Shown: positions 1 to 64,000 of the stretch, piece by piece | How positions within the stretch are numbered: the first letter of the stretch is position 1 | How the letters are laid out: each line of letters opens with the position of its first letter | Sequence record: PP239276.1 | DNA: 64,000 nucleotides | From: Escherichia phage BME3 | Strand: one strand, 5' to 3' | Made by a program: the position numbers and the translations under genes | Notes under the pieces: model-generated | Told to the model about the DNA's origin: nothing | Database searches by the model: none | Seen by the model: only the letters and a program-made list of their open reading frames with translations

Positions 1-9625: not shown

Positions 9626-9710
9626 ATGGTAGCTAAGGTGAGACTCGAACTCACAATCCCTTGGGGCAATACGTTCTAAGCGTATCGTGTATACCATTCC
9701 ACCACTTAGC
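9626..9710 (-). tRNA. tRNA-Leu (anticodon UAG), type II
   Basis: 85 nt with long variable arm; anticodon arm ATACG/CTTAGAA/CGTAT; T-arm GTGAG/TTCGAGT/CTCAC. Confidence 0.6.
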
Positions 9711-9787
9711 CATAAAAATACACCACTGTAAGAAGCCTCAATGTGCTATTGACAGTTAACCAAGTCTACTCCTTGGATGGTGATATT

Positions 9788-9862
9788 TGGTGCAGAGAGA
9801 TGGTAACGATCCATCCTTTCTACCTTTTCAGGGTAGCACTAATCCGTCTCAGCTATCTCTGC
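9788..9862 (-). tRNA. tRNA-Phe (anticodon GAA)
   Basis: Acceptor GCAGAGA/TCTCTGC, anticodon arm CTACC/CTGAAAA/GGTAG; T-loop ATCGTTA is non-canonical. Confidence 0.5.
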
Positions 9863-9867
9863 AAATT

Positions 9868-9943
9868 TGGTCAGTGCGGCAGGACTCGAACCTGCGACCT
9901 GAAGCGTCCAAGGCTCCCACGCTACCAACTGCGCTACGCACTG
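9868..9943 (-). tRNA. tRNA-Pro (anticodon UGG)
   Basis: Perfect acceptor CAGTGCG/CGCACTG, D-arm GCGC..GCGT, anticodon arm GGAGC/CTTGGAC/GCTTC, T-arm GCAGG/TTCGAGT/CCTGC, CCA encoded. Confidence 0.7.
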
Positions 9944-9950
9944 TAAATCT

Positions 9951-10025
9951 TGGCTGGAGATCTAGGAATCGAACCTAGTCATCACGACTTCAAAGGCCGT
10001 TGCCTTCCCACTAGGCTAATCTCCA
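9951..10025 (-). tRNA. tRNA-Gln (anticodon UUG)
   Basis: Acceptor TGGAGAT/ATCTCCA, anticodon arm ACGGC/CTTTGAA/GTCGT, T-arm CTAGG/TTCGATT/CCTAG. Confidence 0.6.
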
Positions 10026-10124
10026 ATAAAACTAAAAATCACTTAAAAAGAACCGCTAGAGTTTGAAGGAGAAAACCATGAGCGAAAAGAGAAATTTTCT
10101 CTAGCGATTCCATTTAAATAATCT

Positions 10125-10199
10125 TGGAGCGAGTAACAGGACTTGAACCTGCACCTGGAGGGTGGAAACCTCATATGCTACCATTAACACTATACCCGC
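10125..10199 (-). tRNA. tRNA-Gly (anticodon UCC)
   Basis: Acceptor GCGGGTA/TACTCGC, anticodon loop TTTCCAC, T-arm GCAGG/TTCAAGT/CCTGT. Confidence 0.55.
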
Positions 10200-10254
10200 T
10201 TAACAATATTACTCTAACATATTATTAGCCCCTTTGTCAAGAGGCTTTTGATAT

Positions 10255-10584
10255 TTATTTTAAAATAGTAGATGAACCACGTCTGTTTAGATATGCAATA
10301 GTAAAGTCCAAATCACCTATTTCTTCAGGTTCCCACTGACCTTCTAAGCCATAACAAGAACAATGATATGCGTGTACTTCATAAAACAAAGATGTTTTCA
10401 TATCATAAAAATAAACGTGAGATTCACCTTCATAATATGCACAATCATAAGTGGCAGAAAGAATTACAATGTTATCCTTATCTAACTCTACTTCATAATA
10501 TCTTTCAACATCTTCAATATGATCAAAACCATCGAAAACATTGATATTAAAATATTTCTCTAACTCTTTTTCTGTCACATACAC
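10255..10584 (-). CDS. hypothetical protein embedded in tRNA cluster
   Basis: 109-aa ORF with GTG start preceded by AAGGAG RBS; Cys/Tyr/His-rich; no recognisable motif. Confidence 0.5.
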   Translation of the reverse strand: MYVTEKELEKYFNINVFDGFDHIEDVERYYEVELDKDNIVILSATYDCAYYEGESHVYFYDMKTSLFYEVHAYHCSCYGLEGQWEPEEIGDLDFTIAYLNRRGSSTILK

Positions 10585-10601
10585 TCCTTTAGAGTTAAAA
10601 T

Positions 10602-10676
10602 TGGTGCTCCCACAAGGACTCGAACCCTGATAAGTTGCTTACAAGGCAACCGTAATAGCCGTTATACGATAGGAGC
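10602..10676 (-). tRNA. tRNA-Thr (anticodon UGU)
   Basis: Acceptor GCTCCTA/TGGGAGC, anticodon arm GTTGC/CTTGTAA/GCAAC, T-arm CAGGG/TTCGAGT/CCTTG. Confidence 0.65.
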
Positions 10677-10682
10677 AATACT

Positions 10683-10759
10683 TGGACTCGACAGGATTCG
10701 ATACCTGCAATTCCAGAAGCCTCTTGGCGACTGGGGGTTTACCTTAACTCTACAAGTCC
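10683..10759 (-). tRNA. tRNA-like element (non-canonical: 8-nt T-loop, no clear anticodon arm)
   Basis: Acceptor GGACTTG/CGAGTCC and T-stem GCAGG/CCTGT enclose an 8-nt loop TATCGAAT; the interior forms a long hairpin (CCAGTCGCC-AAGA-GGCTTCTGG) rather than D/anticodon arms. Confidence 0.3.
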
Positions 10760-10766
10760 ATAATTC

Positions 10767-10851
10767 TGGCGATGGATCAAGGATTTGAACCTTGCTAGAA
10801 CTTTCGTTCACGGATTAACAGTCCGTCGCCCAACCACTAGGCCAATCCATC
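10767..10851 (-). tRNA. type II (long variable arm) tRNA with GUU (Asn) anticodon; Ser-like body
   Basis: 85 nt; acceptor GATGGAT/ATCCATC, discriminator G, 3-bp D-stem GCC/GGC, anticodon arm ACGGA/CTGTTAA/TCCGT, variable hairpin GAAC-GAAA-GTTC, canonical T-arm CAAGG/TTCAAAT/CCTTG. Confidence 0.5.
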
Positions 10852-10858
10852 TTTAATT

Positions 10859-10945
10859 TGGTGCAGGTAGTTGGACTCGAACCAACGAAGCCCAGAAGGG
10901 CAAGAGATTTACAGTCTCCAGCAATTGCCGCTATGCGATACCTAC
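10859..10945 (-). tRNA. tRNA-Tyr (anticodon GUA), type II
   Basis: 87 nt; acceptor GTAGGTA/TACCTGC, anticodon arm GGAGA/CTGTAAA/TCTCT, long variable arm, T-arm GTTGG/TTCGAGT/CCAAC. Confidence 0.6.
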
Positions 10946-10950
10946 GTGTT

Positions 10951-11026
10951 TGGTACATCGTGAAGGATTCGAACCTTCGACCTTGGAGTTAAAAGCCCCT
11001 TGCTCTACCAACTAAGCTAACGATGT
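10951..11026 (-). tRNA. tRNA-Lys (anticodon UUU)
   Basis: Perfect acceptor ACATCGT/ACGATGT, D-arm GCTT-AGTTGGTA-GAGC, anticodon loop CTTTTAA, T-arm GAAGG/TTCGAAT/CCTTC. Confidence 0.65.
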
Positions 11027-11150
11027 ATAAATTATCTTTAAAATAGCCAGTGTTTGCGGCACTTGACTATGGGATATCGGTAAGATGGTGGGGCCATCTG
11101 CCGAAAGTTTACTCTGTTAAAGTAAGATGACAAGCTACATTAAAGATAAC

Positions 11151-11236
11151 TTGGCGGTAGATGTAGGACTTGAACCTACACGCCGTTTCCGACGACAGTT
11201 TAGCAAACTGTTGTGGCTACCATTTCACCAATCTAC
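11151..11236 (-). tRNA. tRNA-Ser (anticodon GCU), type II
   Basis: 86 nt; acceptor GGTAGAT/ATCTACC, discriminator G, 3-bp D-stem GTG/CAC, anticodon arm ACAGT/TTGCTAA/ACTGT, long variable arm. Confidence 0.65.
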
Positions 11237-11245
11237 CGTTCTTAA

Positions 11246-11446
11246 TTATTCAAAACAACCGGAATCTTTTTGTTCTGCTTTTACCATACGAATATTTTTA
11301 CCATCTTCAGATTGTTGAAGATTAGAATACTCATAAATAACTTTATTATCTACAATCTTAACTCCGGTAACAACCTGTCCAATAGTTTTATAATTCATAA
11401 AGCTCCTAGTTGAATTTGGAGGAAGATAATGGAGTCGAACCATCAC
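11246..11446 (-). CDS. small hypothetical protein
   Basis: Track ORF overlaps tRNA-Ser(UGA) 3' end; AGGAG RBS before internal MNYKTIGQ suggests a ~50-aa product starting near 11398. Confidence 0.3.
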   Translation of the reverse strand: MMVRLHYLPPNSTRSFMNYKTIGQVVTGVKIVDNKVIYEYSNLQQSEDGKNIRMVKAEQKDSGCFE

Positions 11447-11506
11447 CGTATCGCTACAATGGGCCAGGGTTCAAACCTGGTTGCGCACCGCTGCGCCCTA
11501 CCTTCC
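11417..11506 (-). tRNA. tRNA-Ser (anticodon UGA), type II
   Basis: 90 nt; anticodon arm CCAGG/TTTGAAC/CCTGG, long variable arm, T-arm GATGG/TTCGACT/CCATT. Confidence 0.6.
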
Positions 11507-11569
11507 CGTTATCATACTTTAAATCTAACATAAAACTATGTTGCTTGTCAAGTAGTTTTTAAAACTTTT

Positions 11570-11651
11570 TGGCCGGGGTGACAGGATTCGAACCTGCATA
11601 CTCCAATTACTCGGTTAACGCCTGATTAGAAGTCAGGTGAGATACACCCCG
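11570..11651 (-). tRNA. tRNA-like element with Arg-type anticodon arm (UCU); D-arm not resolvable
   Basis: Acceptor CGGGGTG/CACCCCG and canonical T-arm; stem-loop CCTGA/CTTCTAA/TCAGG sits only 7 nt after the acceptor, followed by a 23-nt extra region. Confidence 0.35.
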
Positions 11652-11723
11652 TTTTCACAGTAACTATAACAAAAAACTAAGTAAATGTCAAGATATTTTT
11701 TACTAAATTGCTATTTAAATTGA

Positions 11724-11829
11724 AGCCTAGTTATGGAATCGAACCATATTTCGTATTTAGTTAGACAAAGCGATCTAACATATTTTTCAGGCTTTGATGG
11801 CCTCGGAATTACCAAATACCCTACCAGGC
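11724..11829 (-). tRNA. tRNA-like element (over-long, 8-nt internal loop; possible pseudo-tRNA or structured RNA)
   Basis: Canonical T-arm TATGG/TTCGATT/CCATA and 7-bp acceptor pairing spanning about 106 nt; interior contains hairpin GTTAGA-TCGCTTTG-TCTAAC instead of a canonical anticodon arm. Confidence 0.25.
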
Positions 11830-11831
11830 GT

Positions 11832-11917
11832 TGGTGCAAGTGGAGGGATTCGAACCCTCAATCATTTAAGCGTTGCGTTTTAAGCACAATGTGTATCACC
11901 AATTCCACCACACTTGC
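11832..11917 (-). tRNA. tRNA-Leu (anticodon UAA), type II
   Basis: 86 nt; perfect acceptor GCAAGTG/CACTTGC, anticodon arm TTGTG/CTTAAAA/CGCAA, long variable arm, T-arm GAGGG/TTCGAAT/CCCTC. Confidence 0.6.
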
Positions 11918-11948
11918 ATATAGGAGATGCATAGCACCTCCTTTTAAA

Positions 11949-12024
11949 TGGTGGTTCCCCAGGGTTACAATCCCTGCCCTCGACACTTATGAGGTGTGCG
12001 CTCTCGTCAGTGAGCTATGGAACC
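11949..12024 (-). tRNA. tRNA with CAU anticodon (third CAU species; Met/fMet/Ile2)
   Basis: Acceptor GGTTCCA/GGGAACC, D-arm GCTC..GAGC, anticodon arm CACAC/CTCATAA/GTGTC; T-loop ATTGTAA is non-canonical. Confidence 0.5.
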
Positions 12025-12031
12025 TTGAATA

Positions 12032-12298
12032 TTAAGCATACTGGGTCATTTCACCAGCTTCGCGTTTCTCCAGAAGAACTGTAATCAAAGCAATAGCTGC
12101 TTCTTCTTCGTGAGGAAGCCCCATTTCATCCAGAAGAGCAAGGAAGTCAATTACCAAACTTTCTGTTTTAAGGCTCACGCTACCATTTTCGTTTTCAGTA
12201 AGAACTGATTCAGGTTCAAAAATAAAGATTGCTCCACCTTTATTATCAATCAATACGTGCTTCTCAATCAATTCTTTACCATAAGTACGTTCTGTCAT
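12032..12298 (-). CDS. hypothetical protein
   Basis: 88-aa ORF with AAAGGAG RBS; acidic C-terminal half; no motif recognised. Confidence 0.5.
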   Translation of the reverse strand: MTERTYGKELIEKHVLIDNKGGAIFIFEPESVLTENENGSVSLKTESLVIDFLALLDEMGLPHEEEAAIALITVLLEKREAGEMTQYA

Positions 12299-12478
12299 AG
12301 TTTTCTCCTTTTTGTTTAACTTGTGCTTATCTTAGCAAATAACTAGCTATGTTGTCAACTAGTTTTTACAATATTTTTTCTTGATCTGTAACCTAGTGTA
12401 TAACCACATACAAAAGATACAATAGCAATAAAAACAGATAAGCCAAAAATAATTTCTGTAGACATACTGTTTCCTTAA

Positions 12479-12700
12479 TTATGTGAAATCTAATTCCTCC
12501 TCTGGTGCTGTGTAATTTAGAAGAAGATCAGTTACACTTTGATGTTGATAAACCCTTTCGGGACTGTCATCGAATGCCAAACTTGTACAAATCGAGCATA
12601 GATCCGACTCTTGAATATTACCATTCCTGTCTCTACGGGAGTGATTAGTCAAGTGTCTGTTACAGGCTCGGCAACGAAAATAAAAATTATGTTGTTTCAT
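12479..12700 (-). CDS. small zinc-ribbon protein with NrdB-like C-terminal tail
   Basis: 73 aa; CRAC...CSIC (four Cys); C-terminus ...APEEELDFT shares EEELDF with the C-terminus of the nrdB product in this window. Confidence 0.5.
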   Translation of the reverse strand: MKQHNFYFRCRACNRHLTNHSRRDRNGNIQESDLCSICTSLAFDDSPERVYQHQSVTDLLLNYTAPEEELDFT

Positions 12701-12771
12701 AAATCCTTCGTGAAGCCCATCCAGGGCAGTTATAGGCTCTCCTTACCTTAATCTTATCACGAAGTTTTTAT

Positions 12772-14505
12772 TTAGTCAACCTGGATGGTTCCCATAGTAC
12801 GAAGAACCTCTACGTCAACACGGTTGCGGATATCAGTGAATGTTTCATCACGTCCTTCTACTTGTGGTGTAATAACCTTACCATCTTTGAAGATAACTTG
12901 TAACTCATTGTCTTCATCCTGGATATCTTTAAAAGAAAGATTATCTACAAGAGAAAGATTACCATTAGTATCCTTAACAACCTTAATAAAACCTTTTGCA
13001 GAGCGTTTACCAGGATCAGTTTTAGGCTCCTTACTTACCAAAATTTCGTGTTCACCGATGATGCTACCTGTTGCTTTAACAGCAAAGCCAAAAGTATCTC
13101 GTGTATTGAACTGATAAGTATAACTACCAACACCAAATACAATATTGGAAGCAGCAAAGCCTTTCTTCTTCAGTCGGCGTAAGATTTCGTGTTCTCGTTC
13201 AACAGTAATAGAATCACCATAAATCATACCGATGTGCTGATCAAGAACCTTGTAGCCTTTTCGGTTGATAGTACCGCCAAACACTTCCCAAAGGATTTGA
13301 ATAGAACCTACTGCTTCACAATAAGGAATCTCATAAGTTTCATCAATACAATCAGCAACGCTACAATCCTGAAGAACATTGTAATACTTATTAACATCAG
13401 CCAAATGAACTACTTCAGTGGCTGTCGCAATACCATTATTTAAAAGGTCTTCATAGTTATCAAAAGATTCAACATTGTATCCTGCAACAACTTTAACCGG
13501 ATCTCCTGAATCTGGACGAATAACAAGACGACCATTTCGTGACATAATGGACTCTTTCAATTCTACCAGAATGCGAGTCAAGACAGCCCAGTAATCATAA
13601 GAATCTGCTACATATGAACAAAAACCTTCTGGAACAATTTCTTCAATATAGCGGCGAAGAAACTCTTTCTCTGCTACATAACGAAGCCCATCAACATCAT
13701 CTTTAAGATGTGGGAAATGTTTCTTCAGATCTTCAACAATAGCTCCAATGTTAGTCGTTGCTACTGAATGTTCTGTTGCCGGAATAGAACCTGCAACAAA
13801 TTGATCATAATCAATACCATAATAATCATGCACAGTTTCAATAGCCAGAATATTATCTGTTCCTGTGAAAGATGCCAAATGAGCGATACCACTCTTATAA
13901 CCATCTTCGATATTGCTTAAGCCACGTAGACTAAAATCATGACACTGGAAATTAACGTGATCAATGTTATCACACGTTGCCATCGCATACGCCATAGCGA
14001 TACGCTTATACTGAAAAGCTGCTGTGGCATTAGTCATTGTCTTCCAAGTTTCATCTGACAAGAGTGTTTCAACATAGTTAGTTAACCAAAAGAATTTTTC
14101 TAAAGTGTTATGCACAGTAAACACAGGAACACCAATAGGGCACAAAACACCTTCTGGCAGAGATCGAACTTCTAGCGGAAGATAACCTAAATCGTGCAAT
14201 TCTCCCCAACATTCAGCAGAAGGAGCAGAAGCACCTAATGCATTTTTAGACATACGATAAAATTTATTTACTGCTGCACTACGAGACATTTTAAAGAAGC
14301 TGTCCCACATAGTTACAAGAGCATCAGTAACTGCTCGACGAATACCTAAAACAATAACACCACGTGCTTCACGATCTGCATAATGTGCAAAGTTTTTATC
14401 ATTACGAGGAGTTAAATTAGAGAAAATGAGTTTTGTATTTTGGTTGTACATCTGCTTGTGACCAGGTTTATACCAATCAGTAGCAAAAGGTGCAAAAATA
14501 TTCAT
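12772..14505 (-). CDS. nadV: nicotinamide phosphoribosyltransferase-like protein (NAMPT family; NARP1 Namat-like)
   Basis: 577 aa; NAMPT hallmarks TDWYK, PEGVLCPIGVPVFTVHNT..FWLTNYVET, HDFSLRG, IRPDSGDP. Confidence 0.85.
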   Translation of the reverse strand: MNIFAPFATDWYKPGHKQMYNQNTKLIFSNLTPRNDKNFAHYADREARGVIVLGIRRAVTDALVTMWDSFFKMSRSAAVNKFYRMSKNALGASAPSAECWGELHDLGYLPLEVRSLPEGVLCPIGVPVFTVHNTLEKFFWLTNYVETLLSDETWKTMTNATAAFQYKRIAMAYAMATCDNIDHVNFQCHDFSLRGLSNIEDGYKSGIAHLASFTGTDNILAIETVHDYYGIDYDQFVAGSIPATEHSVATTNIGAIVEDLKKHFPHLKDDVDGLRYVAEKEFLRRYIEEIVPEGFCSYVADSYDYWAVLTRILVELKESIMSRNGRLVIRPDSGDPVKVVAGYNVESFDNYEDLLNNGIATATEVVHLADVNKYYNVLQDCSVADCIDETYEIPYCEAVGSIQILWEVFGGTINRKGYKVLDQHIGMIYGDSITVEREHEILRRLKKKGFAASNIVFGVGSYTYQFNTRDTFGFAVKATGSIIGEHEILVSKEPKTDPGKRSAKGFIKVVKDTNGNLSLVDNLSFKDIQDEDNELQVIFKDGKVITPQVEGRDETFTDIRNRVDVEVLRTMGTIQVD

Positions 14506-14576
14506 AGTTATGTCTCCTTGTTTGTTAGTGTGGGAGTATCTTACTAAGCATACTCCCTATTGTCAACACTTATTAT

Positions 14577-15470
14577 TTAAAAATTCCACACGTATGGAGA
14601 TACAATTTGTTGTTGCAAATCTGACTGATTCTTAACAAGAACACCGGAATCTTCTTGGATGTTATCTTCCCACACATTAAGAGAATGAATGCAGTCAAAG
14701 TGCTCACTTAACTCTTTAAGACCTTTAGAAAAGATACCGTGTGTAACATATAGCTCAATCTTACCTGCGTTACGAGCACGTAGCACTTTAGCCAATTCGA
14801 TAAAAGTTCTACCACCATCACAGATATCATCTACGATCATCAGGTTACGCTTATTGAAATCCTGTACAGAAATGTCTGTACGAACAATAGCACCTGTTGC
14901 AGTATCTCTAACCTTCTCTGCACAGAACACATCTAAAGACATTTTCTTAGATAATTTAAATATTTTCTTAAGAGCACCACCATCAGGACTAACAAGAGCA
15001 AAATTCTCCATACGTAACTTCCACTTTAAAGTTTCGTAAGCAATCTCTTCTTGAGGTATTACATAGAGTCTGTCAAACACTGCTGGAGTAACATCGCTAT
15101 GTGGATCAGCAACGATAACACGTGAGAAATTTAATGAATTAATTATAGAAGCAAATGCTTTAACTCCGAATGCTTCCCCAGGCTCACACACTCTGTCTTG
15201 TCGTGCATACGGTACATACAGCATGAGTAAATCAACACAATATGGTTTATGATATAGCATATTGTCCAATGCATTCTTAGTCATAACCAAAGTCATCAAG
15301 TCTTTAGCAGATCTTACTTCTAAAGAGAGTAAGATTCTGTCTGTAGCATGATTGAAACCTGATAGATTCGTATCTAGTTGAACATGTTGTTCTCCACCAG
15401 AGAATGTAAAGACTTTAACGTCTACATCAGTAACATAACAGTCAACACCATGTAGAATACTAACTTTCAT
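14577..15470 (-). CDS. prs: ribose-phosphate pyrophosphokinase-like protein (PRPP synthetase family; NARP1 Adps-like)
   Basis: 297 aa; Prs motifs PYARQDR, LVSPDGGA, MIVDDICDGGRT; directly upstream of the NAMPT-like gene on the same strand. Confidence 0.85.
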   Translation of the reverse strand: MKVSILHGVDCYVTDVDVKVFTFSGGEQHVQLDTNLSGFNHATDRILLSLEVRSAKDLMTLVMTKNALDNMLYHKPYCVDLLMLYVPYARQDRVCEPGEAFGVKAFASIINSLNFSRVIVADPHSDVTPAVFDRLYVIPQEEIAYETLKWKLRMENFALVSPDGGALKKIFKLSKKMSLDVFCAEKVRDTATGAIVRTDISVQDFNKRNLMIVDDICDGGRTFIELAKVLRARNAGKIELYVTHGIFSKGLKELSEHFDCIHSLNVWEDNIQEDSGVLVKNQSDLQQQIVSPYVWNF

Positions 15471-15880
15471 TATTTATCTCCTTAGTTGAGTTAGGACTTT
15501 ATGTTCTCTACTCTACATACAGATAGATCTAAAGTCAATAGATATTTATTATTTAATTAATAATAAAATTAATAAAGAATCTATTGTTAGTATAGAGCAT
15601 GTATGTTAGTATTATAGACATAACATAGTGCTATATGTAGACTACTCAGTTGTCTGTTAGATCATGTATCACAAGATTAGATAACACCCCCCTCGCTGCG
15701 CTCGGCGTTTTTCGGGGGTTAGGGTAGCATACTTTTTTGAGTTTGTCAACACCTTTTTAGATTATTTTTAAATACAACCTAAACCTCCTAAAAACGATTG
15801 TAACGAGTTTTACTGTGAGGTAAGGTGATTGCATATCTTAGAGGCTATTAGCTCGTTACAGAGCTATACAGGAGGGAATA

Positions 15881-16249
15881 ATGAGGGTCACACGTTACGT
15901 TAGAAGTGAAACAATAGATGGAGGCATAATGTATGCTTTCTACGATGATAAAACTTTTTGTTCTGCGTTCTATGAAGAAGACTTGTCTACGGAATGGCAA
16001 CAAATCATCTTCTTACTTGACATTTTGAAAAGAAGAGATAACTTTGAAGGTATTGAGTGGACAGCGGGAAGCAAAGTTATCGTTGCAGGTTTAAGCAAAC
16101 ATGAATTGCTTGACTTAGACTGTAAACTTTGTAATTATCAATTCTCAAAACGTTTACCATTAGAAAGACAGTTAGGAGTTGAGATTCATGTTGACTTGGG
16201 CGATGGAGTATCCTATACTCTCAACAATCATAGTGCTGACATTAATTAG
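15881..16249 (+). CDS. hypothetical early protein
   Basis: 122-aa ORF, first gene of plus-strand block after the ~410-bp divergent intergenic region; GGAGGG RBS. Confidence 0.5.
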   Translation: MRVTRYVRSETIDGGIMYAFYDDKTFCSAFYEEDLSTEWQQIIFLLDILKRRDNFEGIEWTAGSKVIVAGLSKHELLDLDCKLCNYQFSKRLPLERQLGVEIHVDLGDGVSYTLNNHSADIN

Positions 16250-16315
16250 TGGAATCACAAAGTGCGTCACAAGCATTTGCGATTGTTTAACACATTTTAA
16301 ACAAAGGAAAAATAA

Positions 16316-16513
16316 ATGAATCAAACTATGCAAACAATCTATAGAGTCATCCTTGGTGAGTTCCATGTTGTTAAGTCAACATTGAATTATGAAGAAGCTA
16401 AAGAGAATTTCTTGCTATGGGTTGAAGCCTTCTCTGAAGTTGAAAAGGTAAGTTACAATTGTGTAACTTTAACTGCTGATCACGTACCTGTATTGGAGTT
16501 TATTAAGAAATGA
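16316..16513 (+). CDS. hypothetical protein
   Basis: 65-aa ORF with AAAGGAAA RBS. Confidence 0.45.
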   Translation: MNQTMQTIYRVILGEFHVVKSTLNYEEAKENFLLWVEAFSEVEKVSYNCVTLTADHVPVLEFIKK

Positions 16514-16749
16514 AAAAAGAAATTTTAACTGATGTAACATATTCTTGTATTAGCAAAGGCGGTTTATATCGTGTAGTTGGTTTTCCTAAACCAGCGGGTG
16601 TATCTAAAGTATTTGATCCTGTTGTGATCTACGAAGATGTAAGGACTGGTCAACAGTATTGGCGATTCCAGCAAGATTTCTTACACCGCATGGAGGTTGT
16701 TGATGGCGAAAACACCGAAGAAGCGATCCGTAACAAAGCGCGCATCTAA
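16510..16749 (+). CDS. hypothetical protein
   Basis: 79-aa ORF; start overlaps previous stop. Confidence 0.4.
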   Translation: MKKEILTDVTYSCISKGGLYRVVGFPKPAGVSKVFDPVVIYEDVRTGQQYWRFQQDFLHRMEVVDGENTEEAIRNKARI

Positions 16750-17038
16750 AGATGGGGCGGCAAAAGCCGCTCCTAAGAAACAAAAATTTGACACAGAGGC
16801 TTTTGTCTTTGATACTCCAATAGAAAAGATAGAAGAAGCTCTTGCTAAATTTGAAGCACGTGATGCAGATCCTATGGCAGATCCTTTCACAGAAGATGAA
16901 TTGTACTGGTTTGGCTGGTGGGTTTTGAATCTACCAGAAGCTAAAAAACGAGGAATGAAGTCAGTTCCTATTTGCGCAAAAGAGTCGGCTGTGTTAGGTT
17001 TATACGAGAAGCCTAAAAGAAGGAGCAAAAAGAAATGA
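16697..17038 (+). CDS. lysine-rich basic protein (possible DNA-binding)
   Basis: GGAGG RBS 6 nt before ATG at ~16703 (MAKTPKKRSVTKRASKDGAAKAAPKKQKF...); C-terminus KPKRRSKKK; histone-H1-like composition. Confidence 0.5.
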   Translation: MLMAKTPKKRSVTKRASKDGAAKAAPKKQKFDTEAFVFDTPIEKIEEALAKFEARDADPMADPFTEDELYWFGWWVLNLPEAKKRGMKSVPICAKESAVLGLYEKPKRRSKKK

Positions 17039-17313
17039 GAAAAACTTATCTGAAGTGTTTGTCTGTTGTGCAAAATGAATGGTATTCAGGTTTGCTGACA
17101 GCAGGTAAGAAATATGAAGTGCTCAATAAACCAGGGGCAAGATTTTCATTAATTAAGAACGACGAAGGCACTGAAATGCTTATTTCAGTTGCAGATTCTG
17201 TGTATGGCACTTTTGAGTTGGTCTATGAATATGTACCAATTATTCTTGAATACAGCGGTACAAACAAGCCTTACACAGCTTTAGATGTGATCAACAACAA
17301 AAGGAATAAGTAA
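17035..17313 (+). CDS. hypothetical protein
   Basis: 92-aa ORF, start overlaps previous stop. Confidence 0.5.
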   Translation: MRKTYLKCLSVVQNEWYSGLLTAGKKYEVLNKPGARFSLIKNDEGTEMLISVADSVYGTFELVYEYVPIILEYSGTNKPYTALDVINNKRNK

Positions 17314-17504
17314 TGTTTCTTATTTATTCAGGTAAAGCCAAATACATGCAAGGTGTAAAGCGTGTAGAAGTAGTAGATACTGTAACTATAGGAAAATCCT
17401 TTATTCTTTATTTGTTTTATATCAATGGAGAAAGATTTGCTGTTTCTAAGAAGTTGGTAGATAATGGTAAAACTTGGAAAGAAGAGAAACAGGAAGGGGG
17501 TTGA
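17313..17504 (+). CDS. hypothetical protein
   Basis: 63-aa ORF. Confidence 0.4.
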   Translation: MFLIYSGKAKYMQGVKRVEVVDTVTIGKSFILYLFYINGERFAVSKKLVDNGKTWKEEKQEGG

Positions 17505-17848
17505 TAGTGGCTAAAATTCTTTGGTTAGACGATTTAAGAGATCCTAAAGATTATGGTTATGAGGATGCCATTTGGTTAAAATCTTTTGGGGATTGGTTAT
17601 CTTTTGTTTCAGATGAAGATAATTTCAATAATATCTCAGAGATACACTTCGATAATGATCTTGGAGAAGATCAGGAAGGATATCATGCATTCTTAGACGT
17701 AGAATGTATGTTGTATGCGGGTGAATGGGATGCTCTTAAAACTATCTATGTCCATACATCAAACCCTTCTGCTGCTGGTAAATATATGTTAGCTAAGGAA
17801 AATTTTATTTCATCTTATGGTGTTGAAATTAAGCGTGTTAACTATTAA
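17474..17848 (+). CDS. hypothetical protein
   Basis: 124-aa track ORF; likely GTG start near 17507 (MAKILWLDD...). Confidence 0.45.
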   Translation: MERRETGRGLIVAKILWLDDLRDPKDYGYEDAIWLKSFGDWLSFVSDEDNFNNISEIHFDNDLGEDQEGYHAFLDVECMLYAGEWDALKTIYVHTSNPSAAGKYMLAKENFISSYGVEIKRVNY

Positions 17849-18003
17849 GTAGGTATTATGCATTACTCAGTTTGGTCAGAGCAAGAAGAGGATGAAGGGC
17901 GTTTTATCTATAAAGAGGAAGAAAACTGTAACGATACGAGTAATGATCTTTTACTTCCTGATTACAGTTTTTTCGCTGATAGATTAAAAGAGTACGGAGA
18001 AAA

Positions 18004-18366
18004 TTGATGTGCGCTACTAATCAACATGATATTTGTTACCAACCTCTTACTTGGCTTGGTGAGGATCACTATGCTCAACGTGTTATAGTCTGCGCTGCGA
18101 ATAAGTATATTCTCAATAATGGCGAAGAGTTAATTATTCCTTGTGTTAGGCATGCAAATCCTGTACTATCTGCACAACTTAATGTTTTAAAAGATGCAGG
18201 ATTGATTGATAAACTGTTTTGCTTACCTGATAATCAAGGGTTTATTGATCAGTATTATAACTGGTGGAGTCGCAAAGATGCTTATATCATTGCAGATAAC
18301 GCCAAACAAATTAACTACGAAAGAAATGGTCACAACAGTGAACTATTCAGCGAGGGATTATACTAA
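18004..18366 (+). CDS. hypothetical protein
   Basis: 120-aa ORF directly upstream of the phosphoesterase gene. Confidence 0.5.
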   Translation: MMCATNQHDICYQPLTWLGEDHYAQRVIVCAANKYILNNGEELIIPCVRHANPVLSAQLNVLKDAGLIDKLFCLPDNQGFIDQYYNWWSRKDAYIIADNAKQINYERNGHNSELFSEGLY

Positions 18367-18917
18367 TGTTTATTACAAGTGATTTGCATTTTATGCACAA
18401 ACGTATCCGAGAGTTTGCTCCTGAATATCGCCCGTGGGAAGATATGGAGCATATGACAGAAGCACTGATCGAAGCATGGAATAAATGTGCCACAACACCA
18501 GGAGTAAAGATGTACCATCTTGGGGACTTCTGTTTCGGGACTGAAGAAGATACCCGTAAGATTGCTTCCCGTCTCCAAGGAGATATTACTTACTGTGTTG
18601 GGAACCATGATTATAGTAAACACAGAAAAGTGCTTGCAGAGTATGGAGAAGTGGTTTATTATGACGAAGTGAAATATCAGAAGCTGTTCTTCGTCTTAAG
18701 TCATTACCCTATGGCTGCCTGGAATAAACAAGGGCATGGATCAATCATGCTACACGGACACTCTCACGGATCATTCCCTGACCATTTGTATGGGAAGATG
18801 TTGGATGTTGGTTGGGATGCACACGGGAAAATCTTGCATTTTGACGAAATCATCTCTATTATGGATAAGCGTGATATTGTTGTTGTAGACCATCATAAGA
18901 TAATCAAAGGAGATTAA
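18366..18917 (+). CDS. calcineurin-like metallophosphoesterase (candidate RNA 2',3'-cyclic phosphodiesterase / 3'-phosphatase)
   Basis: 183 aa; metallophosphatase motifs DLHF, GDFCFG, GNHD, HGHSH. Confidence 0.75.
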   Translation: MFITSDLHFMHKRIREFAPEYRPWEDMEHMTEALIEAWNKCATTPGVKMYHLGDFCFGTEEDTRKIASRLQGDITYCVGNHDYSKHRKVLAEYGEVVYYDEVKYQKLFFVLSHYPMAAWNKQGHGSIMLHGHSHGSFPDHLYGKMLDVGWDAHGKILHFDEIISIMDKRDIVVVDHHKIIKGD

Positions 18918-18918
18918 G

Positions 18919-19851
18919 GTGGCTAAGTTCAATTGTGATGACCTGATTGCAAAAGGTTTAGTGCATAAAAAAGAAGTTAAATCTGGAGAGTATGCTGGTC
19001 TTGCTGTACTTAAATACAAAAACAATGTATTCTGGGATAACTTGTGGAACGTTGACAAACGACTTTTAGATTGTCGTGGGTTGGTTGTTGATTCAGAAGA
19101 CAATGTTGTTATTTGGCCTTTTACTAAAATCTTTAATCGTTTTGAAAATGGTACAGATCTTCCAGCAGACGAAATTGTAGATGCTGTCCGTAAAGTAAAC
19201 GGTTTTATGGCATCTGTAGGTGTGTACAAAGGGAAACTTGTTGTATCAACAACAGGGAGCCTAGAATCAGATTTCGCAATTATGGCAAAGAACCGTATTG
19301 TTTCCGAGTGTGACGACATAGAGTATTTCATTAAGTGGACAGAAAGTGCAAAAGCAACTTTTCTTTTTGAAATCTGTGATCCTTCTGATCCACATATTGT
19401 CGAAGAAGAACCAGGCGCATACTTAATTGGAGCAAGAATTCAAAATCTTGATGGGACAAGTTTCATGTTACCTGAAGGTGTTCTTGATGGGATTGCATCT
19501 GTTACAAAATTTAAACGTCCTGAAGTTTATCCGATGATTAAATTTTCAGATGTTGTTGAAATGTCTAAACATTGTAAACACGAAGGGTTTGTAGTTCGTG
19601 AAACAAACTACCCGTTTAACTTACTGTTAAAGATTAAGTCACCATACTATCTTGCTAAAAAATTCCTTATGCGTGGTGGCAATAAGAAGTGGGATATGAT
19701 TTGGGACAACCCAAACAATGCTAAACAAATTGTTGACGAAGAATATTATACTTTGCTAGAATGGCTTCGAAACAACTTTACGAAGGCTCAATGGGCTGCT
19801 CTCGATCCACAAGAGAGACGTAAAGAAATAGAAAACTTCTTTGGAGGCTAA
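18919..19851 (+). CDS. RNA ligase-like nucleotidyltransferase
   Basis: 310 aa; covalent nucleotidyltransferase motif I KVNGF, motif IV EGFVVR, motif V LKIKS; too short for an OB-fold DNA ligase, and a separate DNA ligase is present. Confidence 0.6.
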   Translation: MAKFNCDDLIAKGLVHKKEVKSGEYAGLAVLKYKNNVFWDNLWNVDKRLLDCRGLVVDSEDNVVIWPFTKIFNRFENGTDLPADEIVDAVRKVNGFMASVGVYKGKLVVSTTGSLESDFAIMAKNRIVSECDDIEYFIKWTESAKATFLFEICDPSDPHIVEEEPGAYLIGARIQNLDGTSFMLPEGVLDGIASVTKFKRPEVYPMIKFSDVVEMSKHCKHEGFVVRETNYPFNLLLKIKSPYYLAKKFLMRGGNKKWDMIWDNPNNAKQIVDEEYYTLLEWLRNNFTKAQWAALDPQERRKEIENFFGG

Positions 19852-20256
19852 ATGAAACAACTTATCATTTTACGTGGTGTTTCAGGCGCAGGTAAATCTA
19901 CAGTAGCAGAAATTATCTCTGAAAATCATTGGCCTATTTGTGAGGCAGATCAATACCACTACACTGAAGATGGTGTGTATGAGTGGAAACAAGAGAATAT
20001 CCATAAAGCACACCAATGGTGTCGTGTCAAAGTACAAAAATATATGCAGTATGGTGTTGAAAAGATTATTGTCTCTAACACTTCAACCACAGAGAAAGAA
20101 CTTAAACCTTATTTAACTCTTGCTGAAGAGTTTGGTTATCAAGTTATCTCTTTAGTAGTTGAAAATAGGCACGGTAACGACTCAATTCATGAGGTTCCAC
20201 AACATATTCGTGATCAGCAAGAGAAACGTCTTCGCAGTTCACTTAAACTACAATAA
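19852..20256 (+). CDS. polynucleotide 5'-kinase-like P-loop kinase
   Basis: 134 aa; Walker A GVSGAGKST at N-terminus, overall layout resembling the kinase domain of T4 Pnk; start 1 nt after the ligase-like gene stop. Confidence 0.65.
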   Translation: MKQLIILRGVSGAGKSTVAEIISENHWPICEADQYHYTEDGVYEWKQENIHKAHQWCRVKVQKYMQYGVEKIIVSNTSTTEKELKPYLTLAEEFGYQVISLVVENRHGNDSIHEVPQHIRDQQEKRLRSSLKLQ

Positions 20257-20265
20257 GGAGAGTGT

Positions 20266-20586
20266 ATGGAAATTTATTCTGGTGAAGGTAAGTATTTTAC
20301 AGTAGTCGATAATGGTGAAATTATTATTTATCGCTACGGAAGTGAGTGGAGGAACGAGACAGGAGACGGCTATATCTTATCTTTGCTCCGTTTGATTAAT
20401 GATCTTACGGAAGAACTTGAAGAAACAAAACGTTCATATGATGACCAAGTAGATTCATTAGAAAACATTATTTCAGATCTAAATGAAGAAGTTTGTTATT
20501 TGAGTGGACAAGTTTCAGAGTTAACACTGGAATGTGAAGATTTAGGTGATGTTATTGCAGATTTAAATGAACGTCTTAAGGATTAA
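20266..20586 (+). CDS. hypothetical coiled-coil protein
   Basis: 106-aa ORF; heptad-like acidic C-terminal half. Confidence 0.5.
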   Translation: MEIYSGEGKYFTVVDNGEIIIYRYGSEWRNETGDGYILSLLRLINDLTEELEETKRSYDDQVDSLENIISDLNEEVCYLSGQVSELTLECEDLGDVIADLNERLKD

Positions 20587-20589
20587 TAT

Positions 20590-20814
20590 ATGAGTACAGC
20601 TATCTATGTTAAAGGTGTAAGCGAAGATCAACAAATGTTATTCTCATTTGGTGAGAATACTGAAATGGAAGATATGTTTAATGATATCCTTGATGCCCTT
20701 TCTTCTGAAGGGTTCACAATGATTACATACTTTATGGCAACATCTTCTGAATATGTTGATACAGATCTTGAAGACTTGATGGAAGAAATTCAAACTCTTG
20801 TGTATAATTGGTAA
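20590..20814 (+). CDS. hypothetical acidic protein
   Basis: 74-aa ORF. Confidence 0.45.
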   Translation: MSTAIYVKGVSEDQQMLFSFGENTEMEDMFNDILDALSSEGFTMITYFMATSSEYVDTDLEDLMEEIQTLVYNW

Positions 20815-21011
20815 GGTTAACTATGACATTTATTGAAGAACTAACGAGAATTGCAAACGCGCCTAACAGTAGTGAAGATCCTTACTTTATGGTGGATGAT
20901 TACACTGGTGGTAATATTGATGATGCCTATGAACTAGGCAGACTACACGGTGAAATTGAAATGGCTAAATGGGTTCTTTCGCAACTGGAGGTTAAAGATG
21001 AAACAAACTAA
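20808..21011 (+). CDS. hypothetical protein
   Basis: 67-aa track ORF; probable start at internal MTFIEE with RBS. Confidence 0.4.
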   Translation: MVRLTMTFIEELTRIANAPNSSEDPYFMVDDYTGGNIDDAYELGRLHGEIEMAKWVLSQLEVKDETN

Positions 21012-22113
21012 TCCTACATTGTATGGTAAAACTTCTACAGGTAAAATTAAACAGTGGTCAGTCTATACCGAAGGTAGTGTTGTAACTGTTGCTCATGGTC
21101 AATTAGGTGGAAAGATTACTAGCAAATCTTATACAGCAGAACCTAAAAATATTGGTCGCTCAAATGAAACAACAGCAGAAGAACAAGCTGAAATAGAAGC
21201 TCTTGCCAAATGGACAAAGCAACTTAAGAATGGGTATTATAAAACAAAAGAGGAAGCTGAAAACCATGTTCCTTCTACACCCATGAAATGTCAGGATTAT
21301 AAAGATTATGCTGATCGTGTTTTGTTCCCAGGTTATGCACAATATAAATTGAATGGTCTACGTTCAATGATTAACATGCAAGGTGAATGTTTATCTAAAG
21401 CTGGGGAGGTATATAAACTTCCACCTCACTGGGAAGAAATTCCAACCTTCATTAAAGAAGTAGTTAGTCATCCTCTTGACGGTGAAGTTTTTGCTGGTTT
21501 GGGTGTCCTTAGCCTTCAACAAATTAATAGTGCGTGGAAAAAGCATAATGCTAACACTCCGCTTCTTAAATACTATGTATATGATGTTCCTGTGCCATCT
21601 GTACCATTTGAGAAGAGGGTTGAAGTTTTGGCTGCTCTAAAAGACGTTGTTGAAGATAAAGGTTTAGATGAACTTATTTGTGTAGTACATACAGAGTACA
21701 TTGAAAACCAAGAGCAGTTTGATGAATTCTATGCAAAAGCTCTGCGTGAGAAAGCGGAAGGTGTTGTGTATCGTAATGCACAAGGTGTTTACGAGTTTGA
21801 TAAACGTTCTTATGATGTTATTAAACGTAAACCACGGCAGACGCTGGAAGTTAAGGTGGTAAGTGCAAAACGTGATAAAAATGGTGACGGGGTATTGACA
21901 GGTGAGATGGAAAATGGTAAAGTAGTCGAATTCCTGATGCGTAAGGATTCAGATGAAACCATTAACTATCGTAAAGAAGAAAATGCTTTGACACTTATTG
22001 GTCAATTTGTTGAAATAGAGTACGAAGAATTTTCAGACGAAGGTATTCCTACCAAGCCTGTTGGGGTACGTGTACGTAAGATGATTCCAGGTACTTGGGA
22101 ACCAGCAGAGTAA
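20950..22113 (+). CDS. ATP-dependent DNA ligase
   Basis: Motif I KLNGLR, motif IV EGVVYR, motif V DVIKRK, C-terminal OB-like region; GGAGG RBS before internal Met at ~20998 (MKQTNPTLYGK). Confidence 0.75.
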   Translation: MKLKWLNGFFRNWRLKMKQTNPTLYGKTSTGKIKQWSVYTEGSVVTVAHGQLGGKITSKSYTAEPKNIGRSNETTAEEQAEIEALAKWTKQLKNGYYKTKEEAENHVPSTPMKCQDYKDYADRVLFPGYAQYKLNGLRSMINMQGECLSKAGEVYKLPPHWEEIPTFIKEVVSHPLDGEVFAGLGVLSLQQINSAWKKHNANTPLLKYYVYDVPVPSVPFEKRVEVLAALKDVVEDKGLDELICVVHTEYIENQEQFDEFYAKALREKAEGVVYRNAQGVYEFDKRSYDVIKRKPRQTLEVKVVSAKRDKNGDGVLTGEMENGKVVEFLMRKDSDETINYRKEENALTLIGQFVEIEYEEFSDEGIPTKPVGVRVRKMIPGTWEPAE

Positions 22114-22301
22114 GAGGTAATATGGTATTAGTAACAGTTCTTATGATGTTAATTGCTATTGCAATTATAATGTTAGCCTCGTTTCCAGTGGATAAATGGT
22201 ACTGCAATTTTTGTAGATTTGTTGTTTTCCTCTGTGCTGGGGCGTATATGGGCGAATCGGTAGTTCGCATTAGTGTTTTGTTAGAACAATATTTTAAATA
22301 A
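22095..22301 (+). CDS. small membrane protein
   Basis: Two hydrophobic helices (LVTVLMMLIAIAIIMLA; FVVFLCAGAYMG); probable start near 22122. Confidence 0.45.
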   Translation: MGTSRVRGNMVLVTVLMMLIAIAIIMLASFPVDKWYCNFCRFVVFLCAGAYMGESVVRISVLLEQYFK

Positions 22302-22310
22302 GGAGAAACA

Positions 22311-23033
22311 ATGATCGAGAATTTTTTCAAACAAGTAAAAGTGGACAATAGCTTCTTTATCAAAGCTGCCGATCAAATTGTTGCTTGGAATGCTAAGGCA
22401 CGCGGTGGAGTAACCCCAGAATTTACTCAAGAGATGTTTGAAGCTCAACTTTCTTTTGTACGAGAAGAACTTAAAGAGTTCCAAGCAGCAGCACAGGAAA
22501 ATGATCACGTTGAATTACTTGATGCAGCAGCAGATATTTTTGTAGTAGCATCCTACCTGGCGTTTATGTTCTTTGGTAAAGAAGGTGTTGATAAAGCTCT
22601 GGAAATGCCGACAGGAGATGTTCTGGCAGAAAACATTTACGATGTTATCATCGAATTTGATAAAATGGTAGAAAATGACTTGCAATTTGCACTAATGTCT
22701 CTTACACTTACACGTATGGCACGAGATACTTTGGTGCGTTCTGTTTATAACGAGAAGAAAGTTATGCGTGAAGTGTTGAATAGCAATGAGTCCAAGTATC
22801 CTACCAAAAAGCAACTCCTAGCTATTTGGGAAACTAAGGATATTATTGAAGCTCTTGAAAAAGAATGTGATGCTATCGAGATGCGAAGCAAAGATCGTGC
22901 AGAAGGTTCTTACACTGGAGTACATGCTGTATATAACGAAGTTCAAAAGGTGTACGTATTCTTTGATGACAAAGGTAAAATTATGAAACCATCTACCTTT
23001 GTTAAACCTAATATCGCAGCAATCATTGCTTAA
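22311..23033 (+). CDS. MazG-like all-alpha nucleoside triphosphate pyrophosphohydrolase (possible dCTPase/dUTPase)
   Basis: 240 aa; EELKEFQAAAQEND..ELLDAAADIFVVASYLA resembles MazG/dimeric dUTPase EExxE..D motifs. Confidence 0.5.
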   Translation: MIENFFKQVKVDNSFFIKAADQIVAWNAKARGGVTPEFTQEMFEAQLSFVREELKEFQAAAQENDHVELLDAAADIFVVASYLAFMFFGKEGVDKALEMPTGDVLAENIYDVIIEFDKMVENDLQFALMSLTLTRMARDTLVRSVYNEKKVMREVLNSNESKYPTKKQLLAIWETKDIIEALEKECDAIEMRSKDRAEGSYTGVHAVYNEVQKVYVFFDDKGKIMKPSTFVKPNIAAIIA

Positions 23034-23035
23034 GA

Positions 23036-23062
23036 AATAAAGCCCCTTCGGGGGCTTATTGG
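23036..23062 (+). terminator. intrinsic terminator
   Basis: AAGCCCCTTCGGGGGCTT hairpin followed by ATTGG/T-rich tract. Confidence 0.55.
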
Positions 23063-23069
23063 AGGTATT

Positions 23070-23348
23070 ATGTTAACAGCAGAAGATATCTTTAAACACG
23101 GTTTGCGTCAGGTAATCAAATCCTTGAAGAATGCAGGTATTGAAGATATCACACAGGAAATTGTTGGTTTAGAAAAAGAAGGTAAGAGAACAGAGTTTAA
23201 GTTTTACACAGAAGAACAGTGGTTGAGTAATCCGCAAAATAAAGCTAATGAAGCTGTTAGTCTGTTTGGTAAATCTTATAAAGGATTTAAATATCCTGAT
23301 CATATTGTCGAATATGATGGTGTAAAATATTTTGTAGTTGTTATTTGA
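23070..23348 (+). CDS. hypothetical protein
   Basis: 92-aa ORF with GGAGG RBS. Confidence 0.45.
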   Translation: MLTAEDIFKHGLRQVIKSLKNAGIEDITQEIVGLEKEGKRTEFKFYTEEQWLSNPQNKANEAVSLFGKSYKGFKYPDHIVEYDGVKYFVVVI

Positions 23349-24243
23349 GGAGAAAACTATGTTTGCTAAAAATTTCAAATCTTGCGTAACCCTGATTTCT
23401 GGTGATGGTCTGTCTATTTCCGCACTGAACACAGTAACAGATAAACCGCTGGATTTTGTTGTGGCACAGGGTCAACAAGCACATACCATTGGTCTTGTTC
23501 GTTTTGAAGATGATGGTTCCTATGTAAAAGTGTTCTCTGGTTTAGAGGTTATTAAAGTAGGGCAGTCTGTTAAGAAAGTTAACAAGAAGAAAGTTAAACG
23601 CATTCTTAATGAAAAACTCCAGGAGATGGAACAAGAGTTTATTGCTGCAAACCCTACTAAAGAATTCTTCCTGGACAAAGAAAGTAAAAAGGCAATTGAG
23701 GCTGATATCGTGTTTTCTCTGCTCCCAGAAACAGAGGCAGATGATTTCTATAACTATGTTGTTGTAGACACTGAAAACAGTATTACCTACGTTCTTAATG
23801 GTACTAAGAAAATTAGTGAAGATATTGCTGTGTTTCTTCGTGAGGTGTTGGGTACTTTCCCAGTCCTGCCGTTTAGTGTACACGAAGAAGCCATTATTAA
23901 AGGTTTTGATACCATCTTAGAAGAACATGAGGCTGAACGACTGACACTTGGTAATTATATTAAACTTGAAGATTCTGAAGGTGTGGTTGTATGGAGTAAA
24001 GAATCCCTTTATGAATCTCGTGCAGTAGAACTTATGGAAGATGGTAAGCACGTTGTTGCCATTGGCCTGGAATATGACGGTTTCGTTAACTTTATTGTTG
24101 ATAAAGAATTTAAGTTGAGTGGTATTAAATTCCCTAAATACTTTAACGATGAAGAAGGATCTTTTGAAGCATCTGTTCTTCTGTGCTTTAATGAAATCCG
24201 TGGTATTATGCAAGACCTTATCAAGTCAACTATTCAAAAATAA
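23338..24243 (+). CDS. hypothetical protein
   Basis: 301-aa track ORF; GAGGAG RBS before internal Met near 23359; acidic, no motif recognised. Confidence 0.5.
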   Translation: MLFEEKTMFAKNFKSCVTLISGDGLSISALNTVTDKPLDFVVAQGQQAHTIGLVRFEDDGSYVKVFSGLEVIKVGQSVKKVNKKKVKRILNEKLQEMEQEFIAANPTKEFFLDKESKKAIEADIVFSLLPETEADDFYNYVVVDTENSITYVLNGTKKISEDIAVFLREVLGTFPVLPFSVHEEAIIKGFDTILEEHEAERLTLGNYIKLEDSEGVVVWSKESLYESRAVELMEDGKHVVAIGLEYDGFVNFIVDKEFKLSGIKFPKYFNDEEGSFEASVLLCFNEIRGIMQDLIKSTIQK

Positions 24244-24246
24244 TAC

Positions 24247-24276
24247 TTGACTTACTAATTTAATATGTGTTAATAT
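24247..24276 (+). promoter_or_regulatory. sigma70-like promoter (TTGACT-N18-TAATAT)
   Basis: Consensus-like -35 TTGACT and -10 TAATAT upstream of the secreted-protein gene; followed by an imperfect hairpin and AAGGAG RBS. Confidence 0.4.
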
Positions 24277-24530
24277 GCCTACCTACTCAGTTAGGTGGGC
24301 TTTTAAGGAGACACACCATGAAAAAACTTCTTGTCGGTTTACTTTTAGTAATCAGTTCTTATTCTTATGCTGGTCAAATAACTTTAATTAATTCTGGAGA
24401 ACAAGTTTCTGGAAGTACAAAATACTGTTTTTACTCTAACGGTATGTACGACAAGGTTATAGAGGTTTCTGCAAGTCGTCAGTGTCCCTACACACGAACA
24501 TTCTCAACAGAGAGTTCAGATGATGAATAG
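24267..24530 (+). CDS. small secreted protein
   Basis: Internal Met near 24318 with AAGGAG RBS begins MKKLLVGLLLVISSYSYA (signal peptide, SYA-G cleavage site); ~70-aa mature product with 2 Cys. Confidence 0.5.
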   Translation: MLICLPTQLGGLLRRHTMKKLLVGLLLVISSYSYAGQITLINSGEQVSGSTKYCFYSNGMYDKVIEVSASRQCPYTRTFSTESSDDE

Positions 24531-24622
24531 GAGGTAATATTAGCGGTTACATTTTAATCCAACCGGAAGACCTGCACAAATATGTTGACGAGAACACAAT
24601 TCTTGCAATAGACTACGATCAA

Positions 24623-25657
24623 GTGGCGTTCCAAGCGTCTTCAGCTTTAGAACAAAGAAAAATCCACGCTGTACACAAGGCTTCCGGTAATGTAAAAGAG
24701 TTTGAAACAAGAACAGATTTTTGGGGTAAATCTTCAAAAAATATTGGAGGATGGTTAGGAGCACTTAACGCGCAACGCGAAGCTGCTGGTAAGAAGTTGT
24801 TCTCTAGAGAAGATTTTGAAATAAAAGATGTTCAAATAGTCCCAGATAATATTTCTTTTACGTTTCAAGCTGCAAAGACAAAAATAACCCAGATGATGGA
24901 TCACCTAAAACTTCAAAAGTATTGCGGTGTCATCGGGGTAGGAAAAACCTTCCGGCATTCTTTCAAAATGCCAAAAGAATATAAATCAGAACGATCAGAT
25001 TTAAGACCAATCCATTTATCAGATACTAAAGATTATTTAGTTGAAAAACATAACGGTGACGTTGTTACTAGTATTGAGGCAGATGATGCTTTAGAAATCT
25101 ATGGATATGCAGGGTATAAAGCCTACAAGGAAACTGGTAAGTTTTCTCATATTGTAGCATCTATCGACAAAGATAGCTTGCACACACCAAGTTTACTCTT
25201 TAACTTTTATAAAGAGGATGGTGTTTATAAAAATCCTTGTATTATTCTGATTGATGAATCTATCGGTGATATCTGGATCGTAGAAAAAGGTAAGAAAAAA
25301 GAAATTAAGGGTTGGGGTAGTTACTGGTTAGCTTATCAAATGCTAATGGGCGATAAGACAGATAGTATTCGACCTTACCAAGATTTCGATGTTAAGTTTG
25401 GAGATATTACTTGCTTTAATCTTATTTCCAAATGTAAAACACAGGCTGAACTTTTTCAGACAGTTAAAGATCAGTATTATGAATGGTTCCCAGATGGCGT
25501 TAAATTTACTTCTTGGGATGGTGAAGAAGTAGAAATGACAACTGATGAATGGATAGAGACAATTTTTCAGTTGGTATATATGAAACGTTGGGCGAATGAT
25601 GAAACAACTTTTGAAAGTATGCTACAAGCGTATATTTCAGAGCAGGAGGAACATTGA
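24623..25657 (+). CDS. RNase H / flap-endonuclease-like 5'-3' exonuclease (T4 rnh-like)
   Basis: 344 aa; motifs align to T4 RNase H: IEADDALEIYG (EADD), ILIDESIGDIW (DxD), LMGDKTDSIRP (L-GDK-D helix-hairpin-helix region). Confidence 0.65.
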   Translation: MAFQASSALEQRKIHAVHKASGNVKEFETRTDFWGKSSKNIGGWLGALNAQREAAGKKLFSREDFEIKDVQIVPDNISFTFQAAKTKITQMMDHLKLQKYCGVIGVGKTFRHSFKMPKEYKSERSDLRPIHLSDTKDYLVEKHNGDVVTSIEADDALEIYGYAGYKAYKETGKFSHIVASIDKDSLHTPSLLFNFYKEDGVYKNPCIILIDESIGDIWIVEKGKKKEIKGWGSYWLAYQMLMGDKTDSIRPYQDFDVKFGDITCFNLISKCKTQAELFQTVKDQYYEWFPDGVKFTSWDGEEVEMTTDEWIETIFQLVYMKRWANDETTFESMLQAYISEQEEH

Positions 25658-26616
25658 GTAAATTAACAGACGAACAGAAAGCCTTGATTGTATCTATGAA
25701 AGCACAAGGTTATTCTTCGCGTAAGATTGCACAAGAGGTGTTGGGAAGTTCTACTAAGAAGAGCACAGTAAATGATTACTTAGCTCGTGTAAATTCACCA
25801 CATCGCGGTGCTCCGCAAGATAAAGGTGGGCCAGTAATTAAAATTATTGACGTAGAGACAGCACCGGAGATTGTGTATAGCTTCTCACGTTTCAAAGCCT
25901 TTATTGCACCTGAACAAGTTATTCGTCGAGGTTACTTGCTTTCCTATTCATCTGCTGATTTAGAAACAGGAGAAGTAGAAGGTAAAAACCTTAGCAATTA
26001 CCCTCTGTTTGACATAGATCATACAGATGATTGGGAATTATGTCAAGATCTGTGGCACTTGCTTGACGATGCAGATATTGTGATCGCACACAACGGTATT
26101 AAGTTTGATAAGGCTTATATTAACCAACGTTTTGCTTTTCACGGTATGGAGCCACCATCGCACTATGTTGTAATTGATACACTCAAGGCAGCTAAGAAGC
26201 AGTTTGCACTACCTTCTAATGCGCTTAAAGAAATGTGTTTGTATTTTGATACAGAAAACTTTAAACTTGACAATGAAGGTTTTCCTTTGTGGAAAGCATG
26301 TTGTGAAGGAGACAGACACGCCTTCTTCCGTATGCAAACATACAACGATGGTGATGTTGTTTCTCTTAGAGATCTTTACATCAAACTTCGTGCGTGGATT
26401 CCACAACATCCTAACGTATCTGCATTCTATGACGATGAAAAACTTCGTTGTCCTCGTTGCGGTAAAGAGCACCTTGAAGTTGTTCCTGGTAAGGTTTACA
26501 CAACAGCGGTTAGTACATTCCAAGTACTAAGATGCACATCATGTAATAGCCTGTCTCGTGGACGTGTTAATTTGCGTAGCAAAGAGAAGCGTGTAAACAC
26601 TGTTATTGGAATTTAA
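25654..26616 (+). CDS. DEDD-family 3'-5' exonuclease with N-terminal HTH and C-terminal zinc ribbon
   Basis: TTG start with AGGAGG RBS; Exo I IIDVETAP, Exo II VIAHNGIKFDKAYI, Exo III YNDGDVVSLRDLY; C-terminal CPRCGK...CTSCNS. Confidence 0.65.
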   Translation: MSKLTDEQKALIVSMKAQGYSSRKIAQEVLGSSTKKSTVNDYLARVNSPHRGAPQDKGGPVIKIIDVETAPEIVYSFSRFKAFIAPEQVIRRGYLLSYSSADLETGEVEGKNLSNYPLFDIDHTDDWELCQDLWHLLDDADIVIAHNGIKFDKAYINQRFAFHGMEPPSHYVVIDTLKAAKKQFALPSNALKEMCLYFDTENFKLDNEGFPLWKACCEGDRHAFFRMQTYNDGDVVSLRDLYIKLRAWIPQHPNVSAFYDDEKLRCPRCGKEHLEVVPGKVYTTAVSTFQVLRCTSCNSLSRGRVNLRSKEKRVNTVIGI

Positions 26617-26621
26617 TAAAA

Positions 26622-26646
26622 AGGGGCGAAAGCCCCTTTATTTTTG
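26622..26646 (+). terminator. intrinsic terminator
   Basis: AAGGGGCGAAAGCCCCTTTATTTTT; same hairpin sequence recurs at ~39710 and ~51716. Confidence 0.6.
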
Positions 26647-26654
26647 GAGGATTT

Positions 26655-27056
26655 ATGACTACAGCACTGGATATTCAAATTGATGGTGATCACTACAAAC
26701 GTATGCGTATGCAACCTTTGGAACTTGCATATCTAATTGGTGCAACTCCTTGTTTCACTAAGTTAGCTAAGTATGCTTGTCGAAACAAAGGTGATCGTGT
26801 GATCAACCTAAACAAAGCGATTCACGTTATTCATATTGAAAAAGAATTGAGTGATAAGTATTACAATATGTTGTATGAAGCCTACCCTAATCTAAAAAAC
26901 CCTGTAAAAATTGAGTTAGCTAATCAGCTAATTGATTTATACACAGACGATGATCTTGTTCGTAAGGCTTTAAAAGCAATGTATAAAGGTAAGTATATTG
27001 AAGCAGCAGATGCTATTGAACAATTGAAGGAGAGTGTAGATGGCTTCTCACGGTAA
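26655..27056 (+). CDS. DUF3310-like phage protein
   Basis: 133 aa; DHYKRMRMQPLELAYLIGATPCF..LAKYACRNKGD matches the HY..QP.E...G..F..AIKY..R pattern recalled for DUF3310. Confidence 0.4.
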   Translation: MTTALDIQIDGDHYKRMRMQPLELAYLIGATPCFTKLAKYACRNKGDRVINLNKAIHVIHIEKELSDKYYNMLYEAYPNLKNPVKIELANQLIDLYTDDDLVRKALKAMYKGKYIEAADAIEQLKESVDGFSR

Positions 27057-27234
27057 ACAATACGGAGAGGGTGAAGTATATAAAATATACAATAAACGTG
27101 GAGATAAACTCCTATATACAATCACAATCCCAGAAAACATGTGTAAGGCTGGTTTAGACCGTATGCTTTTCTTTAAGTATAACATTCCACCTGGAGATTA
27201 TGTAGCTAAAAAGGTGAGCACTATTGGAAAATAA
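27040..27234 (+). CDS. hypothetical protein
   Basis: 64-aa ORF. Confidence 0.35.
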   Translation: MASHGKQYGEGEVYKIYNKRGDKLLYTITIPENMCKAGLDRMLFFKYNIPPGDYVAKKVSTIGK

Positions 27235-27799
27235 AGAACCTAAAGTTATTTGGGGAGATGGAACACCTTGGAAAACTCAAGCAGCCTTTTATACATATTT
27301 AAGGGGTTGCTTAAGGAAAGCATGGGTGAGACACCCGAATAAGATAAAAAAGATCCAATCTGTACGATTTAAAGCCGATAGGTTGGACAAAGATGGCAAT
27401 GTAGTTTTAGATAAGAAAACAGGCAAACCGAAACAGGTTTGGAATTGTAAATGTGAATTGTGTGGACATACAGGAGGTATGAAAGACTTTCAAGTAGACC
27501 ATATTAATGCAGCAGGTACATTAACCTGTTATGAAGATATCCCAAGTTTTGTTTTACGCCTATTGTATGTAACAGAAGACGACCTGCGTGTAGTTTGTAA
27601 GCAGTGCAACGCTATCCTGGCTTATGCTGACAAGCACGATATGACATTCAGGGAAGCAAAAGCGGAGAAAGAAGCGATAGCTTTATGCCAGTCTAAAAAG
27701 GATAAAAATTGGCTGACGAAGCGCGGAATTTCACCAGAAAGTACAATAACTAAGCGAAGAAAACAGATAGTAAAAATTCTTCTTGACGAAGAGAAATAA
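27224..27799 (+). CDS. HNH homing endonuclease
   Basis: 191 aa; CELCGHTGG...VDHINAAG...CKQCN (HNH with flanking Cys pairs); free-standing between nucleotide-metabolism genes. Confidence 0.6.
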   Translation: MENKEPKVIWGDGTPWKTQAAFYTYLRGCLRKAWVRHPNKIKKIQSVRFKADRLDKDGNVVLDKKTGKPKQVWNCKCELCGHTGGMKDFQVDHINAAGTLTCYEDIPSFVLRLLYVTEDDLRVVCKQCNAILAYADKHDMTFREAKAEKEAIALCQSKKDKNWLTKRGISPESTITKRRKQIVKILLDEEK

Positions 27800-27844
27800 T
27801 AAAGTATTATCGCTCCCACAAATGGGAGCGTTAGAGGAGAAAAT

Positions 27845-28408
27845 ATGGCTAAACTTTATTTCCGATATAGTCCAATGAACAGTGGTAAAAGCACACATCT
27901 GCTACAAACAGCTTGGAACTATAAAGAAAGAAATATGAAAGTTCTTCTTTTAACTTCAGCTTTAGATACCAGATCTGGTTGTGCTATTGCTTCTAGGATA
28001 GGTATTAAAGAGGAAGCAAAACCAGTTAAAACAAAAGAAGATATGCTGGAAATTTATACACAGCTTAAAGAAAATCCAGTAGATGCAGTATTTGTGGACG
28101 AATCACAATTCCTAACTAAAGATATGGTTGACATTCTTGGAGATGTGGTAGATAATTACGATATTCCTGTATTCTGCTATGGACTTAAAACAGATTTTGC
28201 TACAGAATTGTTTGAAGGTTCTGAACGGTTATTAGCCATAGCAGATTCAATTACGGAATTGAAAAGCATTTGTAAATGTGGAAGAAAAGCTATTTTCAAT
28301 GCTAGACTTATCGACTCTAAAGAACAGATTGTTATTGGGGGAGAAGACATTTACGAAACGATGTGTAGAAAATGTTATAACAGGAGAAATAATGCGTCTA
28401 GTATGTGA
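27845..28408 (+). CDS. tdk: thymidine kinase
   Basis: 187 aa; P-loop SPMNSGKST, VDESQF, C-terminal CKCG...CRKC zinc ribbon typical of Tdk. Confidence 0.85.
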   Translation: MAKLYFRYSPMNSGKSTHLLQTAWNYKERNMKVLLLTSALDTRSGCAIASRIGIKEEAKPVKTKEDMLEIYTQLKENPVDAVFVDESQFLTKDMVDILGDVVDNYDIPVFCYGLKTDFATELFEGSERLLAIADSITELKSICKCGRKAIFNARLIDSKEQIVIGGEDIYETMCRKCYNRRNNASSM

Positions 28409-28982
28409 TTGGGATTTAGTAATAGCTCCTGCGGATATAGAATGGTTAAATTGGTTAAATGCGGTAAGTAGATCTAATATCGAATTTGATAAGACACATA
28501 AAACTGTGCATTATGATATTACGAAATATTTCCCTGATTTTAAAAAGCAATTTGGTGTAGATCCTTACTCTTTTTGGGATAACCAACATCTATATGATAC
28601 TATGGGAGTAGTACCTAATAGTACAGATGTTGTTCATCGTATAATTGCAAATGGAGCTAATATATCTATAGCAAGCCACACTAAGGGTGGACACCTTAGT
28701 TCTAAATATAGACACGTAACACGGTCTTTAGATAAAGTGGATTTTAGTAGAACATCTGGTAATGGTTTTTTCGCAACAAAAGAAAAATACTTATTGCCTT
28801 GCGACGTAACTATTGATGATAGGGCTGAAAATCTTGTCCTGTTTCCAGATGAAACATTGAAAATATATTTCAACACTATTTACGAAGATCCATACTTGGA
28901 AGAATTAAAGAAACTTCCTAATGTAATTATCACTGGTTTAGATAATCAGTGGGAAGAAATTGAAAGTATTTTACTACCTTAA
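28278..28982 (+). CDS. putative HAD-superfamily 5'(3')-deoxyribonucleotidase
   Basis: AGGAG RBS before internal Met near 28392 (MRLVCDWDLVIAP, DxD-type HAD motif I-like); adjacent to tdk; weak assignment. Confidence 0.4.
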   Translation: MEEKLFSMLDLSTLKNRLLLGEKTFTKRCVENVITGEIMRLVCDWDLVIAPADIEWLNWLNAVSRSNIEFDKTHKTVHYDITKYFPDFKKQFGVDPYSFWDNQHLYDTMGVVPNSTDVVHRIIANGANISIASHTKGGHLSSKYRHVTRSLDKVDFSRTSGNGFFATKEKYLLPCDVTIDDRAENLVLFPDETLKIYFNTIYEDPYLEELKKLPNVIITGLDNQWEEIESILLP

Positions 28983-28991
28983 GGAGAAATA

Positions 28992-29963
28992 ATGACAGAT
29001 TCTATTTCAGCAAAAATTATTGCACACTCTCAAACATCTGAAGGTAAGGATATTGTTACCTTTGAACTTGAATATCCTCGCATCATTCACTCTGAATTGA
29101 TGACGCATCGTTTGTTTTCTCGTAATGCTGCATCAAGTCGAGCTATCCCTGTTAAAACTCTAATTGAAATGGTACGGCAATCTCCAGCACGTCCTTATCG
29201 TTTTGGTGCTAACCAACCAGGTATGCAAGATAAAGGCACGGATCACGATGCCCTGATTGATGCAGGTTACACTGCAAAAGAATGGTGGGACTTGGCTGCG
29301 CTAAGTGCTGCACGTTTTGCAGAAGAGTTTGCCCTTGCTGGTTATCATAAACAGGTTGCAAACCGCCTACTAGAACCATTTCAGCGTATGAAGACTGTAG
29401 TAACCACTACAGAGTTAGAAAACTTCTTGTGGTTGCGCGTAGATGCTGATGCAGATCCTACTATTGAGGCTCTTGCTAAAGAAATTAAAAAACTGTATGA
29501 ATCTTCTGAACCATATCTTCTTTTCCCAGGGGAATGGCATACACCTTACGTTAATCGTGATCGAGATCCAGAAACTGGTATGATCCGTTATTTCTTGGGT
29601 GAAACCTTCTCCAACGAGAAAATGTTGACAGAAGACGAAGCAAAAGCTATTTCAGCTTCTTGTTGCGCTCAGGTAAGTTATCGTAAATTGAATGATACTA
29701 AAGATAAAGCATTAGATATCTATTCTCGTTTGCTGTCTGGACAAAAGGTACATGCATCTCCGTTTGAACACCAGGCAACGCCAATGAAAGAAATGGATCT
29801 GTCAGGATTAAAACAACAGAAAGATGGTATTAATATGCCTCCGTTCCCTTCTTCTTGGGAGGAAGGTATTACACATATGGATCGTAAACATCGTTTGTGG
29901 AGTGGAAACTTCTGTGGTTGGATTCAACATCGTCAACTTTTGACTAACCATACAAAATGGTGA
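28992..29963 (+). CDS. thyX: flavin-dependent thymidylate synthase (ThyX family)
   Basis: 323 aa; ThyX signature region ELMTHRLFSRNAASSRAIP (xHR-x7-S-SR). Confidence 0.8.
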   Translation: MTDSISAKIIAHSQTSEGKDIVTFELEYPRIIHSELMTHRLFSRNAASSRAIPVKTLIEMVRQSPARPYRFGANQPGMQDKGTDHDALIDAGYTAKEWWDLAALSAARFAEEFALAGYHKQVANRLLEPFQRMKTVVTTTELENFLWLRVDADADPTIEALAKEIKKLYESSEPYLLFPGEWHTPYVNRDRDPETGMIRYFLGETFSNEKMLTEDEAKAISASCCAQVSYRKLNDTKDKALDIYSRLLSGQKVHASPFEHQATPMKEMDLSGLKQQKDGINMPPFPSSWEEGITHMDRKHRLWSGNFCGWIQHRQLLTNHTKW

Positions 29964-29980
29964 TCAACTTAAAATTATAG

Positions 29981-30038
29981 TTGACTTTTAATTGAGATTC
30001 GTGTAGTATAGGCTAACGTTAGGAGAGCTATGCTCTCC
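29981..30038 (+). promoter_or_regulatory. sigma70-like promoter (TTGACT-N17-TAGTAT) with downstream perfect hairpin
   Basis: -35 TTGACT, 17-nt spacer, -10 TAGTAT; then GGAGAGC-TAT-GCTCTCC inverted repeat and GAAGGAG RBS before the 30061 ORF. Confidence 0.5.
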
Positions 30039-30060
30039 TTAAAAGAGAGAAGGAGAATTT

Positions 30061-30471
30061 ATGTCACTAATTAATACAACCATTTGGGCGACCGTAAGTA
30101 TGTCTACCATTAAGGCTACACCGATCTGGAAAGAAATGGCTAAAAAGCACGGAGGAAAAATTCCTCACGAGTATCATAACACTACATTGCGAGCAGCATT
30201 AGTAATGCTTGGTATGTCTACCGATGGACATTATACAGTAGAACGTGGTGTTAATATTCGTAGTAACAACAATCGACGTGTGGTGTTTGCAAATACTACA
30301 TTGTATACTTTCCCAGTTCGACAAGACTATAAATATAAGCGAATCTATCAGGGTGTAGATATTTTGCACTTTGGAGAAGAAGATTTTACAGGTTGGGGTA
30401 GCTCTCATATCAAAATGGAAGACTTCGGAAATGAACATGATCCATCACGAGATGATGATTCTGAATTCTAA
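30061..30471 (+). CDS. hypothetical protein
   Basis: 136-aa ORF with strong RBS. Confidence 0.5.
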   Translation: MSLINTTIWATVSMSTIKATPIWKEMAKKHGGKIPHEYHNTTLRAALVMLGMSTDGHYTVERGVNIRSNNNRRVVFANTTLYTFPVRQDYKYKRIYQGVDILHFGEEDFTGWGSSHIKMEDFGNEHDPSRDDDSEF

Positions 30472-30732
30472 TTGAGAGGCCAAATGACAGAAAGTAATAA
30501 ATATGAAGGCTGTGAAATTGAAGTCTATTTTGATGAAACATTAGGTTGCAATGTAACAGTTATCCTTGATACATCTAAAAGATTATCCCCAAAAAGACAA
30601 GAAGCAGACCGCAAAGCAAAGGCAAAAGGTTTTGAAGGTATAGATCATTTTGAAGGTTTTCTATACGCAAATGGCTTATATAATGAGATGCGTGGCGGTT
30701 ATGATGTAGATGTTCTAAACATGCACAATTAA
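30472..30732 (+). CDS. hypothetical protein
   Basis: 86-aa ORF immediately upstream of nrdA. Confidence 0.45.
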   Translation: MRGQMTESNKYEGCEIEVYFDETLGCNVTVILDTSKRLSPKRQEADRKAKAKGFEGIDHFEGFLYANGLYNEMRGGYDVDVLNMHN

Positions 30733-30743
30733 TAGGAGAGGAA

Positions 30744-33005
30744 GTGACTCAGTATCTAAGCAAATCTATCCGTTATGTAACAAAAACAAACGGCAAGAAA
30801 GAAGAATTTAATCCAGAAAAACTTCGTAAATGGTCAGAGTTTGCTGCTGGTAAATTAAATTGGTCTGAAATTGAACTCGAAGCTGTTAAACGTTGTTACG
30901 ACGGTGTGCCTACTCGTGATTTACATAAAGCTATGATAGCAGCATGTATTGATAAGAAAGATCAGGCATATAGTGATATGGCAGGTCGGTTACTTCTTGG
31001 TATGATCTATAAACAGGCTCATGGGGGATATCACAATATCCCCTCCCTCCTGGATTTCTACAATATGTCTGTAAGTAAAGGCTATTGGGGAAAAATGGAT
31101 TATACAGAAGAAGAAATTATTGAGATTGGTAAAATTGTCAATCACGATAAAAACCTAACTTATGGTTATTCCGTACTGCGCCAGATGGTTGATAAGTATC
31201 TTGTGAAAGATGCGATCAATGATGTTGTTTTTGAATCACCACAGTTTTTATTCATTGGTGTAGCAATGAAGGTAATGGAAATTCAACCAAAAGATCGCAG
31301 AGTAGAAGACATTAAACGTCTATATACCTACGTAAGTGATCTTAAGATTAATTTACCATCGCCTTATTTAACAACTTTGCGTACTAAGATTAAAGGTAGT
31401 GCTTCTTGTTGTCTGTTTAGAGCAGATGATACAGCAGAATCTTTAGCAATTGCTAACTATCTTGCTCATGAATATACATTGAATAATGCAGGTATTGGTG
31501 TTAACCTACAAACCCGTGCTACAGGACAAGGTGTTAAGAACAACCGTATCGTTCACGGTGGGCTTTTACCATATCTGAAATGGATGGAAACAAGTGTTGG
31601 AGCATCAAAACAAGCAAGTCGTGGTGGAAGTGCAACAGTAACGTTCACAATATTAGAGCCTGACTTTGAAGATCTGGTACGTTTGAAAAACCCAACTACG
31701 GTTAGTGAAAAACGAGTAGATAAACTTGATTACTCTATTGTAGTAAACAATGCTTTCCTGCGACGTGCAGCAAAAGGTAAAGATTGGATGTTAGTCAGTT
31801 ATGACGAAGCACCAGAACTCTATGAGGCGCTTTATAAAAGCGAGGAAGAGTTTGAAGAAGTATATGAAAAAGTTAGTCGCAAACGAATTAAGAAGAAGTT
31901 TGTAAAAGCACGAGATCTTCTGGCAGAAATTATTACACAAAGAGCAGAGACAGGACGTATTTATATGTTCTTTGCGGATAATGTTAATAAGCATACTCCG
32001 TTTAAGGATGTTATTTACCAGTCAAACTTGTGCCAAGAAATTTTCTTACCTACGAAAGCATTTCACAATATGACTGATCTTTTCACAGGTGAGAATACAG
32101 AAGATCAAGAATTGGCATTATGCTTCCTGTCTTCTATTGTAGCTGGTCGTGTTACACCAGAAGAATATGAAGATGTTGCATATTATACCGTTCTAACTAT
32201 TGATAATGTTATTGAAACAATGCAGTATCCGTTTAAACATAACGAAATCACTGCTAAAGCACGTAGGTCTATCGGTGTAGGTATTACAAACCTTGCACAT
32301 TATCTGGCAAGTAATTTTGTTACTTATTCAGATCCTTACGGCAAAAAACTAATTCACGAATTAGCAGAAAGACATTATTACTGGTTAGCAAGAGCTTCTC
32401 TTCGTTTGGCAAAAGAGAAAGGTAATGCAGAATGGATGCATAAAACCAAGTGGCCTGAAGGATGGTTGCCTATTGATACCTACGCTAAAGCTGTAGACGA
32501 TATTGGCAATTTTAAACTTAAAATGGATTGGGAAGGTTTACGACAAGATATCATTGCACAAGGTGGTATCCGAAATAGCGTATTAGCAGCTATTGCTCCA
32601 AATGAGTCCAGTAGTCTTGTAAGTAATACGACTAACTCTGTGTATCCTGTACGAGATACTATAGTTTATAAACAAAGCCAAAAAGGTAATGTTCTGTTTA
32701 TTGTGCCAGATTACGATAAACTAAAAGATATTTACCAATCGGCTTGGGATACGCCAGATAAAGATATGGCTGAAGCATATGGTCTGTTGACTAAATTCTT
32801 AGATCAAGGTGCATCATGTGATAAGTGGATTGACTACTCTAAGATGGAAGGTGGTCGTTTATCCATTAAATCAGAAATGCAATATATCCTTCAGTTTGCA
32901 AAACTTGGTGGTAAATCTTTGTACTATCTAAATAGTAGAACAAAATCGGCAACCTCACTCGCTCAAGAGGATGAAGAATCCGGTTGTGAGGCTTGTAAGA
33001 TGTAA
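30744..33005 (+). CDS. nrdA: ribonucleoside-diphosphate reductase alpha subunit (class Ia)
   Basis: 753 aa; N-terminal ATP-cone (VTKTNGKKEEFNPEKLRKW), large catalytic core, C-terminal redox Cys pair ...ESGCEACKM; GTG start with AGGAGAGG RBS. Confidence 0.9.
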   Translation: MTQYLSKSIRYVTKTNGKKEEFNPEKLRKWSEFAAGKLNWSEIELEAVKRCYDGVPTRDLHKAMIAACIDKKDQAYSDMAGRLLLGMIYKQAHGGYHNIPSLLDFYNMSVSKGYWGKMDYTEEEIIEIGKIVNHDKNLTYGYSVLRQMVDKYLVKDAINDVVFESPQFLFIGVAMKVMEIQPKDRRVEDIKRLYTYVSDLKINLPSPYLTTLRTKIKGSASCCLFRADDTAESLAIANYLAHEYTLNNAGIGVNLQTRATGQGVKNNRIVHGGLLPYLKWMETSVGASKQASRGGSATVTFTILEPDFEDLVRLKNPTTVSEKRVDKLDYSIVVNNAFLRRAAKGKDWMLVSYDEAPELYEALYKSEEEFEEVYEKVSRKRIKKKFVKARDLLAEIITQRAETGRIYMFFADNVNKHTPFKDVIYQSNLCQEIFLPTKAFHNMTDLFTGENTEDQELALCFLSSIVAGRVTPEEYEDVAYYTVLTIDNVIETMQYPFKHNEITAKARRSIGVGITNLAHYLASNFVTYSDPYGKKLIHELAERHYYWLARASLRLAKEKGNAEWMHKTKWPEGWLPIDTYAKAVDDIGNFKLKMDWEGLRQDIIAQGGIRNSVLAAIAPNESSSLVSNTTNSVYPVRDTIVYKQSQKGNVLFIVPDYDKLKDIYQSAWDTPDKDMAEAYGLLTKFLDQGASCDKWIDYSKMEGGRLSIKSEMQYILQFAKLGGKSLYYLNSRTKSATSLAQEDEESGCEACKM

Positions 33006-33381
33006 TGAAACTAGGGGGCTTTGTCCCCCTTTCTTAAGGAGGAATATGCCTACATTAGTTGTATTACCTGGAGCAACACCACAAAGACGCTGGGGAAATT
33101 ATACACTGGTAGATAGTAAAGATTTTACATTCGATTGGTGTTGTCATTATATTGCAGGTTTTCAATTTTCCAGTGTTGAAATATGGGCTTCCAATGATCC
33201 CATAGCTACCTGGTATGCTTTAACCAGGGCAAGGTATGAGGGAGAGGTTACTGTACTACTCACAAAGAGTGTATGGGATGCATTAGAGAAGGCTTACATA
33301 GAGCATGGTATGGAGAGAGAACACATTGATACAATAAAAGCAATGTGCGATATTGTGGAGGATTTAAATGGCAGCAATTAA
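32971..33381 (+). CDS. hypothetical protein between nrdA and nrdB
   Basis: AAGGAGG RBS before internal Met near 33046 (MPTLVVLPGATPQRRW...); ~111 aa, Trp/Cys-rich. Confidence 0.45.
   Translation: MKNPVVRLVRCNETRGLCPPFLRRNMPTLVVLPGATPQRRWGNYTLVDSKDFTFDWCCHYIAGFQFSSVEIWASNDPIATWYALTRARYEGEVTVLLTKSVWDALEKAYIEHGMEREHIDTIKAMCDIVEDLNGSN
33013..33035 (+). promoter_or_regulatory. GC hairpin between nrdA and the next gene (attenuator or terminator)
   Basis: AGGGGGC-TTTG-TCCCCCT hairpin followed by TTCTT. Confidence 0.4.
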
Positions 33382-34453
33382 CTTATACAACGACACTTAC
33401 AAAGAAGGTTTCTACCCTGTGTTTTTGGGAGAACAGTTAGGTATTTTTGATTCTATTAATGTAACATACCCAGAAATGCATCGTCTGTATAAACTACAAA
33501 AACAGCAAGATTGGGATGAAAACGAAGTAAACTTAGATCAGACACGAAAAGATTTCGTAGCTTGTTCTAAAAGCAACTATGATGTTATGATCAAAAACCT
33601 ATCTTTCCAATGGGAAAATGATTCACTTGCTAAATCAATCATCACTTTGTTTGCACCATTTTTAAGCAACAACGAAGCATGTGCAATGATGATGAAGCAA
33701 TCAGAAATGGAAGTTTTACACGCTTTGACATATTCTGAAATTATTCGTCAGTGTATCCCTAATCCAAATGAAGTTATCGATCAGATTATGGAGAACGAAA
33801 GAATCTTCCAGAGGATGGGTATAGTTGAAGAGATAATGAGTGATCTGGCAGAGGCAGGGCATAAGTATGCTCTAGGTCTGATTGAGAAGGATGATAACCT
33901 TCGTCTACTGATTCTGAAAGGAATGATTGCACTTATAGGTCTGGAAGGCATTCAATTCATATCATCTTTTGCTGCAACATTTGCCTTAGCAGAGCAGCAA
34001 CTGTTTGTAGGTGCAGCTAAACTCATTCAAAAAATTATGTTGGATGAACTATTGCACGTTAAAATGGATTATGCTATTATTGATGCACTGCTGAAAGATC
34101 CTGTCTGGAGAAAAGTATACGAAGATAATATCGACGTTCTGACAGAAATTCTTGACACGGTAGTTGGACAAGAGGAAGATTGGTGTGACTATCTGTTTAG
34201 TGAAGGAAGGATTATCGTTGGTGGTAACGCAGAGCTGTTCAAACTTTGGGTTTACTTCAATGCTGCGCCTATCTATCGAAGACTGAAAATGAAACACAAA
34301 TTCCGTGCACCGAAGAAAAGTCCACTGCCTTGGATGGATGTTTGGTTAAATCCAGATCAAATTCAAGCAGCAGCACAGGAGATCCAAATTACAGCTTACA
34401 AACTGAATTCAGCAAATAAAGATGTAAGTGATGACGAGGAGTTAGACTTTTAA
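33368..34453 (+). CDS. nrdB: ribonucleoside-diphosphate reductase beta subunit (class Ia)
   Basis: 361 aa; ferritin-like helices with paired E..H ligand contexts; acidic C-terminal tail ...DVSDDEELDF expected to dock onto NrdA. Confidence 0.8.
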   Translation: MAAINLYNDTYKEGFYPVFLGEQLGIFDSINVTYPEMHRLYKLQKQQDWDENEVNLDQTRKDFVACSKSNYDVMIKNLSFQWENDSLAKSIITLFAPFLSNNEACAMMMKQSEMEVLHALTYSEIIRQCIPNPNEVIDQIMENERIFQRMGIVEEIMSDLAEAGHKYALGLIEKDDNLRLLILKGMIALIGLEGIQFISSFAATFALAEQQLFVGAAKLIQKIMLDELLHVKMDYAIIDALLKDPVWRKVYEDNIDVLTEILDTVVGQEEDWCDYLFSEGRIIVGGNAELFKLWVYFNAAPIYRRLKMKHKFRAPKKSPLPWMDVWLNPDQIQAAAQEIQITAYKLNSANKDVSDDEELDF

Positions 34454-34671
34454 TGAAACTACTTTGTGTTGGATTAATTTCTGACTTCAAAGACGTTTTC
34501 GAAAAGGGAGCCTCTTACGAGGCTTCCGAATTACAGAATGGCTTCTGTGATGTTTACGGTAAACGTTTAAAAAAGAATGGTGATCATTGGCTAGGAGTTA
34601 TGTCTTGCGGTCACATTATAGTTAATGGTGTAGCCAAGTTTGAAATTATCAAAGGAGAAAAAGATGATTGA
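34453..34671 (+). CDS. hypothetical protein
   Basis: 72-aa ORF, start overlaps nrdB stop. Confidence 0.4.
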   Translation: MKLLCVGLISDFKDVFEKGASYEASELQNGFCDVYGKRLKKNGDHWLGVMSCGHIIVNGVAKFEIIKGEKDD

Positions 34672-34846
34672 TTTTGTTGATGTAGATATTAATTCTGACT
34701 TAACAGAAGATGAAGGTGGTGCTTTTGTGTGTTCAGATGGAGAAAAATGTTTTACTCTGATGGTAGAAACTTATGATGGTATCACAGAAATTCTGTTAAC
34801 AGAGAATGAGTTAAAACAGATGTTAGAAAAGATTGAGGAGCTTTAA
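34640..34846 (+). CDS. hypothetical acidic protein
   Basis: Probable start at internal MIDFVDVDIN with AAAGGAG RBS (~34664). Confidence 0.4.
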   Translation: MKLSKEKKMIDFVDVDINSDLTEDEGGAFVCSDGEKCFTLMVETYDGITEILLTENELKQMLEKIEEL

Positions 34847-34848
34847 TA

Positions 34849-34995
34849 ATGGATGATGTAAGTATTTGTCCTATCTGCGGTGGTACTGGGAATTTTATTG
34901 TTAGTATGGAACAATTTATTCCTTGTTGGAATTGTAACGGCTTAGGTTTCGTTCATACAGAAGAAAAAGAAGAGGAGGAAGATAGTGGGGGTTGA
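34849..34995 (+). CDS. small zinc-ribbon protein (48 aa, below ORF-track cutoff)
   Basis: Hand-translated MDDVSICPICGGTGNFIVSMEQFIPCWNCNGLGFVH...; CPxCG...CWNCNG; GAGGAG RBS. Confidence 0.35.
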   Translation: MDDVSICPICGGTGNFIVSMEQFIPCWNCNGLGFVHTEEKEEEEDSGG

Positions 34996-35311
34996 TATTG
35001 CATGGCGTATGTTACAGGGTGCACCTTTTAATAAATGGGAAGAGGCTGTAGGAGAAGATCCTAAAATTGAAGAAGAATTTGGTGGAGATTTGAACTGGTT
35101 CTTACAAGAAGGTCTTGATTTAAGTCGTATCTCTCCTTTCTATGATGCTGATGAATCTTATTGCATATATGGCATTTATTTAGAAGGTGGCGAAGGAAGT
35201 ATAGCTGTAGATCTTGAGCAACTAAATAAGAATGCAAAAGAAGCCTACGCACAACTTCTTGAAAAATATAACATTGAAACGGAAACTATTATTTCTCAAC
35301 ACGTTTGGTAA
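34985..35311 (+). CDS. hypothetical acidic protein
   Basis: 108-aa ORF. Confidence 0.45.
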   Translation: MGVDIAWRMLQGAPFNKWEEAVGEDPKIEEEFGGDLNWFLQEGLDLSRISPFYDADESYCIYGIYLEGGEGSIAVDLEQLNKNAKEAYAQLLEKYNIETETIISQHVW

Positions 35312-35522
35312 GGAGGATAGTAGAATGATGCTAGATCGACTGATCAATGCTCCTCGCGTAACAGTAAGTCCAAAAACATTTGCATCACTTTTAGAAGATG
35401 CTAGAGAGGTTTATAACTTTACTGAAGAAGAGATTCCTGTTCCTGTTGAAAAAGGTTCCAGATGGTTGTTTTATGAAGGTATTATTTTTACTGAAGGGAA
35501 TAATTGGAAGGAGACTAAATGA
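35232..35522 (+). CDS. hypothetical protein
   Basis: AAGGAGG RBS before internal MMLDRLINAPR near 35326; ~65 aa; directly upstream of rfbB. Confidence 0.4.
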   Translation: MQKKPTHNFLKNITLKRKLLFLNTFGKEDSRMMLDRLINAPRVTVSPKTFASLLEDAREVYNFTEEEIPVPVEKGSRWLFYEGIIFTEGNNWKETK

Positions 35523-36508
35523 AATACTTAGTAACAGGTGGTTTAGGCTTTATTGGAAGTGCAGTAGTTCGTTTCCTGGCTAAAAATACTAAGAATGATA
35601 TTTACGTTATAGATAAATGGGGTTACGCTTCAGACCCTAGAAATTTATCAGAAACACCTAATGTAAAGTTTTGTCGTGTTGACTTGACAAATGCTCAGTT
35701 AACTGCTAAGATTGTGGCAGATGTTAATCCAGATTATATAATGCATCTTGCAGCAGAAAGTCACGTAGATAATTCAATAGCATCACCGAGTGTTTTTATA
35801 AATTCAAATATTGTTGGAACATTTAATCTTCTAGAAGCTGTTCGTTTAATGGGAGATAAATCAAATCTTAAAATGTTTCATCATATTTCAACAGATGAAG
35901 TGTATGGTGATATGGAAGAAGGGGATTATCCGTTTACAGAACAGAATCCTTATAAGCCAAGTAGTCCATATGCTGCATCTAAAGCTGCAAGCGATCATTT
36001 GGTAAGAGCGTGGCATCGTACTTATGGTATTCCGACAGTTATAACAAATTGTTCAAATAATTTTGGAGCATATCATCATCCAGAAAAACTAATACCTAAA
36101 ACGATAACAAATATCTTAATGCATAAACCAATCCCTGTTTATGGTAATGGTCTTCAAGTAAGAGACTGGTTATACGTTGACGATCACGCAGAGGCATTAC
36201 ACCTAGTAGTAACTAAAGGCAAATCTGGAGAAACATATAATATTGGGAGCAGAAACCCTAGAACTAATATTGATGTAATCTATATGATTTGTGATTATAT
36301 GGATGCGGTATATCCATCTGAAACAGATGCTTGTAGCCTCATTGAGATGGTTACAGATAGGCCTGGGCATGATCTAAGATATGAAGTGAATCCTTATAAG
36401 ATTGAAAAGGAATTAGGGTGGAAAGCTAAAGGCACATTTGAAGAAAAACTTTATTCAACCATTGATTGGTATGTAGATAACAAAGAGTGGTGGGAAAATA
36501 AAGTTTAA
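35519..36508 (+). CDS. rfbB: dTDP-glucose 4,6-dehydratase
   Basis: 329 aa; SDR extended family: N-terminal [12 protein letters not shown] Rossmann motif, catalytic YAASKAASD (YxxxK). Confidence 0.9.
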
Positions 36509-36516
36509 GGAGGAGT

Positions 36517-37386
36517 ATGAAAGGTATTATCTTAGCAGGTGGTAGTGGAACAAGACTTTACCCAGTTACTAAAGGGGTTAGTAAACAACTATTACCAATT
36601 TACGATAAACCTATGATTTATTATCCACTCTCTGTCCTAATGCTTTCTGGAATTAGGGAAATACTAATAATTACAACACCAGAAGATCAAATTAATTTTG
36701 TAAATCTTCTAGGTGATGGTTCTTCTTTTGGTATTTCCCTACAGTATGCAATACAGGATAGCCCAAAAGGTTTAGCAGAAGCGTTTATTATTGGTGAGAA
36801 CTTTATTGGTGAAGATTCTGTAGCACTTGTGCTAGGTGATAATTTATTCTTTGGTCAGAGTTTTGGTAGCATTTTAGATTCTGCTAAAGAACATATTGAA
36901 AAGAATGGTGGAGCTAATATTTTTGGGTATCACGTAAATGATCCTGAAAGATTTGGTGTTGTTGAGTTTGATTCTGAAGGTACAGTGGTGAGTATTGAAG
37001 AAAAACCAAAAGCACCAAAAAGCAACTATGCAATTACAGGCTTGTACTTTTACGATAATTCTGTTATACAGAAAGCTAAGAGCGTTAAACCTTCTGCTAG
37101 AGGGGAGTTAGAGATTACAGATATAAATGAGATGTACTGGAAAGAAAAGACTTTACGTGTCTGTAAACTAGGAAGAGGTTTCACTTGGCTGGATACAGGA
37201 ACACATGAAAGTCTTATGGAAGCATCTCAATTTGTTCATGCGATAGAAAAGCAACAAGGTATGAAGGTTGCATGCCTAGAGGAGATTGCTTTTAAAAATG
37301 AATGGATTACTTTAGACTCTGTAAAAAGTTCTGGAGAGGTTTTAAGTAAAACAGACTACGGTAAGTATTTACTTAAATTAAAATAA
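36517..37386 (+). CDS. rfbA: glucose-1-phosphate thymidylyltransferase
   Basis: 289 aa; [18 protein letters not shown]...[16 protein letters not shown] signature of RmlA. Confidence 0.9.
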
Positions 37387-37398
37387 AGGGGGAATTAA

Positions 37399-37953
37399 AT
37401 GATTCAAGCAACAAAAATCGAAGATTTGTTGATCATTCAACCTGACGTTTACGGAGATGAACGTGGCTTTTTCTTAGAAAGTTTTAATCAGGCTTTATAT
37501 GATCAATACATAGGTAAACAAAACTTTGTCCAGGATAACCACTCACGTTCTATTCGAGGAGTTCTACGTGGGCTTCATTTTCAAAAGAAAAACCCACAAG
37601 GGAAGTTAGTACGTTGTGTTCGTGGTGAAGTTTATGATGTTGCTGTAGATATTAGGGTTGGTAGTCCAACATTTGGAGAATGGGTAGGTGTTCTCTTATC
37701 TGAAAAGAATAAAACACAATTTTGGATTCCTCCTGGTTTCGCTCATGGCTTTGTTGTGATTAGCGACATTGCTGATTTTGAATATAAATGTACAGAATAT
37801 TACGATCCGACTTCAGAGTGTAGTCTTGCGTGGAATGATCCAGATATCAATATAGATTGGGGTTTTGATTTAATCTTTAATGATATTAATTTTAAACCTA
37901 TCTTGTCACAAAAAGATCAGCAAGCCAAAACACTAAAGGAGATCATATTTTGA
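37399..37953 (+). CDS. rfbC: dTDP-4-dehydrorhamnose 3,5-epimerase
   Basis: 184 aa; cupin RmlC motifs DERGFFLESFN, RGLHFQ, FWIPPGFAHGF. Confidence 0.85.
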   Translation: MIQATKIEDLLIIQPDVYGDERGFFLESFNQALYDQYIGKQNFVQDNHSRSIRGVLRGLHFQKKNPQGKLVRCVRGEVYDVAVDIRVGSPTFGEWVGVLLSEKNKTQFWIPPGFAHGFVVISDIADFEYKCTEYYDPTSECSLAWNDPDINIDWGFDLIFNDINFKPILSQKDQQAKTLKEIIF

Positions 37954-38780
37954 CAAAATTTTTAATCTTTGGTTCAAAAGGTCAATTAGGACAGTCTTTG
38001 GCAAAAGTTGCGCCCGAAGATGTTATTTTGATTGAAGCAAGTGATGTAGACATTACCAACTTTAAAGATGTTATGAATAGTCTTGTACAGCATGTACCTG
38101 ATGTTGTTGTGAATTGTGCGGCTTACACGGCAGTAGATAAAGCTGAAGAAGATGTTAACACCTGTATAAATGTTAATGCATACGGTGCAACAAACATTGC
38201 CAAAGCATGTAATGATTTACTGATACAGTTTGTACATATTTCAACAGACTATGTTTTTGATGGGCATGTCGCTGGCACAGAAGATAGTAAAACAAACCCC
38301 TTGAACACCTATGGTTACAGTAAACAATTAGGTGAAACTTTAGTACAAACAGTTTGTCCTACAGCACTTATTATCAGAACAGCTTCTGTTTATAGTGAGT
38401 TTGGACATAACTTTTTGAAAACTATGTTGGAACGCTACAACGGTGGTCAAAAAGAATTTAATGTAGTATGTGATCATTTATCATGTCCTACTTATGCACC
38501 TGATCTGGCAGAAACAATTTTTAAACTTGTAAAAGATGGTGTAAATAGTAAAATTGTACACTATGCAGGTGCAGATTATATTTCTTGGTATGATTTTGCA
38601 CGAAAGATATTTCTTGTTATAGATTTATCTGTTACAGTTAATCCTGTATCTGCTTCAACCTATAATTCTAAAGCAGTCAGACCAGCAACATCTTATTTAA
38701 AAACAGATCCTACTTTAAATCCGCGAAGTGTTGATAGCGGTATTGTAAGAACTTTAACTATACTTTTAAACAAGGAGTGA
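37950..38780 (+). CDS. rfbD: dTDP-4-dehydrorhamnose reductase
   Basis: 276 aa; N-terminal FGSKGQLGQ Rossmann motif, SDR-like YGYSK, operon position after rfbC (4-nt overlap). Confidence 0.75.
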   Translation: MTKFLIFGSKGQLGQSLAKVAPEDVILIEASDVDITNFKDVMNSLVQHVPDVVVNCAAYTAVDKAEEDVNTCINVNAYGATNIAKACNDLLIQFVHISTDYVFDGHVAGTEDSKTNPLNTYGYSKQLGETLVQTVCPTALIIRTASVYSEFGHNFLKTMLERYNGGQKEFNVVCDHLSCPTYAPDLAETIFKLVKDGVNSKIVHYAGADYISWYDFARKIFLVIDLSVTVNPVSASTYNSKAVRPATSYLKTDPTLNPRSVDSGIVRTLTILLNKE

Positions 38781-39043
38781 AAATGAATTTTATTATCTAC
38801 GGTAAACCAAATTGTCCTTTCTGCACTAACGCTAAAATTCTGCTAGAACAGCGTGAACAGGATTTTAAATACCTTACCTTAGATGAAGACTATTCTTTAG
38901 ATCAGATTCAGAATCTGGTTTTAGAGAAAACAGGTGTTCTGCCACGTACCTTTCCTCAAATTTTTGTGGAAGATGGTGAACATCTAACCCACGTAGGAGG
39001 TTTTTCTGAACTACGTGAATTCATGGCTCAGATTGCGGAGTAA
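38777..39043 (+). CDS. glutaredoxin
   Basis: 88 aa; thioredoxin-fold active site YGKPNCPFC near N-terminus; likely RNR reductant. Confidence 0.7.
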   Translation: MKMNFIIYGKPNCPFCTNAKILLEQREQDFKYLTLDEDYSLDQIQNLVLEKTGVLPRTFPQIFVEDGEHLTHVGGFSELREFMAQIAE

Positions 39044-39047
39044 CAAT

Positions 39048-39191
39048 ATGAAAGGTAAACAGAAACGTAAGATCTTTTCTCGTGCTTTGGCAACAGAGCT
39101 TAAGTCCCAAACTAAAAAGACGAAGCCTAAACGTGAAATGTCTCCTGAACACCTACTGTTTCAAGAGCTAGATCATGGGGAGGGCGACTAA
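39048..39191 (+). CDS. small basic protein (47 aa, below ORF-track cutoff)
   Basis: Hand-translated MKGKQKRKIFSRALATELKSQTKKTKPKREMSPEHLLFQELDHGEGD; coordinates approximate. Confidence 0.3.
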   Translation: MKGKQKRKIFSRALATELKSQTKKTKPKREMSPEHLLFQELDHGEGD

Positions 39192-39203
39192 TATAAGGAA
39201 AAC

Positions 39204-39704
39204 ATGGCTAAAGTAGTTGATGTGTTTGATATGTTACGTTTTGATGAAGGACTAAAGCTAACTGTATATACTGATACCGAAGGGTATTGGACGGTTGGTA
39301 TTGGACACCTTCTGACAAAACGCAAAGATAAAGCAGAAGCTATACGCATTCTTGATAACTTAGTAGGTAGAAAAACCAATGGGGTTATTACTGAAGCGGA
39401 AGCTAGAAAAATCTTTGAGAGTGACGTAAAGAAAGCGATACAACAGATCCATTCAAGCACCATATTATCTCCTATTTACGATAAAGTAAGTCCTAATCGT
39501 AAAATGGCTATTATCAATATGGTATTTCAAATGGGATTGAAAGGTGCAGAATCTTTCAAAAATAGCTTGACTTTAGTGAGTAATTCATATTATACTCAAG
39601 CCTCTATAAATTTACGTAAAAGTAAATGGTATCGCCAAACGCCTAATCGCGCAGAGCGTGTAATTCAGGTACTTAAAACTGGAACATTAGACGCTTATAA
39701 CTAA
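39204..39704 (+). CDS. T4-type lysozyme (GH24 endolysin)
   Basis: 166 aa; MLRFDEGLKLTVYTDTEGYWTVGIGHLLTK nearly identical in pattern to the T4 lysozyme N-terminus (catalytic E, D, T). Confidence 0.9.
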   Translation: MAKVVDVFDMLRFDEGLKLTVYTDTEGYWTVGIGHLLTKRKDKAEAIRILDNLVGRKTNGVITEAEARKIFESDVKKAIQQIHSSTILSPIYDKVSPNRKMAIINMVFQMGLKGAESFKNSLTLVSNSYYTQASINLRKSKWYRQTPNRAERVIQVLKTGTLDAYN

Positions 39705-39709
39705 ACAAA

Positions 39710-39728
39710 GGGGCGAAAGCCCCTTTTA
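39710..39728 (+). terminator. intrinsic terminator
   Basis: GGGGCGAAAGCCCC hairpin plus T-run after the lysozyme gene. Confidence 0.6.
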
Positions 39729-39742
39729 TAAGGAGTGCAAAC

Positions 39743-40495
39743 ATGGGAAATAAAACCGCAAAGGCTCGTCGTCAATCAGCAGCCAATGATGACAAACGTG
39801 CCAGTCGTTATGCGGCTAAAGCAGTAGGAAATGATGATTACCGTCTTGATGAATTTACCCCTGTTGGGAATCAAGAAGCTATTGTAAGAAGCATGGTTTG
39901 GAATGATTTAACCATTGTTAATGCCCCAGCAGGAACAGGAAAAACGACAACAGCACTGTGGAAAGCATTGCAAATGCTTAAAGCTGGTGATTTCAGAAAG
40001 TTGATTTTCCTTAAAAACCCGACAGAAGTAGGTGATGATCAAATTGGTTTCTTATCTGGAGATAAGACTGATAAACTGGCAGCACACTACGAATCAACTA
40101 AAAGAATTTTCCAACAGTTTATGACTGCAAATAAATTGGAAAACGATATTGCAAGTGGCAAAATTGAACTTAATATTCCAAACTATGCACTAGGTGCTAC
40201 CTGGGATAACAGTATTATTCTTATTGATGAAGTTCAACTTATGTCACCAAATACAGTAAAACTTCTTCTTGAGCGAGCAGGTCTTAATACACGTATTGTC
40301 ATTATGGGTGATGTTAATCAAACATATGCAATTAAACGAAGAGCTAACGGGTTAGGTGATTTGTTAGATCGTGTTGTTCCTATTAATGAAGAAGGAGAAA
40401 GGGAAGCTATTGTAGATTTTATTGGTTATGTTGAAATGACAACTGCTGATAACCAACGTTCCCGTTTGTCTCAGTTCATCACGGAAGTATACTAA
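39743..40495 (+). CDS. phoH: PhoH-like ATPase
   Basis: 250 aa; Walker A NAPAGTGKTTTA, Walker B ILIDEVQ, PhoH-typical length. Confidence 0.85.
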   Translation: MGNKTAKARRQSAANDDKRASRYAAKAVGNDDYRLDEFTPVGNQEAIVRSMVWNDLTIVNAPAGTGKTTTALWKALQMLKAGDFRKLIFLKNPTEVGDDQIGFLSGDKTDKLAAHYESTKRIFQQFMTANKLENDIASGKIELNIPNYALGATWDNSIILIDEVQLMSPNTVKLLLERAGLNTRIVIMGDVNQTYAIKRRANGLGDLLDRVVPINEEGEREAIVDFIGYVEMTTADNQRSRLSQFITEVY

Positions 40496-40531
40496 TAATT
40501 ACAAGGCAAGGATGCCTGTTATGGAGGTTAA

Positions 40532-41026
40532 ATGACGCTAATTGAGATTGATCGCAATGGTATTGATGAATGCTATCAAGCTGGCTTAGTTAAGCCGAAT
40601 GAGTTTAGACAGATTTATATTGACAAGATTGAAAAAGAAATATCTCTTCGTTTAGAGAACATGACAACTTTGCAAAAAGTTCAGATGTTTTTTAGTTGGT
40701 TAAAAGGCGAGGATTGGCTAACTAAATATTACCAGGAATTATCTGATAGTCAAGAAGGCTTGTTTGAGTGTATAATAAATATAGCTGGGTCTAATTCAGA
40801 ATTACTCCTGATTGATGAAGAAGATTCTAAACTTCTTTTTCTTAGCAGTATCTTTCACAAGAAATCTATGTTAGTAAGAAATTGCAGTGATTTACTAAAT
40901 CATCCACTAACAAGAACTAATAAAATTCTTGTGGATAAAGAAACACTAAGAGCTATTGATTACCTCCGTAAATATGTAAGCGGTGGTAAAGCAGTCCTTA
41001 AAACACTACAGGAGGAAGTACAATGA
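40532..41026 (+). CDS. hypothetical protein
   Basis: 164-aa ORF. Confidence 0.5.
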   Translation: MTLIEIDRNGIDECYQAGLVKPNEFRQIYIDKIEKEISLRLENMTTLQKVQMFFSWLKGEDWLTKYYQELSDSQEGLFECIINIAGSNSELLLIDEEDSKLLFLSSIFHKKSMLVRNCSDLLNHPLTRTNKILVDKETLRAIDYLRKYVSGGKAVLKTLQEEVQ

Positions 41027-41676
41027 CAACAATTATTGCAACACGTAACAAAATTCTGTCTGACGGTAAAGTAACAGTAGGTAGTCGTGTAGACACTTTA
41101 AATTTCAAGAAAGTGCGTAAAATTGGGGATTACCTTGTTGGTGGTGCAGGACGTCTGTCTTCTATCCTGACTTTCTTTTCTTGGTTCGAACAAAACTTAC
41201 AATGCCAAGCAGCACAAGAGACAATCCCAGGTTTGGTGATCCAGTCAGATCCTGACAAAGAAGATGAAGAGTTTGTGGCATTGGTTGTTCACCCAGACGG
41301 TAAAATTTATATGCACGAGGGTAATAATCCCACGCGAGCATATCCTTTAACTGAAGATTATTATGCTGTTGGTAGTGGGGCAGATTTTGCTTTAGCAGCT
41401 TTAGACGCTGGGGCATCCCCAGAAGAAGCGATGGAAGTTGCAAAACTGCGAGATGCTTTTTCAGGCGGTGAAACTTTTATCGAAGAGATCGAAGAACAAC
41501 TGGAGTTAACAGCGGAAGATATTCTGAACTTTAGCAAGGAGCAACTAATTAGTATGCTGTTGACTGGTGATCCTGATAGTGATGAAGCTGAAAGTATTTT
41601 AGCAGAAATGAAAGAATCACAAGAAAAAGTATTGACAGTCTCTGAAAAACTTGATAAAGTGTCCTCTGATAATTAA
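41023..41676 (+). CDS. HslV / 20S-proteasome-beta-like Ntn-hydrolase (putative threonine peptidase)
   Basis: 217 aa; Thr immediately after Met (MTTIIATRN), KVRKIGDYLVGGAG, AVGSGADFALAALDAG resemble HslV; acidic C-terminal extension. Confidence 0.6.
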   Translation: MTTIIATRNKILSDGKVTVGSRVDTLNFKKVRKIGDYLVGGAGRLSSILTFFSWFEQNLQCQAAQETIPGLVIQSDPDKEDEEFVALVVHPDGKIYMHEGNNPTRAYPLTEDYYAVGSGADFALAALDAGASPEEAMEVAKLRDAFSGGETFIEEIEEQLELTAEDILNFSKEQLISMLLTGDPDSDEAESILAEMKESQEKVLTVSEKLDKVSSDN

Positions 41677-41686
41677 TCTAGTATAA

Positions 41687-41704
41687 ACCCCCAGCAAGGG
41701 GGTT
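41687..41704 (+). terminator. intrinsic terminator
   Basis: CCCCCAGCAAGGGGG hairpin followed by TTATT. Confidence 0.55.
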
Positions 41705-41717
41705 ATTAGGAGGAGAT

Positions 41718-42146
41718 ATGTTACCAGTACCTGTAACCTTTGTAGAAAAAGCCTACTACTCTTTAGAACAAAACTGTAAAAGAGCTAAAAATTTTATTGA
41801 AAGTTTAGCAGAACAGCGTTACACTGTATCTAAAAAGGGATGGTTCAGAACTTCACAATATTCAGTCAACCCTTTCGGAGAAGTTCGTGTGCTGTATGGC
41901 AACACAGAAAATATCTTAGAAAGAATGTTAGAACTAGATAGGATCTCCTCCTGTGATTATCAACTGTTGAAATTTTACGATTTGTCAGAAAACTTTAAAA
42001 ACTTTCTTGACGATTTATGTAAACGAAAAACAGAAGAAGATACAATACCAGTATCTATGGAAGAATTAACGTTCTTAAGAGATATTATGGTTTTTGAAGA
42101 AGACCCTGAAATCACAAAAGAGGAGATTTTAAGTAGTGGCAAATAA
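41718..42146 (+). CDS. hypothetical protein
   Basis: 142-aa ORF with AGGAGG RBS. Confidence 0.5.
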   Translation: MLPVPVTFVEKAYYSLEQNCKRAKNFIESLAEQRYTVSKKGWFRTSQYSVNPFGEVRVLYGNTENILERMLELDRISSCDYQLLKFYDLSENFKNFLDDLCKRKTEEDTIPVSMEELTFLRDIMVFEEDPEITKEEILSSGK

Positions 42147-42645
42147 GTATGATCGTCCACCAACTGATTACTATCCTACTCCACAAAAATGTATAAATGC
42201 ATTATTTAGTGTAATAGATTTTAATAACCTTAAAGAAGAAGGTTTTATTTTTGCAGAACCGTGTAAAGGCGCTGCTGCTGCAATTTATCAACATTTTCCA
42301 GAAGGATCAGAATATTGTGAGTTAGAAGAAGGGAAAGATTATTTTAACCATGAATGGCATACTAAGCCGGATATTATAATCACAAATCCCCCATTCAAAC
42401 TTGCACTTGAGTTCTTGCAAAAGAGCTTAAAAGAAGCAGACGTTTGCATATACTTGTTGCGTCTTGGGTTCCTAGAGTCTATTAAACGAAGGGAATTCCA
42501 TAAACAGAATCCACCAACAAATTTGATTGTTCTTTCTGAACGCCCATCTTTTGTTGCAGGTGGTACTGATAAGACAGCATATGCTTGGTACGTCTACGAC
42601 CCAAAAAACAGGCTGGGTTTAACTCAACCTTTCTATTTTGTTTAA
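42136..42645 (+). CDS. DNA N6-adenine methyltransferase (putative)
   Basis: 169 aa; catalytic IITNPPF (motif IV, NPPF/DPPY type) and upstream FAEPCKGAAAA SAM-binding-like segment. Confidence 0.6.
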   Translation: MANKYDRPPTDYYPTPQKCINALFSVIDFNNLKEEGFIFAEPCKGAAAAIYQHFPEGSEYCELEEGKDYFNHEWHTKPDIIITNPPFKLALEFLQKSLKEADVCIYLLRLGFLESIKRREFHKQNPPTNLIVLSERPSFVAGGTDKTAYAWYVYDPKNRLGLTQPFYFV

Positions 42646-42889
42646 GAGGAGCATTTTTATGACCGAGAAATTTATTGTTACTATGGAACTCACCTTTGAT
42701 GAAGAAGATTTTGATCTTCATGTATCAACTAAAGCAGATAACATTCACACAACACAGAGTGTTGCAATCGCTATGTTCTTTAAACAAGCAATTGCAAAAC
42801 AAGCTGAAGTATGTGCTGGTTTAGCTGTAGAGTATGCAGAAGTTGTCAAGGTTCTTGAAAGTGCTCGTAACGGCGATTGGGATGAATAA
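42638..42889 (+). CDS. hypothetical protein
   Basis: Probable start at MTEKFIV with GAGGAG RBS. Confidence 0.45.
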   Translation: MFKRSIFMTEKFIVTMELTFDEEDFDLHVSTKADNIHTTQSVAIAMFFKQAIAKQAEVCAGLAVEYAEVVKVLESARNGDWDE

Positions 42890-43092
42890 TGGCATACAAT
42901 TACTATCTGGTATATTTTAACGAAACTAAGAAAAAAGACACAGGAACTAATGTTTATGCGGAATCCGAAGAACACGCAAAAGCTATTGGTTCAGTGCTTC
43001 TTTCTAGAATAGCAGGTGAAGAAATTCCTGTAGAGGCTATCTTTGCAGAAGTTGATCCTGATATTCAAGAAGATGATATTACCACTACTTAA
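42889..43092 (+). CDS. hypothetical protein
   Basis: 67-aa ORF. Confidence 0.4.
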   Translation: MAYNYYLVYFNETKKKDTGTNVYAESEEHAKAIGSVLLSRIAGEEIPVEAIFAEVDPDIQEDDITTT

Positions 43093-43095
43093 CTG

Positions 43096-43141
43096 TTGAC
43101 TTTAACGTTAAGGTAGTGCATACTTCCTGTAACAGAACAGG
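43096..43141 (+). promoter_or_regulatory. sigma70-like promoter (TTGACT-N17-CATACT) with downstream hairpin
   Basis: -35 TTGACT, 17-nt spacer, -10 CATACT; then CCTGT-AACAGA-ACAGG hairpin and AGGAGG RBS before the recombinase gene. Confidence 0.5.
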
Positions 43142-43149
43142 AGGGTATT

Positions 43150-43812
43150 ATGAAGTTTGTACTGTATCATCGACTTTCTAAGAAGAAACAACAAGGCAAC
43201 CAGTATGGTATAGAATCACAGGAAGCAGATATCCAACGCTTCCTGGATTCACAAGAAAATTATACTATTGTAGGTAGCTTTGCAGAGTTTTATTCTGGTA
43301 AAGGCGATTGGAAGCAACGTAGAGAGCTTGTAAAAGCTGTTAATCTTTGCAAAGAAACAGGTGCTACACTTGTTGTTGCTAAGGTTGACCGTCTTGGACG
43401 TAACACAGCTTCTGTTGCAACCTTGTTAGAGATGATTAATGTACGAATAGCAACTATGCCCTCCGCTGAAAATATGATAATAAATATTTTAGCAGTTCTG
43501 GCAGAAGAAGAGGCTCGTGCAATATCTGATCGTGTTAAGAAGAGCCTTAAAGTAGCAAAAGCGAAGGGAACGCTTCTTGGTGCAGCAAACCCTAAATACA
43601 AAAGAACAGATTATACGAAAACGGAAGAAGCAAAACGCTCAAAAGAGTTTGCGCTTTCTTTAAAAGATTCTTTAGTTGCATACAGAGCTTGTAAAACGCC
43701 ATATATGACGATTGCAAAACATCTGAATGAATCAGGAAAGAGAACTATTCGTGGGAGTTTGTTCGATGCCAAAGCGGTACAACGTCTTTGTGCAAAATTG
43801 AATATTAAATAA
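43150..43812 (+). CDS. serine recombinase (resolvase/invertase family)
   Basis: 220 aa; catalytic-domain motifs LYHRLSKKKQQ (Ser nucleophile), VVAKVDRLGRN; C-terminal HTH-like segment. Confidence 0.7.
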   Translation: MKFVLYHRLSKKKQQGNQYGIESQEADIQRFLDSQENYTIVGSFAEFYSGKGDWKQRRELVKAVNLCKETGATLVVAKVDRLGRNTASVATLLEMINVRIATMPSAENMIINILAVLAEEEARAISDRVKKSLKVAKAKGTLLGAANPKYKRTDYTKTEEAKRSKEFALSLKDSLVAYRACKTPYMTIAKHLNESGKRTIRGSLFDAKAVQRLCAKLNIK

Positions 43813-43821
43813 GGAGGAAAC

Positions 43822-44025
43822 ATGGCAGTTCAATCTTTTGAGGAGACTGTTAAAAAACAATTCCTATCGAAGCGAGCGATGGTTGAATTTTTGCATTTTC
43901 TCGAAGTAGATAGGGTACTTATTGAGACTACACCAGATGGTAACTGGCAAGTCTCGTATATTGCCACCAGGCATATCGTAGACAGTACGAAAGAAGAAAG
44001 TTCGGAAGTTACGGTTGCTAGTTAA
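43822..44025 (+). CDS. hypothetical protein
   Basis: 67-aa ORF with AAGGAGG RBS. Confidence 0.4.
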   Translation: MAVQSFEETVKKQFLSKRAMVEFLHFLEVDRVLIETTPDGNWQVSYIATRHIVDSTKEESSEVTVAS

Positions 44026-44036
44026 AGGAGTTAAAT

Positions 44037-44609
44037 ATGCGTTTAGCTTTTAACGGGAAGATAAGCACAGCAAACATATTGTCAGCAGTAGGATTATTAG
44101 GTAAAAAATTCACACCTTTCAGTTTACCAGTTTGTGTAGATTTTGATCATGTGTTTGATATTAATAATCCTTCACGTTGTATTGCCAGAAGTAATATTGA
44201 TAATCCAAGCGAAAATCTGTTTTATATTACTAAACCATCCCAAGCAATTTTGAATCAATGGGAAGCAGGTCTGATTAAACCAGGTAAATATTTTGCATTA
44301 CTACCTTGTAAATCATTGGCTATAGAGGACAGTCTAAACTATGCAAACAATCTTGTTGTTACAGCATTCATTGTCTCAGAAAAAGAAGAAACTGCGGTAC
44401 TTGCAAACACTGTTAAATCTTTGTATGATGCTTTGGGTGTTACTTACACTACCTTCGTTTGTGAAGATATTCCACATTGCGTTGAATTCGTGGTGAATGG
44501 TGTAACTGTATGTCGTGTAGAAACAACTCAAGACGAAGACGTTTTTATTACTGTAGCCGATGTAATATCTGAACCTGTGTTTAGCTACGCAGTTTCATTA
44601 ACACATTAA
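44037..44609 (+). CDS. hypothetical protein
   Basis: 190-aa ORF. Confidence 0.5.
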   Translation: MRLAFNGKISTANILSAVGLLGKKFTPFSLPVCVDFDHVFDINNPSRCIARSNIDNPSENLFYITKPSQAILNQWEAGLIKPGKYFALLPCKSLAIEDSLNYANNLVVTAFIVSEKEETAVLANTVKSLYDALGVTYTTFVCEDIPHCVEFVVNGVTVCRVETTQDEDVFITVADVISEPVFSYAVSLTH

Positions 44610-44619
44610 GGAGAAGGGG

Positions 44620-44946
44620 ATGAAAATAACGACAGAACAGGCTTTAATAGACAAAGGAAGGGAAATCTTAGAAAGTCATTTGGAGGATATTCAAAGGACT
44701 CCAGGGTATCTCGGCTGGCGTATACAAGAAGCCGTCGATTTTCTACCCCGTAAAAATAAAGAGATTGAAGTGAGATCTCTATTCCTCCTTGTTAAAGTAG
44801 ATGGTGACGCTATATACAAAGACGTAGCGTCTCACATTGAACAAATAGAAGAAAAAGCCTACAAAGAATTTGCAGATCTTGTTGTAGAACATAATATAGA
44901 AGGTAAAGTTAATATCTTTATACTTATGGATTTTGAGGAGAGTTGA
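44620..44946 (+). CDS. hypothetical protein
   Basis: 108-aa ORF. Confidence 0.45.
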   Translation: MKITTEQALIDKGREILESHLEDIQRTPGYLGWRIQEAVDFLPRKNKEIEVRSLFLLVKVDGDAIYKDVASHIEQIEEKAYKEFADLVVEHNIEGKVNIFILMDFEES

Positions 44947-45689
44947 TGCTAGTATATCAAGAAATTAGTGTAAAAGATGATCAAGACCTGTTTATTATTG
45001 GTGATTTACATGGTTGCTTTGATTTGTACCAGAAAGGTGTTAATACTTTAGGTATCCGAGATCAAGATGTTGTTGTATCTTTAGGCGATCTTACAGATCG
45101 CGGCAAGCAGAATTTTCGTTGTGTTGTTGAATTCACCAGAAAGCTAAATCGTTATGGTATTCGTGGAAATCATGAAGATATGATGATTAAAGGGTTGCTA
45201 GAAGGTGATAGACGATATTACGAATGTTGGTTTCAGAACGGAGGCCATACAGTTCTAGACGAGTGTGGAGAAGAGGGTGCAACTGCTCTTGCTTTGATGC
45301 TAGAAGATTTACCTGTTGTACTTGTTGTCAATTATCGTAATATGAAACTAGGCTTTATTCACGGGGGATATCCTTCAGTTTTGGAACATTTACCAGTGAC
45401 GGAAGTTTTGCCATTTTGTTCGAATATGAATAAAGAGCAAGTTTCTCGATTCACAGAATCTTTAATGTGGGATCGTGATATGATAGACTGCGCACTTGAA
45501 GGGATTCTTCTTCCTAGGGTTTCAGGAGTAGATTATGTATTTCACGGGCATTCTTATGTTCCTAAACCTGTAATTAGCAGTAATAGGGTATATATGGATA
45601 CAGGATCTTGCTTCAATGGTAATTTAACCTTTGCATATTTTGATGATTCAAATACGTTACAATTTTATTCTACTTTAGAGGAGGACTAA
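44943..45689 (+). CDS. PPP-family Ser/Thr protein phosphatase (lambda-phosphatase-like)
   Basis: 248 aa; GDLHGCFD, GDLTDRG, RGNHE, HGGY, FHGHS metallophosphatase motifs in canonical order. Confidence 0.8.
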   Translation: MMLVYQEISVKDDQDLFIIGDLHGCFDLYQKGVNTLGIRDQDVVVSLGDLTDRGKQNFRCVVEFTRKLNRYGIRGNHEDMMIKGLLEGDRRYYECWFQNGGHTVLDECGEEGATALALMLEDLPVVLVVNYRNMKLGFIHGGYPSVLEHLPVTEVLPFCSNMNKEQVSRFTESLMWDRDMIDCALEGILLPRVSGVDYVFHGHSYVPKPVISSNRVYMDTGSCFNGNLTFAYFDDSNTLQFYSTLEED

Positions 45690-46009
45690 TGTATAAAATC
45701 ACAATTAAAGAGACAGTAGGAAAACTTACGAAAGAAACTACTATTGAGACGGAAGATGTTGAGTTAGTTAAAGAGCTTTTATTTCCAAAACCAGAAATAA
45801 AAGATAATGATGAACAGTTGGATGAAGATAATGAGACAGCAGGTGATAAATGGAGGAAACAACTAGATGAGATTTGGAAAAAGCCTCAAGTAACGCCTCC
45901 ATTTGATCCTCGTAGACCTTATAATCCTTGGGAAATTGGAAGCCCTTGGTTTACGTACCCTATTACTCCAATTGTTAATCCAATTGTTACTCCCAATATT
46001 ACTTGTTAA
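45689..46009 (+). CDS. hypothetical protein
   Basis: 106-aa ORF; Pro-rich C-terminus. Confidence 0.4.
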   Translation: MYKITIKETVGKLTKETTIETEDVELVKELLFPKPEIKDNDEQLDEDNETAGDKWRKQLDEIWKKPQVTPPFDPRRPYNPWEIGSPWFTYPITPIVNPIVTPNITC

Positions 46010-46598
46010 GGAGAAAACCATGAGCGATTTATTCTACACAGGTGTTGGTAGCAGAGATATTACAGACGAAGAATGGGATACTATGGTAGCTGTTGCAAAA
46101 TGGTTATCTACATGGTTCATTTTACGATCTGGTAAAGCAGAAGGTGCAGATTCCGCATTTGAATGCGGGGTGTATGATAGTGGAAACAATACAAAGAAAG
46201 AAATATACATTCCTTGGCCTTCGTTTAAAGGTAATGAGATAGAGGGAGAGGTTATTGTTCTTGACAGACCAGATAGTGTAAACTATGCTCTAACCTTGCA
46301 ATATGCAAAAGAATTGCATCCAGCTTGGGACAGATTATCTCAAGGTGCTAAAAAATTACATCAAAGAAATATCCACCAAGTTCTTGGCAGAGATCTTGAG
46401 AATCCAAAACCATCTTGTTTTCTTTTAGCTTGTGCAAATACAGATAAAAATGGAGATCCTTTAGGTGGTACAAGAACAGCTTGGATGTTGGCTAAAAAGT
46501 TTAATGTTCCTTGTTTTAATATTCGAGGTAAAAGTAAAAAACAAATTTTCGAATTTATTAAACCTATTTTAGAGGAGAATGGTCTTGTCCAGAAATAA
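45903..46598 (+). CDS. DprA/SLOG-like Rossmann-fold protein
   Basis: AAGGAG RBS before internal Met near 46017 (MSDLFYTGVGSRDIT...LRSGKAEGADSAFE); GxGSR and SGxAxGxD resemble DprA/SMF/LOG family. Confidence 0.45.
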   Translation: MILVDLIILGKLEALGLRTLLLQLLIQLLLPILLVKEKTMSDLFYTGVGSRDITDEEWDTMVAVAKWLSTWFILRSGKAEGADSAFECGVYDSGNNTKKEIYIPWPSFKGNEIEGEVIVLDRPDSVNYALTLQYAKELHPAWDRLSQGAKKLHQRNIHQVLGRDLENPKPSCFLLACANTDKNGDPLGGTRTAWMLAKKFNVPCFNIRGKSKKQIFEFIKPILEENGLVQK

Positions 46599-47103
46599 TA
46601 TAAGCATCATTAAAGATAGCTTTATTGATGTAACAAACGATATTGTACCTACAATACAATATATAGTTGAGGCACAAGGTTTAAACTTTATACGTGATAA
46701 AGTTAAGATTGTTTTTCATAACACTCCAGGTTTTGTAACAGTGGGTTCAACAAAAACGCCGTGCTCTACAGATCTGATTACTTTAGACAAAAACTTAACA
46801 CAAGAAGAAGTAGAAATTCTTAACCTCTATTGGTTAGGTTTTAAAAGATACGAGGATACAGCTTTATCCAGAATGTCAACTATTTTAGCTAATATTCTGG
46901 TTCGGAAAATTTCTAAAATATGGGATGAAGAAAACCCAGATGAAATAGTTTTACACTTTGCTAAACCGGAAGACGGGGCATATGATATAGACACATCTGA
47001 AATGGCTTATGGGTTTATTATTTCTGGTAATGTATTACAGATGGAATCTTTATTGTATGTTGAGACAGTAAAACACAATAACAACTACGAGGAGGTTGTA
47101 TGA
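46579..47103 (+). CDS. hypothetical protein
   Basis: 174-aa ORF. Confidence 0.5.
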   Translation: MVLSRNNISIIKDSFIDVTNDIVPTIQYIVEAQGLNFIRDKVKIVFHNTPGFVTVGSTKTPCSTDLITLDKNLTQEEVEILNLYWLGFKRYEDTALSRMSTILANILVRKISKIWDEENPDEIVLHFAKPEDGAYDIDTSEMAYGFIISGNVLQMESLLYVETVKHNNNYEEVV

Positions 47104-47357
47104 AAGGTTTAGAGTTTAACTTTGTAGATGCGTGGGAAGGATGGGATGAACTAGGAGTAGGGGATTTATGTTTTTATGATGTTACCTTGAAGGAAGAATA
47201 CAAACATCTAGCTCCTAGTGAAGATTGCGATGTGATTCTATCTATTCTATTAAGTCAGTCTATAGTGCAATTTGATTTTCTAAAAGGTAGTGAGTGTATT
47301 GAAAGTAAAGCATTCCGTTTAGAAGTTTCTCTTGGTGAAGAAGTTCCTGTAGAATAA
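47100..47357 (+). CDS. hypothetical protein
   Basis: 85-aa ORF. Confidence 0.45.
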   Translation: MKGLEFNFVDAWEGWDELGVGDLCFYDVTLKEEYKHLAPSEDCDVILSILLSQSIVQFDFLKGSECIESKAFRLEVSLGEEVPVE

Positions 47358-47360
47358 TAT

Positions 47361-47384
47361 AAACCCGCTTCGGCGGGTTTTTTG
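47361..47384 (+). terminator. intrinsic terminator
   Basis: AAACCCGCTTCGGCGGGTTTTTTG. Confidence 0.6.
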
Positions 47385-47413
47385 TTGACAACACCAGTTT
47401 TTTCAAATAAACT
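47385..47413 (+). promoter_or_regulatory. sigma70-like promoter (TTGACA-N17-TAAACT)
   Basis: Perfect -35 TTGACA directly after the terminator, 17-nt spacer, -10 TAAACT; upstream of the 47443 ORF. Confidence 0.45.
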
Positions 47414-47442
47414 ACAGAAAAACAGAAGAGGAGAAGATTAGC

Positions 47443-47856
47443 ATGTACTATAGCGACTATTTTGTAAACCCAACAAAAGAACAACTTCAATCAGCAGTGG
47501 ATAAGATGCAGATTGTAGTTAAAGAATGTGAGAAAATAAGAAAACAACTACAAGAGGAGACTGTTGTTGTTAATAAATGGTTTGGTCTTAGGAAGAAAGT
47601 TGTTAGCAAACACAATATCATCCTTGAAAAAGCAAAAACGACAGGAACTAGTTATGCCTTACAAGCCTTGTTACTAAATTACATTGATATAGAACAACAT
47701 TCTCTTCTGCACTGTTGGCTTAACAGCCCTGGTATTGAGGATCTCTTGTTCTGGTTATCGTGTGAATCTGTACTTTTAAATGAGAATGAGGCTTACCGTT
47801 TAAACTTCTGCCTCAAGGTAGAGTTACCAGCTAGTGTTAAGGAGAAGAAGCAATAA
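47443..47856 (+). CDS. hypothetical protein
   Basis: 137-aa ORF immediately upstream of the C5-methyltransferase gene. Confidence 0.5.
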   Translation: MYYSDYFVNPTKEQLQSAVDKMQIVVKECEKIRKQLQEETVVVNKWFGLRKKVVSKHNIILEKAKTTGTSYALQALLLNYIDIEQHSLLHCWLNSPGIEDLLFWLSCESVLLNENEAYRLNFCLKVELPASVKEKKQ

Positions 47857-48845
47857 TGAAAGTTTTAAGTCTTTTTGATGGTATGTCAGGAGGAATGCTT
47901 GCACTAAAAAGTGCAGGTATTGAAGTAGATACATATTATGCTTCAGAATTAGACAAATTTGCCATAGCTGAAAGCCAAGCAAATTTTCCAGATATTATTC
48001 AGTTAGGTGATGTTACAAAATGGAGAGAATGGGATATCCCGTGGGGAGAAATTGATCTTTTGTTAGGTGGTAGTCCGTGTCAAGGCTTCTCTTCTTCTGG
48101 TAAGGGTTTGAACTTTCAAGATCCGCGATCTAAACTGTTCTTTGAATATGTTGAAATTCTTGAACATATTAAAAAGTTTAACCCTAATGTTAAGTTCATG
48201 CTTGAGAACGTTAAGATGAAGGTGGAGTGGGAAAACGTGATCACAAGTTACTTAGGTGTTGATCCCGTATTCATTAACTCCGCAGATTTCACGGCACAGA
48301 ATAGACAACGTTTATACTGGTGCAACTGGGAAATAAAACCTTGGGAGATTACCAATGAAGTGTTGCAAGATATCATTGAAGATGATAGTATTGTAGACAG
48401 AGATAAGGCTTATTGCATAGATGCAAATTATGCCAAAGGTGGTAATATAGAACAGTATTTTGAAAAGAGTCGCAGACAACTTGTTTTTTATCCGGCAGCA
48501 ATATATGGGCGTAGAATTAATGAAAATGGCAAACGTAGTACATCTAAAACTGATCGTTTGGTACATTGTTTGGAAGTTCAGGACAGTGAAAAAACTCGTT
48601 GCCTCACAACTGTACCTAAAGACGTACTATTAGCCTACATTCCACCTGGAAGATATCTAGATGCCTTTGAAAAATTGAGTGAAGGCGTACATTATAGAAA
48701 ATTAACGGTTAGAGAGTGTTGCCGCTTGCAAGGTGTGCCAGATGACTACTTTAAGGTAAGTAGTAACACACAAGCATATAAGATGTTAGGTAACGGTTGG
48801 ACTATACCTGTCATTGCACATATTCTTAAATGTATGGAGGAATAG
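47856..48845 (+). CDS. DNA cytosine-5 methyltransferase
   Basis: 329 aa; motif I LSLFDGMSGG, motif IV GGSPCQGFS, motif VI ENV, C-terminal motifs; classic C5-MTase order. Confidence 0.85.
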   Translation: MKVLSLFDGMSGGMLALKSAGIEVDTYYASELDKFAIAESQANFPDIIQLGDVTKWREWDIPWGEIDLLLGGSPCQGFSSSGKGLNFQDPRSKLFFEYVEILEHIKKFNPNVKFMLENVKMKVEWENVITSYLGVDPVFINSADFTAQNRQRLYWCNWEIKPWEITNEVLQDIIEDDSIVDRDKAYCIDANYAKGGNIEQYFEKSRRQLVFYPAAIYGRRINENGKRSTSKTDRLVHCLEVQDSEKTRCLTTVPKDVLLAYIPPGRYLDAFEKLSEGVHYRKLTVRECCRLQGVPDDYFKVSSNTQAYKMLGNGWTIPVIAHILKCMEE

Positions 48846-48968
48846 TGGAAACATTGTGGAAAGGCTGGAAGACTGCTCTGATAGCTTTTATAATTCCATT
48901 AACTTTTCTTGGTTGGTGTTTTTGGGAATTTATCTTTTGGTTAATTTCCCATATACATTGGGGGTAAT

Positions 48969-49577
48969 ATGACTCAAAAAGTTGCATATCAAGTAGATCG
49001 TGAAGATGGTGAAGGTAGTGTTGTAGTTTTTGATACACATGGTCTTGCAGCAAGACGCAAAGGTGCTTGTCTACTGGACATTGGTGGTGAAGATGAATAC
49101 TGCACTGTACGTAGAGTAAAAGAATTTGATCAATATGCTGAAAAAGGTTTTGTACCCGTGAAAGCACTATTAGAAGCTGGATGGTGGATACCTAGTGCAC
49201 ATGATTATGATATTTTGGAAGATACAGATGAATTCAACAGCGAGGATTTTGTTTTTTCTCTGGATGAAAAATGCGTTTGGAAAAACTGGGATGAAATGGA
49301 ACGCCATGCTTATTTTATAAACGAAGCATTAGATCGTAAAACTTGGTTTGAAAATACAGTTAAAGCAGCGTATCCTCAATTTACTTTTACACAGTTTTGG
49401 GGTGGCCCACATCATATTACTCATACAGCATATTTCGAGTTCCCAGGCTCACGTTATAAAGGTACTGTTTATTGGGATTGGGACGAGGACAAAGAACCTT
49501 CTGCTCAAGATTTCCGTTGCTATGTTTGTCAAGGTGATCAAGAAGCCCTTGACAAGTACCTTAAAAGTCTGGTATAA
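48969..49577 (+). CDS. hypothetical protein
   Basis: 202-aa ORF. Confidence 0.5.
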   Translation: MTQKVAYQVDREDGEGSVVVFDTHGLAARRKGACLLDIGGEDEYCTVRRVKEFDQYAEKGFVPVKALLEAGWWIPSAHDYDILEDTDEFNSEDFVFSLDEKCVWKNWDEMERHAYFINEALDRKTWFENTVKAAYPQFTFTQFWGGPHHITHTAYFEFPGSRYKGTVYWDWDEDKEPSAQDFRCYVCQGDQEALDKYLKSLV

Positions 49578-49578
49578 T
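49549..49578 (+). promoter_or_regulatory. sigma70-like promoter (TTGACA-N18-TATAAT)
   Basis: Perfect -35 and -10 hexamers embedded in the 3' end of ORF 48969..49577. Confidence 0.45.
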
Positions 49579-49595
49579 CTGTAAAACTTAACCAA

Positions 49596-49618
49596 AGCCC
49601 CAATCAGGGGCTTTATTT
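49596..49618 (+). terminator. hairpin terminator/attenuator
   Basis: AGCCCC-AATCA-GGGGCT followed by TTATTTAT, ~20 nt downstream of the promoter -10. Confidence 0.5.
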
Positions 49619-49631
49619 ATGTGGAGGATAT

Positions 49632-50165
49632 ATGGGTTTTGATGATATGTTATTATATGAGGAGGCTTGTGTGAAAGAAGCTATGGCTTTACCAGTTTTA
49701 TCTATTGATATTACAACAGTAGACACTTTTTCAGATTGTGAAACGTGTGGATCGTATTCGTCTATTGTACATGAAGTCAGTGGTGATTTAGGCACTTACG
49801 AAGATGGAGATTATGCAAGTTGTTTAGGTGATAATCTAGATGGTGAAGTGGTGAATGTTGCAAACTGGATTGCTTCTAAGTTAAAAGAAAGAAATCGTCC
49901 GTTCCCTAATCTTCTTACACCAGAAGCTATGCTTAAAGCTGAACAAGAGATGTATGATTATGGTTATAAAGTAGATTATGACTATAATGATCCTAAATAT
50001 AAAAAATTGAGTGACAAGTATTGGGAACTAGCTAACGCTTATGATAAATACTACTCTACAGAAAACATTGTTAAATTGTTTTTAGATTTTGGAGTAGAAA
50101 TTAATTGGGATTTCGAAGAGGAAGAGCGTTACGACGCATCTTCTTGGGAGGACGAGGGTGAATGA
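49632..50165 (+). CDS. hypothetical acidic protein
   Basis: 177-aa ORF with GGAGG RBS. Confidence 0.5.
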   Translation: MGFDDMLLYEEACVKEAMALPVLSIDITTVDTFSDCETCGSYSSIVHEVSGDLGTYEDGDYASCLGDNLDGEVVNVANWIASKLKERNRPFPNLLTPEAMLKAEQEMYDYGYKVDYDYNDPKYKKLSDKYWELANAYDKYYSTENIVKLFLDFGVEINWDFEEEERYDASSWEDEGE

Positions 50166-50902
50166 TAGAACGAAAACCCTTACCAGATAGAGATTACTTG
50201 TTATCAAGGTTTAGTGTGGAGAATGGTCGTCTTGTTTGGAAACCTAAACCTTCTACAACAAAAGAGAACAAAAGGTGGAATAGCAGATACGCAGGGAAGA
50301 TTGCAGGGACTATTGATAAAGTTGGTTACTCTCATGTCAAAATAGATGGTATTGTATACTTGGAGCACAGAATTTGTTTTAAAATGTATCATAATTACTG
50401 TCCAGATGTTATAGACCATGACGACGGCAATAAACTTAATAATGCGGAAAGTAATTTGTTGGATAGTAACTATTTATTAAATAATAACAATAGACACGTG
50501 GATGGGTTAGAAGGTATTTATGAAAAGGATGGTGTTTTTCTTTGGGTTATAAACTACAACCAAGAAACTTTCTCTGTTTCAGGTTTCAAAACTAAAGAGG
50601 AAGCTATTGTAGCTAGAGCTTTAGCAAAACAAGAAATTTTGAAAGGATCTTATATCAAAAAAGAAAAGAAGCGTATAGATAACACTTCAGGATTAAGCTG
50701 TGTGTTTGTGGCGACAAGAGAGAGAACATTCTTTTTCAAGTTTGTGTTTGACAAGACCACGTATTGCAAATATGGTTTCAACGATCCAGAGAGATGTGCT
50801 ATAGCTCTGGAGAAGCTAAGATTAAAGGTGATGAAAGAAAAATATAAACCTGCAAATAAAAGCATTTGCGAAAAATATAAGGAGGAGATTTATGCCGCGT
50901 AG
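50162..50902 (+). CDS. HNH homing endonuclease (HNH plus AP2-like DNA-binding region)
   Basis: 246 aa; HVKIDGIVYLEHRICF...IDHDDGNKLNNAESNL HNH core; C-terminal basic region. Confidence 0.6.
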   Translation: MIERKPLPDRDYLLSRFSVENGRLVWKPKPSTTKENKRWNSRYAGKIAGTIDKVGYSHVKIDGIVYLEHRICFKMYHNYCPDVIDHDDGNKLNNAESNLLDSNYLLNNNNRHVDGLEGIYEKDGVFLWVINYNQETFSVSGFKTKEEAIVARALAKQEILKGSYIKKEKKRIDNTSGLSCVFVATRERTFFFKFVFDKTTYCKYGFNDPERCAIALEKLRLKVMKEKYKPANKSICEKYKEEIYAA

Positions 50903-51707
50903 AGTCATATTCATAACTGGCGCAGGACTATCTGTGGATAGCGGTATCCCAGCTTTTAGAACAGATACTTCTTCAGGGGAGGCGTTATGGTCTTCTTATG
51001 ATCTTTCTGAGGTCTGTAATATTTTCAACTTCCGTGACGGTTATCAGCAAGAACAAGGTGTTCTTGATGCTATGGGTGGTTTAGATGCGGAAGGATATAA
51101 CCTCTACCGTAAAACTCACGACTTTTACAATAAACGTCGCGTGGAATTAGAGAAAGTTGACCCGAATCCAGCACATCTTCAGATTGGAGAATGGTTCAAA
51201 AAATATGGCCCAGAACGAATTATTAACATTACTACTAACGTAGATGACCTCCTTGAACGAGCAGGAGTAGATAGGGAAGAAGTGCTACATGTGCACGGTT
51301 TTCTTCCTGAAATTACTTTTCAAAGAAAAGCTGGACAACCTACAATTGTAAAAGATGTTGGTTATCAAGCCATAGATGTAGATGACTACCATTATGTAAA
51401 ACCTAATGTAATTTTCTTTGGGGAAGCTGCTCCACTTTACACAGATATGTATCATATTTTTGATACACTGACGGCTCAAGATTTGGTTGTAGTAGTAGGA
51501 TGTTCAAACCAAGTTATCAATTTTAATTGGGAATTATTCCCTGCACTTAATATGGGTACAAAAATGATCGTTGTTAACCCAGGAATTAATTACGAAGAAA
51601 CTCTTCTTTACGAAGATAGAGGAGTCTTTGTTTATAGAGAAAAGGCAGCAGATGCTTTTAGCAATCCTGCTTTCATAAAAATGATAGAAGATCATTTGAC
51701 TAAATAA
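50892..51707 (+). CDS. Sir2-family (sirtuin-like) protein lacking zinc-binding module
   Basis: 271 aa; ITGAGLSVDSGIPAFR, TTNVDDLLERAG, HVHG, FFGE, VVVGCS sirtuin core motifs; no CxxC...CxxC zinc module. Confidence 0.7.
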   Translation: MPRRVIFITGAGLSVDSGIPAFRTDTSSGEALWSSYDLSEVCNIFNFRDGYQQEQGVLDAMGGLDAEGYNLYRKTHDFYNKRRVELEKVDPNPAHLQIGEWFKKYGPERIINITTNVDDLLERAGVDREEVLHVHGFLPEITFQRKAGQPTIVKDVGYQAIDVDDYHYVKPNVIFFGEAAPLYTDMYHIFDTLTAQDLVVVVGCSNQVINFNWELFPALNMGTKMIVVNPGINYEETLLYEDRGVFVYREKAADAFSNPAFIKMIEDHLTK

Positions 51708-51715
51708 CTTAACCA

Positions 51716-51735
51716 AGGGGGCGAAAGCCCCTTTT
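51716..51735 (+). terminator. intrinsic terminator
   Basis: GGGGGCGAAAGCCCC hairpin plus TTTTCTT. Confidence 0.6.
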
Positions 51736-51751
51736 CTTATAGGAGAATATT

Positions 51752-52009
51752 ATGACCACAGAACAAATCGTTAAAGACCATTTTATGATGCACTACGTTT
51801 ATTACTTCAATAACAATCAACAGAAAGGTGAGGGATTTTGTTATCTATCCGCACAACAAGGTTTTGGTATCCGTCAAGCAGATATTAACGGGGCAGTGGC
51901 TGGGATTACAAAAGGCTTGGTTGAAAACCTTAAAGACAATGTTGTTGTTGTCCCAACGTGCATCTCTTATCTCTCAACCTGCCCTGAAGAAGATTTTATG
52001 CATTCCTAA
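51752..52009 (+). CDS. hypothetical protein
   Basis: 85-aa ORF, last gene of the plus-strand block. Confidence 0.45.
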   Translation: MTTEQIVKDHFMMHYVYYFNNNQQKGEGFCYLSAQQGFGIRQADINGAVAGITKGLVENLKDNVVVVPTCISYLSTCPEEDFMHS

Positions 52010-52078
52010 AACCTCCTGTAACGCATTCTAACGCACTTTTTATTTTAGTAATACGTTTCCCTATCTAATGCAAACAAA

Positions 52079-52111
52079 AGCCCCTAGAATCGCTTCTAGG
52101 GGCTTTATTTT
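52079..52111. terminator. bidirectional intrinsic terminator at convergence point
   Basis: AGCCCCTAGAA-TCGC-TTCTAGGGGCT hairpin flanked by A-run and T-run, between converging plus and minus blocks. Confidence 0.6.
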
Positions 52112-52184
52112 AGTCTTCTGTAAAATATCCTATGACAACAATGATAAAGATGATTAACACTACAATACTCTCTAGTAAATTCAT

Positions 52185-52406
52185 CTATAGATCTCGTTCA
52201 TATAGTTCAATTATCAATTCATCCTCTGCTGTTATTGTACCAATTTGCCAAGTGTGAAGATAAACCTCAGTATAAGAGTGTATCTTACTATCTAACAAGC
52301 ACAACCACGTATTGTTGCTTACCTTTTCTTGAATATGAACCTTAACCACGAAAGGGTGAGGGTTATCTACTAAGAAACCAATACTACCTTCTACAACTAC
52401 AGACAT
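52185..52406 (-). CDS. hypothetical protein
   Basis: 73-aa ORF; last gene of the minus-strand small-gene block. Confidence 0.45.
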   Translation of the reverse strand: MSVVVEGSIGFLVDNPHPFVVKVHIQEKVSNNTWLCLLDSKIHSYTEVYLHTWQIGTITAEDELIIELYERDL

Positions 52407-52466
52407 AATACCTCCTATTGTTTATGTTAGAAGTGTTTATAACAGATAAAGAGCATATATACAAGA

Positions 52467-52487
52467 AAACCCGCCGAAGCGGGTTTA
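52467..52487 (-). terminator. intrinsic terminator
   Basis: AAACCCGCTTCGGCGGGTTT hairpin with T-run on minus strand, directly after ORF 52491..52814. Confidence 0.45.
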
Positions 52488-52490
52488 GTG

Positions 52491-52814
52491 TTATACAATG
52501 TGTTTTGTTTTAACGTGCGAAGATTTAAAAATCTTATTATGTAATGCAATACAGTTATCACGGAACACGTAGTAGTTAACAACATCTGGTTTATCAACAC
52601 AGAGTGTAGCCACGACTTTAATAGGTATAGATACATTCTCACGAAGAGTAACACTACCTTTCAAACGTTCAGATGAAATGTGAATCAAACCTTCTTTTTC
52701 ATCAATGATAACTTCTTTAACATTTTTGAAATTATAACAAGAGTTGTCAACATAAGATACCCTTGCTTTTGTTTGCTTCTGTTTAGGACGAGAACCAGTG
52801 TTTATTTTTTGCAT
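52491..52814 (-). CDS. hypothetical basic protein
   Basis: 107-aa ORF; K/R-rich N-terminus. Confidence 0.5.
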   Translation of the reverse strand: MQKINTGSRPKQKQTKARVSYVDNSCYNFKNVKEVIIDEKEGLIHISSERLKGSVTLRENVSIPIKVVATLCVDKPDVVNYYVFRDNCIALHNKIFKSSHVKTKHIV

Positions 52815-52822
52815 AGTTTTCC

Positions 52823-53110
52823 TTATTTGCTTTCACGAGCAAAATAATAATTTTCATATTCATTACGTGTAACGATTTCTGGATGATCAGGTTCACCGTA
52901 ACTAAGTTTAACTTCAGGATACACTTTGGTGTTGAATAGACACGTAACACCTCTCATATAATATCCTGTAGGACTTAAAACAACATCATCTTCACTTACA
53001 CTTGAGAATTTTATTTCACCATTAGTATCTTTGACGACAATAAGAGCATGTTCAGGCCAATCAAGATTCTCTTCTTTTAGTTTTTCATAAACTTCTTGTA
53101 CTAGTTCCAT
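52823..53110 (-). CDS. hypothetical protein
   Basis: 95-aa ORF with RBS. Confidence 0.5.
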   Translation of the reverse strand: MELVQEVYEKLKEENLDWPEHALIVVKDTNGEIKFSSVSEDDVVLSPTGYYMRGVTCLFNTKVYPEVKLSYGEPDHPEIVTRNEYENYYFARESK

Positions 53111-53120
53111 ATTGCCTCCT

Positions 53121-53294
53121 CAGATTACAAATTTTTCTTCTTCTGGTTTCTCGTAGTTGGGAGAATAAACGTGGGATGGATTAAAACCTTTAAAGCTACC
53201 TCGCCCTTTTCGTGGACAATTGAATGTTTTAGCTTTGTGATCACCAAAAGATTTACCACAATGTACACATTTATAATTGGTATCTTTGAACATT
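53121..53294 (-). CDS. small zinc-finger protein (57 aa, below ORF-track cutoff)
   Basis: Hand-translated MFKDTNYKCVHCGKSFGDHKAKTFNCPRKGRGSFKGF... with AAAGGAGAG RBS; preferred over the overlapping track ORF 53125..53322. Confidence 0.4.
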
Positions 53295-53449
53295 TTACTC
53301 TCCTTTGAAAGATAGGCTGCACAGCAGTACAGCCTTTTTAAAAATTAGTGTTTAAATTTTTCGATTACTTCGTCAACTTTAGCGATGATAACATCTTGGT
53401 ACTTGTGACCAAAATAACCAACAACAACACCAACAATAAACGTCATCAT

Positions 53450-54094
53450 TTACTTCTCCTTTTTAACTATAATGGCTTCTTCATTCAGAGTAAACAGCAA
53501 GGAAGATGTATCACCAACACACCTTGCACCTGGAATGAGTTCTAAAATTTTAGAGGATATAGCAATAGTAGTGTCATCCAGTACGTATTCTCCAGGTAAC
53601 AATCTTAATGTTATTGGAAAATCTACAGATGCCAAACCAGAGAACATCCCATCATTCAGAAGAATAACTTCTAAACTGCTATCTTCTTGTTGTGCATTAT
53701 GCACTTTTTCAGGTAAGAAGTCAATACATTGATTTAAAATTTCTACATCTAATTCTACACCAGTCCTAGCCTTATAAACTCTAGCCAAATCTATGATCCG
53801 AGAATCAATGCTGGCGTAAGGAGATTCCAAGTGTTTTGGGTCAATAGGAGCAACGCGCAATTTACCATCGAGAGATATCCACGTTACAATCCACATTTCA
53901 CCAACCCCAGGTTGATCTCGTGCAGTAAGGAATTCTACTAATGCTCCAGGATTAGGCATTATGTAATCTTGTGTGATCAACATGTTCTTTACTCGCAAAA
54001 GCATTCCTGGCTTTAGTAAGCCCTTCTCACCACTCCAATATTCTTTCATTTTTACTCCTGCTTTAATGTCGTAGTTCACTAAACTTACAAACAA
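53450..54094 (-). CDS. hypothetical protein
   Basis: 214-aa track ORF; AGGAG RBS before internal MKEYWSGEKG suggests start near 54049. Confidence 0.5.
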   Translation of the reverse strand: MFVSLVNYDIKAGVKMKEYWSGEKGLLKPGMLLRVKNMLITQDYIMPNPGALVEFLTARDQPGVGEMWIVTWISLDGKLRVAPIDPKHLESPYASIDSRIIDLARVYKARTGVELDVEILNQCIDFLPEKVHNAQQEDSSLEVILLNDGMFSGLASVDFPITLRLLPGEYVLDDTTIAISSKILELIPGARCVGDTSSLLFTLNEEAIIVKKEK

Positions 54095-54335
54095 AGTGAA
54101 CGTTAAGAAAAGTTAGTTTTCGATCTGGTGTAAACTCTGTTACTGTTTTATACACCTGTGCAATACCGAACCTGTTGACAGCAGGTACTGACAATTGGCT
54201 TATACATTTCATAGCTGATAGTTTTGCCTCTTCTTCAGATGCAAAATAAGTAAACATACCTTCTTCGTCAACTATAATTTCTTGTGTAACACAATCTACA
54301 AAACAAAAGAAAACATTAGGTAATTTTTCCGACAT
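54063..54335 (-). CDS. hypothetical protein
   Basis: 90-aa ORF. Confidence 0.45.
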   Translation of the reverse strand: MSEKLPNVFFCFVDCVTQEIIVDEEGMFTYFASEEEAKLSAMKCISQLSVPAVNRFGIAQVYKTVTEFTPDRKLTFLNVHFVCKFSELRH

Positions 54336-54336
54336 A

Positions 54337-54549
54337 TTAGTTGTTCCTGTACTTAGAGAACAAAGTATTGACTAACCAGTCAGCAAACAGTAATCCAAGT
54401 GTACCAATACCGTAACCGATAAGCATAATGTAAGGCACTGCCTTATTTTCATTACCTGTCATTACTTCAGGAAAAATCAAAAACACAATACCGTTACCAA
54501 CGATAATCCAGAACATAAGAAACACAAACATACGAAGCAACATTGTCAT
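54337..54549 (-). CDS. small two-TM membrane protein (holin candidate)
   Basis: 70 aa; two hydrophobic helices (FVFLMFWIIVGNGIVFLIF; YIMLIGYGIGTLGLLFADWL) and charged C-terminus; not adjacent to endolysin. Confidence 0.4.
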   Translation of the reverse strand: MTMLLRMFVFLMFWIIVGNGIVFLIFPEVMTGNENKAVPYIMLIGYGIGTLGLLFADWLVNTLFSKYRNN

Positions 54550-54550
54550 A

Positions 54551-54733
54551 TTATTCTTCCTCCTTCACTTCTTCAACTTTACGAAGCATACGTTTATCAA
54601 ATGTAGCTTTCTGTAGTTGTTCATTAACATCAAACCACACCACTTCGCAAGTATCATAGGTAGATACCATTACAGTCATTAACATTTCTTCACTGGCAAG
54701 ACGTACAATATCACCTGTTTTAATATTTACCAT
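54551..54733 (-). CDS. hypothetical protein
   Basis: 60-aa ORF. Confidence 0.4.
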   Translation of the reverse strand: MVNIKTGDIVRLASEEMLMTVMVSTYDTCEVVWFDVNEQLQKATFDKRMLRKVEEVKEEE

Positions 54734-55137
54734 AACTCCTCCAGAAGTTTACCAAGTTTAGTTTTAAATTCATTATCCCACGCTATACGAACTATGTCAA
54801 GATCACCTTGTGCATTACGTTTTGTATCTAAGTAGTAACCACCATGCTCATAGCGGTGTTTTATATGTTCGATCAGACGTTCTTTACCACTCTTAGATAA
54901 ATAATCATCAAACTCCCCATTGAAAAGGTCTAAGATTGTTTGTCTATTATCTCCTAATTGAGTGATTCTAAAACTAATCAAACATCCCTGTAAACCTATG
55001 TCTGTTTGTTTAAGAGAAAACCCATGACCAAAGCCGCCTGTAACTATAACAAGCGGTTTTCCTGTGATAGAGCTTTTAATAACATCTTGCTTAGGTTCTG
55101 CCAAAGATGTTAGAAACTCTTTTAACCATTTGAACAT
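54727..55137 (-). CDS. hypothetical protein
   Basis: 136-aa ORF; PLVIVTGGFGHGF segment. Confidence 0.5.
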   Translation of the reverse strand: MFKWLKEFLTSLAEPKQDVIKSSITGKPLVIVTGGFGHGFSLKQTDIGLQGCLISFRITQLGDNRQTILDLFNGEFDDYLSKSGKERLIEHIKHRYEHGGYYLDTKRNAQGDLDIVRIAWDNEFKTKLGKLLEELW

Positions 55138-55147
55138 AAACCCTCCT

Positions 55148-55238
55148 GTGTGGCGTGGCTTTGCCTAAGCGCCGAAGGCGCGGATCAAATATAAGCTGAA
55201 TTTATTACGCCCAGGTAGCCAGGGCGCATAAATATCAG
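55148..55238 (-). promoter_or_regulatory. GC-rich double hairpin element in AT-rich intergenic region
   Basis: GCGCC-GAA-GGCGC and CGCCC-AGGTAGCCA-GGGCG stem-loops within ~90 nt. Confidence 0.35.
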
Positions 55239-55242
55239 AAAT

Positions 55243-55491
55243 TTACCATCGAATAACTATTCGAGTAAAGTTTTCATCGTAATGAGATGTTTCTGTATCA
55301 ATAAAAGTTGAAAAACCTTCAGCATCCAAGCTAACTTTTGCGAAAGTTGGATAAAGCGTGTATATAGCAACTTCTCTGTCTCCATCTTTAGCTGCTCTCT
55401 CAATATACGCGTAGATATTTTGTAAACTCTCCTTTGCTTTGTTAAGTTCTGCGTTTTCTGCCAGTTCTCTCATTTTATCTGCTACAGTCAT
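55243..55491 (-). CDS. hypothetical protein
   Basis: 82-aa ORF. Confidence 0.45.
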   Translation of the reverse strand: MTVADKMRELAENAELNKAKESLQNIYAYIERAAKDGDREVAIYTLYPTFAKVSLDAEGFSTFIDTETSHYDENFTRIVIRW

Positions 55492-55760
55492 TTGTCAGTA
55501 TCCTTTTCAATAAATCCTGTGGTTTTACAAGGCACACATTCATACATCTGTCCAACATCTGCAACTACCCAACCCATTCCATTGCAATAAGGACAGATTG
55601 TTTTGTTCTCTTTAGCATACACAGCCAGAAGTCTTTCTTCTAGCTTGTTGTAATCAGCAAGAAGAACATAGTCTCCTTCTGGATCTGGTACAATATCACA
55701 TTGACCAGCAGCACCTTGGCTGTACACCTCTAAATCATATCGTGTAACCATTATTCCCAC
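55488..55760 (-). CDS. hypothetical protein (CDIVxDPxG family, copy 1)
   Basis: 90 aa; shares QCDIVPDPEGDYVLLADY with the 59590..59814 product (ACHCDIVEDPNGEMVYYEDY); also CPYCNG...CVPC. Confidence 0.45.
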   Translation of the reverse strand: MGIMVTRYDLEVYSQGAAGQCDIVPDPEGDYVLLADYNKLEERLLAVYAKENKTICPYCNGMGWVVADVGQMYECVPCKTTGFIEKDTDK

Positions 55761-55969
55761 TCCGCAATCAGTTTTGGATTTTCTGCACGAGAATAGAATG
55801 TTGTAATGTCACCGTAAGTGTACTCTTGTTCCGACAGTTTTACAAGAGAGATCATTTCACGATCTGGAGTACCAGGAATCCAGTCAAATACAGCAACACC
55901 ACGTGGTGTTACATAGAAACCAGATGTATTACCCGTAAACTTATCTTTTCCTTTATATAATTTGTACAC
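55751..55969 (-). CDS. hypothetical protein
   Basis: 72-aa ORF. Confidence 0.45.
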   Translation of the reverse strand: MYKLYKGKDKFTGNTSGFYVTPRGVAVFDWIPGTPDREMISLVKLSEQEYTYGDITTFYSRAENPKLIAEWE

Positions 55970-56176
55970 TTTCTACTCCTCATAGATAGAACCTATTAAA
56001 AACCTGCTATCAATCGGTATAAACAGTTTTACTTTTCGTAAAAAACATGCTACCCTAATCTTATATACCGAGCGATAGCGAGGTAGAGAATATTCCATGT
56101 TATACATGGAAAGAGTATATGTAATGTTACTAACTCTATAACTAACTATATACTCTTAATATCTTACTTACTACTC

Positions 56177-56440
56177 TTATTGAAGTTCAAAGATATCCCC
56201 ATCTCCATCATATCCATACTCTAACTCTCCTGTATCATATAATACAATAAAGTCTGTATCATCTTCAATAAAAGATCTAGCATAATCTACTAACTCTTCA
56301 TTATCTTCATAACCTTCCAGGTACTCAATACGACCATTGATACACTTAGCTGCAACAATTCCTGGGCCATTGCTTGGAGTCCACTCACTGTATACCCGCA
56401 TGCCTAATTCTTTAATCATTGTTTGTCTCCTCATAATCAA
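56177..56440 (-). CDS. hypothetical acidic protein
   Basis: 87-aa ORF. Confidence 0.45.
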   Translation of the reverse strand: MIMRRQTMIKELGMRVYSEWTPSNGPGIVAAKCINGRIEYLEGYEDNEELVDYARSFIEDDTDFIVLYDTGELEYGYDGDGDIFELQ

Positions 56441-56636
56441 CGTAATTGTAACACTTATTCTTTAAGAAATCTTCTGCTTGTTTATTATGTTTTAGAATGG
56501 TGCACTTCTCTATGTTATGTTCTACATTGTTGTGTAGCTTGTATAAGTTAGCTGCACCATACAGAATACCAATTAACAAAAGCAAAAAGATTGCTGTTGA
56601 TAACAAAAATTGTTGCAACTTGTTTACAGACTTCAT
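56412..56636 (-). CDS. small membrane-anchored protein (family B, copy 1)
   Basis: 74 aa; N-terminal TM, C-terminal KCTILKHNKQAEDFLKNKCYNYVDYE paralogous to 59824..60072 (QCIVFKHQRDAEKFLALDCNRYVSYQ). Confidence 0.45.
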   Translation of the reverse strand: MKSVNKLQQFLLSTAIFLLLLIGILYGAANLYKLHNNVEHNIEKCTILKHNKQAEDFLKNKCYNYVDYEETNND

Positions 56637-56859
56637 GAACCCTCCTTATCGTTAGTACACATTGATACTAACAAGAAGTTAAGATCGTGTCAACATCTTT
56701 GTGTTAATTTTATCCACTGTTCACATTCTTCTTTTGTGTCATACTCTACAGGCTTTCCTGTATCATTTCCACAACCATCTCCGAACGTAGCCCACCAGGA
56801 GAATAGAAAACAAGTTTCTCTTACTCTCCACTTATTAGCATAGGGCACAACATAATAAC

Positions 56860-57111
56860 TCATAAGGTTGTGATCCTTAGCTCATTTTTTAAGGTATGTC
56901 TCACACACTCTTTGAAATTGTTATCAATATACACCACACGTACTCCATGAGGTGTGTCTTTACATTCAAACACATTATATACAGTATCAGATAAGACATG
57001 TTGTACGTTTACTTGTCCAATGCCATTTTTAACCACAACCATTACTTTCAGTAAACTTGTATGGTTTTTAACTTCATCTGCTACGTATGCTACAACATCT
57101 TTGATATTCAT
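56860..57111 (-). CDS. hypothetical protein
   Basis: 83-aa ORF. Confidence 0.45.
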   Translation of the reverse strand: MNIKDVVAYVADEVKNHTSLLKVMVVVKNGIGQVNVQHVLSDTVYNVFECKDTPHGVRVVYIDNNFKECVRHTLKNELRITTL

Positions 57112-57407
57112 GGTTTCTCCTGTTTAAGTACGATATAGGATTGACGAGATTTCCATCGCCCTATCTTAACAAGGCAAATAATGCCTCTCTTTAACAAATA
57201 TTTCATATCTTCGTCATAAGCTGTTTGCAATTGCCACTTACTGTTAACAGGAAGCGAACCATGTACCCTTAAATGAGCTAACAAATACTTTCTTCGCTCT
57301 TTTCCATAAGGCAGGTATTGCCATTCTTTCTTTGATACAGGTTCATGTACTTTGCGATGCCAGTAAGTAAGGTGTCTTCTTTTATGTAAACCCCTATTCC
57401 TTACCAT
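57108..57407 (-). CDS. hypothetical basic protein
   Basis: 99-aa ORF, R/K/H-rich. Confidence 0.45.
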   Translation of the reverse strand: MVRNRGLHKRRHLTYWHRKVHEPVSKKEWQYLPYGKERRKYLLAHLRVHGSLPVNSKWQLQTAYDEDMKYLLKRGIICLVKIGRWKSRQSYIVLKQEKP

Positions 57408-57646
57408 TATACCTCTACCTCCGTTACCCCAGGATCTCTAGTCCAAGTGTAGTAGAGCATACCATCTTCTTTCAGTGCAATGCGATCACTTTCGTCTCGA
57501 AGATATAGGTCACATACTACGCGCAGTTGCGGATCTGATCCGAGTAGTTCTGAAACAATAAGGTCATCACCGCTCATACGAGCAACAATCACTGCATATT
57601 GACCAGTATCTGCATCAAAAATTGGTTGTCCGATGTTTAATTGCAT
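57407..57646 (-). CDS. hypothetical protein
   Basis: 79-aa ORF. Confidence 0.45.
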   Translation of the reverse strand: MQLNIGQPIFDADTGQYAVIVARMSGDDLIVSELLGSDPQLRVVCDLYLRDESDRIALKEDGMLYYTWTRDPGVTEVEV

Positions 57647-57918
57647 TGTGTTGTCTCCTTATTCAGTACGTTGTTTTGTGCTGCGCACCAGCACTCATAA
57701 AAACCTTGGGTTAATGGCATAGTGTAATTTCCAGAAGGATCTCTTTCGAGATCCCCATCTGCATAACAACCACTACCTAAGAACCATTTTTCAAAATCGG
57801 ATAAATCATCCCAATCTACACTATTTTTCATATTATACTGTCTTATACCCGACAATGGCAACCTGATTCGTAGGCTTCCAACGACCAATAATCTCACCAG
57901 AAATCTCTGTGCTACCAT
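57637..57918 (-). CDS. hypothetical protein
   Basis: 93-aa track ORF; probable start at internal MKNSVDWDD near 57831. Confidence 0.4.
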   Translation of the reverse strand: MVAQRFLVRLLVVGSLRIRLPLSGIRQYNMKNSVDWDDLSDFEKWFLGSGCYADGDLERDPSGNYTMPLTQGFYECWCAAQNNVLNKETTQCN

Positions 57919-58324
57919 TTATGTATTGGTAATGGGTATCATCATGATTAACCCATGCCATAACGTCAAGAGTAGGGGTTTTGACGTGTACCAGTAATGT
58001 AGCCCATTCTGGGGCTTCTTTAATATCTACAGAATCTTGCCAATCTTCTTCGATATGCCAAGTAGGTTCACCATCAACATCTGTAACGAAGAAACGAGCT
58101 TTCATACGTTTAAAGAACATTGGTGTATACCCGTGATCGCACTCTGGGATAAAATCATCCATTGTCTCGTCATAGGTGAAATATTGTCCATCTTTGTAAT
58201 GAAAAGATGCGCAAAACAGTTCATTACGAGCAGGAACATGCCATACAGCTACAAAACTACGACCATGTGGATAATGTTTAACCTCTTGCATAGTTTTCTC
58301 CTTATTTTTATTCAAAAGAATCAA
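57833..58324 (-). CDS. hypothetical protein
   Basis: 163-aa track ORF; AAGGAG RBS before internal MQEVKHYPH near 58291. Confidence 0.5.
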   Translation of the reverse strand: MILLNKNKEKTMQEVKHYPHGRSFVAVWHVPARNELFCASFHYKDGQYFTYDETMDDFIPECDHGYTPMFFKRMKARFFVTDVDGEPTWHIEEDWQDSVDIKEAPEWATLLVHVKTPTLDVMAWVNHDDTHYQYINGSTEISGEIIGRWKPTNQVAIVGYKTV

Positions 58325-58751
58325 TTCGATTTTGTTCTATGTCAATTGCAGCATCTAAGATAAGTTTTAACGCTTCAAATTGCAAGTCTTCTTCTAAAGA
58401 GAAGACATATAAAACAACGGACTCCAAGTAAGACAGCACCCCAAGACTAAGAGTTGCAATCTCTACTCCTGCATCGGAGAAGCCTGTTTGCAAAACTTCT
58501 TTGAAGAAACGTTGTTTATCAACAATAGCAGATAAAATAAGCGTTTTACGCTCCTCTGCTGATCGCACTGTGCTGTATATGTTGCTAAAAGAGTCCAGCC
58601 ACATTTTGATCATACCTTGGCGGTACATAAGGATTTCAATATCAGCCAACATATTATTTATCCTCTGGAGAGAGATTTGTATTAATTTGATAGTAAAAAT
58701 CAAAATCCTTGTGTTGATCGCACCATTCTTGAGCCTCTTTAAATGACGCAA
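58308..58751 (-). CDS. hypothetical protein
   Basis: 147-aa ORF. Confidence 0.45.
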   Translation of the reverse strand: MRHLKRLKNGAINTRILIFTIKLIQISLQRINNMLADIEILMYRQGMIKMWLDSFSNIYSTVRSAEERKTLILSAIVDKQRFFKEVLQTGFSDAGVEIATLSLGVLSYLESVVLYVFSLEEDLQFEALKLILDAAIDIEQNRIDSFE

Positions 58752-58826
58752 ATTGCATAGTGAATGTTGCCATCCATGTGTTCATATTTTTATTGAACTT
58801 GTCGATAAAAAATGTTTGCATTTTCA

Positions 58827-59411
58827 TTACACATCCTCCATTTGGAACATCTCTTTGTGGTTAGAATAGATCTGTTTGAAAATCTTGTCAAGACGTTCAT
58901 ATGATTCTTTATGCTCTTGTTTCCATCCTTGATTTCGGATTTTATCTGCCAGGTCATAAACCTCGCATAAAACTTTGGCAAAGTTGGTATTATTTATAGC
59001 ACAAGCCTCAAAACCTTGAACTAAACCCTCTACATCGTACCACGTATAGTCAGAGTCACTAGGAGGCTTTCCTGCATCGGCTAAACGTTGCCTCACCCAT
59101 TCGATACGTTTTTCATTCAAATGGCACTTACCTTCTCTACACTCTTGTTCTAATTCTTCTTTAGATTCATTGAATGGGTGAAGGACAGGTAGCTCTGCTT
59201 TTTGCAATTGCTCCAGATATTCTCCTACAATGCGCATAGCTTCACTGTGTGTACACTTTCTACCTGTGTGCCAGTAACGGAAGATACTTTCTGTTAAACA
59301 GATGTTTTTACTAAACATCGCATTGTCTTTAACATTCGATCTATTAACCCAGTCTATATAATATACATAAAACTGCAATAATTCATAACTGCTTGGTATA
59401 ATTTTACTCAT
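58827..59411 (-). CDS. hypothetical protein (family A, copy 1)
   Basis: 194 aa; shares LHPFN and RIEWVRQRL-type segments with the 60035..60385 and 62125..62547 products. Confidence 0.5.
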   Translation of the reverse strand: MSKIIPSSYELLQFYVYYIDWVNRSNVKDNAMFSKNICLTESIFRYWHTGRKCTHSEAMRIVGEYLEQLQKAELPVLHPFNESKEELEQECREGKCHLNEKRIEWVRQRLADAGKPPSDSDYTWYDVEGLVQGFEACAINNTNFAKVLCEVYDLADKIRNQGWKQEHKESYERLDKIFKQIYSNHKEMFQMEDV

Positions 59412-59589
59412 AACCTCTCCTTAATTGTGCAAAATGTTATCGATCAGTATGACTAATAATACGAGGATAGAAGGGAGTAGGAATAGAAATCTTAACATTA
59501 TGTGATGCGTGTGAGAAGCGGCTTTAGCGCCAGCCGCCAGTAAGCCTACTAATCCTACAATAAAGAGGAGTTGTTCAGGGACACCCATA

Positions 59590-59814
59590 TTATGAAACAC
59601 TTGGATACTCCGTAAGTTCGGCTAATAGTTGGATATGTGGACACGTGAATTGTTGTCCTGGATAGCGTGAGCTAATATCATCCAGTAAAGCAATCACAGC
59701 ATTGTGCAATGCTTCGTAATCCTCATAATACACCATCTCTCCATTAGGATCTTCAACAATATCACAGTGACAAGCGTGAGCAGTACACGCATCCCATTCC
59801 AGACGTTTTACCAT
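59590..59814 (-). CDS. hypothetical protein (CDIVxDPxG family, copy 2)
   Basis: 74 aa; paralogous to the 55488..55760 product. Confidence 0.45.
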   Translation of the reverse strand: MVKRLEWDACTAHACHCDIVEDPNGEMVYYEDYEALHNAVIALLDDISSRYPGQQFTCPHIQLLAELTEYPSVS

Positions 59815-59823
59815 AAATCCTCC

Positions 59824-60072
59824 TTACTTATACATTTGATAAGATACATAGCGATTACAATCAAGTGCGAGAAACTTTTCAGCATCTCTTTGATGCTTGA
59901 ACACAATACACTGTTCTTTTTTAGCTTCACTTTCACGAGCTTCTCTTGCCATATACTCGCCTAAACGAATGATACCAGAGAATAACACGTATGCAAGAAT
60001 AAGACAAAGAGTGATTGCACAGAAAGTTTTAAACTTAACCATTGTATTCCTCCATATCACGAATACGATCAA
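59824..60072 (-). CDS. small membrane-anchored protein (family B, copy 2)
   Basis: 82 aa; TM helix then Cys-containing C-terminal domain paralogous to 56412..56636; GGAGG RBS before internal MVKFKT. Confidence 0.45.
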   Translation of the reverse strand: MIVFVIWRNTMVKFKTFCAITLCLILAYVLFSGIIRLGEYMAREARESEAKKEQCIVFKHQRDAEKFLALDCNRYVSYQMYK

Positions 60073-60385
60073 TCACCCATTGTACACGTTCTTTGTTAAG
60101 GTGTGCAATGCCTAACTCTGTTTCCGTAAAGTAATGTGAGAAATCTGTATTAAATGGGTGTAAATGGTTCAAACCCGCTTTCTTAAACTGTTCCTTCATT
60201 TCCTCTCGTACAGAGGACTGGAGGTTTGCTACATTCTCAACATCTTTTATCCAAGCGATATTGTATAAGAAGTCTACAAGACACGTGCAAAGACCATAAT
60301 GCTTTTTGCTAAAGTTTGTATCTTCTTGTTCTAACCACCATTCATAAAATTGTAGCAAATAGGGGCTGCTTTTCATGTTACACAC
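60035..60385 (-). CDS. hypothetical protein (family A, copy 2)
   Basis: 116 aa; LLQFYEWWLEQ, GLCTCLVDFL, LHPFN, RVQWVIDRI shared with the 62125..62547 product. Confidence 0.5.
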   Translation of the reverse strand: MCNMKSSPYLLQFYEWWLEQEDTNFSKKHYGLCTCLVDFLYNIAWIKDVENVANLQSSVREEMKEQFKKAGLNHLHPFNTDFSHYFTETELGIAHLNKERVQWVIDRIRDMEEYNG

Positions 60386-60398
60386 TTTATTATTCTCC

Positions 60399-60698
60399 TT
60401 AATGCCAATCTACGATCACTGAATCTACAAAACCCTCTTTGGTGTTTAAAGCATACACCTTACTAAGCCCACGCTCTCGTAGTGCTTCCATAGCAAGATC
60501 AATCAAATCAACTTGGCGTTTCCTTGCTTGTTCATTTGTCGGATAGTCATCCAAACCGAAAACAGATGGTTTAAATGCTTTGGAGTATTTGCCAGTCTTA
60601 GCCTGGTCATAACAGTCCTGAATAACTTCATCAATAGGAAACCATAAGCCTTCTCCACTTTGCTTTGCAATACAACGCAGTTTTTCTGTAACAGTCAT
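60399..60698 (-). CDS. hypothetical protein
   Basis: 99-aa ORF. Confidence 0.45.
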   Translation of the reverse strand: MTVTEKLRCIAKQSGEGLWFPIDEVIQDCYDQAKTGKYSKAFKPSVFGLDDYPTNEQARKRQVDLIDLAMEALRERGLSKVYALNTKEGFVDSVIVDWH

Positions 60699-60907
60699 TC
60701 TTCCTCTCCTTTCAATTTACACTCAAAGATACCATTCTTAATGTTATCTGTCAAATAAAGACTATCTTCTATCTCTTCTTTTGTATACACATAAGCCTCC
60801 TTTTCCACGTCTGTCAGACCTTGCATCGGAGCTAGTAGCCACCAGCCCCGCCAGTCAAACATAGGAGACTTATCAGATACACGAAGAATGTATCTGTCAT
60901 TACACAT
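60695..60907 (-). CDS. hypothetical protein
   Basis: 70-aa ORF. Confidence 0.4.
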   Translation of the reverse strand: MCNDRYILRVSDKSPMFDWRGWWLLAPMQGLTDVEKEAYVYTKEEIEDSLYLTDNIKNGIFECKLKGEEE

Positions 60908-60910
60908 ATA

Positions 60911-61363
60911 TTATACGATGTTCACACTAATATCTGCAACACCAACAAGAGAATAGATTTCAACTACACTCTGTGTACGATCCAGCTTGTAACGTTTCGC
61001 CTCTTTTTCAACTTCCTCACGGTAGATAGTTTCCATGATCGGAACTCCATCCACTACAAGCAGGTATTTCTCTTCGTGTTTACTTTTTGGTGCTTCCTCT
61101 AAGACTTCTACAAAATACTCAAACTCACTTTTGGCAAGCAACGTGTAACACTGAAGAAAGTCTCCTTCATTTTGAGCGATAATTTCTTGTTCTCCTGTTA
61201 AGGATTGCAAAGCAGTGACACCATACCAATCATCCACATCTAATACACGAAAATAGGAATCACCTAAAAAAGAAGCAATCCTGCTATTGCACTCAGACAT
61301 GTTAGCAAACTTACGGATATAAGATGGGTTTTTAAAACGATACACTTTACCAATTTCAAACAT
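60911..61363 (-). CDS. hypothetical protein
   Basis: 150-aa ORF. Confidence 0.5.
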   Translation of the reverse strand: MFEIGKVYRFKNPSYIRKFANMSECNSRIASFLGDSYFRVLDVDDWYGVTALQSLTGEQEIIAQNEGDFLQCYTLLAKSEFEYFVEVLEEAPKSKHEEKYLLVVDGVPIMETIYREEVEKEAKRYKLDRTQSVVEIYSLVGVADISVNIV

Positions 61364-61378
61364 TACACAACTCCTTTT

Positions 61379-61639
61379 TTAAACAGTATATTCGTGTGGA
61401 AGGAAAACATAATCTTCTCCTTCAACAACATCAACTACTTCCCACTTCCAGCCAGGTACTTGGCTCATTGTCTTGAATGACACATAAGCAACTCCGCTGT
61501 AAGCGATATCGGCATCTAACATAAGAGGGAAAGCAACGTGTGTCAACCCCAGATAACCACAATTATTTTCAATATACACCTGAATGCTTTTCATGTTATG
61601 CTCCATTAAAGACGGGGCGTGTAGCGTTACGTTCATCAT
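61379..61639 (-). CDS. hypothetical protein
   Basis: 86-aa track ORF; true start probably an internal Met. Confidence 0.45.
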   Translation of the reverse strand: MMNVTLHAPSLMEHNMKSIQVYIENNCGYLGLTHVAFPLMLDADIAYSGVAYVSFKTMSQVPGWKWEVVDVVEGEDYVFLPHEYTV

Positions 61640-62054
61640 TCACTGTAATAAGGTTTTTCATAACCATAACACCCTGAATATAGCCTAGCCAACGATGGCG
61701 TTTGGTTTCAGACATACCATTACACCCATCCTGAATTTCATTCAACATCCACAGTAAGTGGGGAACACCTGTTTCACTAGTATCTGGATCTTCTACAGAA
61801 CTAAGAATAGTTTCATAGCGTTCACAAATTTCTGGGTAGAATTCATAATCCTGTTGTACATCTCGCATTTCTTGAATGAAGTGACGAGCAATAGGTTTTC
61901 CACGAAAATATTCATTGAGGAAATCAATAACACACATCTCACTGCCTGTCACCACGGAAGGCTTTCCTGTGTTAAATTGAACACTCACACCGCATTCTTT
62001 TACCAGATTATGTACACGCTCCGTGTTAGCAAGATACAAAGATACAGTTTTCAT
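61596..62054 (-). CDS. hypothetical protein
   Basis: 152-aa ORF. Confidence 0.5.
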   Translation of the reverse strand: MKTVSLYLANTERVHNLVKECGVSVQFNTGKPSVVTGSEMCVIDFLNEYFRGKPIARHFIQEMRDVQQDYEFYPEICERYETILSSVEDPDTSETGVPHLLWMLNEIQDGCNGMSETKRHRWLGYIQGVMVMKNLITVNDERNATRPVFNGA

Positions 62055-62124
62055 TTACACCTCTCATTAGTAGTTTGTTATGCGCGATATTGCATATCTT
62101 ATGGAACACAGTGTACAGGCATTT

Positions 62125-62547
62125 CTATTCAATGCAAGCATTATTTGCATCTTCGATTCTGTCTTTCACCCACTGCAATCTCTTTGGGTTGGTATGGCAA
62201 GAATGTGTCTTACCTTCGTCTTCATAACACAGAAGATCATAATTAAAGGGTAGGAAGGAGGATAGCCCAGCACACGTGAATTGCAGTTTCATCTCTTCCA
62301 GCGTTTTGCTACGAACCATCTTGAAATGTTCTATATCTTCTTGCGTAGGTTTTTTCTTTGACATAGTGGTTGCCAGGTAATCCATAAGGCAATTACACAA
62401 ACCAACATTCTCACGATGCATTGAGGAATGATCTTCCATCCATGCTTTATAGAATTCTAACAGCAGTGGACTGCTAAGAGGAACACACATATCAGACTCC
62501 TTTATAAATTTACGTTTCATGCCACACATAATACAGCGTCTTTTCAT
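62125..62547 (-). CDS. hypothetical protein (family A, copy 3)
   Basis: 140 aa; LLEFYKAWMED, GLCNCLMDYL, LPFN, RLQWVKDRI; first gene downstream of the repeat-containing non-coding region. Confidence 0.5.
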   Translation of the reverse strand: MKRRCIMCGMKRKFIKESDMCVPLSSPLLLEFYKAWMEDHSSMHRENVGLCNCLMDYLATTMSKKKPTQEDIEHFKMVRSKTLEEMKLQFTCAGLSSFLPFNYDLLCYEDEGKTHSCHTNPKRLQWVKDRIEDANNACIE

Positions 62548-62721
62548 CTATTACAAGAACAGTAACATAGGAACATCATTAATGAAGGAATTAGTATAGG
62601 TATTCCCTATCAATTATTCTATATATACCTATTATTTTTAACACACCCATTTGTACATAATATAGACAAATAAATATCTATGCCACAAAAATTTTCCGGT
62701 ATACCCGATTTATTTCGACAC

Positions 62722-63139
62722 ACCCCCTTTTCATAAGCGTAAAGTCAATAATATCAATAACTTGCCGCAAAATACTGCTCGCTTGCGAGAGGTGCTTAAC
62801 GCGATTTTCAGCGCCCCCCGATTTCTGCCGACCGTCCCCCTCAAATATCAATGAGAATAATTATCATTTGCATTATCATTCAATGACTTATAAGACTTTT
62901 GATTATTTTCTGAGCGAAAAAGGTGCTACTCACAACAAAACAGATAAATTCTAAGTAAATCAATGACTTGGCAAGTCTAAACATCTATATACACCTTGCC
63001 AAATGAAATGATCCTGCGTGAAATAGTGCTACCCGTGGAAGATAGCTGATAATGATTATCATTTGCATATTTTCTATACTATAAAACGCCCTAAAAATCA
63101 AGATAATTCTACTTTATTGCGCTTTTAAGAAAGTAGGCT
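62722..63139. repeat. direct repeat copy 1 (~417 bp)
   Basis: Near-identical to 63584..64000 (about 3 mismatches, all near the 5' end); contains inverted repeat TTGGCAAG-N21-CTTGCCAA and hairpin CTCGC-TTG-CGAG. Confidence 0.8.
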
Positions 63140-63140
63140 C

Positions 63141-63212
63141 AACAAATAGGGAGATACATTGCAACAAATAGGGGTAATTTTATCCAACAAATAACAACAA
63201 ATAGTAAGTTAT
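63141..63212. repeat. iteron-like short direct repeats (CAACAAATAG x4)
   Basis: caacaaataggg...caacaaatagggg...ccaacaaataa...caacaaatagtaag within ~70 nt between the two large repeat copies. Confidence 0.6.
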
Positions 63213-63439
63213 ATGGGGCAATAGTATGAAAAATCATCTATTCAGATATAAATAATTTTGCGCAATAGTAGTAATATTTTCTTGACAAGAAAGATTTCTT
63301 TGTGTTCACATAGCGCCCCCTGGAAGGTGGCGCATTATGATCATCGGTGTCATTATTCACGATGTTTACTATTGCATAGCTCATTATTTAGCTTATATTA
63401 TAGCCAATGTTCTAAACATTAGCTAATAATAACGCACCG

Positions 63440-63540
63440 CAACAATGTAAGGGAATACAATATACCATGTATATTGTTGCGCTTGCAATTGTTGCAAGCT
63501 ACATAAGCACAAATAATAACTATCGGTGATAGTTATTATG
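63440..63540. promoter_or_regulatory. cluster of perfect palindromes (candidate operator/origin elements)
   Basis: GCTTGCAA-TTG-TTGCAAGC and AATAACTATC-GGT-GATAGTTATT lie within ~60 nt; coordinates approximate. Confidence 0.45.
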
Positions 63541-63583
63541 TGGGGTGTGTAGTTGCGTTATTATTAGCCGCCTATGTGTCCGG

Positions 63584-64000
63584 CACCCTTTTCATAATCG
63601 TAAAGTCAATAATATCAAAAACTTGACGCAAAATACTGCTCGCTTGCGAGAGGTGCTTAACGCGATTTTCAGCGCCCCCCGATTTCTGCCGACCGTCCCC
63701 CTCAAATATCAATGAGAATAATTATCATTTGCATTATCATTCAATGACTTATAAGACTTTTGATTATTTTCTGAGCGAAAAAGGTGCTACTCACAACAAA
63801 ACAGATAAATTCTAAGTAAATCAATGACTTGGCAAGTCTAAACATCTATATACACCTTGCCAAATGAAATGATCCTGCGTGAAATAGTGCTACCCGTGGA
63901 AGATAGCTGATAATGATTATCATTTGCATATTTTCTATACTATAAAACGCCCTAAAAATCAAGATAATTCTACTTTATTGCGCTTTTAAGAAAGTAGGCT
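63584..64000. repeat. direct repeat copy 2 (truncated by window end)
   Basis: Matches 62722..63139 base-for-base over its visible length apart from ~3 substitutions; may extend beyond the window. Confidence 0.8.

Follow-up and report, generated by a model that had tools for sequence, protein, structure and literature searches.

The gene at positions 25654-26616 of the window (the whole 64,000-nucleotide stretch of Escherichia phage BME3 DNA analysed here; PP239276.1) encodes a free-standing DEDDy exonuclease of the PolB type, flanked by an N-terminal HTH and a C-terminal zinc ribbon, and is an ordinary conserved member of a common, already annotated phage family rather than an unusual invention. 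With moderate confidence, we regard its product as a stand-alone, DNA-tethered 3'-5' DNA exonuclease that would serve as the 3'-end-digesting partner of a FEN-type exonuclease and an endonuclease, and not as a proofreading subunit of the DNA polymerase.

Gene and domain organisation

The window belongs to a phi92-like coliphage (Justusliebigvirus), with 98-99% identity to phi92 and Bas61. The gene lies exactly where a preliminary description, made from the DNA letters, had placed it (+ strand, 320 aa), and the three-part layout proposed there, namely HTH, exonuclease and zinc ribbon, is borne out by domain profiles and structure prediction. The features discussed below are as follows:

24623-25657, + strand: upstream FEN/T7 gp6-type 5'-3' exonuclease gene, 344 aa (PHROG 107 'exonuclease', E 4.9e-53)
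25644-25649, + strand: Shine-Dalgarno sequence AGGAGG, 4 nt 5' of the TTG start (read from the sequence)
25654-26616, + strand: gene for HTH, DEDDy exonuclease and zinc ribbon, 320 aa plus stop (open reading frame list)
25654-25794, + strand: three-helix HTH of resolvase/transposase (homeodomain-like) type, residues 1-47 (AF2, profile against PDB, Pfam)
25795-25836, + strand: flexible linker, residues 48-61 (low confidence in AF2, pLDDT below 50 at residues 50-53)
25837-26427, + strand: PolB-type DEDDy 3'-5' exonuclease domain, residues 62-258 (PF13482, Foldseek, motifs)
25849-25857, + strand: Exo I, D66-V-E68 (sequence)
26089-26109, + strand: Exo II, H146-N-G-I-K-F-D152, with N147 and D152 (sequence)
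26341-26355, + strand: Exo III, Y230-N-D-G-D234 (sequence)
26428-26613, + strand: C-terminal zinc ribbon and basic tail, residues 259-320 (Cys conservation, AF2 strands)
26449-26460, + strand: CxxC knuckle C266-PR-C269 (sequence)
26533-26544, + strand: CxxC knuckle C294-TS-C297 (sequence)
26620-26646, + strand: terminator-like GC hairpin plus T run, directly 3' of the stop codon (sequence)
27224-27799, + strand: downstream HNH/Endonuclease VII-like nuclease gene, 191 aa (PHROG 1985 'HNH endonuclease', E 2.4e-65)

The gene is translationally coupled to the FEN-type gene, annotated in Bas61 as 'putative 5'-exonuclease': its TTG start codon, at 25654, overlaps the TGA stop of the FEN reading frame (ATTGA). 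The hairpin that follows consists of AAAGGGGCGAAAGCCCCTTT and then ATTTTTGG, and has 8 pairs, 5 of them GC. The downstream nuclease, of a kind that recurs near family genes in other phages, also has weaker matches to EndoVII PHROGs and weak ones to Pfam HNH and Endonuclease_7.

The AF2 model of the protein has a mean pLDDT of 92.9; the relative placement of its three domains is uncertain, given a pTM of 0.77 and the flexible linker. Three helices (residues 6-17, 22-30 and 33-47; pLDDT 87-97) make up the N-terminal domain, whose profile matches 2lvs, a solved HTH DNA-binding domain (E 1e-8), the PAI subdomain of Sleeping Beauty transposase (8e-7) and the DNA-binding domains of Tn3 resolvase (5e-6) and gamma-delta resolvase, the PDB matches spanning 1e-8 to 8e-4. 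Among 48 family members, HTH_23, HTH_38, HTH_SB and HTH_7 of Pfam each match 12-27 (HTH_23 27/48, HTH_38 24/48), the sequence of the BME3 protein taken alone being sub-threshold against HTH_38 (E 0.0013-0.036). On these matches the N-terminal segment is indeed an HTH, as had been proposed for G19-YSSRKIAQEV-29. It is of the type found in serine resolvases and Tc1/IS30-type transposases (HTH_7, HTH_23, HTH_38, HTH_SB), fused here to an exonuclease and not to a recombinase. Among orthologues (37-57% identical), it is as well conserved as the exonuclease core (47% and 47%), whereas identity in the linker is 25-39% against 47-82% for the flanking domains. Most likely, the HTH would act through this linker to tether the enzyme to duplex DNA.

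The exonuclease itself forms an alpha/beta core in the AF2 model (residues 62-258). All three Exo motifs are present at the positions given in the preliminary description, and the catalytic acidic residues are intact across an alignment of 215 homologues: D66 and E68 are found in 208 of them (the remaining 7 being fragments), D152 and Y230 in all 215 and D234 in 214, and N147 of Exo II is invariant or nearly so. Likewise, each of the four cysteines of the CPRCG...CTSCN ribbon is kept in 214 of the 215. Since the catalytic residues and the cysteines are effectively invariant, the motifs are not due to chance. The ribbon, already recognised in the preliminary description, is predicted to bind zinc and has three strands in the AF2 model (274-283, 288-294 and 300-306). 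Its matches to curated Zn-ribbon families are all sub-threshold (Zn_ribbon_8 in 24/40 members, Lar in 17/40, TFIIB in 7/40), and its profile matches PDB entries at E 4e-4 or weaker. It may help to hold the nucleic-acid substrate or brace the fold.

The enzyme class, as judged from the motifs and the predicted structure, is that of the DEDDy, PolB-type 3'-5' exonucleases, and metal-dependent 3'-5' activity is predicted. Residues 110-245 match Pfam PF13482 (RNase_H_2; 27.9 bits against a gathering cutoff of 22), which most homologues also carry in precomputed annotations. In a Foldseek search of the PDB, the best 50 matches are all family-B polymerase chains (E 9e-7 to 2e-5; probability 1.0 for the best, at E 1e-6 to 1e-5), with alignments of about 210-320 columns (about 220 for the best) and TM scores of 0.36-0.43, normalised on the three-domain query. 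Proofreading domains of family-B polymerases (Tgo/KOD/9°N, Pol epsilon, HSV-1 Pol) share the DEDDy set, with YxxxD as Exo III; the BME3 protein, at 12-19% identity to them, differs in being free-standing, without a polymerase domain, and in carrying the HTH and the zinc ribbon. DnaQ/Pol III epsilon belongs to the same RNase H-like exonuclease superfamily and shows weak local similarity around Exo II. Nevertheless, both the motif type and the NCBIfam scores speak against membership in the DnaQ group (DEDDh, PF00929), which is rejected: Exo III reads Y230-x3-D234 and not HxxxxD, the tyrosine being present in 215/215 homologues, and the NCBIfam epsilon models score 14-28 bits (best 28.1 against a cutoff of 196) where their cutoffs are 196-548. 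When the full-length sequence was searched against the PDB, no match was significant; Pol III epsilon came first, at E 0.45 (epsilon chains 0.45-0.8). The preliminary description had contrasted the protein with simple proofreading and dexA-like exonucleases; it belongs with the DEDDy enzymes of PolB type and not with DEDDh enzymes of DnaQ or DexA type.

Family, names and the exchangeable N-terminus

PHROG 403, labelled 'DNA polymerase exonuclease subunit', takes in almost the whole protein: residues 5-319 of 320 align with positions 3-319 of its 321-position profile (E 5.8e-108, 361.6 bits). Of about 50,700 phage records, 1,585 contain a relative, and grouping at 50% identity gives 3,520 clusters; far from being unusual, as first described, the architecture is the norm in a very large family of phage proteins. 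Proteins of phi92-like phages are 99.7-100% identical to the BME3 protein, and identical proteins are labelled in GenBank either 'DNA polymerase exonuclease subunit' or 'DnaQ-like 3'-5' exonuclease'. The family corresponds to phage cluster F.23 of PF13482 (YprB-like), whose members share the DEDDy core and the four-Cys ribbon; examples are Bas61 gp231, the 'YprB RNase H-like' protein of Pseudomonas phage LKA1 (the best match in a viral structure library, E 1.4e-30), ICP1 gp189 and mycobacteriophage LeBron gp93. A phage-only PF13482 cluster has been linked to PolB exonuclease clusters and called uncharacterised (Majorek et al. 2014, PMC3985635). Our literature search (ICP1 gp189, PF13482, DnaQ-like phage exonuclease, HTH/zinc-ribbon architecture) returned no biochemical study of the family, and the family names it returned are all derived from homology.

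Overexpression of LeBron gp93, which belongs to the family by BLASTP (E 6e-29), is reported to be highly toxic in Mycobacterium smegmatis (PMC13148394), and this toxicity fits an active nuclease. Two other DnaQ-like proteins from toxicity screens, Amelie gp49 (listed at 183 aa) and Adephagia gp57 (best match ribonuclease T), may not belong to the family, and the toxicity argument is therefore limited to LeBron gp93.

Family members differ from the BME3 protein, with its resolvase-type HTH, only in the N-terminal module. As read from the sequences, the exonuclease and the zinc ribbon stay fixed as a core, and a small DNA-binding module at the N-terminus can be exchanged: other lineages carry NUMOD1 (homing-endonuclease type, E 4.7e-9), Myb (1.4e-8) or IS1-type (IS1595/InsA) zinc ribbons in its place, and 31 of the 215 homologues have no such module at all. 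Podoviruses and mycobacteriophages lack it, and so do the members from LeBron (gp93), Luutsna-6 and O4. For phages without the fused HTH, fission of the domain, with the HTH encoded by a separate adjoining gene, found no support, hhalign of the HTH profile giving probabilities of 0.3% for O4 gp35, 2.5% for O4 gp33 and 26% for Tyson gp91. Exchangeable DNA-binding modules would be compatible with the earlier suggestion of targeted nucleic-acid degradation.

Gene neighbourhood and candidate roles

In annotated phages of 12 lineages the gene order is conserved: PolA, FEN, EndoVII/HNH, the family gene, then ThyA/RNR. The search for related loci used an alignment of nine sequences as the query, and the IMG/VR synteny set comprises 45 divergent loci, none above 47% identity and all with 5 kb or more of flanking sequence on either side; its tblastn counts are lower bounds. 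At least 32 of the 45 loci have a FEN gene no more than 8 kb away (29 upstream, every one on the same strand), at least 20 have EndoVII/HNH (18 upstream) and at least 23 have PolA (22 upstream), while RNR (at least 12) and ThyA (at least 6) are always downstream. In 22 of the 45, PolA precedes the family gene by 2-7 kb on the same strand. Such synteny with PolA is equally expected of a replisome accessory protein, and the clustering with ThyA/RNR may reflect only a generic early/middle 'DNA metabolism' operon.

Gene 6 exonuclease and gene 3 endonuclease of T7 form a set for host-DNA breakdown and recombination. As a functional analogy only, T7 has the order PolA, 5'-3' exonuclease and junction endonuclease, followed in the present family by a 3'-5' exonuclease and nucleotide-salvage genes; we know of no stand-alone 3'-5' exonuclease in T7, and a tie of the family to host-DNA degradation would be by analogy with the T7 set. 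In the mechanism that we propose, a metal-dependent 3'-to-5' exonuclease of the PolB/YprB (DEDDy) type would act on DNA; co-translated with FEN, it would digest 3' ends beside FEN and a nicking or junction-cutting endonuclease. We infer that it could trim replication and recombination intermediates at their 3' tails and flaps, convert endonuclease-cut host DNA into dNMPs for the salvage enzymes encoded by the adjacent Tdk/ThyA/RNR genes, or both.

A bolder version of the same reading, which we put forward as tentative, sees a mis-named family: a DNA-tethered 3'-5' exonuclease that would complete, as its fourth conserved gene, a cassette of PolA, FEN, EndoVII and Exo extending from T7-like podoviruses to 150-kb myoviruses. 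The interchangeable N-terminal module of the enzyme, whether a resolvase-type HTH, NUMOD1, Myb or an IS1-type zinc ribbon, would aim it at selected DNA (the host chromosome or rival elements, for example), making it a targeted and not a generic nuclease.

At first sight, the PHROG 403 and GenBank labels, a fold closest to polymerase proofreading domains and the position downstream of PolA all speak for a proofreading subunit that removes misincorporated nucleotides at the replication fork. We nevertheless consider this unlikely. The DNA polymerase of the phage is a T7-like PolA, not Pol III, and the cognate polymerase does not lack an exonuclease site of its own, as would be expected if the family supplied one: PolA of phi92-like phages has complete Exo I (DIE), Exo II (HNIINFD) and Exo III (YCIYD) motifs. 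Among complete PolA reading frames adjoining family members, Exo I is kept in 20/20 and an Exo II-like motif in 18/20, a count that covers these two motifs only, the Exo III regular expression being unreliable. An apparent absence of Exo I from phiKMV-like PolA was traced to an annotated start that is too short, the upstream GTG restoring 'MDVETT'; PolA of Luutsna-6 has Exo I when started at the upstream GTG. Because this T7-like PolA keeps its proofreading motifs, the label 'DNA polymerase exonuclease subunit' is doubtful; the labels are, moreover, derived from homology and not from experiment, and the protein is of DEDDy and not DnaQ type, with epsilon-model scores far below their cutoffs. 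Finally, other members carry NUMOD1, Myb or Zn-ribbon modules in place of the HTH, and no known proofreading subunit, Pol III epsilon included, has to our knowledge a swappable DNA-binding HTH of this kind.

Somewhat less probable again is a nuclease of counter-defence or inter-element conflict, in which the variable N-terminal module would aim the exonuclease at foreign or host DNA (the host chromosome, satellites, competing phages), or which would destroy nucleic acids involved in defence, for instance signalling oligonucleotides or msDNA. Exchange of N-terminal modules between lineages and the toxicity of the overexpressed homologue are consistent with it, as is a match, weak and partial, to PDC-S48, a candidate in PADLOC (E 1.6e-5). 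However, this match spans only the generic Exo II region and is the sole PADLOC match, and no finding here points to cyclic oligonucleotides; many members (31/215) are without any N-terminal module, the gene is a stable, syntenic part of the core replication module and not of an accessory island, and the literature searched held no escape-mutant or defence data. Because DEDDy enzymes include RNases such as RNase D (PMC3985635), an RNA substrate also has to be weighed, and the phage has 16 tRNA genes and, in the same window, an RNA ligase/PNK repair module; yet an RNase D-like 3'-5' exonuclease that trims phage tRNA precursors or RNA primers, or degrades host transcripts, is very unlikely, the closest structures being DNA-polymerase proofreading domains, the conserved neighbours (PolA, FEN, EndoVII) being DNA enzymes, and the family occurring also in small podoviruses without tRNA genes.

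Significance of the family

The stand-alone exonuclease favoured here represents one of the more widespread families of phage replication-module genes, present in model and therapeutic phages including Bas61 (BASEL collection), phi92, ICP1, phiKMV-like phages and many mycobacteriophages. Our analysis suggests that the homology-derived names of this family are misleading. Its substrate and role, once established, would correct thousands of annotations, and its role could explain the strong toxicity seen in mycobacteriophage overexpression screens.

Gene and catalytic core

The ORF was found exactly where the preliminary description had placed it, and the Exo I-III motifs, the GYSSRKIAQEV segment and the CPRC...CTSC pairs also lie at the positions that it gave.

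25654..26616, + strand: target ORF, 320 aa, TTG start
26620-26646: terminator-like site (GC hairpin and T run), 3' of the target gene

An AGGAGG sequence ends 4 nt before the TTG start, which overlaps the TGA stop of ORF 24623..25657 (sequence ATTGA). Over the surrounding 12 kb, identity to phi92, Bas61 (EmilieFrey), alia and some 50 further Justusliebigvirus coliphages is 98-99%; GenBank labels for the gene in Justusliebigvirus records are 'DnaQ-like 3'-5' exonuclease', 'DNA polymerase exonuclease subunit', 'putative exonuclease' and 'hypothetical protein'. A protein from a metagenome-derived collection (P0001) is 100% identical to its product.

The protein carries Exo I (D66-x-E68), Exo II (H146-N-x3-F-D152) and Exo III (Y230-x3-D234), and the five catalytic residues are invariant in 215 homologues, fragments apart. 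Because Exo III has the form YxxxD, the enzyme is, judging by its motifs, DEDDy and not DnaQ/DEDDh. An identity with DnaQ/Pol III epsilon was rejected, NCBIfam epsilon models scoring 14-28 bits against cutoffs of 196-548. Pfam PF13482 (RNase_H_2) scores above threshold, and PHROG 403 aligns with the protein over its full length (E 5.8e-108). From 37 homologues AF2 produced a high-confidence model (pLDDT 92.9). Among solved structures the top matches to this model all come from family-B polymerases, to their exonuclease domains (Tgo, KOD, 9°N, Pol epsilon, HSV-1; E ~1e-6); among predicted viral structures the closest is the 'YprB RNase H-like' protein of LKA1 (E 1.4e-30). A phage-only PF13482 cluster has been linked to PolB-exonuclease clusters and treated as uncharacterised (Majorek et al., PMC3985635). 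Between Exo II and Exo III lies a family-specific signature, IDTL ... K-x7-G-x2-LW, containing D175, K204, L212 and W213; these residues, outside the classical motifs, are invariant in a 37-sequence alignment, and D175 is kept in 209/215 homologues.

Zinc ribbon and exchangeable N-terminus

The N-terminal helices of the AF2 model span residues 6-17, 22-30 and 33-47. A profile of this segment (48 sequences) matched solved HTH DNA-binding domains (2lvs, 1e-8; Sleeping Beauty PAI subdomain, 8e-7; Tn3 resolvase, 5e-6; gamma-delta resolvase, 8e-4), and single members matched Pfam HTH_23 (27/48), HTH_38 (24/48), HTH_SB (16/48) and HTH_7 (12/48). Three helices with such profile and Pfam matches therefore bear out the N-terminal HTH proposed from the sequence. 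Mid-distance orthologues conserve the HTH and the core equally well; the linker (residues 48-61) shows little conservation and is modelled with low confidence. All four zinc-ribbon cysteines are present in 214/215 homologues, and the ribbon is predicted to form three β-strands (AF2), the C-terminal region matching many Zn-ribbon families, all below threshold.

The preliminary description was thus right about the three domains, but not in calling their combination unusual, since the family is already annotated and very widespread among phages: tblastn found relatives in 1,585 phage records (hosts including Mycobacterium, 608; Escherichia, 217; Pseudomonas, 214; and Vibrio, 95, ICP1 among them), and an exhaustive HMMER scan 3,520 clusters at 50% identity (E ≤1e-3). 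Across the family the exonuclease core and ribbon are constant and the N-terminus is modular. The target-type HTH occurs in ~84/215 homologues; other modules are NUMOD1 (E 4.7e-9), Myb (1.4e-8), IS1595/InsA-type zinc ribbons and sigma-70 region 4. Many homologues begin with a helical segment of no classifiable type, and 31/215 have no N-terminal module at all. This pattern argues against an unusual architecture and supports an exonuclease with an exchangeable, predicted DNA-binding head.

Among family members, the N-terminal module is replaced by a NUMOD1-like (homing-endonuclease type), IS1/IS1595-type zinc-ribbon or Myb-like domain in P0046, P0106, P0143, P0146, P0176, P0203, P0115; P0063, P0067, P0193; and P0089. 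P0116 has an N-terminal extension of 190 aa.

Genomic neighbourhood

Translation of the target gene is coupled to that of a FEN-type 5'-3' exonuclease gene (PHROG 107). Upstream lie RdgC, DNA ligase and an RNA ligase/PNK module, and downstream a 133-aa ORF, an HNH/EndoVII-like nuclease, Tdk, ThyA and RNR; a comparable neighbourhood recurs in annotated phages of 12 lineages. Synteny was sampled in 45 divergent IMG/VR loci (≤47% identity, flanked by 5 kb or more at either end).

Neighbours within 8 kb of the target-family gene (tblastn lower bounds)
FEN: at least 32/45 loci, 29 upstream, all same strand
EndoVII/HNH: at least 20/45 loci, 18 upstream, all same strand
PolA: at least 23/45 loci, 22 upstream, all same strand
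RNR: at least 12/45 loci, all downstream, all same strand
ThyA: at least 6/45 loci, all downstream, all same strand

From these positions, the conserved order reads PolA, FEN, EndoVII, target-family gene, then ThyA/RNR.

The 133-aa ORF directly 3' of the target gene (26655..27056, +) belongs to PHROG 10946 (unknown function) and had no match in a Pfam search. On visual inspection, a resemblance to the C-terminal motif of DUF3310 / T7 gp1.7 (nucleotide kinase) is seen in its N-terminal half; one distant tblastn match is labelled 'nucleotide kinase', and BLASTP against T7 gp1.7 is weak (E 0.092 over 43 aa). Were it a dNMP kinase, this would support a nucleotide-salvage reading of the target gene.

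Other genes in the window include:

9147..12024, - strand: 16 tRNA genes, including three tRNA-Met (cat) (ARAGORN)
12772..14505 and 14577..15470, both - strand: nicotinamide phosphoribosyltransferase and PRPP synthetase homologues (Bas61 annotation)
18366..20256, + strand: RNA (tRNA) repair module made up of phosphoesterase, RNA ligase and polynucleotide kinase, lying upstream of DNA ligase (Bas61 annotation)
35519..38780, + strand: dTDP-glucose 4,6-dehydratase, glucose-1-phosphate thymidylyltransferase, dTDP-4-dehydrorhamnose 3,5-epimerase and dTDP-4-dehydrorhamnose reductase, four consecutive genes (Bas61 annotation)

In the Bas61 record the equivalent region is annotated with 15 tRNA genes, so the tRNA sets of these phages differ slightly. 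From the Bas61 annotation, the second entry is a phage NAD+ salvage pair and the last a complete phage-borne pathway to dTDP-rhamnose. NAD+ salvage pairs of this kind have been reported to counter NAD-depleting defences.

Possible functions

We give about an even chance to an HTH-tethered 3'-5' DNA exonuclease working with FEN and EndoVII/HNH. The enzyme would stand alone, its HTH tethering it to duplex DNA, and would cooperate with the co-expressed FEN and EndoVII/HNH nucleases; the trio may trim 3' ends and flaps of replication/recombination intermediates and/or turn endonuclease-cut host DNA into dNMPs for the adjacent salvage enzymes. Searches of the literature yielded no biochemical study of a family member. 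Of 123 LeBron genes overexpressed in M. smegmatis, that for gp93, a member without the HTH (BLASTP E 6e-29), was one of the most toxic (PMC13148394), which is compatible with an active nuclease, though not specific to one.

That the protein serves the polymerase as a trans-proofreader is unlikely. PolA of the phi92-like phage (858 aa, T7 gp5-like) has its own DIE, HNIINFD and YCIYD motifs, and complete PolA ORFs adjoining family members retain Exo I (20/20) and an Exo II-like motif (18/20); a seeming loss of Exo I in a phiKMV-like PolA reflects an annotated start that is too late. Proofreading subunits are not known to carry swappable DNA-binding heads. The protein is probably not the polymerase's proofreader.

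The phiKMV-like PolA just mentioned is that of Pseudomonas phage vB_PpuP-Luutsna-6 (PP496462.1, here L004): the annotated start of its DNA polymerase (L004:1553-3844), at L004:1727, leaves out Exo I, and the frame, open from a GTG at L004:1553, begins there with VSILTMDVETT. As deposited, the CDS probably lacks its first 58 codons.

A targeted conflict or anti-defence nuclease seems slightly less likely still, and an RNA exonuclease improbable; the rest of the probability is given to no named reading. For this family, the useful outcome is that its common name, 'DNA polymerase exonuclease subunit', is probably a misnomer.

Follow-up and report, generated by a model that had tools for sequence, protein, structure and literature searches.

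Organization of the rml operon

The analyzed window, a stretch of 64,000 nucleotides from Escherichia phage BME3 (PP239276.1), carries on its plus strand four consecutive genes for the predicted enzymes of dTDP-L-rhamnose synthesis: (i) rmlB (positions 35519..36508), encoding a dTDP-glucose 4,6-dehydratase of 329 aa, (ii) rmlA (36517..37386), encoding a glucose-1-phosphate thymidylyltransferase of 289 aa, (iii) rmlC (37399..37953), encoding a dTDP-4-dehydrorhamnose 3,5-epimerase of 184 aa, and (iv) rmlD (37950..38780), which starts with TTG and encodes a dTDP-4-dehydrorhamnose reductase of 276 aa. In this pathway, glucose 1-phosphate and dTTP are joined by RmlA, dehydration of the product by RmlB leads to dTDP-4-keto-6-deoxy-D-glucose, and the successive epimerization by RmlC and reduction by RmlD yield dTDP-L-rhamnose.

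The initial annotation had recognized the four enzymes by their motifs, and these identities are confirmed by profile searches. All four proteins score above the cut-offs of the respective NCBIfam equivalog models, namely TIGR01181 for RmlB (441.7 bits, cut-off 365.1), TIGR01207 for RmlA (472.4 bits, cut-off 360.65), TIGR01221 for RmlC (260.4 bits, cut-off 155.75), and TIGR01214 for RmlD (254 bits, cut-off 224.05), and they match the Pfam families that had been named for them, PF16363/PF01370, PF00483, PF00908, and PF04321, in the same order. RmlB contains the motifs [12 protein letters not shown] and YAASK and has the features of an extended SDR 4,6-dehydratase: GxxGxxG, the T-D-E triad, and YxxxK. 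The motif GGSGTRL is found at residue 8 of RmlA, whose best relative of solved structure is RmlA of S. enterica (1IIM, 419 bits), the structures of E. coli RmlA and RffH scoring about 412 bits. RmlC, a cupin 3,5-epimerase by the equivalog model, carries the HFQ motif, and its residues 4-159, including the segment RGLHFQ, align with S. enterica RmlC (1DZR, 218 bits). RmlD contains the motifs STDYV and YGYSK, and in its alignment with the solved RmlD 3SC6 (154 bits) STDYVF and YGxSK are conserved.

The genes are separated by gaps of 8 nt (rmlB-rmlA) and 12 nt (rmlA-rmlC), Shine-Dalgarno sequences are seen, and the TTG start of rmlD overlaps the rmlC stop codon by 4 nt. A scan for promoters and terminators around the operon gave sites no more often than in shuffled sequence and no terminators on the plus strand. 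Judged by sequence, the phage, a phi92-like coliphage (Justusliebigvirus), has an intact rmlB-rmlA-rmlC-rmlD operon whose four ORFs are coupled in translation. The rfb/rml operons of Enterobacteriaceae (S. enterica, E. coli; RffH/RffG) encode the same four enzymes with the same motifs, and the best relatives of solved structure are enterobacterial. In contrast to the bacterial operons compared, the phage genes follow the order B-A-C-D, reside in the nucleotide metabolism module of a virulent phage rather than in an O-antigen locus, and have no adjoining gene for a polymerase, flippase, or rhamnosyltransferase.

Genomic context and previous descriptions

As initially annotated, the operon is preceded by tdk, thyX, nrdA, and nrdB and followed by genes for a glutaredoxin (PF00462) and a phage lysozyme (PF00959). 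The glutaredoxin-like gene (38777..39043, plus strand; 47.3 bits) shares 4 nt with rmlD at its stop codon and is present as the same neighbor in phAPEC8 and anhysbys; it is a conserved downstream neighbor that may not belong to the pathway.

Only the similarity of RmlA and RmlC to enterobacterial-type sequences would speak for an origin of the operon from host DNA or a chimeric assembly, for which a break in composition at the borders had been proposed as an indicator. The GC content is 0.35 throughout and flat over both borders, more than 120 phage genomes sequenced independently have the operon at the identical position, and the whole 64-kb window shows 95-99% nucleotide identity to the closest phages, except for short gaps and two divergent stretches. 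Host contamination and a chimeric assembly were thus ruled out by the flat GC content together with the conserved synteny, which is common to more than 120 genomes.

The phages with 95-99% identity to the window are about 55 Justusliebigvirus (phi92-like) genomes, in which the cluster is annotated in GenBank. The same genes, in the same order and with the same neighbors, are found in both the phi92-like and the phAPEC8-like (Phapecoctavirus) coliphages, and the window, which differs in nothing material from the known Justusliebigvirus clusters, represents another isolate of that genus. Both Olsen et al. 2020 (PMC7552041) and Maffei et al. 2021 (PMC8594841) remarked on the cluster and raised DNA glycosylation as a possibility, and it is also discussed in PMC10844046. 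Hence the operon, presented as an unexplained feature in the initial annotation, is already known from GenBank and from the literature.

Glycosyltransferase genes in related phages

The observation that no glycosyltransferase is encoded in the window is literally correct but is an artifact of where the window ends: in near-identical genomes (97-99% nucleotide identity), four consecutive glycosyltransferase genes are located about 36 kb before the window start, between the endolysin and primase/helicase genes. The block comprises two GT-A or GT-A-like and two GT-B enzymes. GT1 is annotated as a glycosyltransferase through PHROGs only, GT2 has a GT-A fold with a DXD motif, and GT3 and GT4 are GT-B paralogs. 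All four are predicted to be soluble, the top 19-residue Kyte-Doolittle window being at most 1.21. Sequence searches of GT2 and GT4 against solved structures gave no matches; in fold searches, the glycosyltransferases resemble generic GT-A and GT-B enzymes, a result that does not tell acceptor types apart, and the fold of GT4 resembles WlaC, PglA, PimA, and WaaG, which act on lipid-linked or membrane acceptors.

Apart from the block itself in the close relatives, three observations are new here: (i) the four glycosyltransferases have approximately the same distribution across phages as RmlC, (ii) rmlB and rmlA have been lost from about 25 of the 71 Phapecoctavirus genomes, for example from that of anhysbys, which have kept rmlC, rmlD, and all four glycosyltransferase genes, and (iii) in more distant relatives, an RmlB-like dehydratase is encoded inside the glycosyltransferase block.

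The GT-A/GT-B pair also occurs in phages of hosts whose GC content ranges from 0.32 to 0.62. In Pseudomonas prophages, it lies in the slot from the nin region (NinG) to the terminase genes, with the terminase, portal, and head genes directly downstream, and adjoins a gene for an Ig-like (Big_2) protein. No Rml genes were found within 10 kb of the pair in 30 viral or bacterial loci, save for an RmlB-like SDR in one of them. A Burkholderia homolog of GT4 adjoins an invasin-like gene, an arrangement that is uninformative.

Proposed role of the pathway and its possible acceptors

We propose, with a probability of roughly 0.6, that the intact rmlBACD operon, by making dTDP-L-rhamnose, supplies the sugar donor to a two-part phage glycosylation system with four glycosyltransferases. 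From the known pathway, the phage RmlA, RmlB, RmlC, and RmlD are predicted to form dTDP-L-rhamnose in the infected cell; this compound would be the donor, and the GT1-GT4 block would be the transferase part. To our knowledge, every E. coli strain makes dTDP-4-keto-6-deoxyglucose via RffH and RffG for the enterobacterial common antigen (ECA), and RmlC and RmlD are present in only some strains. With rml genes of its own, the phage would not depend on the O-antigen type of the host. A broader version, which we regard as tentative, joins the operon and the four-gene block into a self-contained pathway from sugar nucleotide to glycan that places a rhamnose-containing oligosaccharide on a phage-intrinsic acceptor (virion proteins or specific DNA sites); the GT-A/GT-B core would then be a mobile cassette that Pseudomonas prophages and phages of low-GC hosts also carry.

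For the acceptor, the initial annotation had listed a host surface glycan, a virion protein, and DNA. The leading candidates are a lipid-linked glycan and a protein, whether of the virion or not; of the three acceptors listed, DNA has the least support, given the high restriction sensitivity of phi92-like phages. A specific form of the proposed glycosylation system, possible but less probable than the general one, is that a glycan containing rhamnose is built by the four enzymes on capsid, tail, or fiber proteins, as reported for mycobacteriophages of cluster F, and for instance shields or stabilizes the virion. The solubility of the enzymes agrees with this, as does the prophage location of the pair upstream of terminase, portal, and head genes and beside the Big_2 protein, and an acceptor supplied by the phage itself is suggested by the occurrence of the pair in phages of hosts with such different GC content. 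The same prophage position, however, is also the usual site of lysogenic conversion genes. Among phages, GT2 is distantly related only to cluster F mycobacteriophage glycosyltransferases (25-27% identity, E ~1e-7); PMC11256854 reports capsid glycosylation in the cluster F1 phages Che8 and Rita and summarizes the virion glycosylation described by Freeman et al. 2023 in clusters F, O, and C, with phage glycosyltransferases that likewise lie outside the structural module. A homology to the Che8 enzymes tied to virion glycosylation was nevertheless dropped, since the similarity of GT2 to Che8 gp108-110 is not significant (blastp E at least 0.24; at most 6.6 bits with the A1 family HMM). The coliphage system further differs from the mycobacteriophage one in its Gram-negative host and in the hypothetical nature of its virion glycan, and the papers examined on these phages do not mention glycosyltransferases or virion glycans. 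Remodeling of the host envelope, in which phage glycosyltransferases acting on undecaprenyl-linked intermediates, or host transferases, would use dTDP-rhamnose to change surface glycans such as LPS, O-antigen, or ECA and so block superinfection or adsorption of progeny to debris, appears rather unlikely. Recognition of surface glycans by these phages via many tailspikes, the likeness of GT4 to enzymes with lipid-linked or membrane acceptors, and the NinG-terminase slot as a frequent place of conversion genes are consistent with it. Seroconversion of the Gtr type, however, is expected to involve a GtrA flippase, a GtrB bactoprenol glycosyltransferase, and a polytopic serotype-specific glycosyltransferase, whereas no flippase, GtrA/GtrB-like protein, or membrane-anchored glycosyltransferase was found among the annotations and the four enzymes are predicted to be soluble. 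The same pair, moreover, is present in phages of very different hosts with differing envelope glycans, and we found no description of these lytic phages converting the surface of their host.

Less probable still is a modification of phage DNA in which rhamnose or a rhamnose-containing glycan is attached to bases activated by hydroxymethylation or otherwise, the idea of Olsen et al. (2020). Soluble phage GT-A and GT-B enzymes encoded near replication genes are likewise a feature of T-even glucosylation and of the phage MT/5mYOX(TET)/GT clusters (bioRxiv 10.1101/2023.12.21.572611), and the enzymes described here show weak sequence similarity to TAGT and glucosyl-HMC transferase and structural similarity to the T4 alpha- and beta-glucosyltransferases. 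Yet the matches to TAGT (PF20691), obtained for 11 of the 17 members of the glycosyltransferase family, all fall below the Pfam gathering score (best 23.3 bits against 27.5), and neither a ThyA-type hydroxymethylase nor a TET/JBP enzyme was found in the Antha annotation or when 28 unannotated proteins were scanned against Pfam, the only relevant finds being a ThyX match that is weak (37 bits) and a C5-methyltransferase. A C5-methyltransferase is absent within 10 kb of the GT pair in 30 related loci, and lambdoid prophages, for which bulk replacement of bases is unlikely, also have the pair. The phi92-like phages were described as 'exceptionally susceptible' to restriction-modification systems (PMC8594841), a susceptibility also reported in PMC10844046. 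Three sources in which their DNA composition might have been given, the Durham collection DNA-modification paper, the glycosylated 5-hydroxycytosine paper, and the END nuclease preprint, do not mention these phages. Bulk DNA is an unlikely acceptor because of the restriction sensitivity together with the failure to find a hydroxymethylase or TET enzyme; sparse, site-specific modification may still occur. The DNA-glycosylation systems known to us use host UDP-sugars and have no dTDP-sugar pathway of their own. Least probable among the functional roles is a purely metabolic one that involves no phage transferase, with dTTP being buffered or drained, or dTDP-4-keto-6-deoxyglucose being diverted from ECA or O-antigen synthesis. 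The initial annotation had correctly connected the consumption of dTTP, the established substrate of RmlA, with the adjoining genes for RNR, ThyX, and Tdk, and both facts would agree with such a role. It is, however, at odds with the common variants that retain only rmlC and rmlD of the operon and cannot consume dTTP, and with the purifying selection on all four enzymes over two genera (63-77% amino acid identity for RmlA and RmlC), and it leaves the close co-distribution with the glycosyltransferases unexplained.

The pathway itself is ordinary biochemistry, and the interest of the proposed glycosylation system lies in its acceptor. This question is now narrowed to a testable system of rmlC, rmlD, and four glycosyltransferase genes, which can be compared with natural variants that have rmlAB deleted. 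A self-contained system of rml and glycosyltransferase genes would, if real, be the first shown in a coliphage. Few coliphages have a host range as broad as that of the phi92-like and phAPEC8-like phages, and therapy cocktails make use of them; if a rhamnose glycan does coat their virions or mark their DNA, it could affect immune recognition, stability, host range, and evasion of defense.

Rhamnose biosynthesis operon

The predicted dTDP-L-rhamnose pathway is encoded by four plus-strand ORFs, rmlB (35519-36508), rmlA (36517-37386), rmlC (37399-37953), and rmlD (37950-38780), in exact agreement with the coordinates of the initial annotation. The Pfam families proposed there were all matched, and in profile HMM searches the four proteins scored above the curated NCBIfam equivalog cut-offs: 441.7 bits versus 365.1 for RmlB (TIGR equivalog), 472.4 versus 360.65 for RmlA, 260.4 versus 155.75 for RmlC, and 254 versus 224.05 for RmlD. 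All four have intact catalytic and cofactor motifs and align lengthwise to solved enterobacterial and Gram-positive Rml enzymes. Neighboring genes are 8 or 12 nt apart or overlap by 4 nt, and Shine-Dalgarno sequences are present; the four genes therefore form a translationally coupled operon. Its GC content (0.35) equals that of the flanks, which carry tdk, thyX, nrdA, nrdB, and then a few small ORFs upstream, and the glutaredoxin, T4-type lysozyme, and phoH genes downstream.

The 3.26-kb rml segment has matches at 95-99% identity in 55 records, almost all of them from Justusliebigvirus (phi92-like phages, Stephanstirmvirinae), and the four genes are already annotated in most of these records. 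The related phage Antha is 95-99% identical to the window over its full length, except for short gaps and two divergent stretches; its collinear part comprises positions 96,660-145,329, followed by 1-15,440. Maffei et al. (2021) described "a putative dTDP glycosylation machinery" in phi92-like phages and found these phages "exceptionally susceptible" to restriction-modification systems (PMC8594841), a 2024 paper restates both points (PMC10844046), and Olsen et al. (2020; PMC7552041) had also noted the cluster and raised DNA glycosylation as a possible role. The rml cluster is real but already known, including its most attractive interpretation: it is an annotated and discussed auxiliary pathway of the Justusliebigvirus and Phapecoctavirus phages.

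Other features of the window

The minus strand carries a cluster of 16 tRNA genes (9147-12024), three of them tRNA-Met(CAT), and an NAD-salvage pair, nicotinamide phosphoribosyltransferase and ribose-phosphate pyrophosphokinase (~12772-15470, mapped from the Antha annotation). A 300-nt direct repeat (62725-63024 and 63586-63885; 99% identity, 861-nt spacing) lies within an array of small minus-strand ORFs, and both copies align to one Antha segment. An extra 246-aa ORF (50162-50902), located just upstream of a SIR2-family gene (50892-51707), has a weak match to HNH endonucleases (21.6 bits, below the gathering score); the surrounding stretch fails to align with Antha, which makes an inserted homing endonuclease the probable explanation.

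Glycosyltransferase genes outside the window

The earlier statement that the window contains no glycosyltransferase is literally correct, but it is an effect of the window end. In Antha (PP925826), four consecutive annotated glycosyltransferase genes, here GT1-GT4, occupy positions 57,459-60,635, ~36 kb before the window start, between the endolysin gene and the genes for primase/helicase and DNA polymerase I. GT1 (187 aa) matches glycosyltransferase PHROGs only, GT2 has a GT-A fold, and GT3 (337 aa) and GT4 (314 aa) are GT-B paralogs with 41% identity. All four lack transmembrane segments, and no further glycosyltransferase is annotated in the Antha genome. The same block is present in the Phapecoctavirus phAPEC8 (NC_020079, 109618-112765), where both it and the rml cluster are in the same neighborhoods as in Antha. 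No link between the block and the rml operon was found in the literature consulted.

Directly upstream of the endolysin gene and the block, at ~46-56 kb in Antha, is a Ter-like cluster encoding a ComF-like PRTase, a phosphatase, a TelA-like protein annotated as tellurite resistance, a vWA-TerF-like protein, and TerD. A comparable juxtaposition of TerC, TelA, vWA-TerF, and TerD occurs in a distant metagenomic relative.

Co-occurrence of the operon and the glycosyltransferases

The distribution of both clusters was analyzed by tblastn against 50,697 phage records. RmlC matched 105 Escherichia, 8 Klebsiella, 5 "Campylobacter", 3 Justusliebigvirus, and 3 Phapecoctavirus records, and GT2 and GT4 matched 106, 9-10, 5, 3, and 3, respectively. 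The 45 Justusliebigvirus and 61 Phapecoctavirus records found by megablast add up to the Escherichia total of 106; therefore, related rV5-like phages lack both clusters. The five "Campylobacter phage" records (MG065645 A145, MG065656 C3, and three others; host C. jejuni) are ~99% identical to these coliphages over the rml and glycosyltransferase genes, and either their host label is wrong or the phage is a contaminant, probably.

The phAPEC8 rml cluster matched 71 records, with full coverage in 46. About 25 of the 71 Phapecoctavirus records retain only rmlD and rmlC, as in anhysbys (NC_052656, 82462-91873), where rmlB and rmlA are cleanly deleted; the complete glycosyltransferase block is kept in all 71. 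The sole conversion available to RmlC and RmlD alone is that of dTDP-4-keto-6-deoxyglucose to dTDP-L-rhamnose, and E. coli makes this substrate through RffH and RffG for ECA. Since phages with only rmlC and rmlD persist and the host supplies their substrate, selection on the rml genes favors production of the rhamnose donor, not the consumption of dTTP; a purely metabolic role of the operon is highly improbable. Metagenomic relatives at a greater distance carry an SDR gene directly beside or within a block of GT2-like and GT4-like genes upstream of primase/helicase; the best match of the SDR is dTDP-glucose 4,6-dehydratase (171-193 bits, below the cut-off). The distribution, the natural deletions, the neighborhood in relatives, and the lack of an alternative glycosyltransferase consumer support, short of proof, a two-part glycosylation system formed by the operon and the block (probability about 0.6).

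Candidate acceptors of rhamnose

The cluster itself was confirmed, and its initial interpretation, which listed a host surface glycan, a virion protein, or possibly DNA as acceptors, is partly supported. The GT-A/GT-B pair is a widespread cassette, borne by phage contigs with GC contents from 0.32 to 0.62. A GT2-like and GT3-like pair is found in IMG/VR contigs and in lambdoid Pseudomonas prophages (42-45% identity), where it is flanked by a Big_2 (Ig-like) ORF and, on the other side, by metallopeptidase, DUF2280 (TerS-like), TerL, and portal genes. This breadth speaks more for an acceptor that many phages share, either a protein of the phage or DNA, than for an envelope glycan peculiar to the host. 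Conversely, the prophage position of the pair is also typical for lysogenic-conversion genes. Envelope remodeling is doubtful, and glycosylation of a protein or the virion is a tentative possibility. GT2 is distantly related to some cluster F phage glycosyltransferases, but its similarity to gp108-110, the glycosyltransferases of the cluster F1 mycobacteriophage Che8, is not significant, so the link to mycobacteriophage virion glycosylation is weak.

DNA is an improbable acceptor, and modification of bulk DNA is unlikely: phi92-like phages are sensitive to restriction (PMC8594841), every match to the DNA-glycosyltransferase family TAGT (PF20691) is below the Pfam gathering score, neither the annotation nor a scan of 28 unannotated proteins yielded a ThyA-type hydroxymethylase or a TET/JBP dioxygenase, and a C5-methyltransferase is present within 10 kb of the glycosyltransferase pair in 0 of 30 related loci. 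Sparse, site-specific modification would be compatible with two encoded enzymes, a C5-cytosine DNA methyltransferase (47850-48842; PF00145, 152 bits) and a 323-aa putative "thymidylate synthase" (~28990-29960; Antha 125359-126330), a divergent ThyX matching part of the Pfam Thy1 profile at 37 bits. Relatives additionally encode an N6/N4 methyltransferase, and other DNA methyltransferases, among them a Dam-like N6-adenine enzyme, are listed in their annotation, despite the reported restriction sensitivity.

The present analysis adds to the published accounts a genetically testable hypothesis, in which rmlC, rmlD, and the four glycosyltransferases GT1-GT4 would constitute the conserved core of the system, and rmlA and rmlB would be dispensable.

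Follow-up and report, generated by a model that had tools for sequence, protein, structure and literature searches.

The gp058 locus of phage BME3

The window, i.e., the whole 64,000-nucleotide stretch of Escherichia phage BME3 DNA that was analysed (PP239276.1), is collinear with the phage phi92 genome from position 63690 down to position 1, at 95-99% identity. The sole sizeable insert specific to the window, at 50162..50902, contains an ORF that resembles HNH-type endonucleases when read by eye. The gene considered here encodes the ortholog of phi92 gp058 and lies immediately downstream of a gp059 homolog:

39743..40495, plus strand: PhoH-family P-loop ATPase gene, two genes upstream of the protease gene (PF02562, E=1.4e-35; not an AAA+ unfoldase)
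40532..41026, plus strand: gp059 homolog, 164 amino acids, the upstream gene, with an ATGA overlap with gp058
41010..41015, plus strand: ribosome-binding site AGGAGG, read from the sequence, 7 nucleotides before the ATG
41023..41676, plus strand: protease coding sequence (phi92 gp058 ortholog, YP_009012389.1), 217 amino acids, ATG start, from the ORF list
41688..41701, no strand assigned: GC-rich hairpin CCCCC-AGCAA-GGGGG in the 41-nucleotide spacer 3' of the protease gene

The protease ORF stands in the ORF list on the plus strand exactly as an earlier note had described it from the letters alone, and the motifs named in that note were also located: threonine directly behind the initiator methionine (the N-terminus reads MTT), GGAG at residues 40-43 (nucleotides 41140-41151), and GSGADFALAA at residues 117-126 (nucleotides 41371-41400). 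The gene is 99% identical at the DNA level to its counterparts in phi92 and relatives, in which it is annotated as 'peptidase HslV family', the RefSeq name of phi92 gp058 (PHROG 1040). The proteasome/HslV-type annotation of 41023..41676 is thus correct and already known from public records. The start codon shares the ATGA overlap with the stop of the upstream ORF, and the phi92 annotation includes a ribosome-binding site at the equivalent position. The hairpin downstream of the gene (RNA fold of -15.2 kcal/mol, z = -1.5) provides weak evidence for a possible 3' end or stability element; terminator and promoter scans around the protease gene gave results at or below shuffle expectation. gp058 is located among nucleotide-metabolism and accessory genes, in a non-structural cluster whose expression we infer to be early or middle.

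Family membership, active site, and predicted fold

gp058 passes the Pfam Proteasome family PF00227 marginally (E=2e-5; 24.8 bits against a gathering cut-off of 22.4), and a precomputed match to PF00227 is present in many members of the gp058 family. The similarity to PHROG 1040, 'peptidase HslV family', is much stronger (E=1.9e-61); among HslV crystal-structure sequences, the best single-sequence match is that of Thermotoga maritima (1m4y, E=6.5e-8), and a gp058 family profile searched against PDB sequences returns HslV at the top (E=6e-12). Because PF00227, PHROG 1040, and the HslV structure sequences are all matched, GGAG and GSGADFALAA are not chance occurrences. The active-site elements are encoded as follows:

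41026..41028, plus strand: codon of Thr2, the predicted catalytic nucleophile after Met1 removal
41062..41151, plus strand: catalytic-core segment with Asp14 (HslV Asp17), Lys30 (HslV Lys33), and the oxyanion loop G40-G41-A42-G43 (HslV Gly45-49 region)
41371..41400, plus strand: GSGADFALAA motif, in which G117-S118-G119 corresponds to HslV G123-S124-G125 and which runs into helix H3

Met1, Thr2, and Thr3 are invariant in 19 aligned homologs, and among 78 family representatives with less than 80% identity Thr2 and Thr3 are conserved at a level of at least 95% and Met1 at a level of at least 80%. In the alignment, Thr2 corresponds to Thr1 of E. coli HslV and, since the latter protein also begins with MTT, host methionine aminopeptidase can, by analogy, be expected to remove Met1 and expose Thr2. 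Residues Asp14, Lys30, Gly41, and Gly43, as well as Gly117, Ser118, and Gly119, are likewise invariant in the 19 homologs and align with their HslV counterparts; the five catalytic positions are conserved at a level of at least 95% in the 78 representatives. gp058 therefore carries the features of the superfamily (PF00227, MEROPS T1), namely the N-terminal threonine, the Asp17/Lys33 pair, the Gly47 oxyanion loop, and the Ser129/GSG element.

An AlphaFold2 (AF2) model of gp058, a monomer built on a 19-sequence alignment, has a pLDDT of 82.3 (approx. 75 in the loop at the H2 position) and a predicted alpha-beta-beta-alpha Ntn sandwich core. Foldseek comparison of the model with the PDB gave 950 matches at E<=1e-3; the best 50 of these 950 are all HslV, BPH, or 20S subunits with a probability of 1.0, including HslV (6kui, 1m4y, 1g3i), BPH (5ovs), and the 20S beta subunit (6z46). 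The earlier note had proposed an Ntn-hydrolase of the HslV/BPH type, which agrees with the PF00227 match, the invariant active site, and the model fold; the note held that a fold outside the Ntn-hydrolases would refute the proposal, and the comparison led instead to HslV, BPH, and 20S beta. The assignment of gp058 to the Ntn threonine hydrolases of the proteasome/HslV/BPH superfamily is thus supported by sequence and by the predicted structure.

Viruses commonly mimic host complexes, and an identity of 22-28% between gp058 and HslV would also suit a decoy without catalytic activity, the role of which would be to poison the HslV rings of the host or to sequester one of its factors. Such a role is extremely unlikely: all catalytic residues have remained invariant though the family has diverged to approx. 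30% identity, which indicates selection for catalysis, and the ring-contact elements of gp058 are unlike those of HslV.

A probable long form of the phage PPH/RPC branch

The hallmark of the PPH/RPC branch is that it 'lacks the second helix (H2)' (Fuchs, Alva, Lupas 2021; PMC8665760). PPH proteins have approx. 140 residues and are Group I proteasome-like proteins (PMC8665760), and all reports of RPC come from proteobacterial genomes and none from phages; published representatives are WP_042125023.1 (PPH) and WP_140207863. gp058 resembles PPH in belonging to Group I, with HslV and BPH as the nearest characterised relatives, in its MTT start without a propeptide, in the absence of an H2 helix, and in being carried by a tailed phage. 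In sequence comparisons, PPH was represented by a proxy set of approx. 140-residue 'MTTI' proteins, whereas the published set was compared by description. In BLAST single-linkage clustering, gp058 joins these proteins at 1e-20 and E. coli HslV only at 1e-8, and an HMM of 54 short forms scores the gp058 core at 139 bits and E. coli HslV at 48 bits, a comparison that is biased in that the short forms were picked by means of the gp058 family profile.

Several features distinguish gp058 from PPH. The protein has 217 residues rather than approx. 140, with a core of approx. 158; the H2 position is not deleted but holds an acidic coil of 16 residues, the segment from GxxG to GSG comprising 73 residues in gp058 whereas the short forms have a median of 58; and the C-terminus is lengthened by a conserved helix plus an acidic tail:

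41497..41673, plus strand: C-terminal extension, residues approx. 159-217, consisting of an acidic linker, a conserved helix, and a variable acidic tail

In the model, the last core strand (residues 151-155) is followed by helices at 164-169, 172-181, and 188-214. The conserved extension helix, 'L-T-x-E-D...(S/T)-K-E-Q-L-I' (residues approx. 164-185), is found in all long-form representatives, including 183-residue members that stop just past it; members of the long-form family range from 183 to 350 amino acids. The net charge of the tail lies between 0 and -30 in all listed representatives except one (+1), and some gp058 homologs possess extra C-terminal domains, which suggest targeting. With its PPH-like core and C-terminal extension gp058 also resembles RPC, from which it is set apart, by description, in that it is found on phages and RPC has been reported only from Proteobacteria.

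Two further orphan systems are comparable. BPH (Betaproteobacteria proteasome homologue, 5ovs) is a ring protease that is not accompanied by an unfoldase and whose loop at the pore is acidic (PMC8665760), and it matches the gp058 model in Foldseek (E=5e-9); however, the family profile finds little similarity in sequence (25 bits, E=1.2e-4), the structures match less well (TM 0.45-0.53), and BPH retains H2 and is cellular, whereas gp058 is viral. Orphan 'HslV' genes have also been noted in other large phages, e.g., the Salmonella jumbo phage pSal-SNUABM-04, for which HslV-like genes and the absence of an HslU gene have been reported (PMC7823757); this phage belongs to another lineage than that of gp058, and the likeness is one of description.

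The long-form protease was found in 166 phage records, and metagenomic homologs are located on phage-like contigs of 60-155 kb. A pattern-based scan of bacterial representative genomes (185,579 species) yielded one 425-bp contig only. To date, hardly any long form has been found other than on phage genomes or contigs of phage size. Protease genes are conserved across the Stephanstirmvirinae (phages of E. coli and Klebsiella) and in many other large phages. To our knowledge, neither PPH nor RPC has been experimentally characterised; the literature search turned up no study of the function, transcription, or virion proteomics of gp058 or PPH, nothing biochemical or genetic on any gp058 family member, and no paper characterising any phage-encoded proteasome homolog.

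Loss of H2 and the C-terminal extension change the ring-contact surfaces, and this raises the alternative that gp058 is a sequence-specific Ntn enzyme, perhaps monomeric, such as a connectase-like transpeptidase or ligase, a single-site processing enzyme, or a non-protein amidohydrolase. The proteasome-like family indeed includes the monomeric ligase connectase (PMC8665760), several new homologs are perhaps incapable of forming rings (Fuchs et al., PMC8665760), and the extra C-terminal domains of some homologs would fit recognition of a particular target. Connectase is recognised by a two-helix insertion between S3 and S4 together with the loss of both H1 and H2 (PMC8665760); this signature is absent from the gp058 model, which has H1 and no S3/S4 insertion. 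Moreover, the top matches in both fold and sequence are ring-forming proteases, and nothing in the analysis points to a specific substrate. A specific enzyme of this kind is, on balance, distinctly improbable.

Search for a partner ATPase in the phage

That the window lacks an HslU-like AAA+ gene, as the earlier note had stated, is borne out by the annotation of the collinear phi92 stretch, which lists no HslU, ClpX, or other AAA+ unfoldase. No HslU- or ClpX-like gene is present in the whole phi92 genome annotation either, and no unfoldase adjoins the protease in the eight loci examined from relatives, near as well as distant, or in four unrelated phage lineages.

phi92 does encode two AAA proteins, gp190 and gp221 (PF00004; 27 and 39 bits), both outside the window. 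That gp058 forms a split, phage-specific ATP-dependent protease with one of them is very unlikely, even though both match PF00004, are found throughout the Stephanstirmvirinae, and are named 'FtsH-like protease' or 'ATPase or Zn metalloprotease' in some records. Both proteins contain Walker A and B motifs, yet no aromatic pore loop lies between these, and their C-termini (..ASVF and ..ARSY) are not HbYX- or HslU-like. They fall into PHROG 2376, whose nearest PHROGs are, with weak similarity, clamp loaders and DnaC-type helicase loaders, and their similarity to PDB entries is marginal or absent. In addition, members of the family are present in 381 phage records, among them those of protease-less Bacillus, Enterococcus, and Staphylococcus phages, and the two genes are 95-110 kb away from the protease gene, which they never adjoin in the loci examined. 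Partnership with gp190 or gp221 was rejected on account of the missing pore loop and docking motif, the loader-like similarity, and the wide occurrence in phages that lack the protease.

Distance from HslV and the possible use of host HslU

gp058 differs from canonical HslV (ClpQ), the peptidase of the bacterial ATP-dependent protease HslUV, and cannot be classed with it. Canonical HslV forms a dodecamer of two six-membered rings, and its cognate hslU gene normally belongs to the same operon. The scores of gp058 are far below the cut-offs of the HslV equivalog profiles NF003964 (33.9 versus 137 bits) and TIGR03692 (31.3 versus 157.75 bits), and among the best 150 library representatives none resembles E. 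coli HslV, the top score being 37 bits. gp058 and HslV share the catalytic residues (Thr1, Asp17, Lys33, the Gly45-49 loop, and Ser124 in HslV), the MTT start, and the Ntn sandwich; the phage protein, however, lacks four residues of the S1-S2 hairpin and nine of the H3-H4 loop, lacks H2 (with Ala79 and Lys80) and an accompanying hslU gene, and adds a C-terminal extension of 55-60 residues. A further difference concerns the following element:

41224..41271, plus strand: acidic coil containing proline and glycine, residues 68-83 (IPGLVIQSDPDKEDEE), at the position of helix H2 and the basic pore motif of HslV

These residues align with 'TDRMLRKL' of HslV, and the basic pore motif of HslV (R86, R89, K90) is replaced by K-E-D-E-E. 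The family consensus of the loop is 'P.L.I...PDK.DEEF', in which D81 is invariant, and Pro69, Gly70, and Pro77 are conserved; in the gp058 model, the region between H1 (45-67) and the strand 84-89 is helix-free. The pocket in HslV that accepts the HslU tail is formed by Phe54 and Phe57 on H1, Ala79 and Lys80 on H2, and Gln114 (PMC6429459). According to the model, the H1 positions remain hydrophobic in gp058 (F54 replaced by Leu, F57 kept as Phe), Gln114 is not conserved, and H2 is a coil. In the predicted monomer, the HslU-tail pocket thus appears to be lost, which is indicative rather than decisive: the GxxG-to-GSG segment is close in length to that of HslV (73 residues versus 74, the latter counted by hand from the sequence), and the segment at the H2 position may differ locally in an assembled ring.

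According to the earlier note, gp058 might hijack host HslU or act alone. Hijacking would mean that gp058 assembles into HslV-like rings, that E. coli HslU docks with these, and that ATP-dependent degradation is thereby redirected to host or phage substrates. HslV is the nearest solved relative of gp058 by both sequence and fold, the H1 pocket positions are still hydrophobic, and the phi92 genome annotation contains no unfoldase of the phage's own, all of which would suit this mechanism. Long-form phages infect Escherichia, Klebsiella, Aeromonas, Vibrio, and Shewanella. These hosts are all Gammaproteobacteria and have HslU, so the host range is no argument against hijacking. The structural features nevertheless make it unlikely: the helix that supplies Ala79 and Lys80 is exchanged for an acidic coil in the model, Gln114 is not kept, the charge of the pore motif is reversed, the S1-S2 hairpin and H3-H4 loop carry deletions relative to HslV, the equivalog scores are far too low, and the closest relatives are the approx. 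140-residue proteins, in which the segment at the H2 position is shorter still by approx. 15 residues. Hijacking of host HslU by gp058 is thus disfavoured, and it is plausible that gp058 acts alone.

gp059, PhoH, and the syntenic block

The order PhoH - gp059 - protease forms a syntenic block. In Vibrio, Shewanella, and Klebsiella phages, as well as in metagenomic relatives, PhoH likewise precedes the protease, but it does not adjoin the latter in Rhizobium phages, a roseophage, or Pseudomonas and Caulobacter phages. PhoH was considered as a conserved partner and rejected; only related phages show the adjacency, which was attributed to synteny. For both PhoH and gp059, such adjacency may reflect shared ancestry only.

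gp059, a conserved and translationally coupled neighbour overlooked in the earlier note, belongs to PHROG 14834 and is annotated as a protein of unknown function. Homologs with 28-39% identity are found upstream of the protease in phage FBKp34 and in three divergent metagenomic contigs; in three of these four loci the homolog adjoins the protease, and in the remaining one (L010) a 92-residue ORF lies between. The AF2 model of gp059 is all-helical with a pLDDT of 93, and no match to the protein was found in Pfam, in PADLOC, in PDB sequence-profile searches, or in Foldseek searches of the PDB. As a translationally coupled orphan helical fold, gp059 is the best candidate for a functional partner of gp058. 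It may be proposed, with considerable doubt, that the two proteins constitute a hitherto undescribed two-component, ATP-independent phage protease in which gp059 would serve as gate, activator, or substrate adaptor of an H2-less, proteasome-like ring and which, at an early stage of infection, would remove a specific host protein (e.g., a factor of defence or stress response). No gp059 homology was found in the upstream ORFs of Vibrio and Aeromonas phages; the Aeromonas ORF is a second HslV-family paralog. A proteasome-like paralog at the gp059 position in the Aeromonas and Vibrio relatives would imply heteromeric rings.

A natural deletion has been recorded in this block. In one record of phage VEcB (MT932211), PhoH residues 1-112 are fused in frame to gp058 residues 63-217, so that gp059 and the catalytic N-terminus of the protease are deleted, whereas a second VEcB record (OZ035773) is intact. 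The deletion, which is known from a single record and may be an assembly artefact, suggests that the PhoH-gp059-gp058 block is dispensable in the laboratory.

Virion assembly and host defence

Large myophages need a prohead protease, and gp058, being a protease, might be thought to act in capsid (prohead) maturation or elsewhere in virion assembly. Prohead proteases are encoded in the head-morphogenesis module and belong to families S78, S80, or U9/U35. The head module of the window, however, already contains such an enzyme:

3020..3511, minus strand: prohead protease, phi92 gp121, between the portal and scaffold genes

gp121 matches Peptidase_S78_2/XkdF (44.1 bits against a cut-off of 24) and the head-maturation-protease PHROG 3017 (E=1e-12), and thus the S78_2 protease fills the slot in question. 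gp058 is located outside the head-morphogenesis module, approx. 38 kb from gp121, among nucleotide-metabolism genes and in another transcription block; the VEcB phage was isolated although its record lacks the catalytic half of gp058; and the paper on the phi92 virion structure mentions neither gp58 nor any protease. A role in virion assembly is hardly credible, and capsid maturation by gp058 was rejected in view of the separate S78 prohead protease. A search of the PADLOC defence library gave no match, and it is pure speculation that host defence or regulatory proteins are the target of gp058.

Proposed function and significance

Judged by its sequence and model, gp058 is probably a catalytically competent N-terminal-threonine peptidase, a long form of the H2-less phage PPH/RPC branch that is independent of HslU and accessory to the phage. 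Its ability to work without HslU is suggested by the exchange of the HslU-pocket helix for an acidic coil and by the reversal of the pore charge, as in the unfoldase-independent BPH; functioning without HslU would make gp058 an ATP-independent peptidase. Two modes of action may be envisaged. A self-assembled gp058 ring could degrade peptides and unfolded chains in its interior, or gp058 could cut a specific host or phage protein recognised via its C-terminal helix and acidic tail, via gp059, or via both. In either case, gp058 would fulfil an accessory function and would be dispensable for plaque formation in the laboratory.

The identification of gp058 as a proteasome homolog is a re-discovery of an existing annotation, to which the present analysis adds the evidence against hijacking of HslU, the coupling to gp059, the anatomy of the long form, and a natural deletion that suggests dispensability. 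The genes occur in therapeutically relevant E. coli and Klebsiella phages of the Stephanstirmvirinae. Should gp058 function without an unfoldase, the proteasome family would gain a minimal member that is sufficient by itself and that might serve as a tool enzyme; should a host protein be its target, gp058 would stand for a novel means by which phages take over or disarm the cell.

Identity and genomic setting of the protease gene

The protease encoded in the window, gp058 (named after its phi92 ortholog, Phi92_gp058, YP_009012389.1), is specified by the following features:

41023..41676, plus strand, protease coding sequence (gp058 ortholog), an open reading frame of 217 residues
41010-41015, plus strand, AGGAGG ribosome-binding site of the protease gene, read from the sequence

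The ATG of this gene and the TGA of the upstream open reading frame (40532..41026), which encodes gp059, share an ATGA overlap in the sequence. The N-terminal Thr after Met and the GGAG and GSGADFALAA motifs, noted earlier, are all present in the product: its N-terminus is MTT, and the two motifs occupy residues 40-43 and 117-126, respectively. They are not due to chance, because gp058 matches Pfam Proteasome PF00227 (E=2e-5, 24.8 bits; cut-off 22.4), PHROG 1040 'peptidase HslV family' (E=1.9e-61), and HslV crystal-structure sequences (best E=6.5e-8, T. maritima 1m4y).

The phage is a phi92-like Escherichia phage (Justusliebigvirus, Stephanstirmvirinae). The 5 kb spanning the protease gene show 99% identity to phi92 and many relatives, and the entire window is collinear with phi92 positions 63690->1. 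Window positions 62577..64000 match the phi92 record at its start as well as its end, where the 343-bp direct terminal repeat lies, so the window crosses a genome terminus or junction. In four records of 'Campylobacter phage' (A145, A150, A110a, and B15; MG065645, MG065639, MG065689, and MG065650), the gp058 and gp059 regions are 99-100% identical to E. coli phi92-like or phAPEC8-like phages, and the Campylobacter jejuni host labels look doubtful.

Active site and fold

In an alignment of 19 homologs, extending down to 30% identity, residues M1, T2, T3, D14, K30, G41, G43, and G117-S118-G119 are invariant. The catalytic positions, which are also kept in 78 family representatives (<80% identity), align with Thr1, Asp17, Lys33, the Gly45-49 loop, and Ser124 of E. 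coli HslV. Because the catalytic residues are invariant in the family, gp058 is unlikely to be a catalytically dead decoy. gp058 could conceivably be a connectase-like specific enzyme, but the connectase signature is absent from it.

The AlphaFold2 model of gp058 built from the 19-homolog alignment (mean pLDDT 82.3) is matched by Foldseek to HslV (6kui, 1m4y, 1g3i, 9a4t), the Betaproteobacteria proteasome homologue BPH (5ovs), and archaeal and eukaryotic 20S beta subunits, with a probability of 1.0 and E ~1e-9. The predicted fold thus does not fall outside the Ntn hydrolases, the outcome that the earlier note had named as refuting its view, and the assignment of gp058 to the HslV/BPH superfamily holds.

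Relationship to HslV and other proteasome homologs

gp058 does not qualify as a canonical HslV: the two NCBIfam HslV equivalog models, with cut-offs of 137 and 157.75, give it 33.9 and 31.3 bits. A profile run exhaustively against 1.84 billion cluster representatives returns 8246 relatives at E<=1e-3 and only 58 at E<=1e-30, all of them of the long form, i.e., homologs of 180-350 aa with a C-terminal extension. Ranked below these are many short forms (~135-155-aa proteins starting 'MTTI...') and a ~178-aa group; the best 150 relatives include no protein that is like E. coli HslV (highest score 37 bits). Single-linkage clustering on BLAST hits connects gp058 to the ~140-aa proteins at 1e-20 and to the 178-aa group at 1e-12; the link to E. 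coli HslV appears only at 1e-8. With an HMM built from 54 short forms, the gp058 core obtains 139 bits versus 48 bits for E. coli HslV, a comparison that is biased because the short forms were gathered with the gp058 family profile. Among BFVD fold matches, the long-form relatives are followed by Caulobacter phage proteins of 131-146 aa called 'Ntn hydrolase' or 'proteasome subunit beta' (TM up to 0.87).

Compared with HslV, gp058 has a first beta hairpin shorter by four residues, lacks two residues ahead of the GxAG loop, and has an H3-H4 loop shorter by nine residues. Moreover, where HslV has the H1/H2 helix pair, the gp058 model has a single long helix (45-67), followed by residues 68-83 (IPGLVIQSDPDKEDEE) as coil. 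This segment, in which the prolines are conserved and D81 is invariant (family consensus 'P.L.I...PDK.DEEF'), aligns with HslV 'TDRMLRKL', so that the basic pore motif R86/R89/K90 of HslV is replaced by K-E-D-E-E. The HslV pore-motif segment includes L88, the site of the deregulated L88A mutant (PDB 4g4e). The last core strand of gp058 (151-155) leads into an acidic linker and then a helix with the motif L-T-x-E-D...(S/T)-K-E-Q-L-I, which is kept in every long-form member, including 183-aa proteins that end directly after it. The variable tail that follows carries a net charge of 0 to -30 in all listed representatives except one (+1). Several long-form homologs (P0099, P0102, P0104, P0096, and P0118) end in a common motif, '..(V/I)KY(A/S)HNIG..KL..RI..', which is absent from phi92-type proteins and resembles the HeH/SAP-type helix-extended-helix; its sole profile support is a sub-threshold match to Ish1 PF10281 (E=0.0088).

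In their catalogue of 22 new proteasome homologs, Fuchs, Alva and Lupas (2021, PMC8665760) describe two groups, PPH and RPC, that 'lack the second helix (H2)'. gp058 agrees with the published description in belonging to group I, lacking H2, and being phage-borne. It departs from it as a long form: the position of H2 is not deleted but occupied by an acidic coil, and a C-terminal extension is present. [quoted passage not shown]

Search for a partner ATPase

No HslU/ClpX-type ATPase is encoded next to the protease gene, in the window, or in the complete phi92 annotation, which bears out the earlier note that a partner ATPase is missing and extends it to the full phi92 annotation. Likewise, no unfoldase gene adjoins the protease gene at the Vibrio, Aeromonas, Shewanella, and Klebsiella phage loci, on three metagenomic contigs, or in four unrelated lineages (Rhizobium, roseophage, Pseudomonas, and Caulobacter phages). 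Window-specific inserts hide no unfoldase because they are too short; the largest is occupied by one open reading frame:

50162..50902, plus strand, HNH-type endonuclease-like open reading frame of 246 aa, read by eye from the sequence and missing from phi92

Conversely, the phi92 gp074 HNH endonuclease region is unmatched in the window (window 33005..33350). Mobile homing endonucleases would be expected to show such presence and absence of HNH genes.

Outside the window, phi92 encodes two paralogous AAA proteins (PF00004, PHROG 2376):

L003:17149-18309 (phi92 stretch), minus strand, gp190
L003:33606-34733 (phi92 stretch), plus strand, gp221

Both are poor candidates for the partner: Walker A and B are present but the aromatic pore loop is absent, the C-termini (..ASVF and ..ARSY) lack an HbYX- or HslU-like motif, the nearest PHROGs are clamp loaders and DnaC-type loaders (weak similarity), and PDB similarity is negligible. 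Members of the family turn up in 381 phage records, among them those of protease-less Bacillus, Enterococcus, and Staphylococcus phages. Record labels call these proteins 'ATPase or Zn metalloprotease' or 'FtsH-like protease'; a protease domain is absent.

The earlier note had also proposed that gp058 may hijack host HslU. [quoted passage not shown] At the H1 pocket positions, gp058 still has hydrophobic residues (L and F). The predicted monomer, however, lacks H2, does not conserve Gln114, and has a shortened first hairpin, so hijacking seems improbable as judged from the model. Beta-hairpin motifs of HslV, which may include the counterpart of the hairpin shortened in gp058, form the HslU-tail-binding groove (PMC7468587).

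Gene neighborhood and gp059

The protease gene is part of a long run of co-oriented genes for nucleotide metabolism and accessory functions, in the order RNR, glutaredoxin, lysozyme, PhoH, [protease], methyltransferase, invertase, and phosphatase. The order lysozyme - PhoH - small open reading frame - protease is found in all enterobacterial-type relatives and is looser in Vibrio and Shewanella phages. Short GC-rich hairpins occupy the spacers that follow the lysozyme, PhoH, and protease genes (window 39707..39726, 40504..40517, and 41688..41701); they are no more numerous than in shuffled sequence, and their fold z-score is weak.

The best candidate for a partner of gp058 is gp059, the product of the upstream gene, which belongs to a family of unknown function (PHROG 14834). 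Homologs with 28-39% identity are encoded upstream of the protease gene in FBKp34 and three divergent metagenomic contigs, and the gp059 homolog adjoins the protease gene except at the locus of one relative (L010), where one 92-aa open reading frame lies between. The AF2 model of gp059 is all-helical (pLDDT 93, pTM 0.84), and neither sequence profile nor Foldseek finds a match in the PDB (best E=0.22, TM 0.15); gp059 is thus predicted to be an orphan fold conserved beside the protease.

In Aeromonas phage 4L372D, a second HslV-family paralog, gene 228 (L005:3432-3983), takes the place of gp059 directly upstream of the long-form protease gene. Its 183-aa product starts with MTCIIAL, has GCG instead of GSG, and matches PHROG 1040 (E=9.6e-26); Vibrio phage 501E54-1 likewise has two matching places. 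This may point to a heteromeric assembly.

Dispensability and a role in capsid maturation

One record of phage VEcB, MT932211 (L011:2165-2968), contains an open reading frame in which PhoH residues 1-112 are joined in frame to gp058 residues 63-217, so that the C-terminal part of PhoH, the whole of gp059, and the Thr, Asp, Lys, and GGAG elements of the protease are missing. In another VEcB record (OZ035773), the gp058 gene is intact; the deletion either arose in the laboratory or is an artefact of assembly. If it is real, the PhoH-gp059-protease block is dispensable for laboratory propagation.

A role for gp058 in capsid maturation is excluded in practice because that place is occupied by gp121, a Peptidase_S78_2/XkdF protease between portal and scaffold:

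3020..3511 (phi92 L002:10192-10671), minus strand, gp121 homolog, putative prohead protease between portal and scaffold (Peptidase_S78_2/XkdF 44.1 bits, cut-off 24; PHROG 3017 E=1e-12)

The RefSeq product name of gp121 is 'DNA methyltransferase'. Given its matches to Peptidase_S78_2/XkdF and the head-maturation PHROG 3017, gp121 is most likely a prohead protease and this name wrong.

Distribution and significance

In total, 166 phage records, with Escherichia, Klebsiella, Aeromonas, Vibrio, and Shewanella as hosts, carry the long form, as do large phage-like metagenomic contigs. A pattern-based scan of low sensitivity, run on a single genome per species for 185,579 bacterial and archaeal species, yielded just one 425-bp contig. 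On this evidence, the long form is carried by phage genomes and essentially absent from cellular ones.

The identification of gp058 is already public, as RefSeq names Phi92_gp058 'peptidase HslV family' with the note 'putative 20S proteasome', and other records call it a proteasome component, nucleophile aminohydrolase, or ATP-dependent protease subunit. The gene, the family name, and even the puzzle of HslV without HslU in phages are all on public record; experimental work on any family member was not found in the literature. What is added here is the exclusion of the ATPase and prohead-protease alternatives and an apparent natural deletion, together with the placement of gp058 with the H2-less phage branch, the anatomy of the long form, and its coupling to gp059.

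What the first reader, a model, noticed from the sequence alone, without database searches (positions are those of the whole stretch)
43096..43812. Serine recombinase in a virulent-type genome, preceded by promoter-hairpin-RBS cassette
A resolvase/invertase-family enzyme (catalytic HRLS, VDRLGRN) is encoded in the early block with its own consensus-like promoter. No integrase-type attachment site or invertible segment with flanking inverted repeats is visible nearby, so its substrate is unknown. Possibilities include concatemer resolution, inversion of a distant segment, or a homing-type function.
Basis: partly seen in the sequence, partly recalled or inferred. Interest (0 to 1): 0.4.

Follow-up and report, generated by a model that had tools for sequence, protein, structure and literature searches.

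The report
Orphan serine recombinase of phi92-like phages
This is an intact, tightly regulated DNA-recombining enzyme that every phi92/phAPEC8-type lytic coliphage keeps, already labelled "DNA invertase" in databases although no invertible DNA exists, so its target is still unknown.

Summary
ORF 43150-43812 (+) encodes a 220-aa serine recombinase, 100% identical to phage phi92 gp053, which GenBank already calls "DNA invertase". All catalytic residues are present. A long helix E and a four-helix C-terminal HTH follow the catalytic core, so it is not a remnant.

- **Domain type:** the C-terminal domain is the "recombinase-domain" type of large serine recombinases, not the Hin/Gin HTH.
- **Conservation:** the gene is under strong purifying selection (dN/dS about 0.08). 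It is present in all ~130 Stephanstirmvirinae records examined.
- **Two loci:** it sits at different places in sister genera, each genus showing an empty site at the other's locus. Every copy carries its own TTGAC(A/T)-N16/17-xAxAxT promoter.
- **RBS occlusion:** in 7 of 13 lineages a hairpin of unrelated sequence occludes the ribosome-binding site. Its 5' arm lies at or upstream of the predicted transcription start, like fold-back inhibition in IS10 or occluded RBSs in T4.
- **No substrate found:** no inverted-repeat-flanked segment exists. The only inversion polymorphism lacks border repeats. No prophage copies occur in 5,426 E. coli genomes.

The nearest cellular relatives sit on plasmids, one beside replication and partition genes. 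A resolvase-type action on phage DNA is the best guess, at low confidence. This is ordinary in kind, with the function still open.

The parts
43096..43101 (+). -35 hexamer TTGACT of the recombinase gene's own sigma-70-type promoter
   Evidence: A TTGAC(A/T) hexamer at the equivalent position precedes the homologue in all 13 lineages.
43119..43124 (+). -10 hexamer CATACT, 17-nt spacer. The predicted transcription start is about 43130-43133.
   Evidence: The -10 is xAxAxT in all lineages. The transcription start is inferred, not mapped.
43113..43151 (+). RBS-occluding hairpin. Outer stem 43113-43119 / 43145-43151, inner stem 43123-43130 / 43137-43144, loop AACAGA. The 5' arm overlaps the -10 and ends at about the predicted start.
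   Evidence: z -2.0 to -2.4; dG to open -14..+3 is 11.6 kcal/mol in read-through RNA against 5.8 in RNA starting 6-9 nt after the -10. One search gives the background distribution.
43139..43145 (+). Shine-Dalgarno sequence AGGAGGG, inside the 3' arm of the hairpin
   Evidence: The RBS is also annotated in phi92.
43150..43812 (+). Serine recombinase CDS (220 aa, stop included), identical to phi92 gp053
43150..43464 (+). Catalytic core (about aa 1-105) with Y6, R8, S10, Q24, E46, R57/58, D80, R81 and R84
   Evidence: alignment to Tn3/gamma-delta resolvase and conservation in 39 homologues. (AF2 model, pLDDT 89).
43471..43563 (+). Long helix E (aa 108-138) carrying E121, D127 and R128, which correspond to gamma-delta E118, E124 and R125
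43633..43797 (+). C-terminal four-helix HTH domain (aa 162-216) of the large-serine-recombinase 'recombinase domain' type. The putative recognition helix is DAKAVQRLCAKL.
   Evidence: helices 162-170, 172-180, 185-194, 207-216. (PF07508 in 26 of 39 homologues). (marginal match to SPbeta integrase residues 203-244).

Best explanation
SHOWN. The gene encodes a complete small serine recombinase: catalytic domain, helix E, and a short 'recombinase-domain'-type HTH. It is a near-universal early gene of the Stephanstirmvirinae (phi92-like and phAPEC8-like lytic myoviruses) and is kept under strong purifying selection. It is a self-contained expression unit. Each copy carries its own host-type promoter, and in about half of the lineages a hairpin occludes the RBS.

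INFERRED, regulation. The 5' arm of that hairpin lies in or upstream of the promoter core. Transcripts reading in from upstream genes would therefore fold back and hide the RBS, or be terminated. Transcripts started at the gene's own promoter would lack the arm and be translated. The enzyme would then be made only briefly and at a low level, early in infection.

INFERRED, function (low confidence). It works as a resolvase-type recombinase, not an invertase. Dimers would bind a short dyad site present once per genome unit. They would exchange strands through phosphoseryl intermediates between copies of that site on replicating phage DNA, that is on circularised or multimeric forms of the terminally repeated genome. 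This would convert multimers to unit circles or the reverse. No conserved accessory gene is involved.
For: **Identity**
- PF00239 matches at E 8.4e-22 and PHROG 125 at E 1.3e-31.
- All catalytic residues align to Tn3/gamma-delta resolvase and are invariant or nearly so in 39 homologues.
- The AF2 model has pLDDT 89.3, with helix E and a four-helix C-terminus. Foldseek's best matches are Bxb1 integrase, gamma-delta resolvase and Sin.
- It is not a remnant. The 150 best of 5,984 cluster representatives are almost all 210-245 aa and match over the full length.

**Selection and distribution**
- dN/dS is about 0.08 against Klebsiella phage FKP3. Within the genus there are 2-4 synonymous and 0 non-synonymous changes.
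- The gene is present in 106 'Escherichia' records. The neighbouring gene gp051 and a 25-kb structural/replication query each also match 106.

**Regulation**
- A promoter precedes the gene in 13 of 13 lineages.
- RBS opening costs 11 kcal/mol or more in 7 of 13 lineages, against 3.4% of window ORF starts.
- The stems have unrelated sequences while the recognition helix is unchanged. The constraint is therefore at the RNA level, not an operator.
- KP13-16 and Shewanella phage 1/40 instead place a terminator at the promoter.

**Resolvase rather than invertase**
- No inverted repeat of 22 bp or more exists apart from terminator hairpins, in a full genome or in the window.
- The closest non-phage relatives (about 35% identity, full length) are plasmid-borne. 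One lies beside rep and parA genes on a 7.3-kb plasmid.
- The genome has direct terminal repeats.
- PMC10282059 guesses the same role for the phAPEC8-type homologue, without data.
Against: - No recombination site was identified. The dyads next to the gene differ between lineages that share the same recognition helix.
- Other terminally repeated phages manage without such an enzyme.
- tblastn returned no rV5 or PVP-SE1 match.
- Resolving concatemers would work against concatemer-dependent packaging.
- The plasmid homologues are themselves uncharacterised.
- The transcription start is predicted, not measured. Four of the 13 lineages show neither strong RBS occlusion nor a terminator (L019, L020, FKP3, phAPEC8).
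- Catalytic activity is untested.
Confidence: 0.35

Rival explanations
1. A selfish or passenger cassette. The promoter-plus-gene unit persists and occasionally relocates, possibly by its own action, and contributes little to phage growth.
For: - The gene occupies different loci in sister genera, and each genus has an intact empty site at the other's locus.
- In 11 phAPEC8-type records the gene lies 14.6-16 kb from gp051 on the opposite strand. In phi92-type records the two are adjacent.
- More distant phages place it in yet other contexts: between NAMPT and a large uncharacterised ORF that precedes an rIIB homologue, and next to DprA.
- It carries its own promoter and is insulated from read-through, as transposase and T4 homing-endonuclease genes are.
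- No partner gene is conserved with it.
- One copy, in phage Schickermooser, carries many frameshifts.
Against: - There is no presence/absence polymorphism in about 130 genomes.
- Its divergence between genera (57%) matches that of the neighbouring gene gp051 (59%). This fits vertical descent with a single relocation.
- dN/dS is 0.08.
- No terminal repeats or target-site signature appear at the cassette borders.
- Downstream genes share its transcript, so the unit is not isolated at its 3' end.
Confidence: 0.2
2. The enzyme acts on DNA other than the phage's own. The target would be a site in the host chromosome, a resident prophage or plasmid, or a co-infecting competitor, as part of host takeover, anti-defence or exclusion.
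For: - It is expressed early from a host-type promoter.
- No second phage site could be found.
- The recognition helix is conserved between E. coli and Klebsiella phages.
Against: - There is no positive evidence of any kind.
- Homologues occur in Vibrio, Shewanella and Cellulophaga phages, whose hosts are unrelated.
- Rearranging a cell that will lyse within minutes gives no obvious benefit.
Confidence: 0.15
3. A true DNA invertase, as annotated, that flips a distant segment of the phage genome.
For: - Database annotation calls it an invertase, and it matches PHROG 125 'DNA invertase'.
- One 0.87-kb three-gene block, outside the window, is inverted in about 24 of 55 genomes.
Against: - That block has no inverted repeats at its borders.
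- No Hin/Gin-type HTH_7 domain is present in this protein or in 39 relatives.
- There are no inverted-repeat pairs beyond terminators.
- The 25 kb holding the tail-fibre genes is collinear in all genomes.
Confidence: 0.05
4. Mainly a DNA-binding regulator or architectural protein, for example an operator-binding repressor of early promoters, with catalysis secondary.
For: - Resolvases repress promoters inside res sites (established knowledge for Tn3/gamma-delta).
- A 30-bp dyad overlapping the strongest early promoter is perfectly conserved between genera.
Against: - Every catalytic residue is conserved over deep divergence, which implies that chemistry is under selection.
- Nothing links the protein to that dyad.
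Confidence: 0.1

Closest known systems
Uncharacterised ~220-aa 'recombinase family proteins' (catalytic domain plus short recombinase-domain HTH), common on plasmids and in phages
   Same: They match over the full length at 35-60% identity and have the same size and domain order. One homologue sits beside replication and partition genes on a 7.3-kb plasmid.
   Different: Those proteins are themselves unstudied. Here the carrier is a strictly lytic 146-kb phage with terminal repeats.
Large serine recombinases (phage integrases such as Bxb1, SPbeta SprA, phiC31; CcrB)
   Same: The best Foldseek match is Bxb1 and the best NCBIfam match is the first 225 residues of CcrB. The C-terminal HTH is of PF07508 type in 26 of 39 homologues.
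   Different: The protein has only 220 aa, with no zinc-ribbon domain and no coiled coil. No attP or lysogeny module is present, and no prophage copies occur in 5,426 E. coli genomes.
Resolvases and invertases of the Tn3/gamma-delta, Sin and Hin/Gin type
   Same: The catalytic residues and helix E are shared.
   Different: Sequence matches are weak (E about 1e-5 to 1e-3). There is no HTH_7 domain, no multi-subsite res and no invertible segment.
Fold-back inhibition of IS10 transposase, and hairpin-occluded RBSs of T4 genes e, soc and I-TevI (from my own knowledge, not tested here)
   Same: A hairpin hides the RBS in transcripts that enter from upstream, and the proximal promoter starts inside or beyond the 5' arm.
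   Different: In T4 the proximal promoter is a late promoter, whereas here it looks like an early host-type promoter. The transcription start has not been mapped.

Membership tests
Serine recombinase superfamily | Resolvase catalytic domain (PF00239) above Pfam's threshold | tested here: met
   78.3 bits against a cutoff of 23.3, residues 4-141.
Serine recombinase superfamily | Nucleophilic Ser10 plus the R8, D67, R68, R71, E118 and R125 equivalents | tested here: met
   S10, R8, D80, R81, R84, E121 and R128 are present and invariant or nearly so in 39 homologues.
Serine recombinase superfamily | Long helix E after the catalytic core | tested here: met
   The AF2 model has a helix at 108-138, with pLDDT about 90.
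Serine recombinase superfamily | Site-specific cleavage and rejoining through a phosphoseryl link | not testable with these tools
   This needs biochemistry.
DNA invertases (Hin/Gin/Cin/Pin) | C-terminal HTH_7-type DNA-binding domain | tested here: not met
   No HTH_7 hit at E<=1 for this protein. HTH_7 is not among the 25 most-matched Pfam families in 39 homologues, whereas PF07508 matches 26 of them.
DNA invertases (Hin/Gin/Cin/Pin) | Invertible segment bounded by ~26-bp inverted crossover sites, next to the gene | tested here: not met
   The only perfect inverted repeats are terminator copies.
DNA invertases (Hin/Gin/Cin/Pin) | Fis-dependent enhancer inside the 5' part of the gene | not tested
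   No reliable sequence test was available.
Large serine recombinases / serine integrases | Full recombinase domain, zinc-ribbon domain and coiled coil (400 aa or more) | tested here: not met
   The protein has 220 aa and the model ends after a four-helix HTH. Relatives are 210-245 aa.
Large serine recombinases / serine integrases | Integration into a host attB (prophage state) | tested here: not met
   No phi92-like DNA occurs in 5,426 complete E. coli genomes.
Tn3/Sin-type resolvases | Multi-subsite res next to the gene | tested here: inconclusive
   Only 57 bp lie upstream, and the dyads there differ between lineages that share the same recognition helix.
IS607-type serine transposases | N-terminal MerR-like HTH followed by a C-terminal catalytic domain | tested here: not met
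   The catalytic domain is N-terminal.
~220-aa recombinase-family proteins (catalytic domain plus short RD-type HTH) | Full-length similarity, same length and same domain order | tested here: met
Fold-back (read-through) inhibition of translation | Stable hairpin pairing the SD and AUG | tested here: met
   dG to open is 11.6 kcal/mol, 4th of 119 in the window. It is 11 kcal/mol or more in 7 of 13 lineages.
Fold-back (read-through) inhibition of translation | The gene's own transcript starts inside or beyond the 5' arm | not testable with these tools
   The start is predicted from the -10 position only. It needs 5'-end mapping.

The most novel reading that the evidence does not exclude
The recombinase is the engine of cassette mobility in these phages. 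It would recombine at promoter/hairpin junctions that bound early-gene cassettes, in an integron-like way or as a single-gene self-mobilising element. This would explain its own relocation between genera and the mosaic early arms.
Probability: 0.05. Interest if true: 0.8.

Novelty: new member of a known kind. Interest (0 to 1): 0.35.

Why it matters
Phages of this group are used and proposed for therapy, and a "recombinase/invertase" gene raises safety questions. The evidence here is that it is neither an integrase nor an invertase of any visible segment. It is nevertheless a conserved, active-looking enzyme with an unknown target. Finding that target would show what a site-specific recombinase does for a strictly lytic phage. 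It might also yield a compact 220-aa recombinase that needs no accessory gene. The recurrent promoter-inside-hairpin design is a compact insulator of gene expression and can be tested directly.

Tried and rejected
1. **Whole-genome inverted-repeat search** (full genome A150 and the window). Only terminator hairpins appeared.

2. **Whole-genome comparison of A150 with PD211, plus 25-kb queries against all phage records.** One 0.87-kb inverted block was found. It has no border repeats, so it is not a switch.

3. **A 20-bp direct repeat, GGTGAAGAA(A/G)TTCCTGTAGA, at 43016 and 47336, bracketing the gene.** It lies in coding sequence (GEE(I/V)PVE) and is not found in FKP3 at the upstream position (the only one checked). 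I treat it as chance.

4. **The upstream dyad as a recombination site or operator.** There is no second copy in the genome, and the dyad sequences differ between lineages with an identical recognition helix.

5. **KP13-16 as a third locus.** Rejected: the local order methyltransferase, gp054, recombinase is preserved.

6. **Dyads conserved between the two genera.** Besides terminators and a tRNA, the clearest is TTGTCAAGG-N12-CCTTGACAA at 49526-49555. It is single-copy, and nothing links it to the enzyme.

7. **Resemblance of TTCCTGTAAC to a gix half-site** (recalled from memory). The arm spacing is wrong and the DNA-binding domain is not Gin-like, so I dropped it.

8. **C-terminal profile against PDB sequences.** The top hits were spurious designed repeat proteins. 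Only a marginal match to SPbeta integrase remained.

9. **Literature.** One paper guesses at concatemer resolution. No experiments were found.

Full report
**What is there**

The window is about 99% identical to Escherichia phage phi92 and some 55 other Justusliebigvirus genomes (subfamily Stephanstirmvirinae). ORF 43150-43812 (+) encodes 220 aa and is 100% identical to phi92 gp053. GenBank annotates that gene as "DNA invertase / putative recombinase, resolvase family". The gene is therefore already on record. What was open is whether it is intact, what kind of serine recombinase it is, and what it acts on.

**Protein**

- **Family matches.** Pfam Resolvase (PF00239) covers residues 4-141 at E 8.4e-22. 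PHROG 125 "DNA invertase" matches at 1.3e-31 and PHROG 95 "integrase" at 1.5e-25.
- **Catalytic residues.** Alignment to Tn3 and gamma-delta resolvase, and to 38 homologues, gives these equivalences:
  - Y6, R8 and S10 keep the gamma-delta numbering.
  - E46 corresponds to D36, and R57/58 to R45.
  - D80, R81 and R84 correspond to D67, R68 and R71.
  - E121, D127 and R128 correspond to E118, E124 and R125.
  
  All of these are invariant or nearly so.
- **Structure.** An AlphaFold model (pLDDT 89.3) shows the catalytic alpha/beta core, a 31-residue helix E (108-138), a flexible linker, and four helices at 162-216. Foldseek's best matches are Bxb1 integrase, gamma-delta resolvase and Sin.
- **C-terminal domain.** It has no Hin/Gin HTH_7 signature. 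PF07508, the "Recombinase" domain of large serine recombinases, is detected in 26 of 39 family members. A profile of the C-terminus marginally matches residues 203-244 of SPbeta integrase. NCBIfam's best match is the first 225 residues of CcrB, although every NCBIfam score is far below its cutoff.
- **Not a remnant.** An exhaustive search gives 5,984 cluster representatives at E<=1e-3. The best 150 are nearly all 210-245 aa and match end to end. This is a stable small architecture.

**Selection and distribution**

Within the genus only synonymous changes are seen (2-4, against 0 non-synonymous). Against Klebsiella phage FKP3 (78% amino-acid identity) dN/dS is about 0.08.

tblastn finds the protein in 161 phage records:
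- 100% identity in the phi92 group
- 78% in FKP3
- about 57% in phAPEC8-type phages (Phapecoctavirus)
- 44-51% in other Klebsiella relatives
- about 25-49% in large Vibrio, Shewanella and Cellulophaga phages

The count of "Escherichia" records is 106. The neighbouring gene gp051 also gives 106, and so does a 25-kb structural/replication query. The gene is therefore effectively universal in the subfamily. No phi92-like DNA occurs in 5,426 complete E. coli genomes. This fits a strictly lytic lifestyle and argues against an integrase role.

**Position in the genome**

In phi92-type phages, FKP3, 05F01, KP13-16 and four metagenomic relatives, the gene follows a DNA methyltransferase and the small gene gp054.

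In phAPEC8 the homologues of gp054 and gp052 are adjacent, separated by 45 bp containing a terminator-like hairpin, with no recombinase between them. The phAPEC8 recombinase lies in the other early arm, just after the homologue of phi92 gp013. In phi92, gp013 is followed directly by gp014.

In 11 Phapecoctavirus records the recombinase and gp051 are 14.6-16 kb apart on opposite strands. In phi92-type records they are about 230 bp apart.

Divergence between the genera is alike for the recombinase (57%) and for gp051 (59%). The simplest history is vertical descent with one relocation of a promoter-plus-gene unit. No neighbouring gene travels with it, so there is no conserved accessory factor. 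More distant phages place it in still other early-gene contexts.

**Promoter and hairpin**

The promoter in the window is only a 9/12 match, and such matches are not enriched locally. However, a TTGAC(A/T), 16-17 nt, xAxAxT arrangement ends 24-35 nt before the start codon in each of the 11 lineages measured (the two most distant phages show the same layout), and the surrounding sequence cannot be aligned between them.

The hairpin pairs the Shine-Dalgarno sequence and the first bases of the AUG. The free energy needed to open positions -14 to +3 is as follows.

| Lineage | dG to open the RBS in read-through RNA (kcal/mol) |
|---|---|
| Window | 11.6 |
| L018 | 11.5 |
| L012 | 14.6 |
| L013 | 15.2 |
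| 05F01 | 15.9 |
| VPMCC14 | 16.8 |
| L021 | 18.4 |
| Background: 119 ORF starts in the window | median 4.9; 95th percentile 10.05; 3.4% at 11 or more |

- **Stem sequences.** They are unrelated between lineages, while the putative recognition helix (DAKAVQRLC) is unchanged among the close relatives. The constraint is therefore on RNA pairing, not on a protein-binding operator.
- **Position of the 5' arm.** In each case it lies in the promoter spacer, over the -10, or within the first few bases after it. RNA begun 6-9 nt after the -10 opens its RBS at 2.8-7.5 kcal/mol.
- **Other solutions.** KP13-16 places an intrinsic terminator just before the promoter. Shewanella phage 1/40 wraps a terminator-like hairpin around the -10.
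- **Reading.** Expression is insulated from transcription entering from upstream. From my own knowledge, this is the logic of IS10 fold-back inhibition and of T4 genes e, soc and I-TevI. The transcription start is predicted, not measured.

**Search for a substrate**

- **Inverted repeats.** Self-comparison of a complete genome (A150) and the repeat scan of the window find none of 22 bp or more, other than copies of palindromic terminators.
- **Genome comparisons.**
  - The window is collinear with phi92 and A150.
  - A150 against PD211 shows a single inversion. It is a 0.87-kb block of three small genes at a divergent-transcription switch point, outside the window.
  - About 24 of 55 genomes carry the block in the other orientation. 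Its borders coincide with gene ends and have no inverted repeats, so it is not a recombinase-driven switch.
  - The 25 kb holding the tail-fibre and polymerase genes is collinear in all genomes.
- **The dyad upstream of the gene** has no second copy.
- **Dyads conserved between phi92-type phages and phAPEC8.** In the 47 kb compared, the clearest one apart from terminators and a tRNA is TTGTCAAGG-N12-CCTTGACAA at 49526-49555. It sits inside a 44-nt run of perfect identity, against about 70% identity in the flanks. It overlaps a perfect consensus promoter, is single-copy, and nothing ties it to the enzyme.

**Mechanism and rivals**

*Shown:* an intact, selected, early-positioned serine recombinase with insulated expression and no invertible segment.

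*Inferred:* it acts in a resolvase-like manner on a site present once per genome unit in replicating phage DNA. The points in favour are these:
- The closest non-phage relatives (about 35% identity, full length) are plasmid-borne, and one lies beside rep and parA genes on a 7.3-kb plasmid.
- The genome has terminal repeats.
- There is no inversion substrate.

I give this reading about 0.35. The rivals are:
- a passenger or self-mobile cassette (0.2)
- a host- or competitor-directed enzyme (0.15)
- a mainly regulatory DNA-binding role (0.1)
- a true invertase (0.05)

**Comparison and novelty**

The protein is a member of the serine recombinase superfamily. More narrowly, it belongs to the large, unstudied class of ~220-aa "recombinase family proteins" whose HTH is of the large-serine-recombinase type. 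It fails the defining tests for Hin/Gin invertases, large serine integrases and IS607 transposases. It is a new, already annotated member of a known kind.

Four results are useful: the "invertase" label is unsupported, the gene is a core gene, it has moved once between genera, and its translation is guarded by a recurrent promoter-in-hairpin design.

Noticed in passing
window 62725-63139 and 63586-64000: A 415-bp direct repeat (99.3% identical, period 861 bp), with the second copy cut by the window end. It corresponds to phi92 record positions 1-415, and phi92's left terminal repeat is annotated as 1-343. The window end coincides with phi92's physical left end.
   Followed up: partly
window 63048-63066 and 63909-63927: Near-consensus Fur-box-like sequence GCAAATGATAATCATTATC, 17 of 19 matches to the E. 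coli Fur box as I recall it, in each copy of the terminal repeat region. There are 4 matches (two sites, each matched on both strands) where 0.05 are expected by chance. Similar AATGATAAT motifs recur near the genome ends.
   Followed up: partly
window 49512-49555 (dyad at 49526-49555); promoter 49549-49578; hairpin 49594-49614: A 44-nt run is perfectly conserved between phi92-type phages and phAPEC8, in a gene whose flanks are about 70% identical. It contains the dyad TTGTCAAGG-N12-CCTTGACAA. The dyad overlaps the -35 of a 12/12 consensus promoter with an extended -10, which is followed at once by a terminator-like hairpin and an RBS. It is single-copy. It may be an operator.
   Followed up: partly
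L004:8396-9267 (A150 58396-59267; phi92 about 130.7-132.7 kb, gp212-217), outside the window: An 0.87-kb block of three small genes, at a switch between divergent transcription units, is inverted in about 24 of 55 Justusliebigvirus genomes. Its borders have no inverted repeats.
   Followed up: yes
L003:43133-50000 and L004:1-2500 (A150 43.1-52.5 kb), outside the window: At least six direct copies of a promoter-plus-hairpin element in the early arm beyond the terminal repeat. On the coding strand each reads TTGACA-N17-TAAAGT, then about 11 nt, then GGCGGGAAATGGTTTCCCGCC. This recalls the promoter-early-stem-loop cassettes of T4-type phages.
   Followed up: partly
window 43016-43035 and 47336-47355: A 20-bp direct repeat GGTGAAGAA(A/G)TTCCTGTAGA at the 3' ends of gp054 and gp045, bracketing the recombinase operon. 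It codes for GEE(I/V)PVE and is not found in FKP3 at the upstream position. It is probably chance.
   Followed up: yes
window 47360-47381 and 52466-52487: Identical 22-bp palindromic terminators (TAAACCCGCTTCGGCGGGTTTT and its complement) lie 5.1 kb apart. The same terminator is also conserved in phAPEC8.
   Followed up: no
window 44037-44609: gp051 is widely annotated as 'histidyl tRNA synthetase' but has no NCBIfam match at E<=0.01. The label looks unsupported.
   Followed up: partly
L009:1395-2046 (phage Schickermooser NC_048196.1): The recombinase homologue here carries many single-base frameshifts and is annotated as a 128-aa fragment. It is either a pseudogene or poor sequence.
   Followed up: partly
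L025:3001-4454 (Shewanella phage 1/40); window 43150-46600: The recombinase lies within 0.2-3 kb of a DprA-like recombination-mediator gene in phi92-type phages, KP13-16 and Shewanella phage 1/40. This may be a loose linkage.
   Followed up: no
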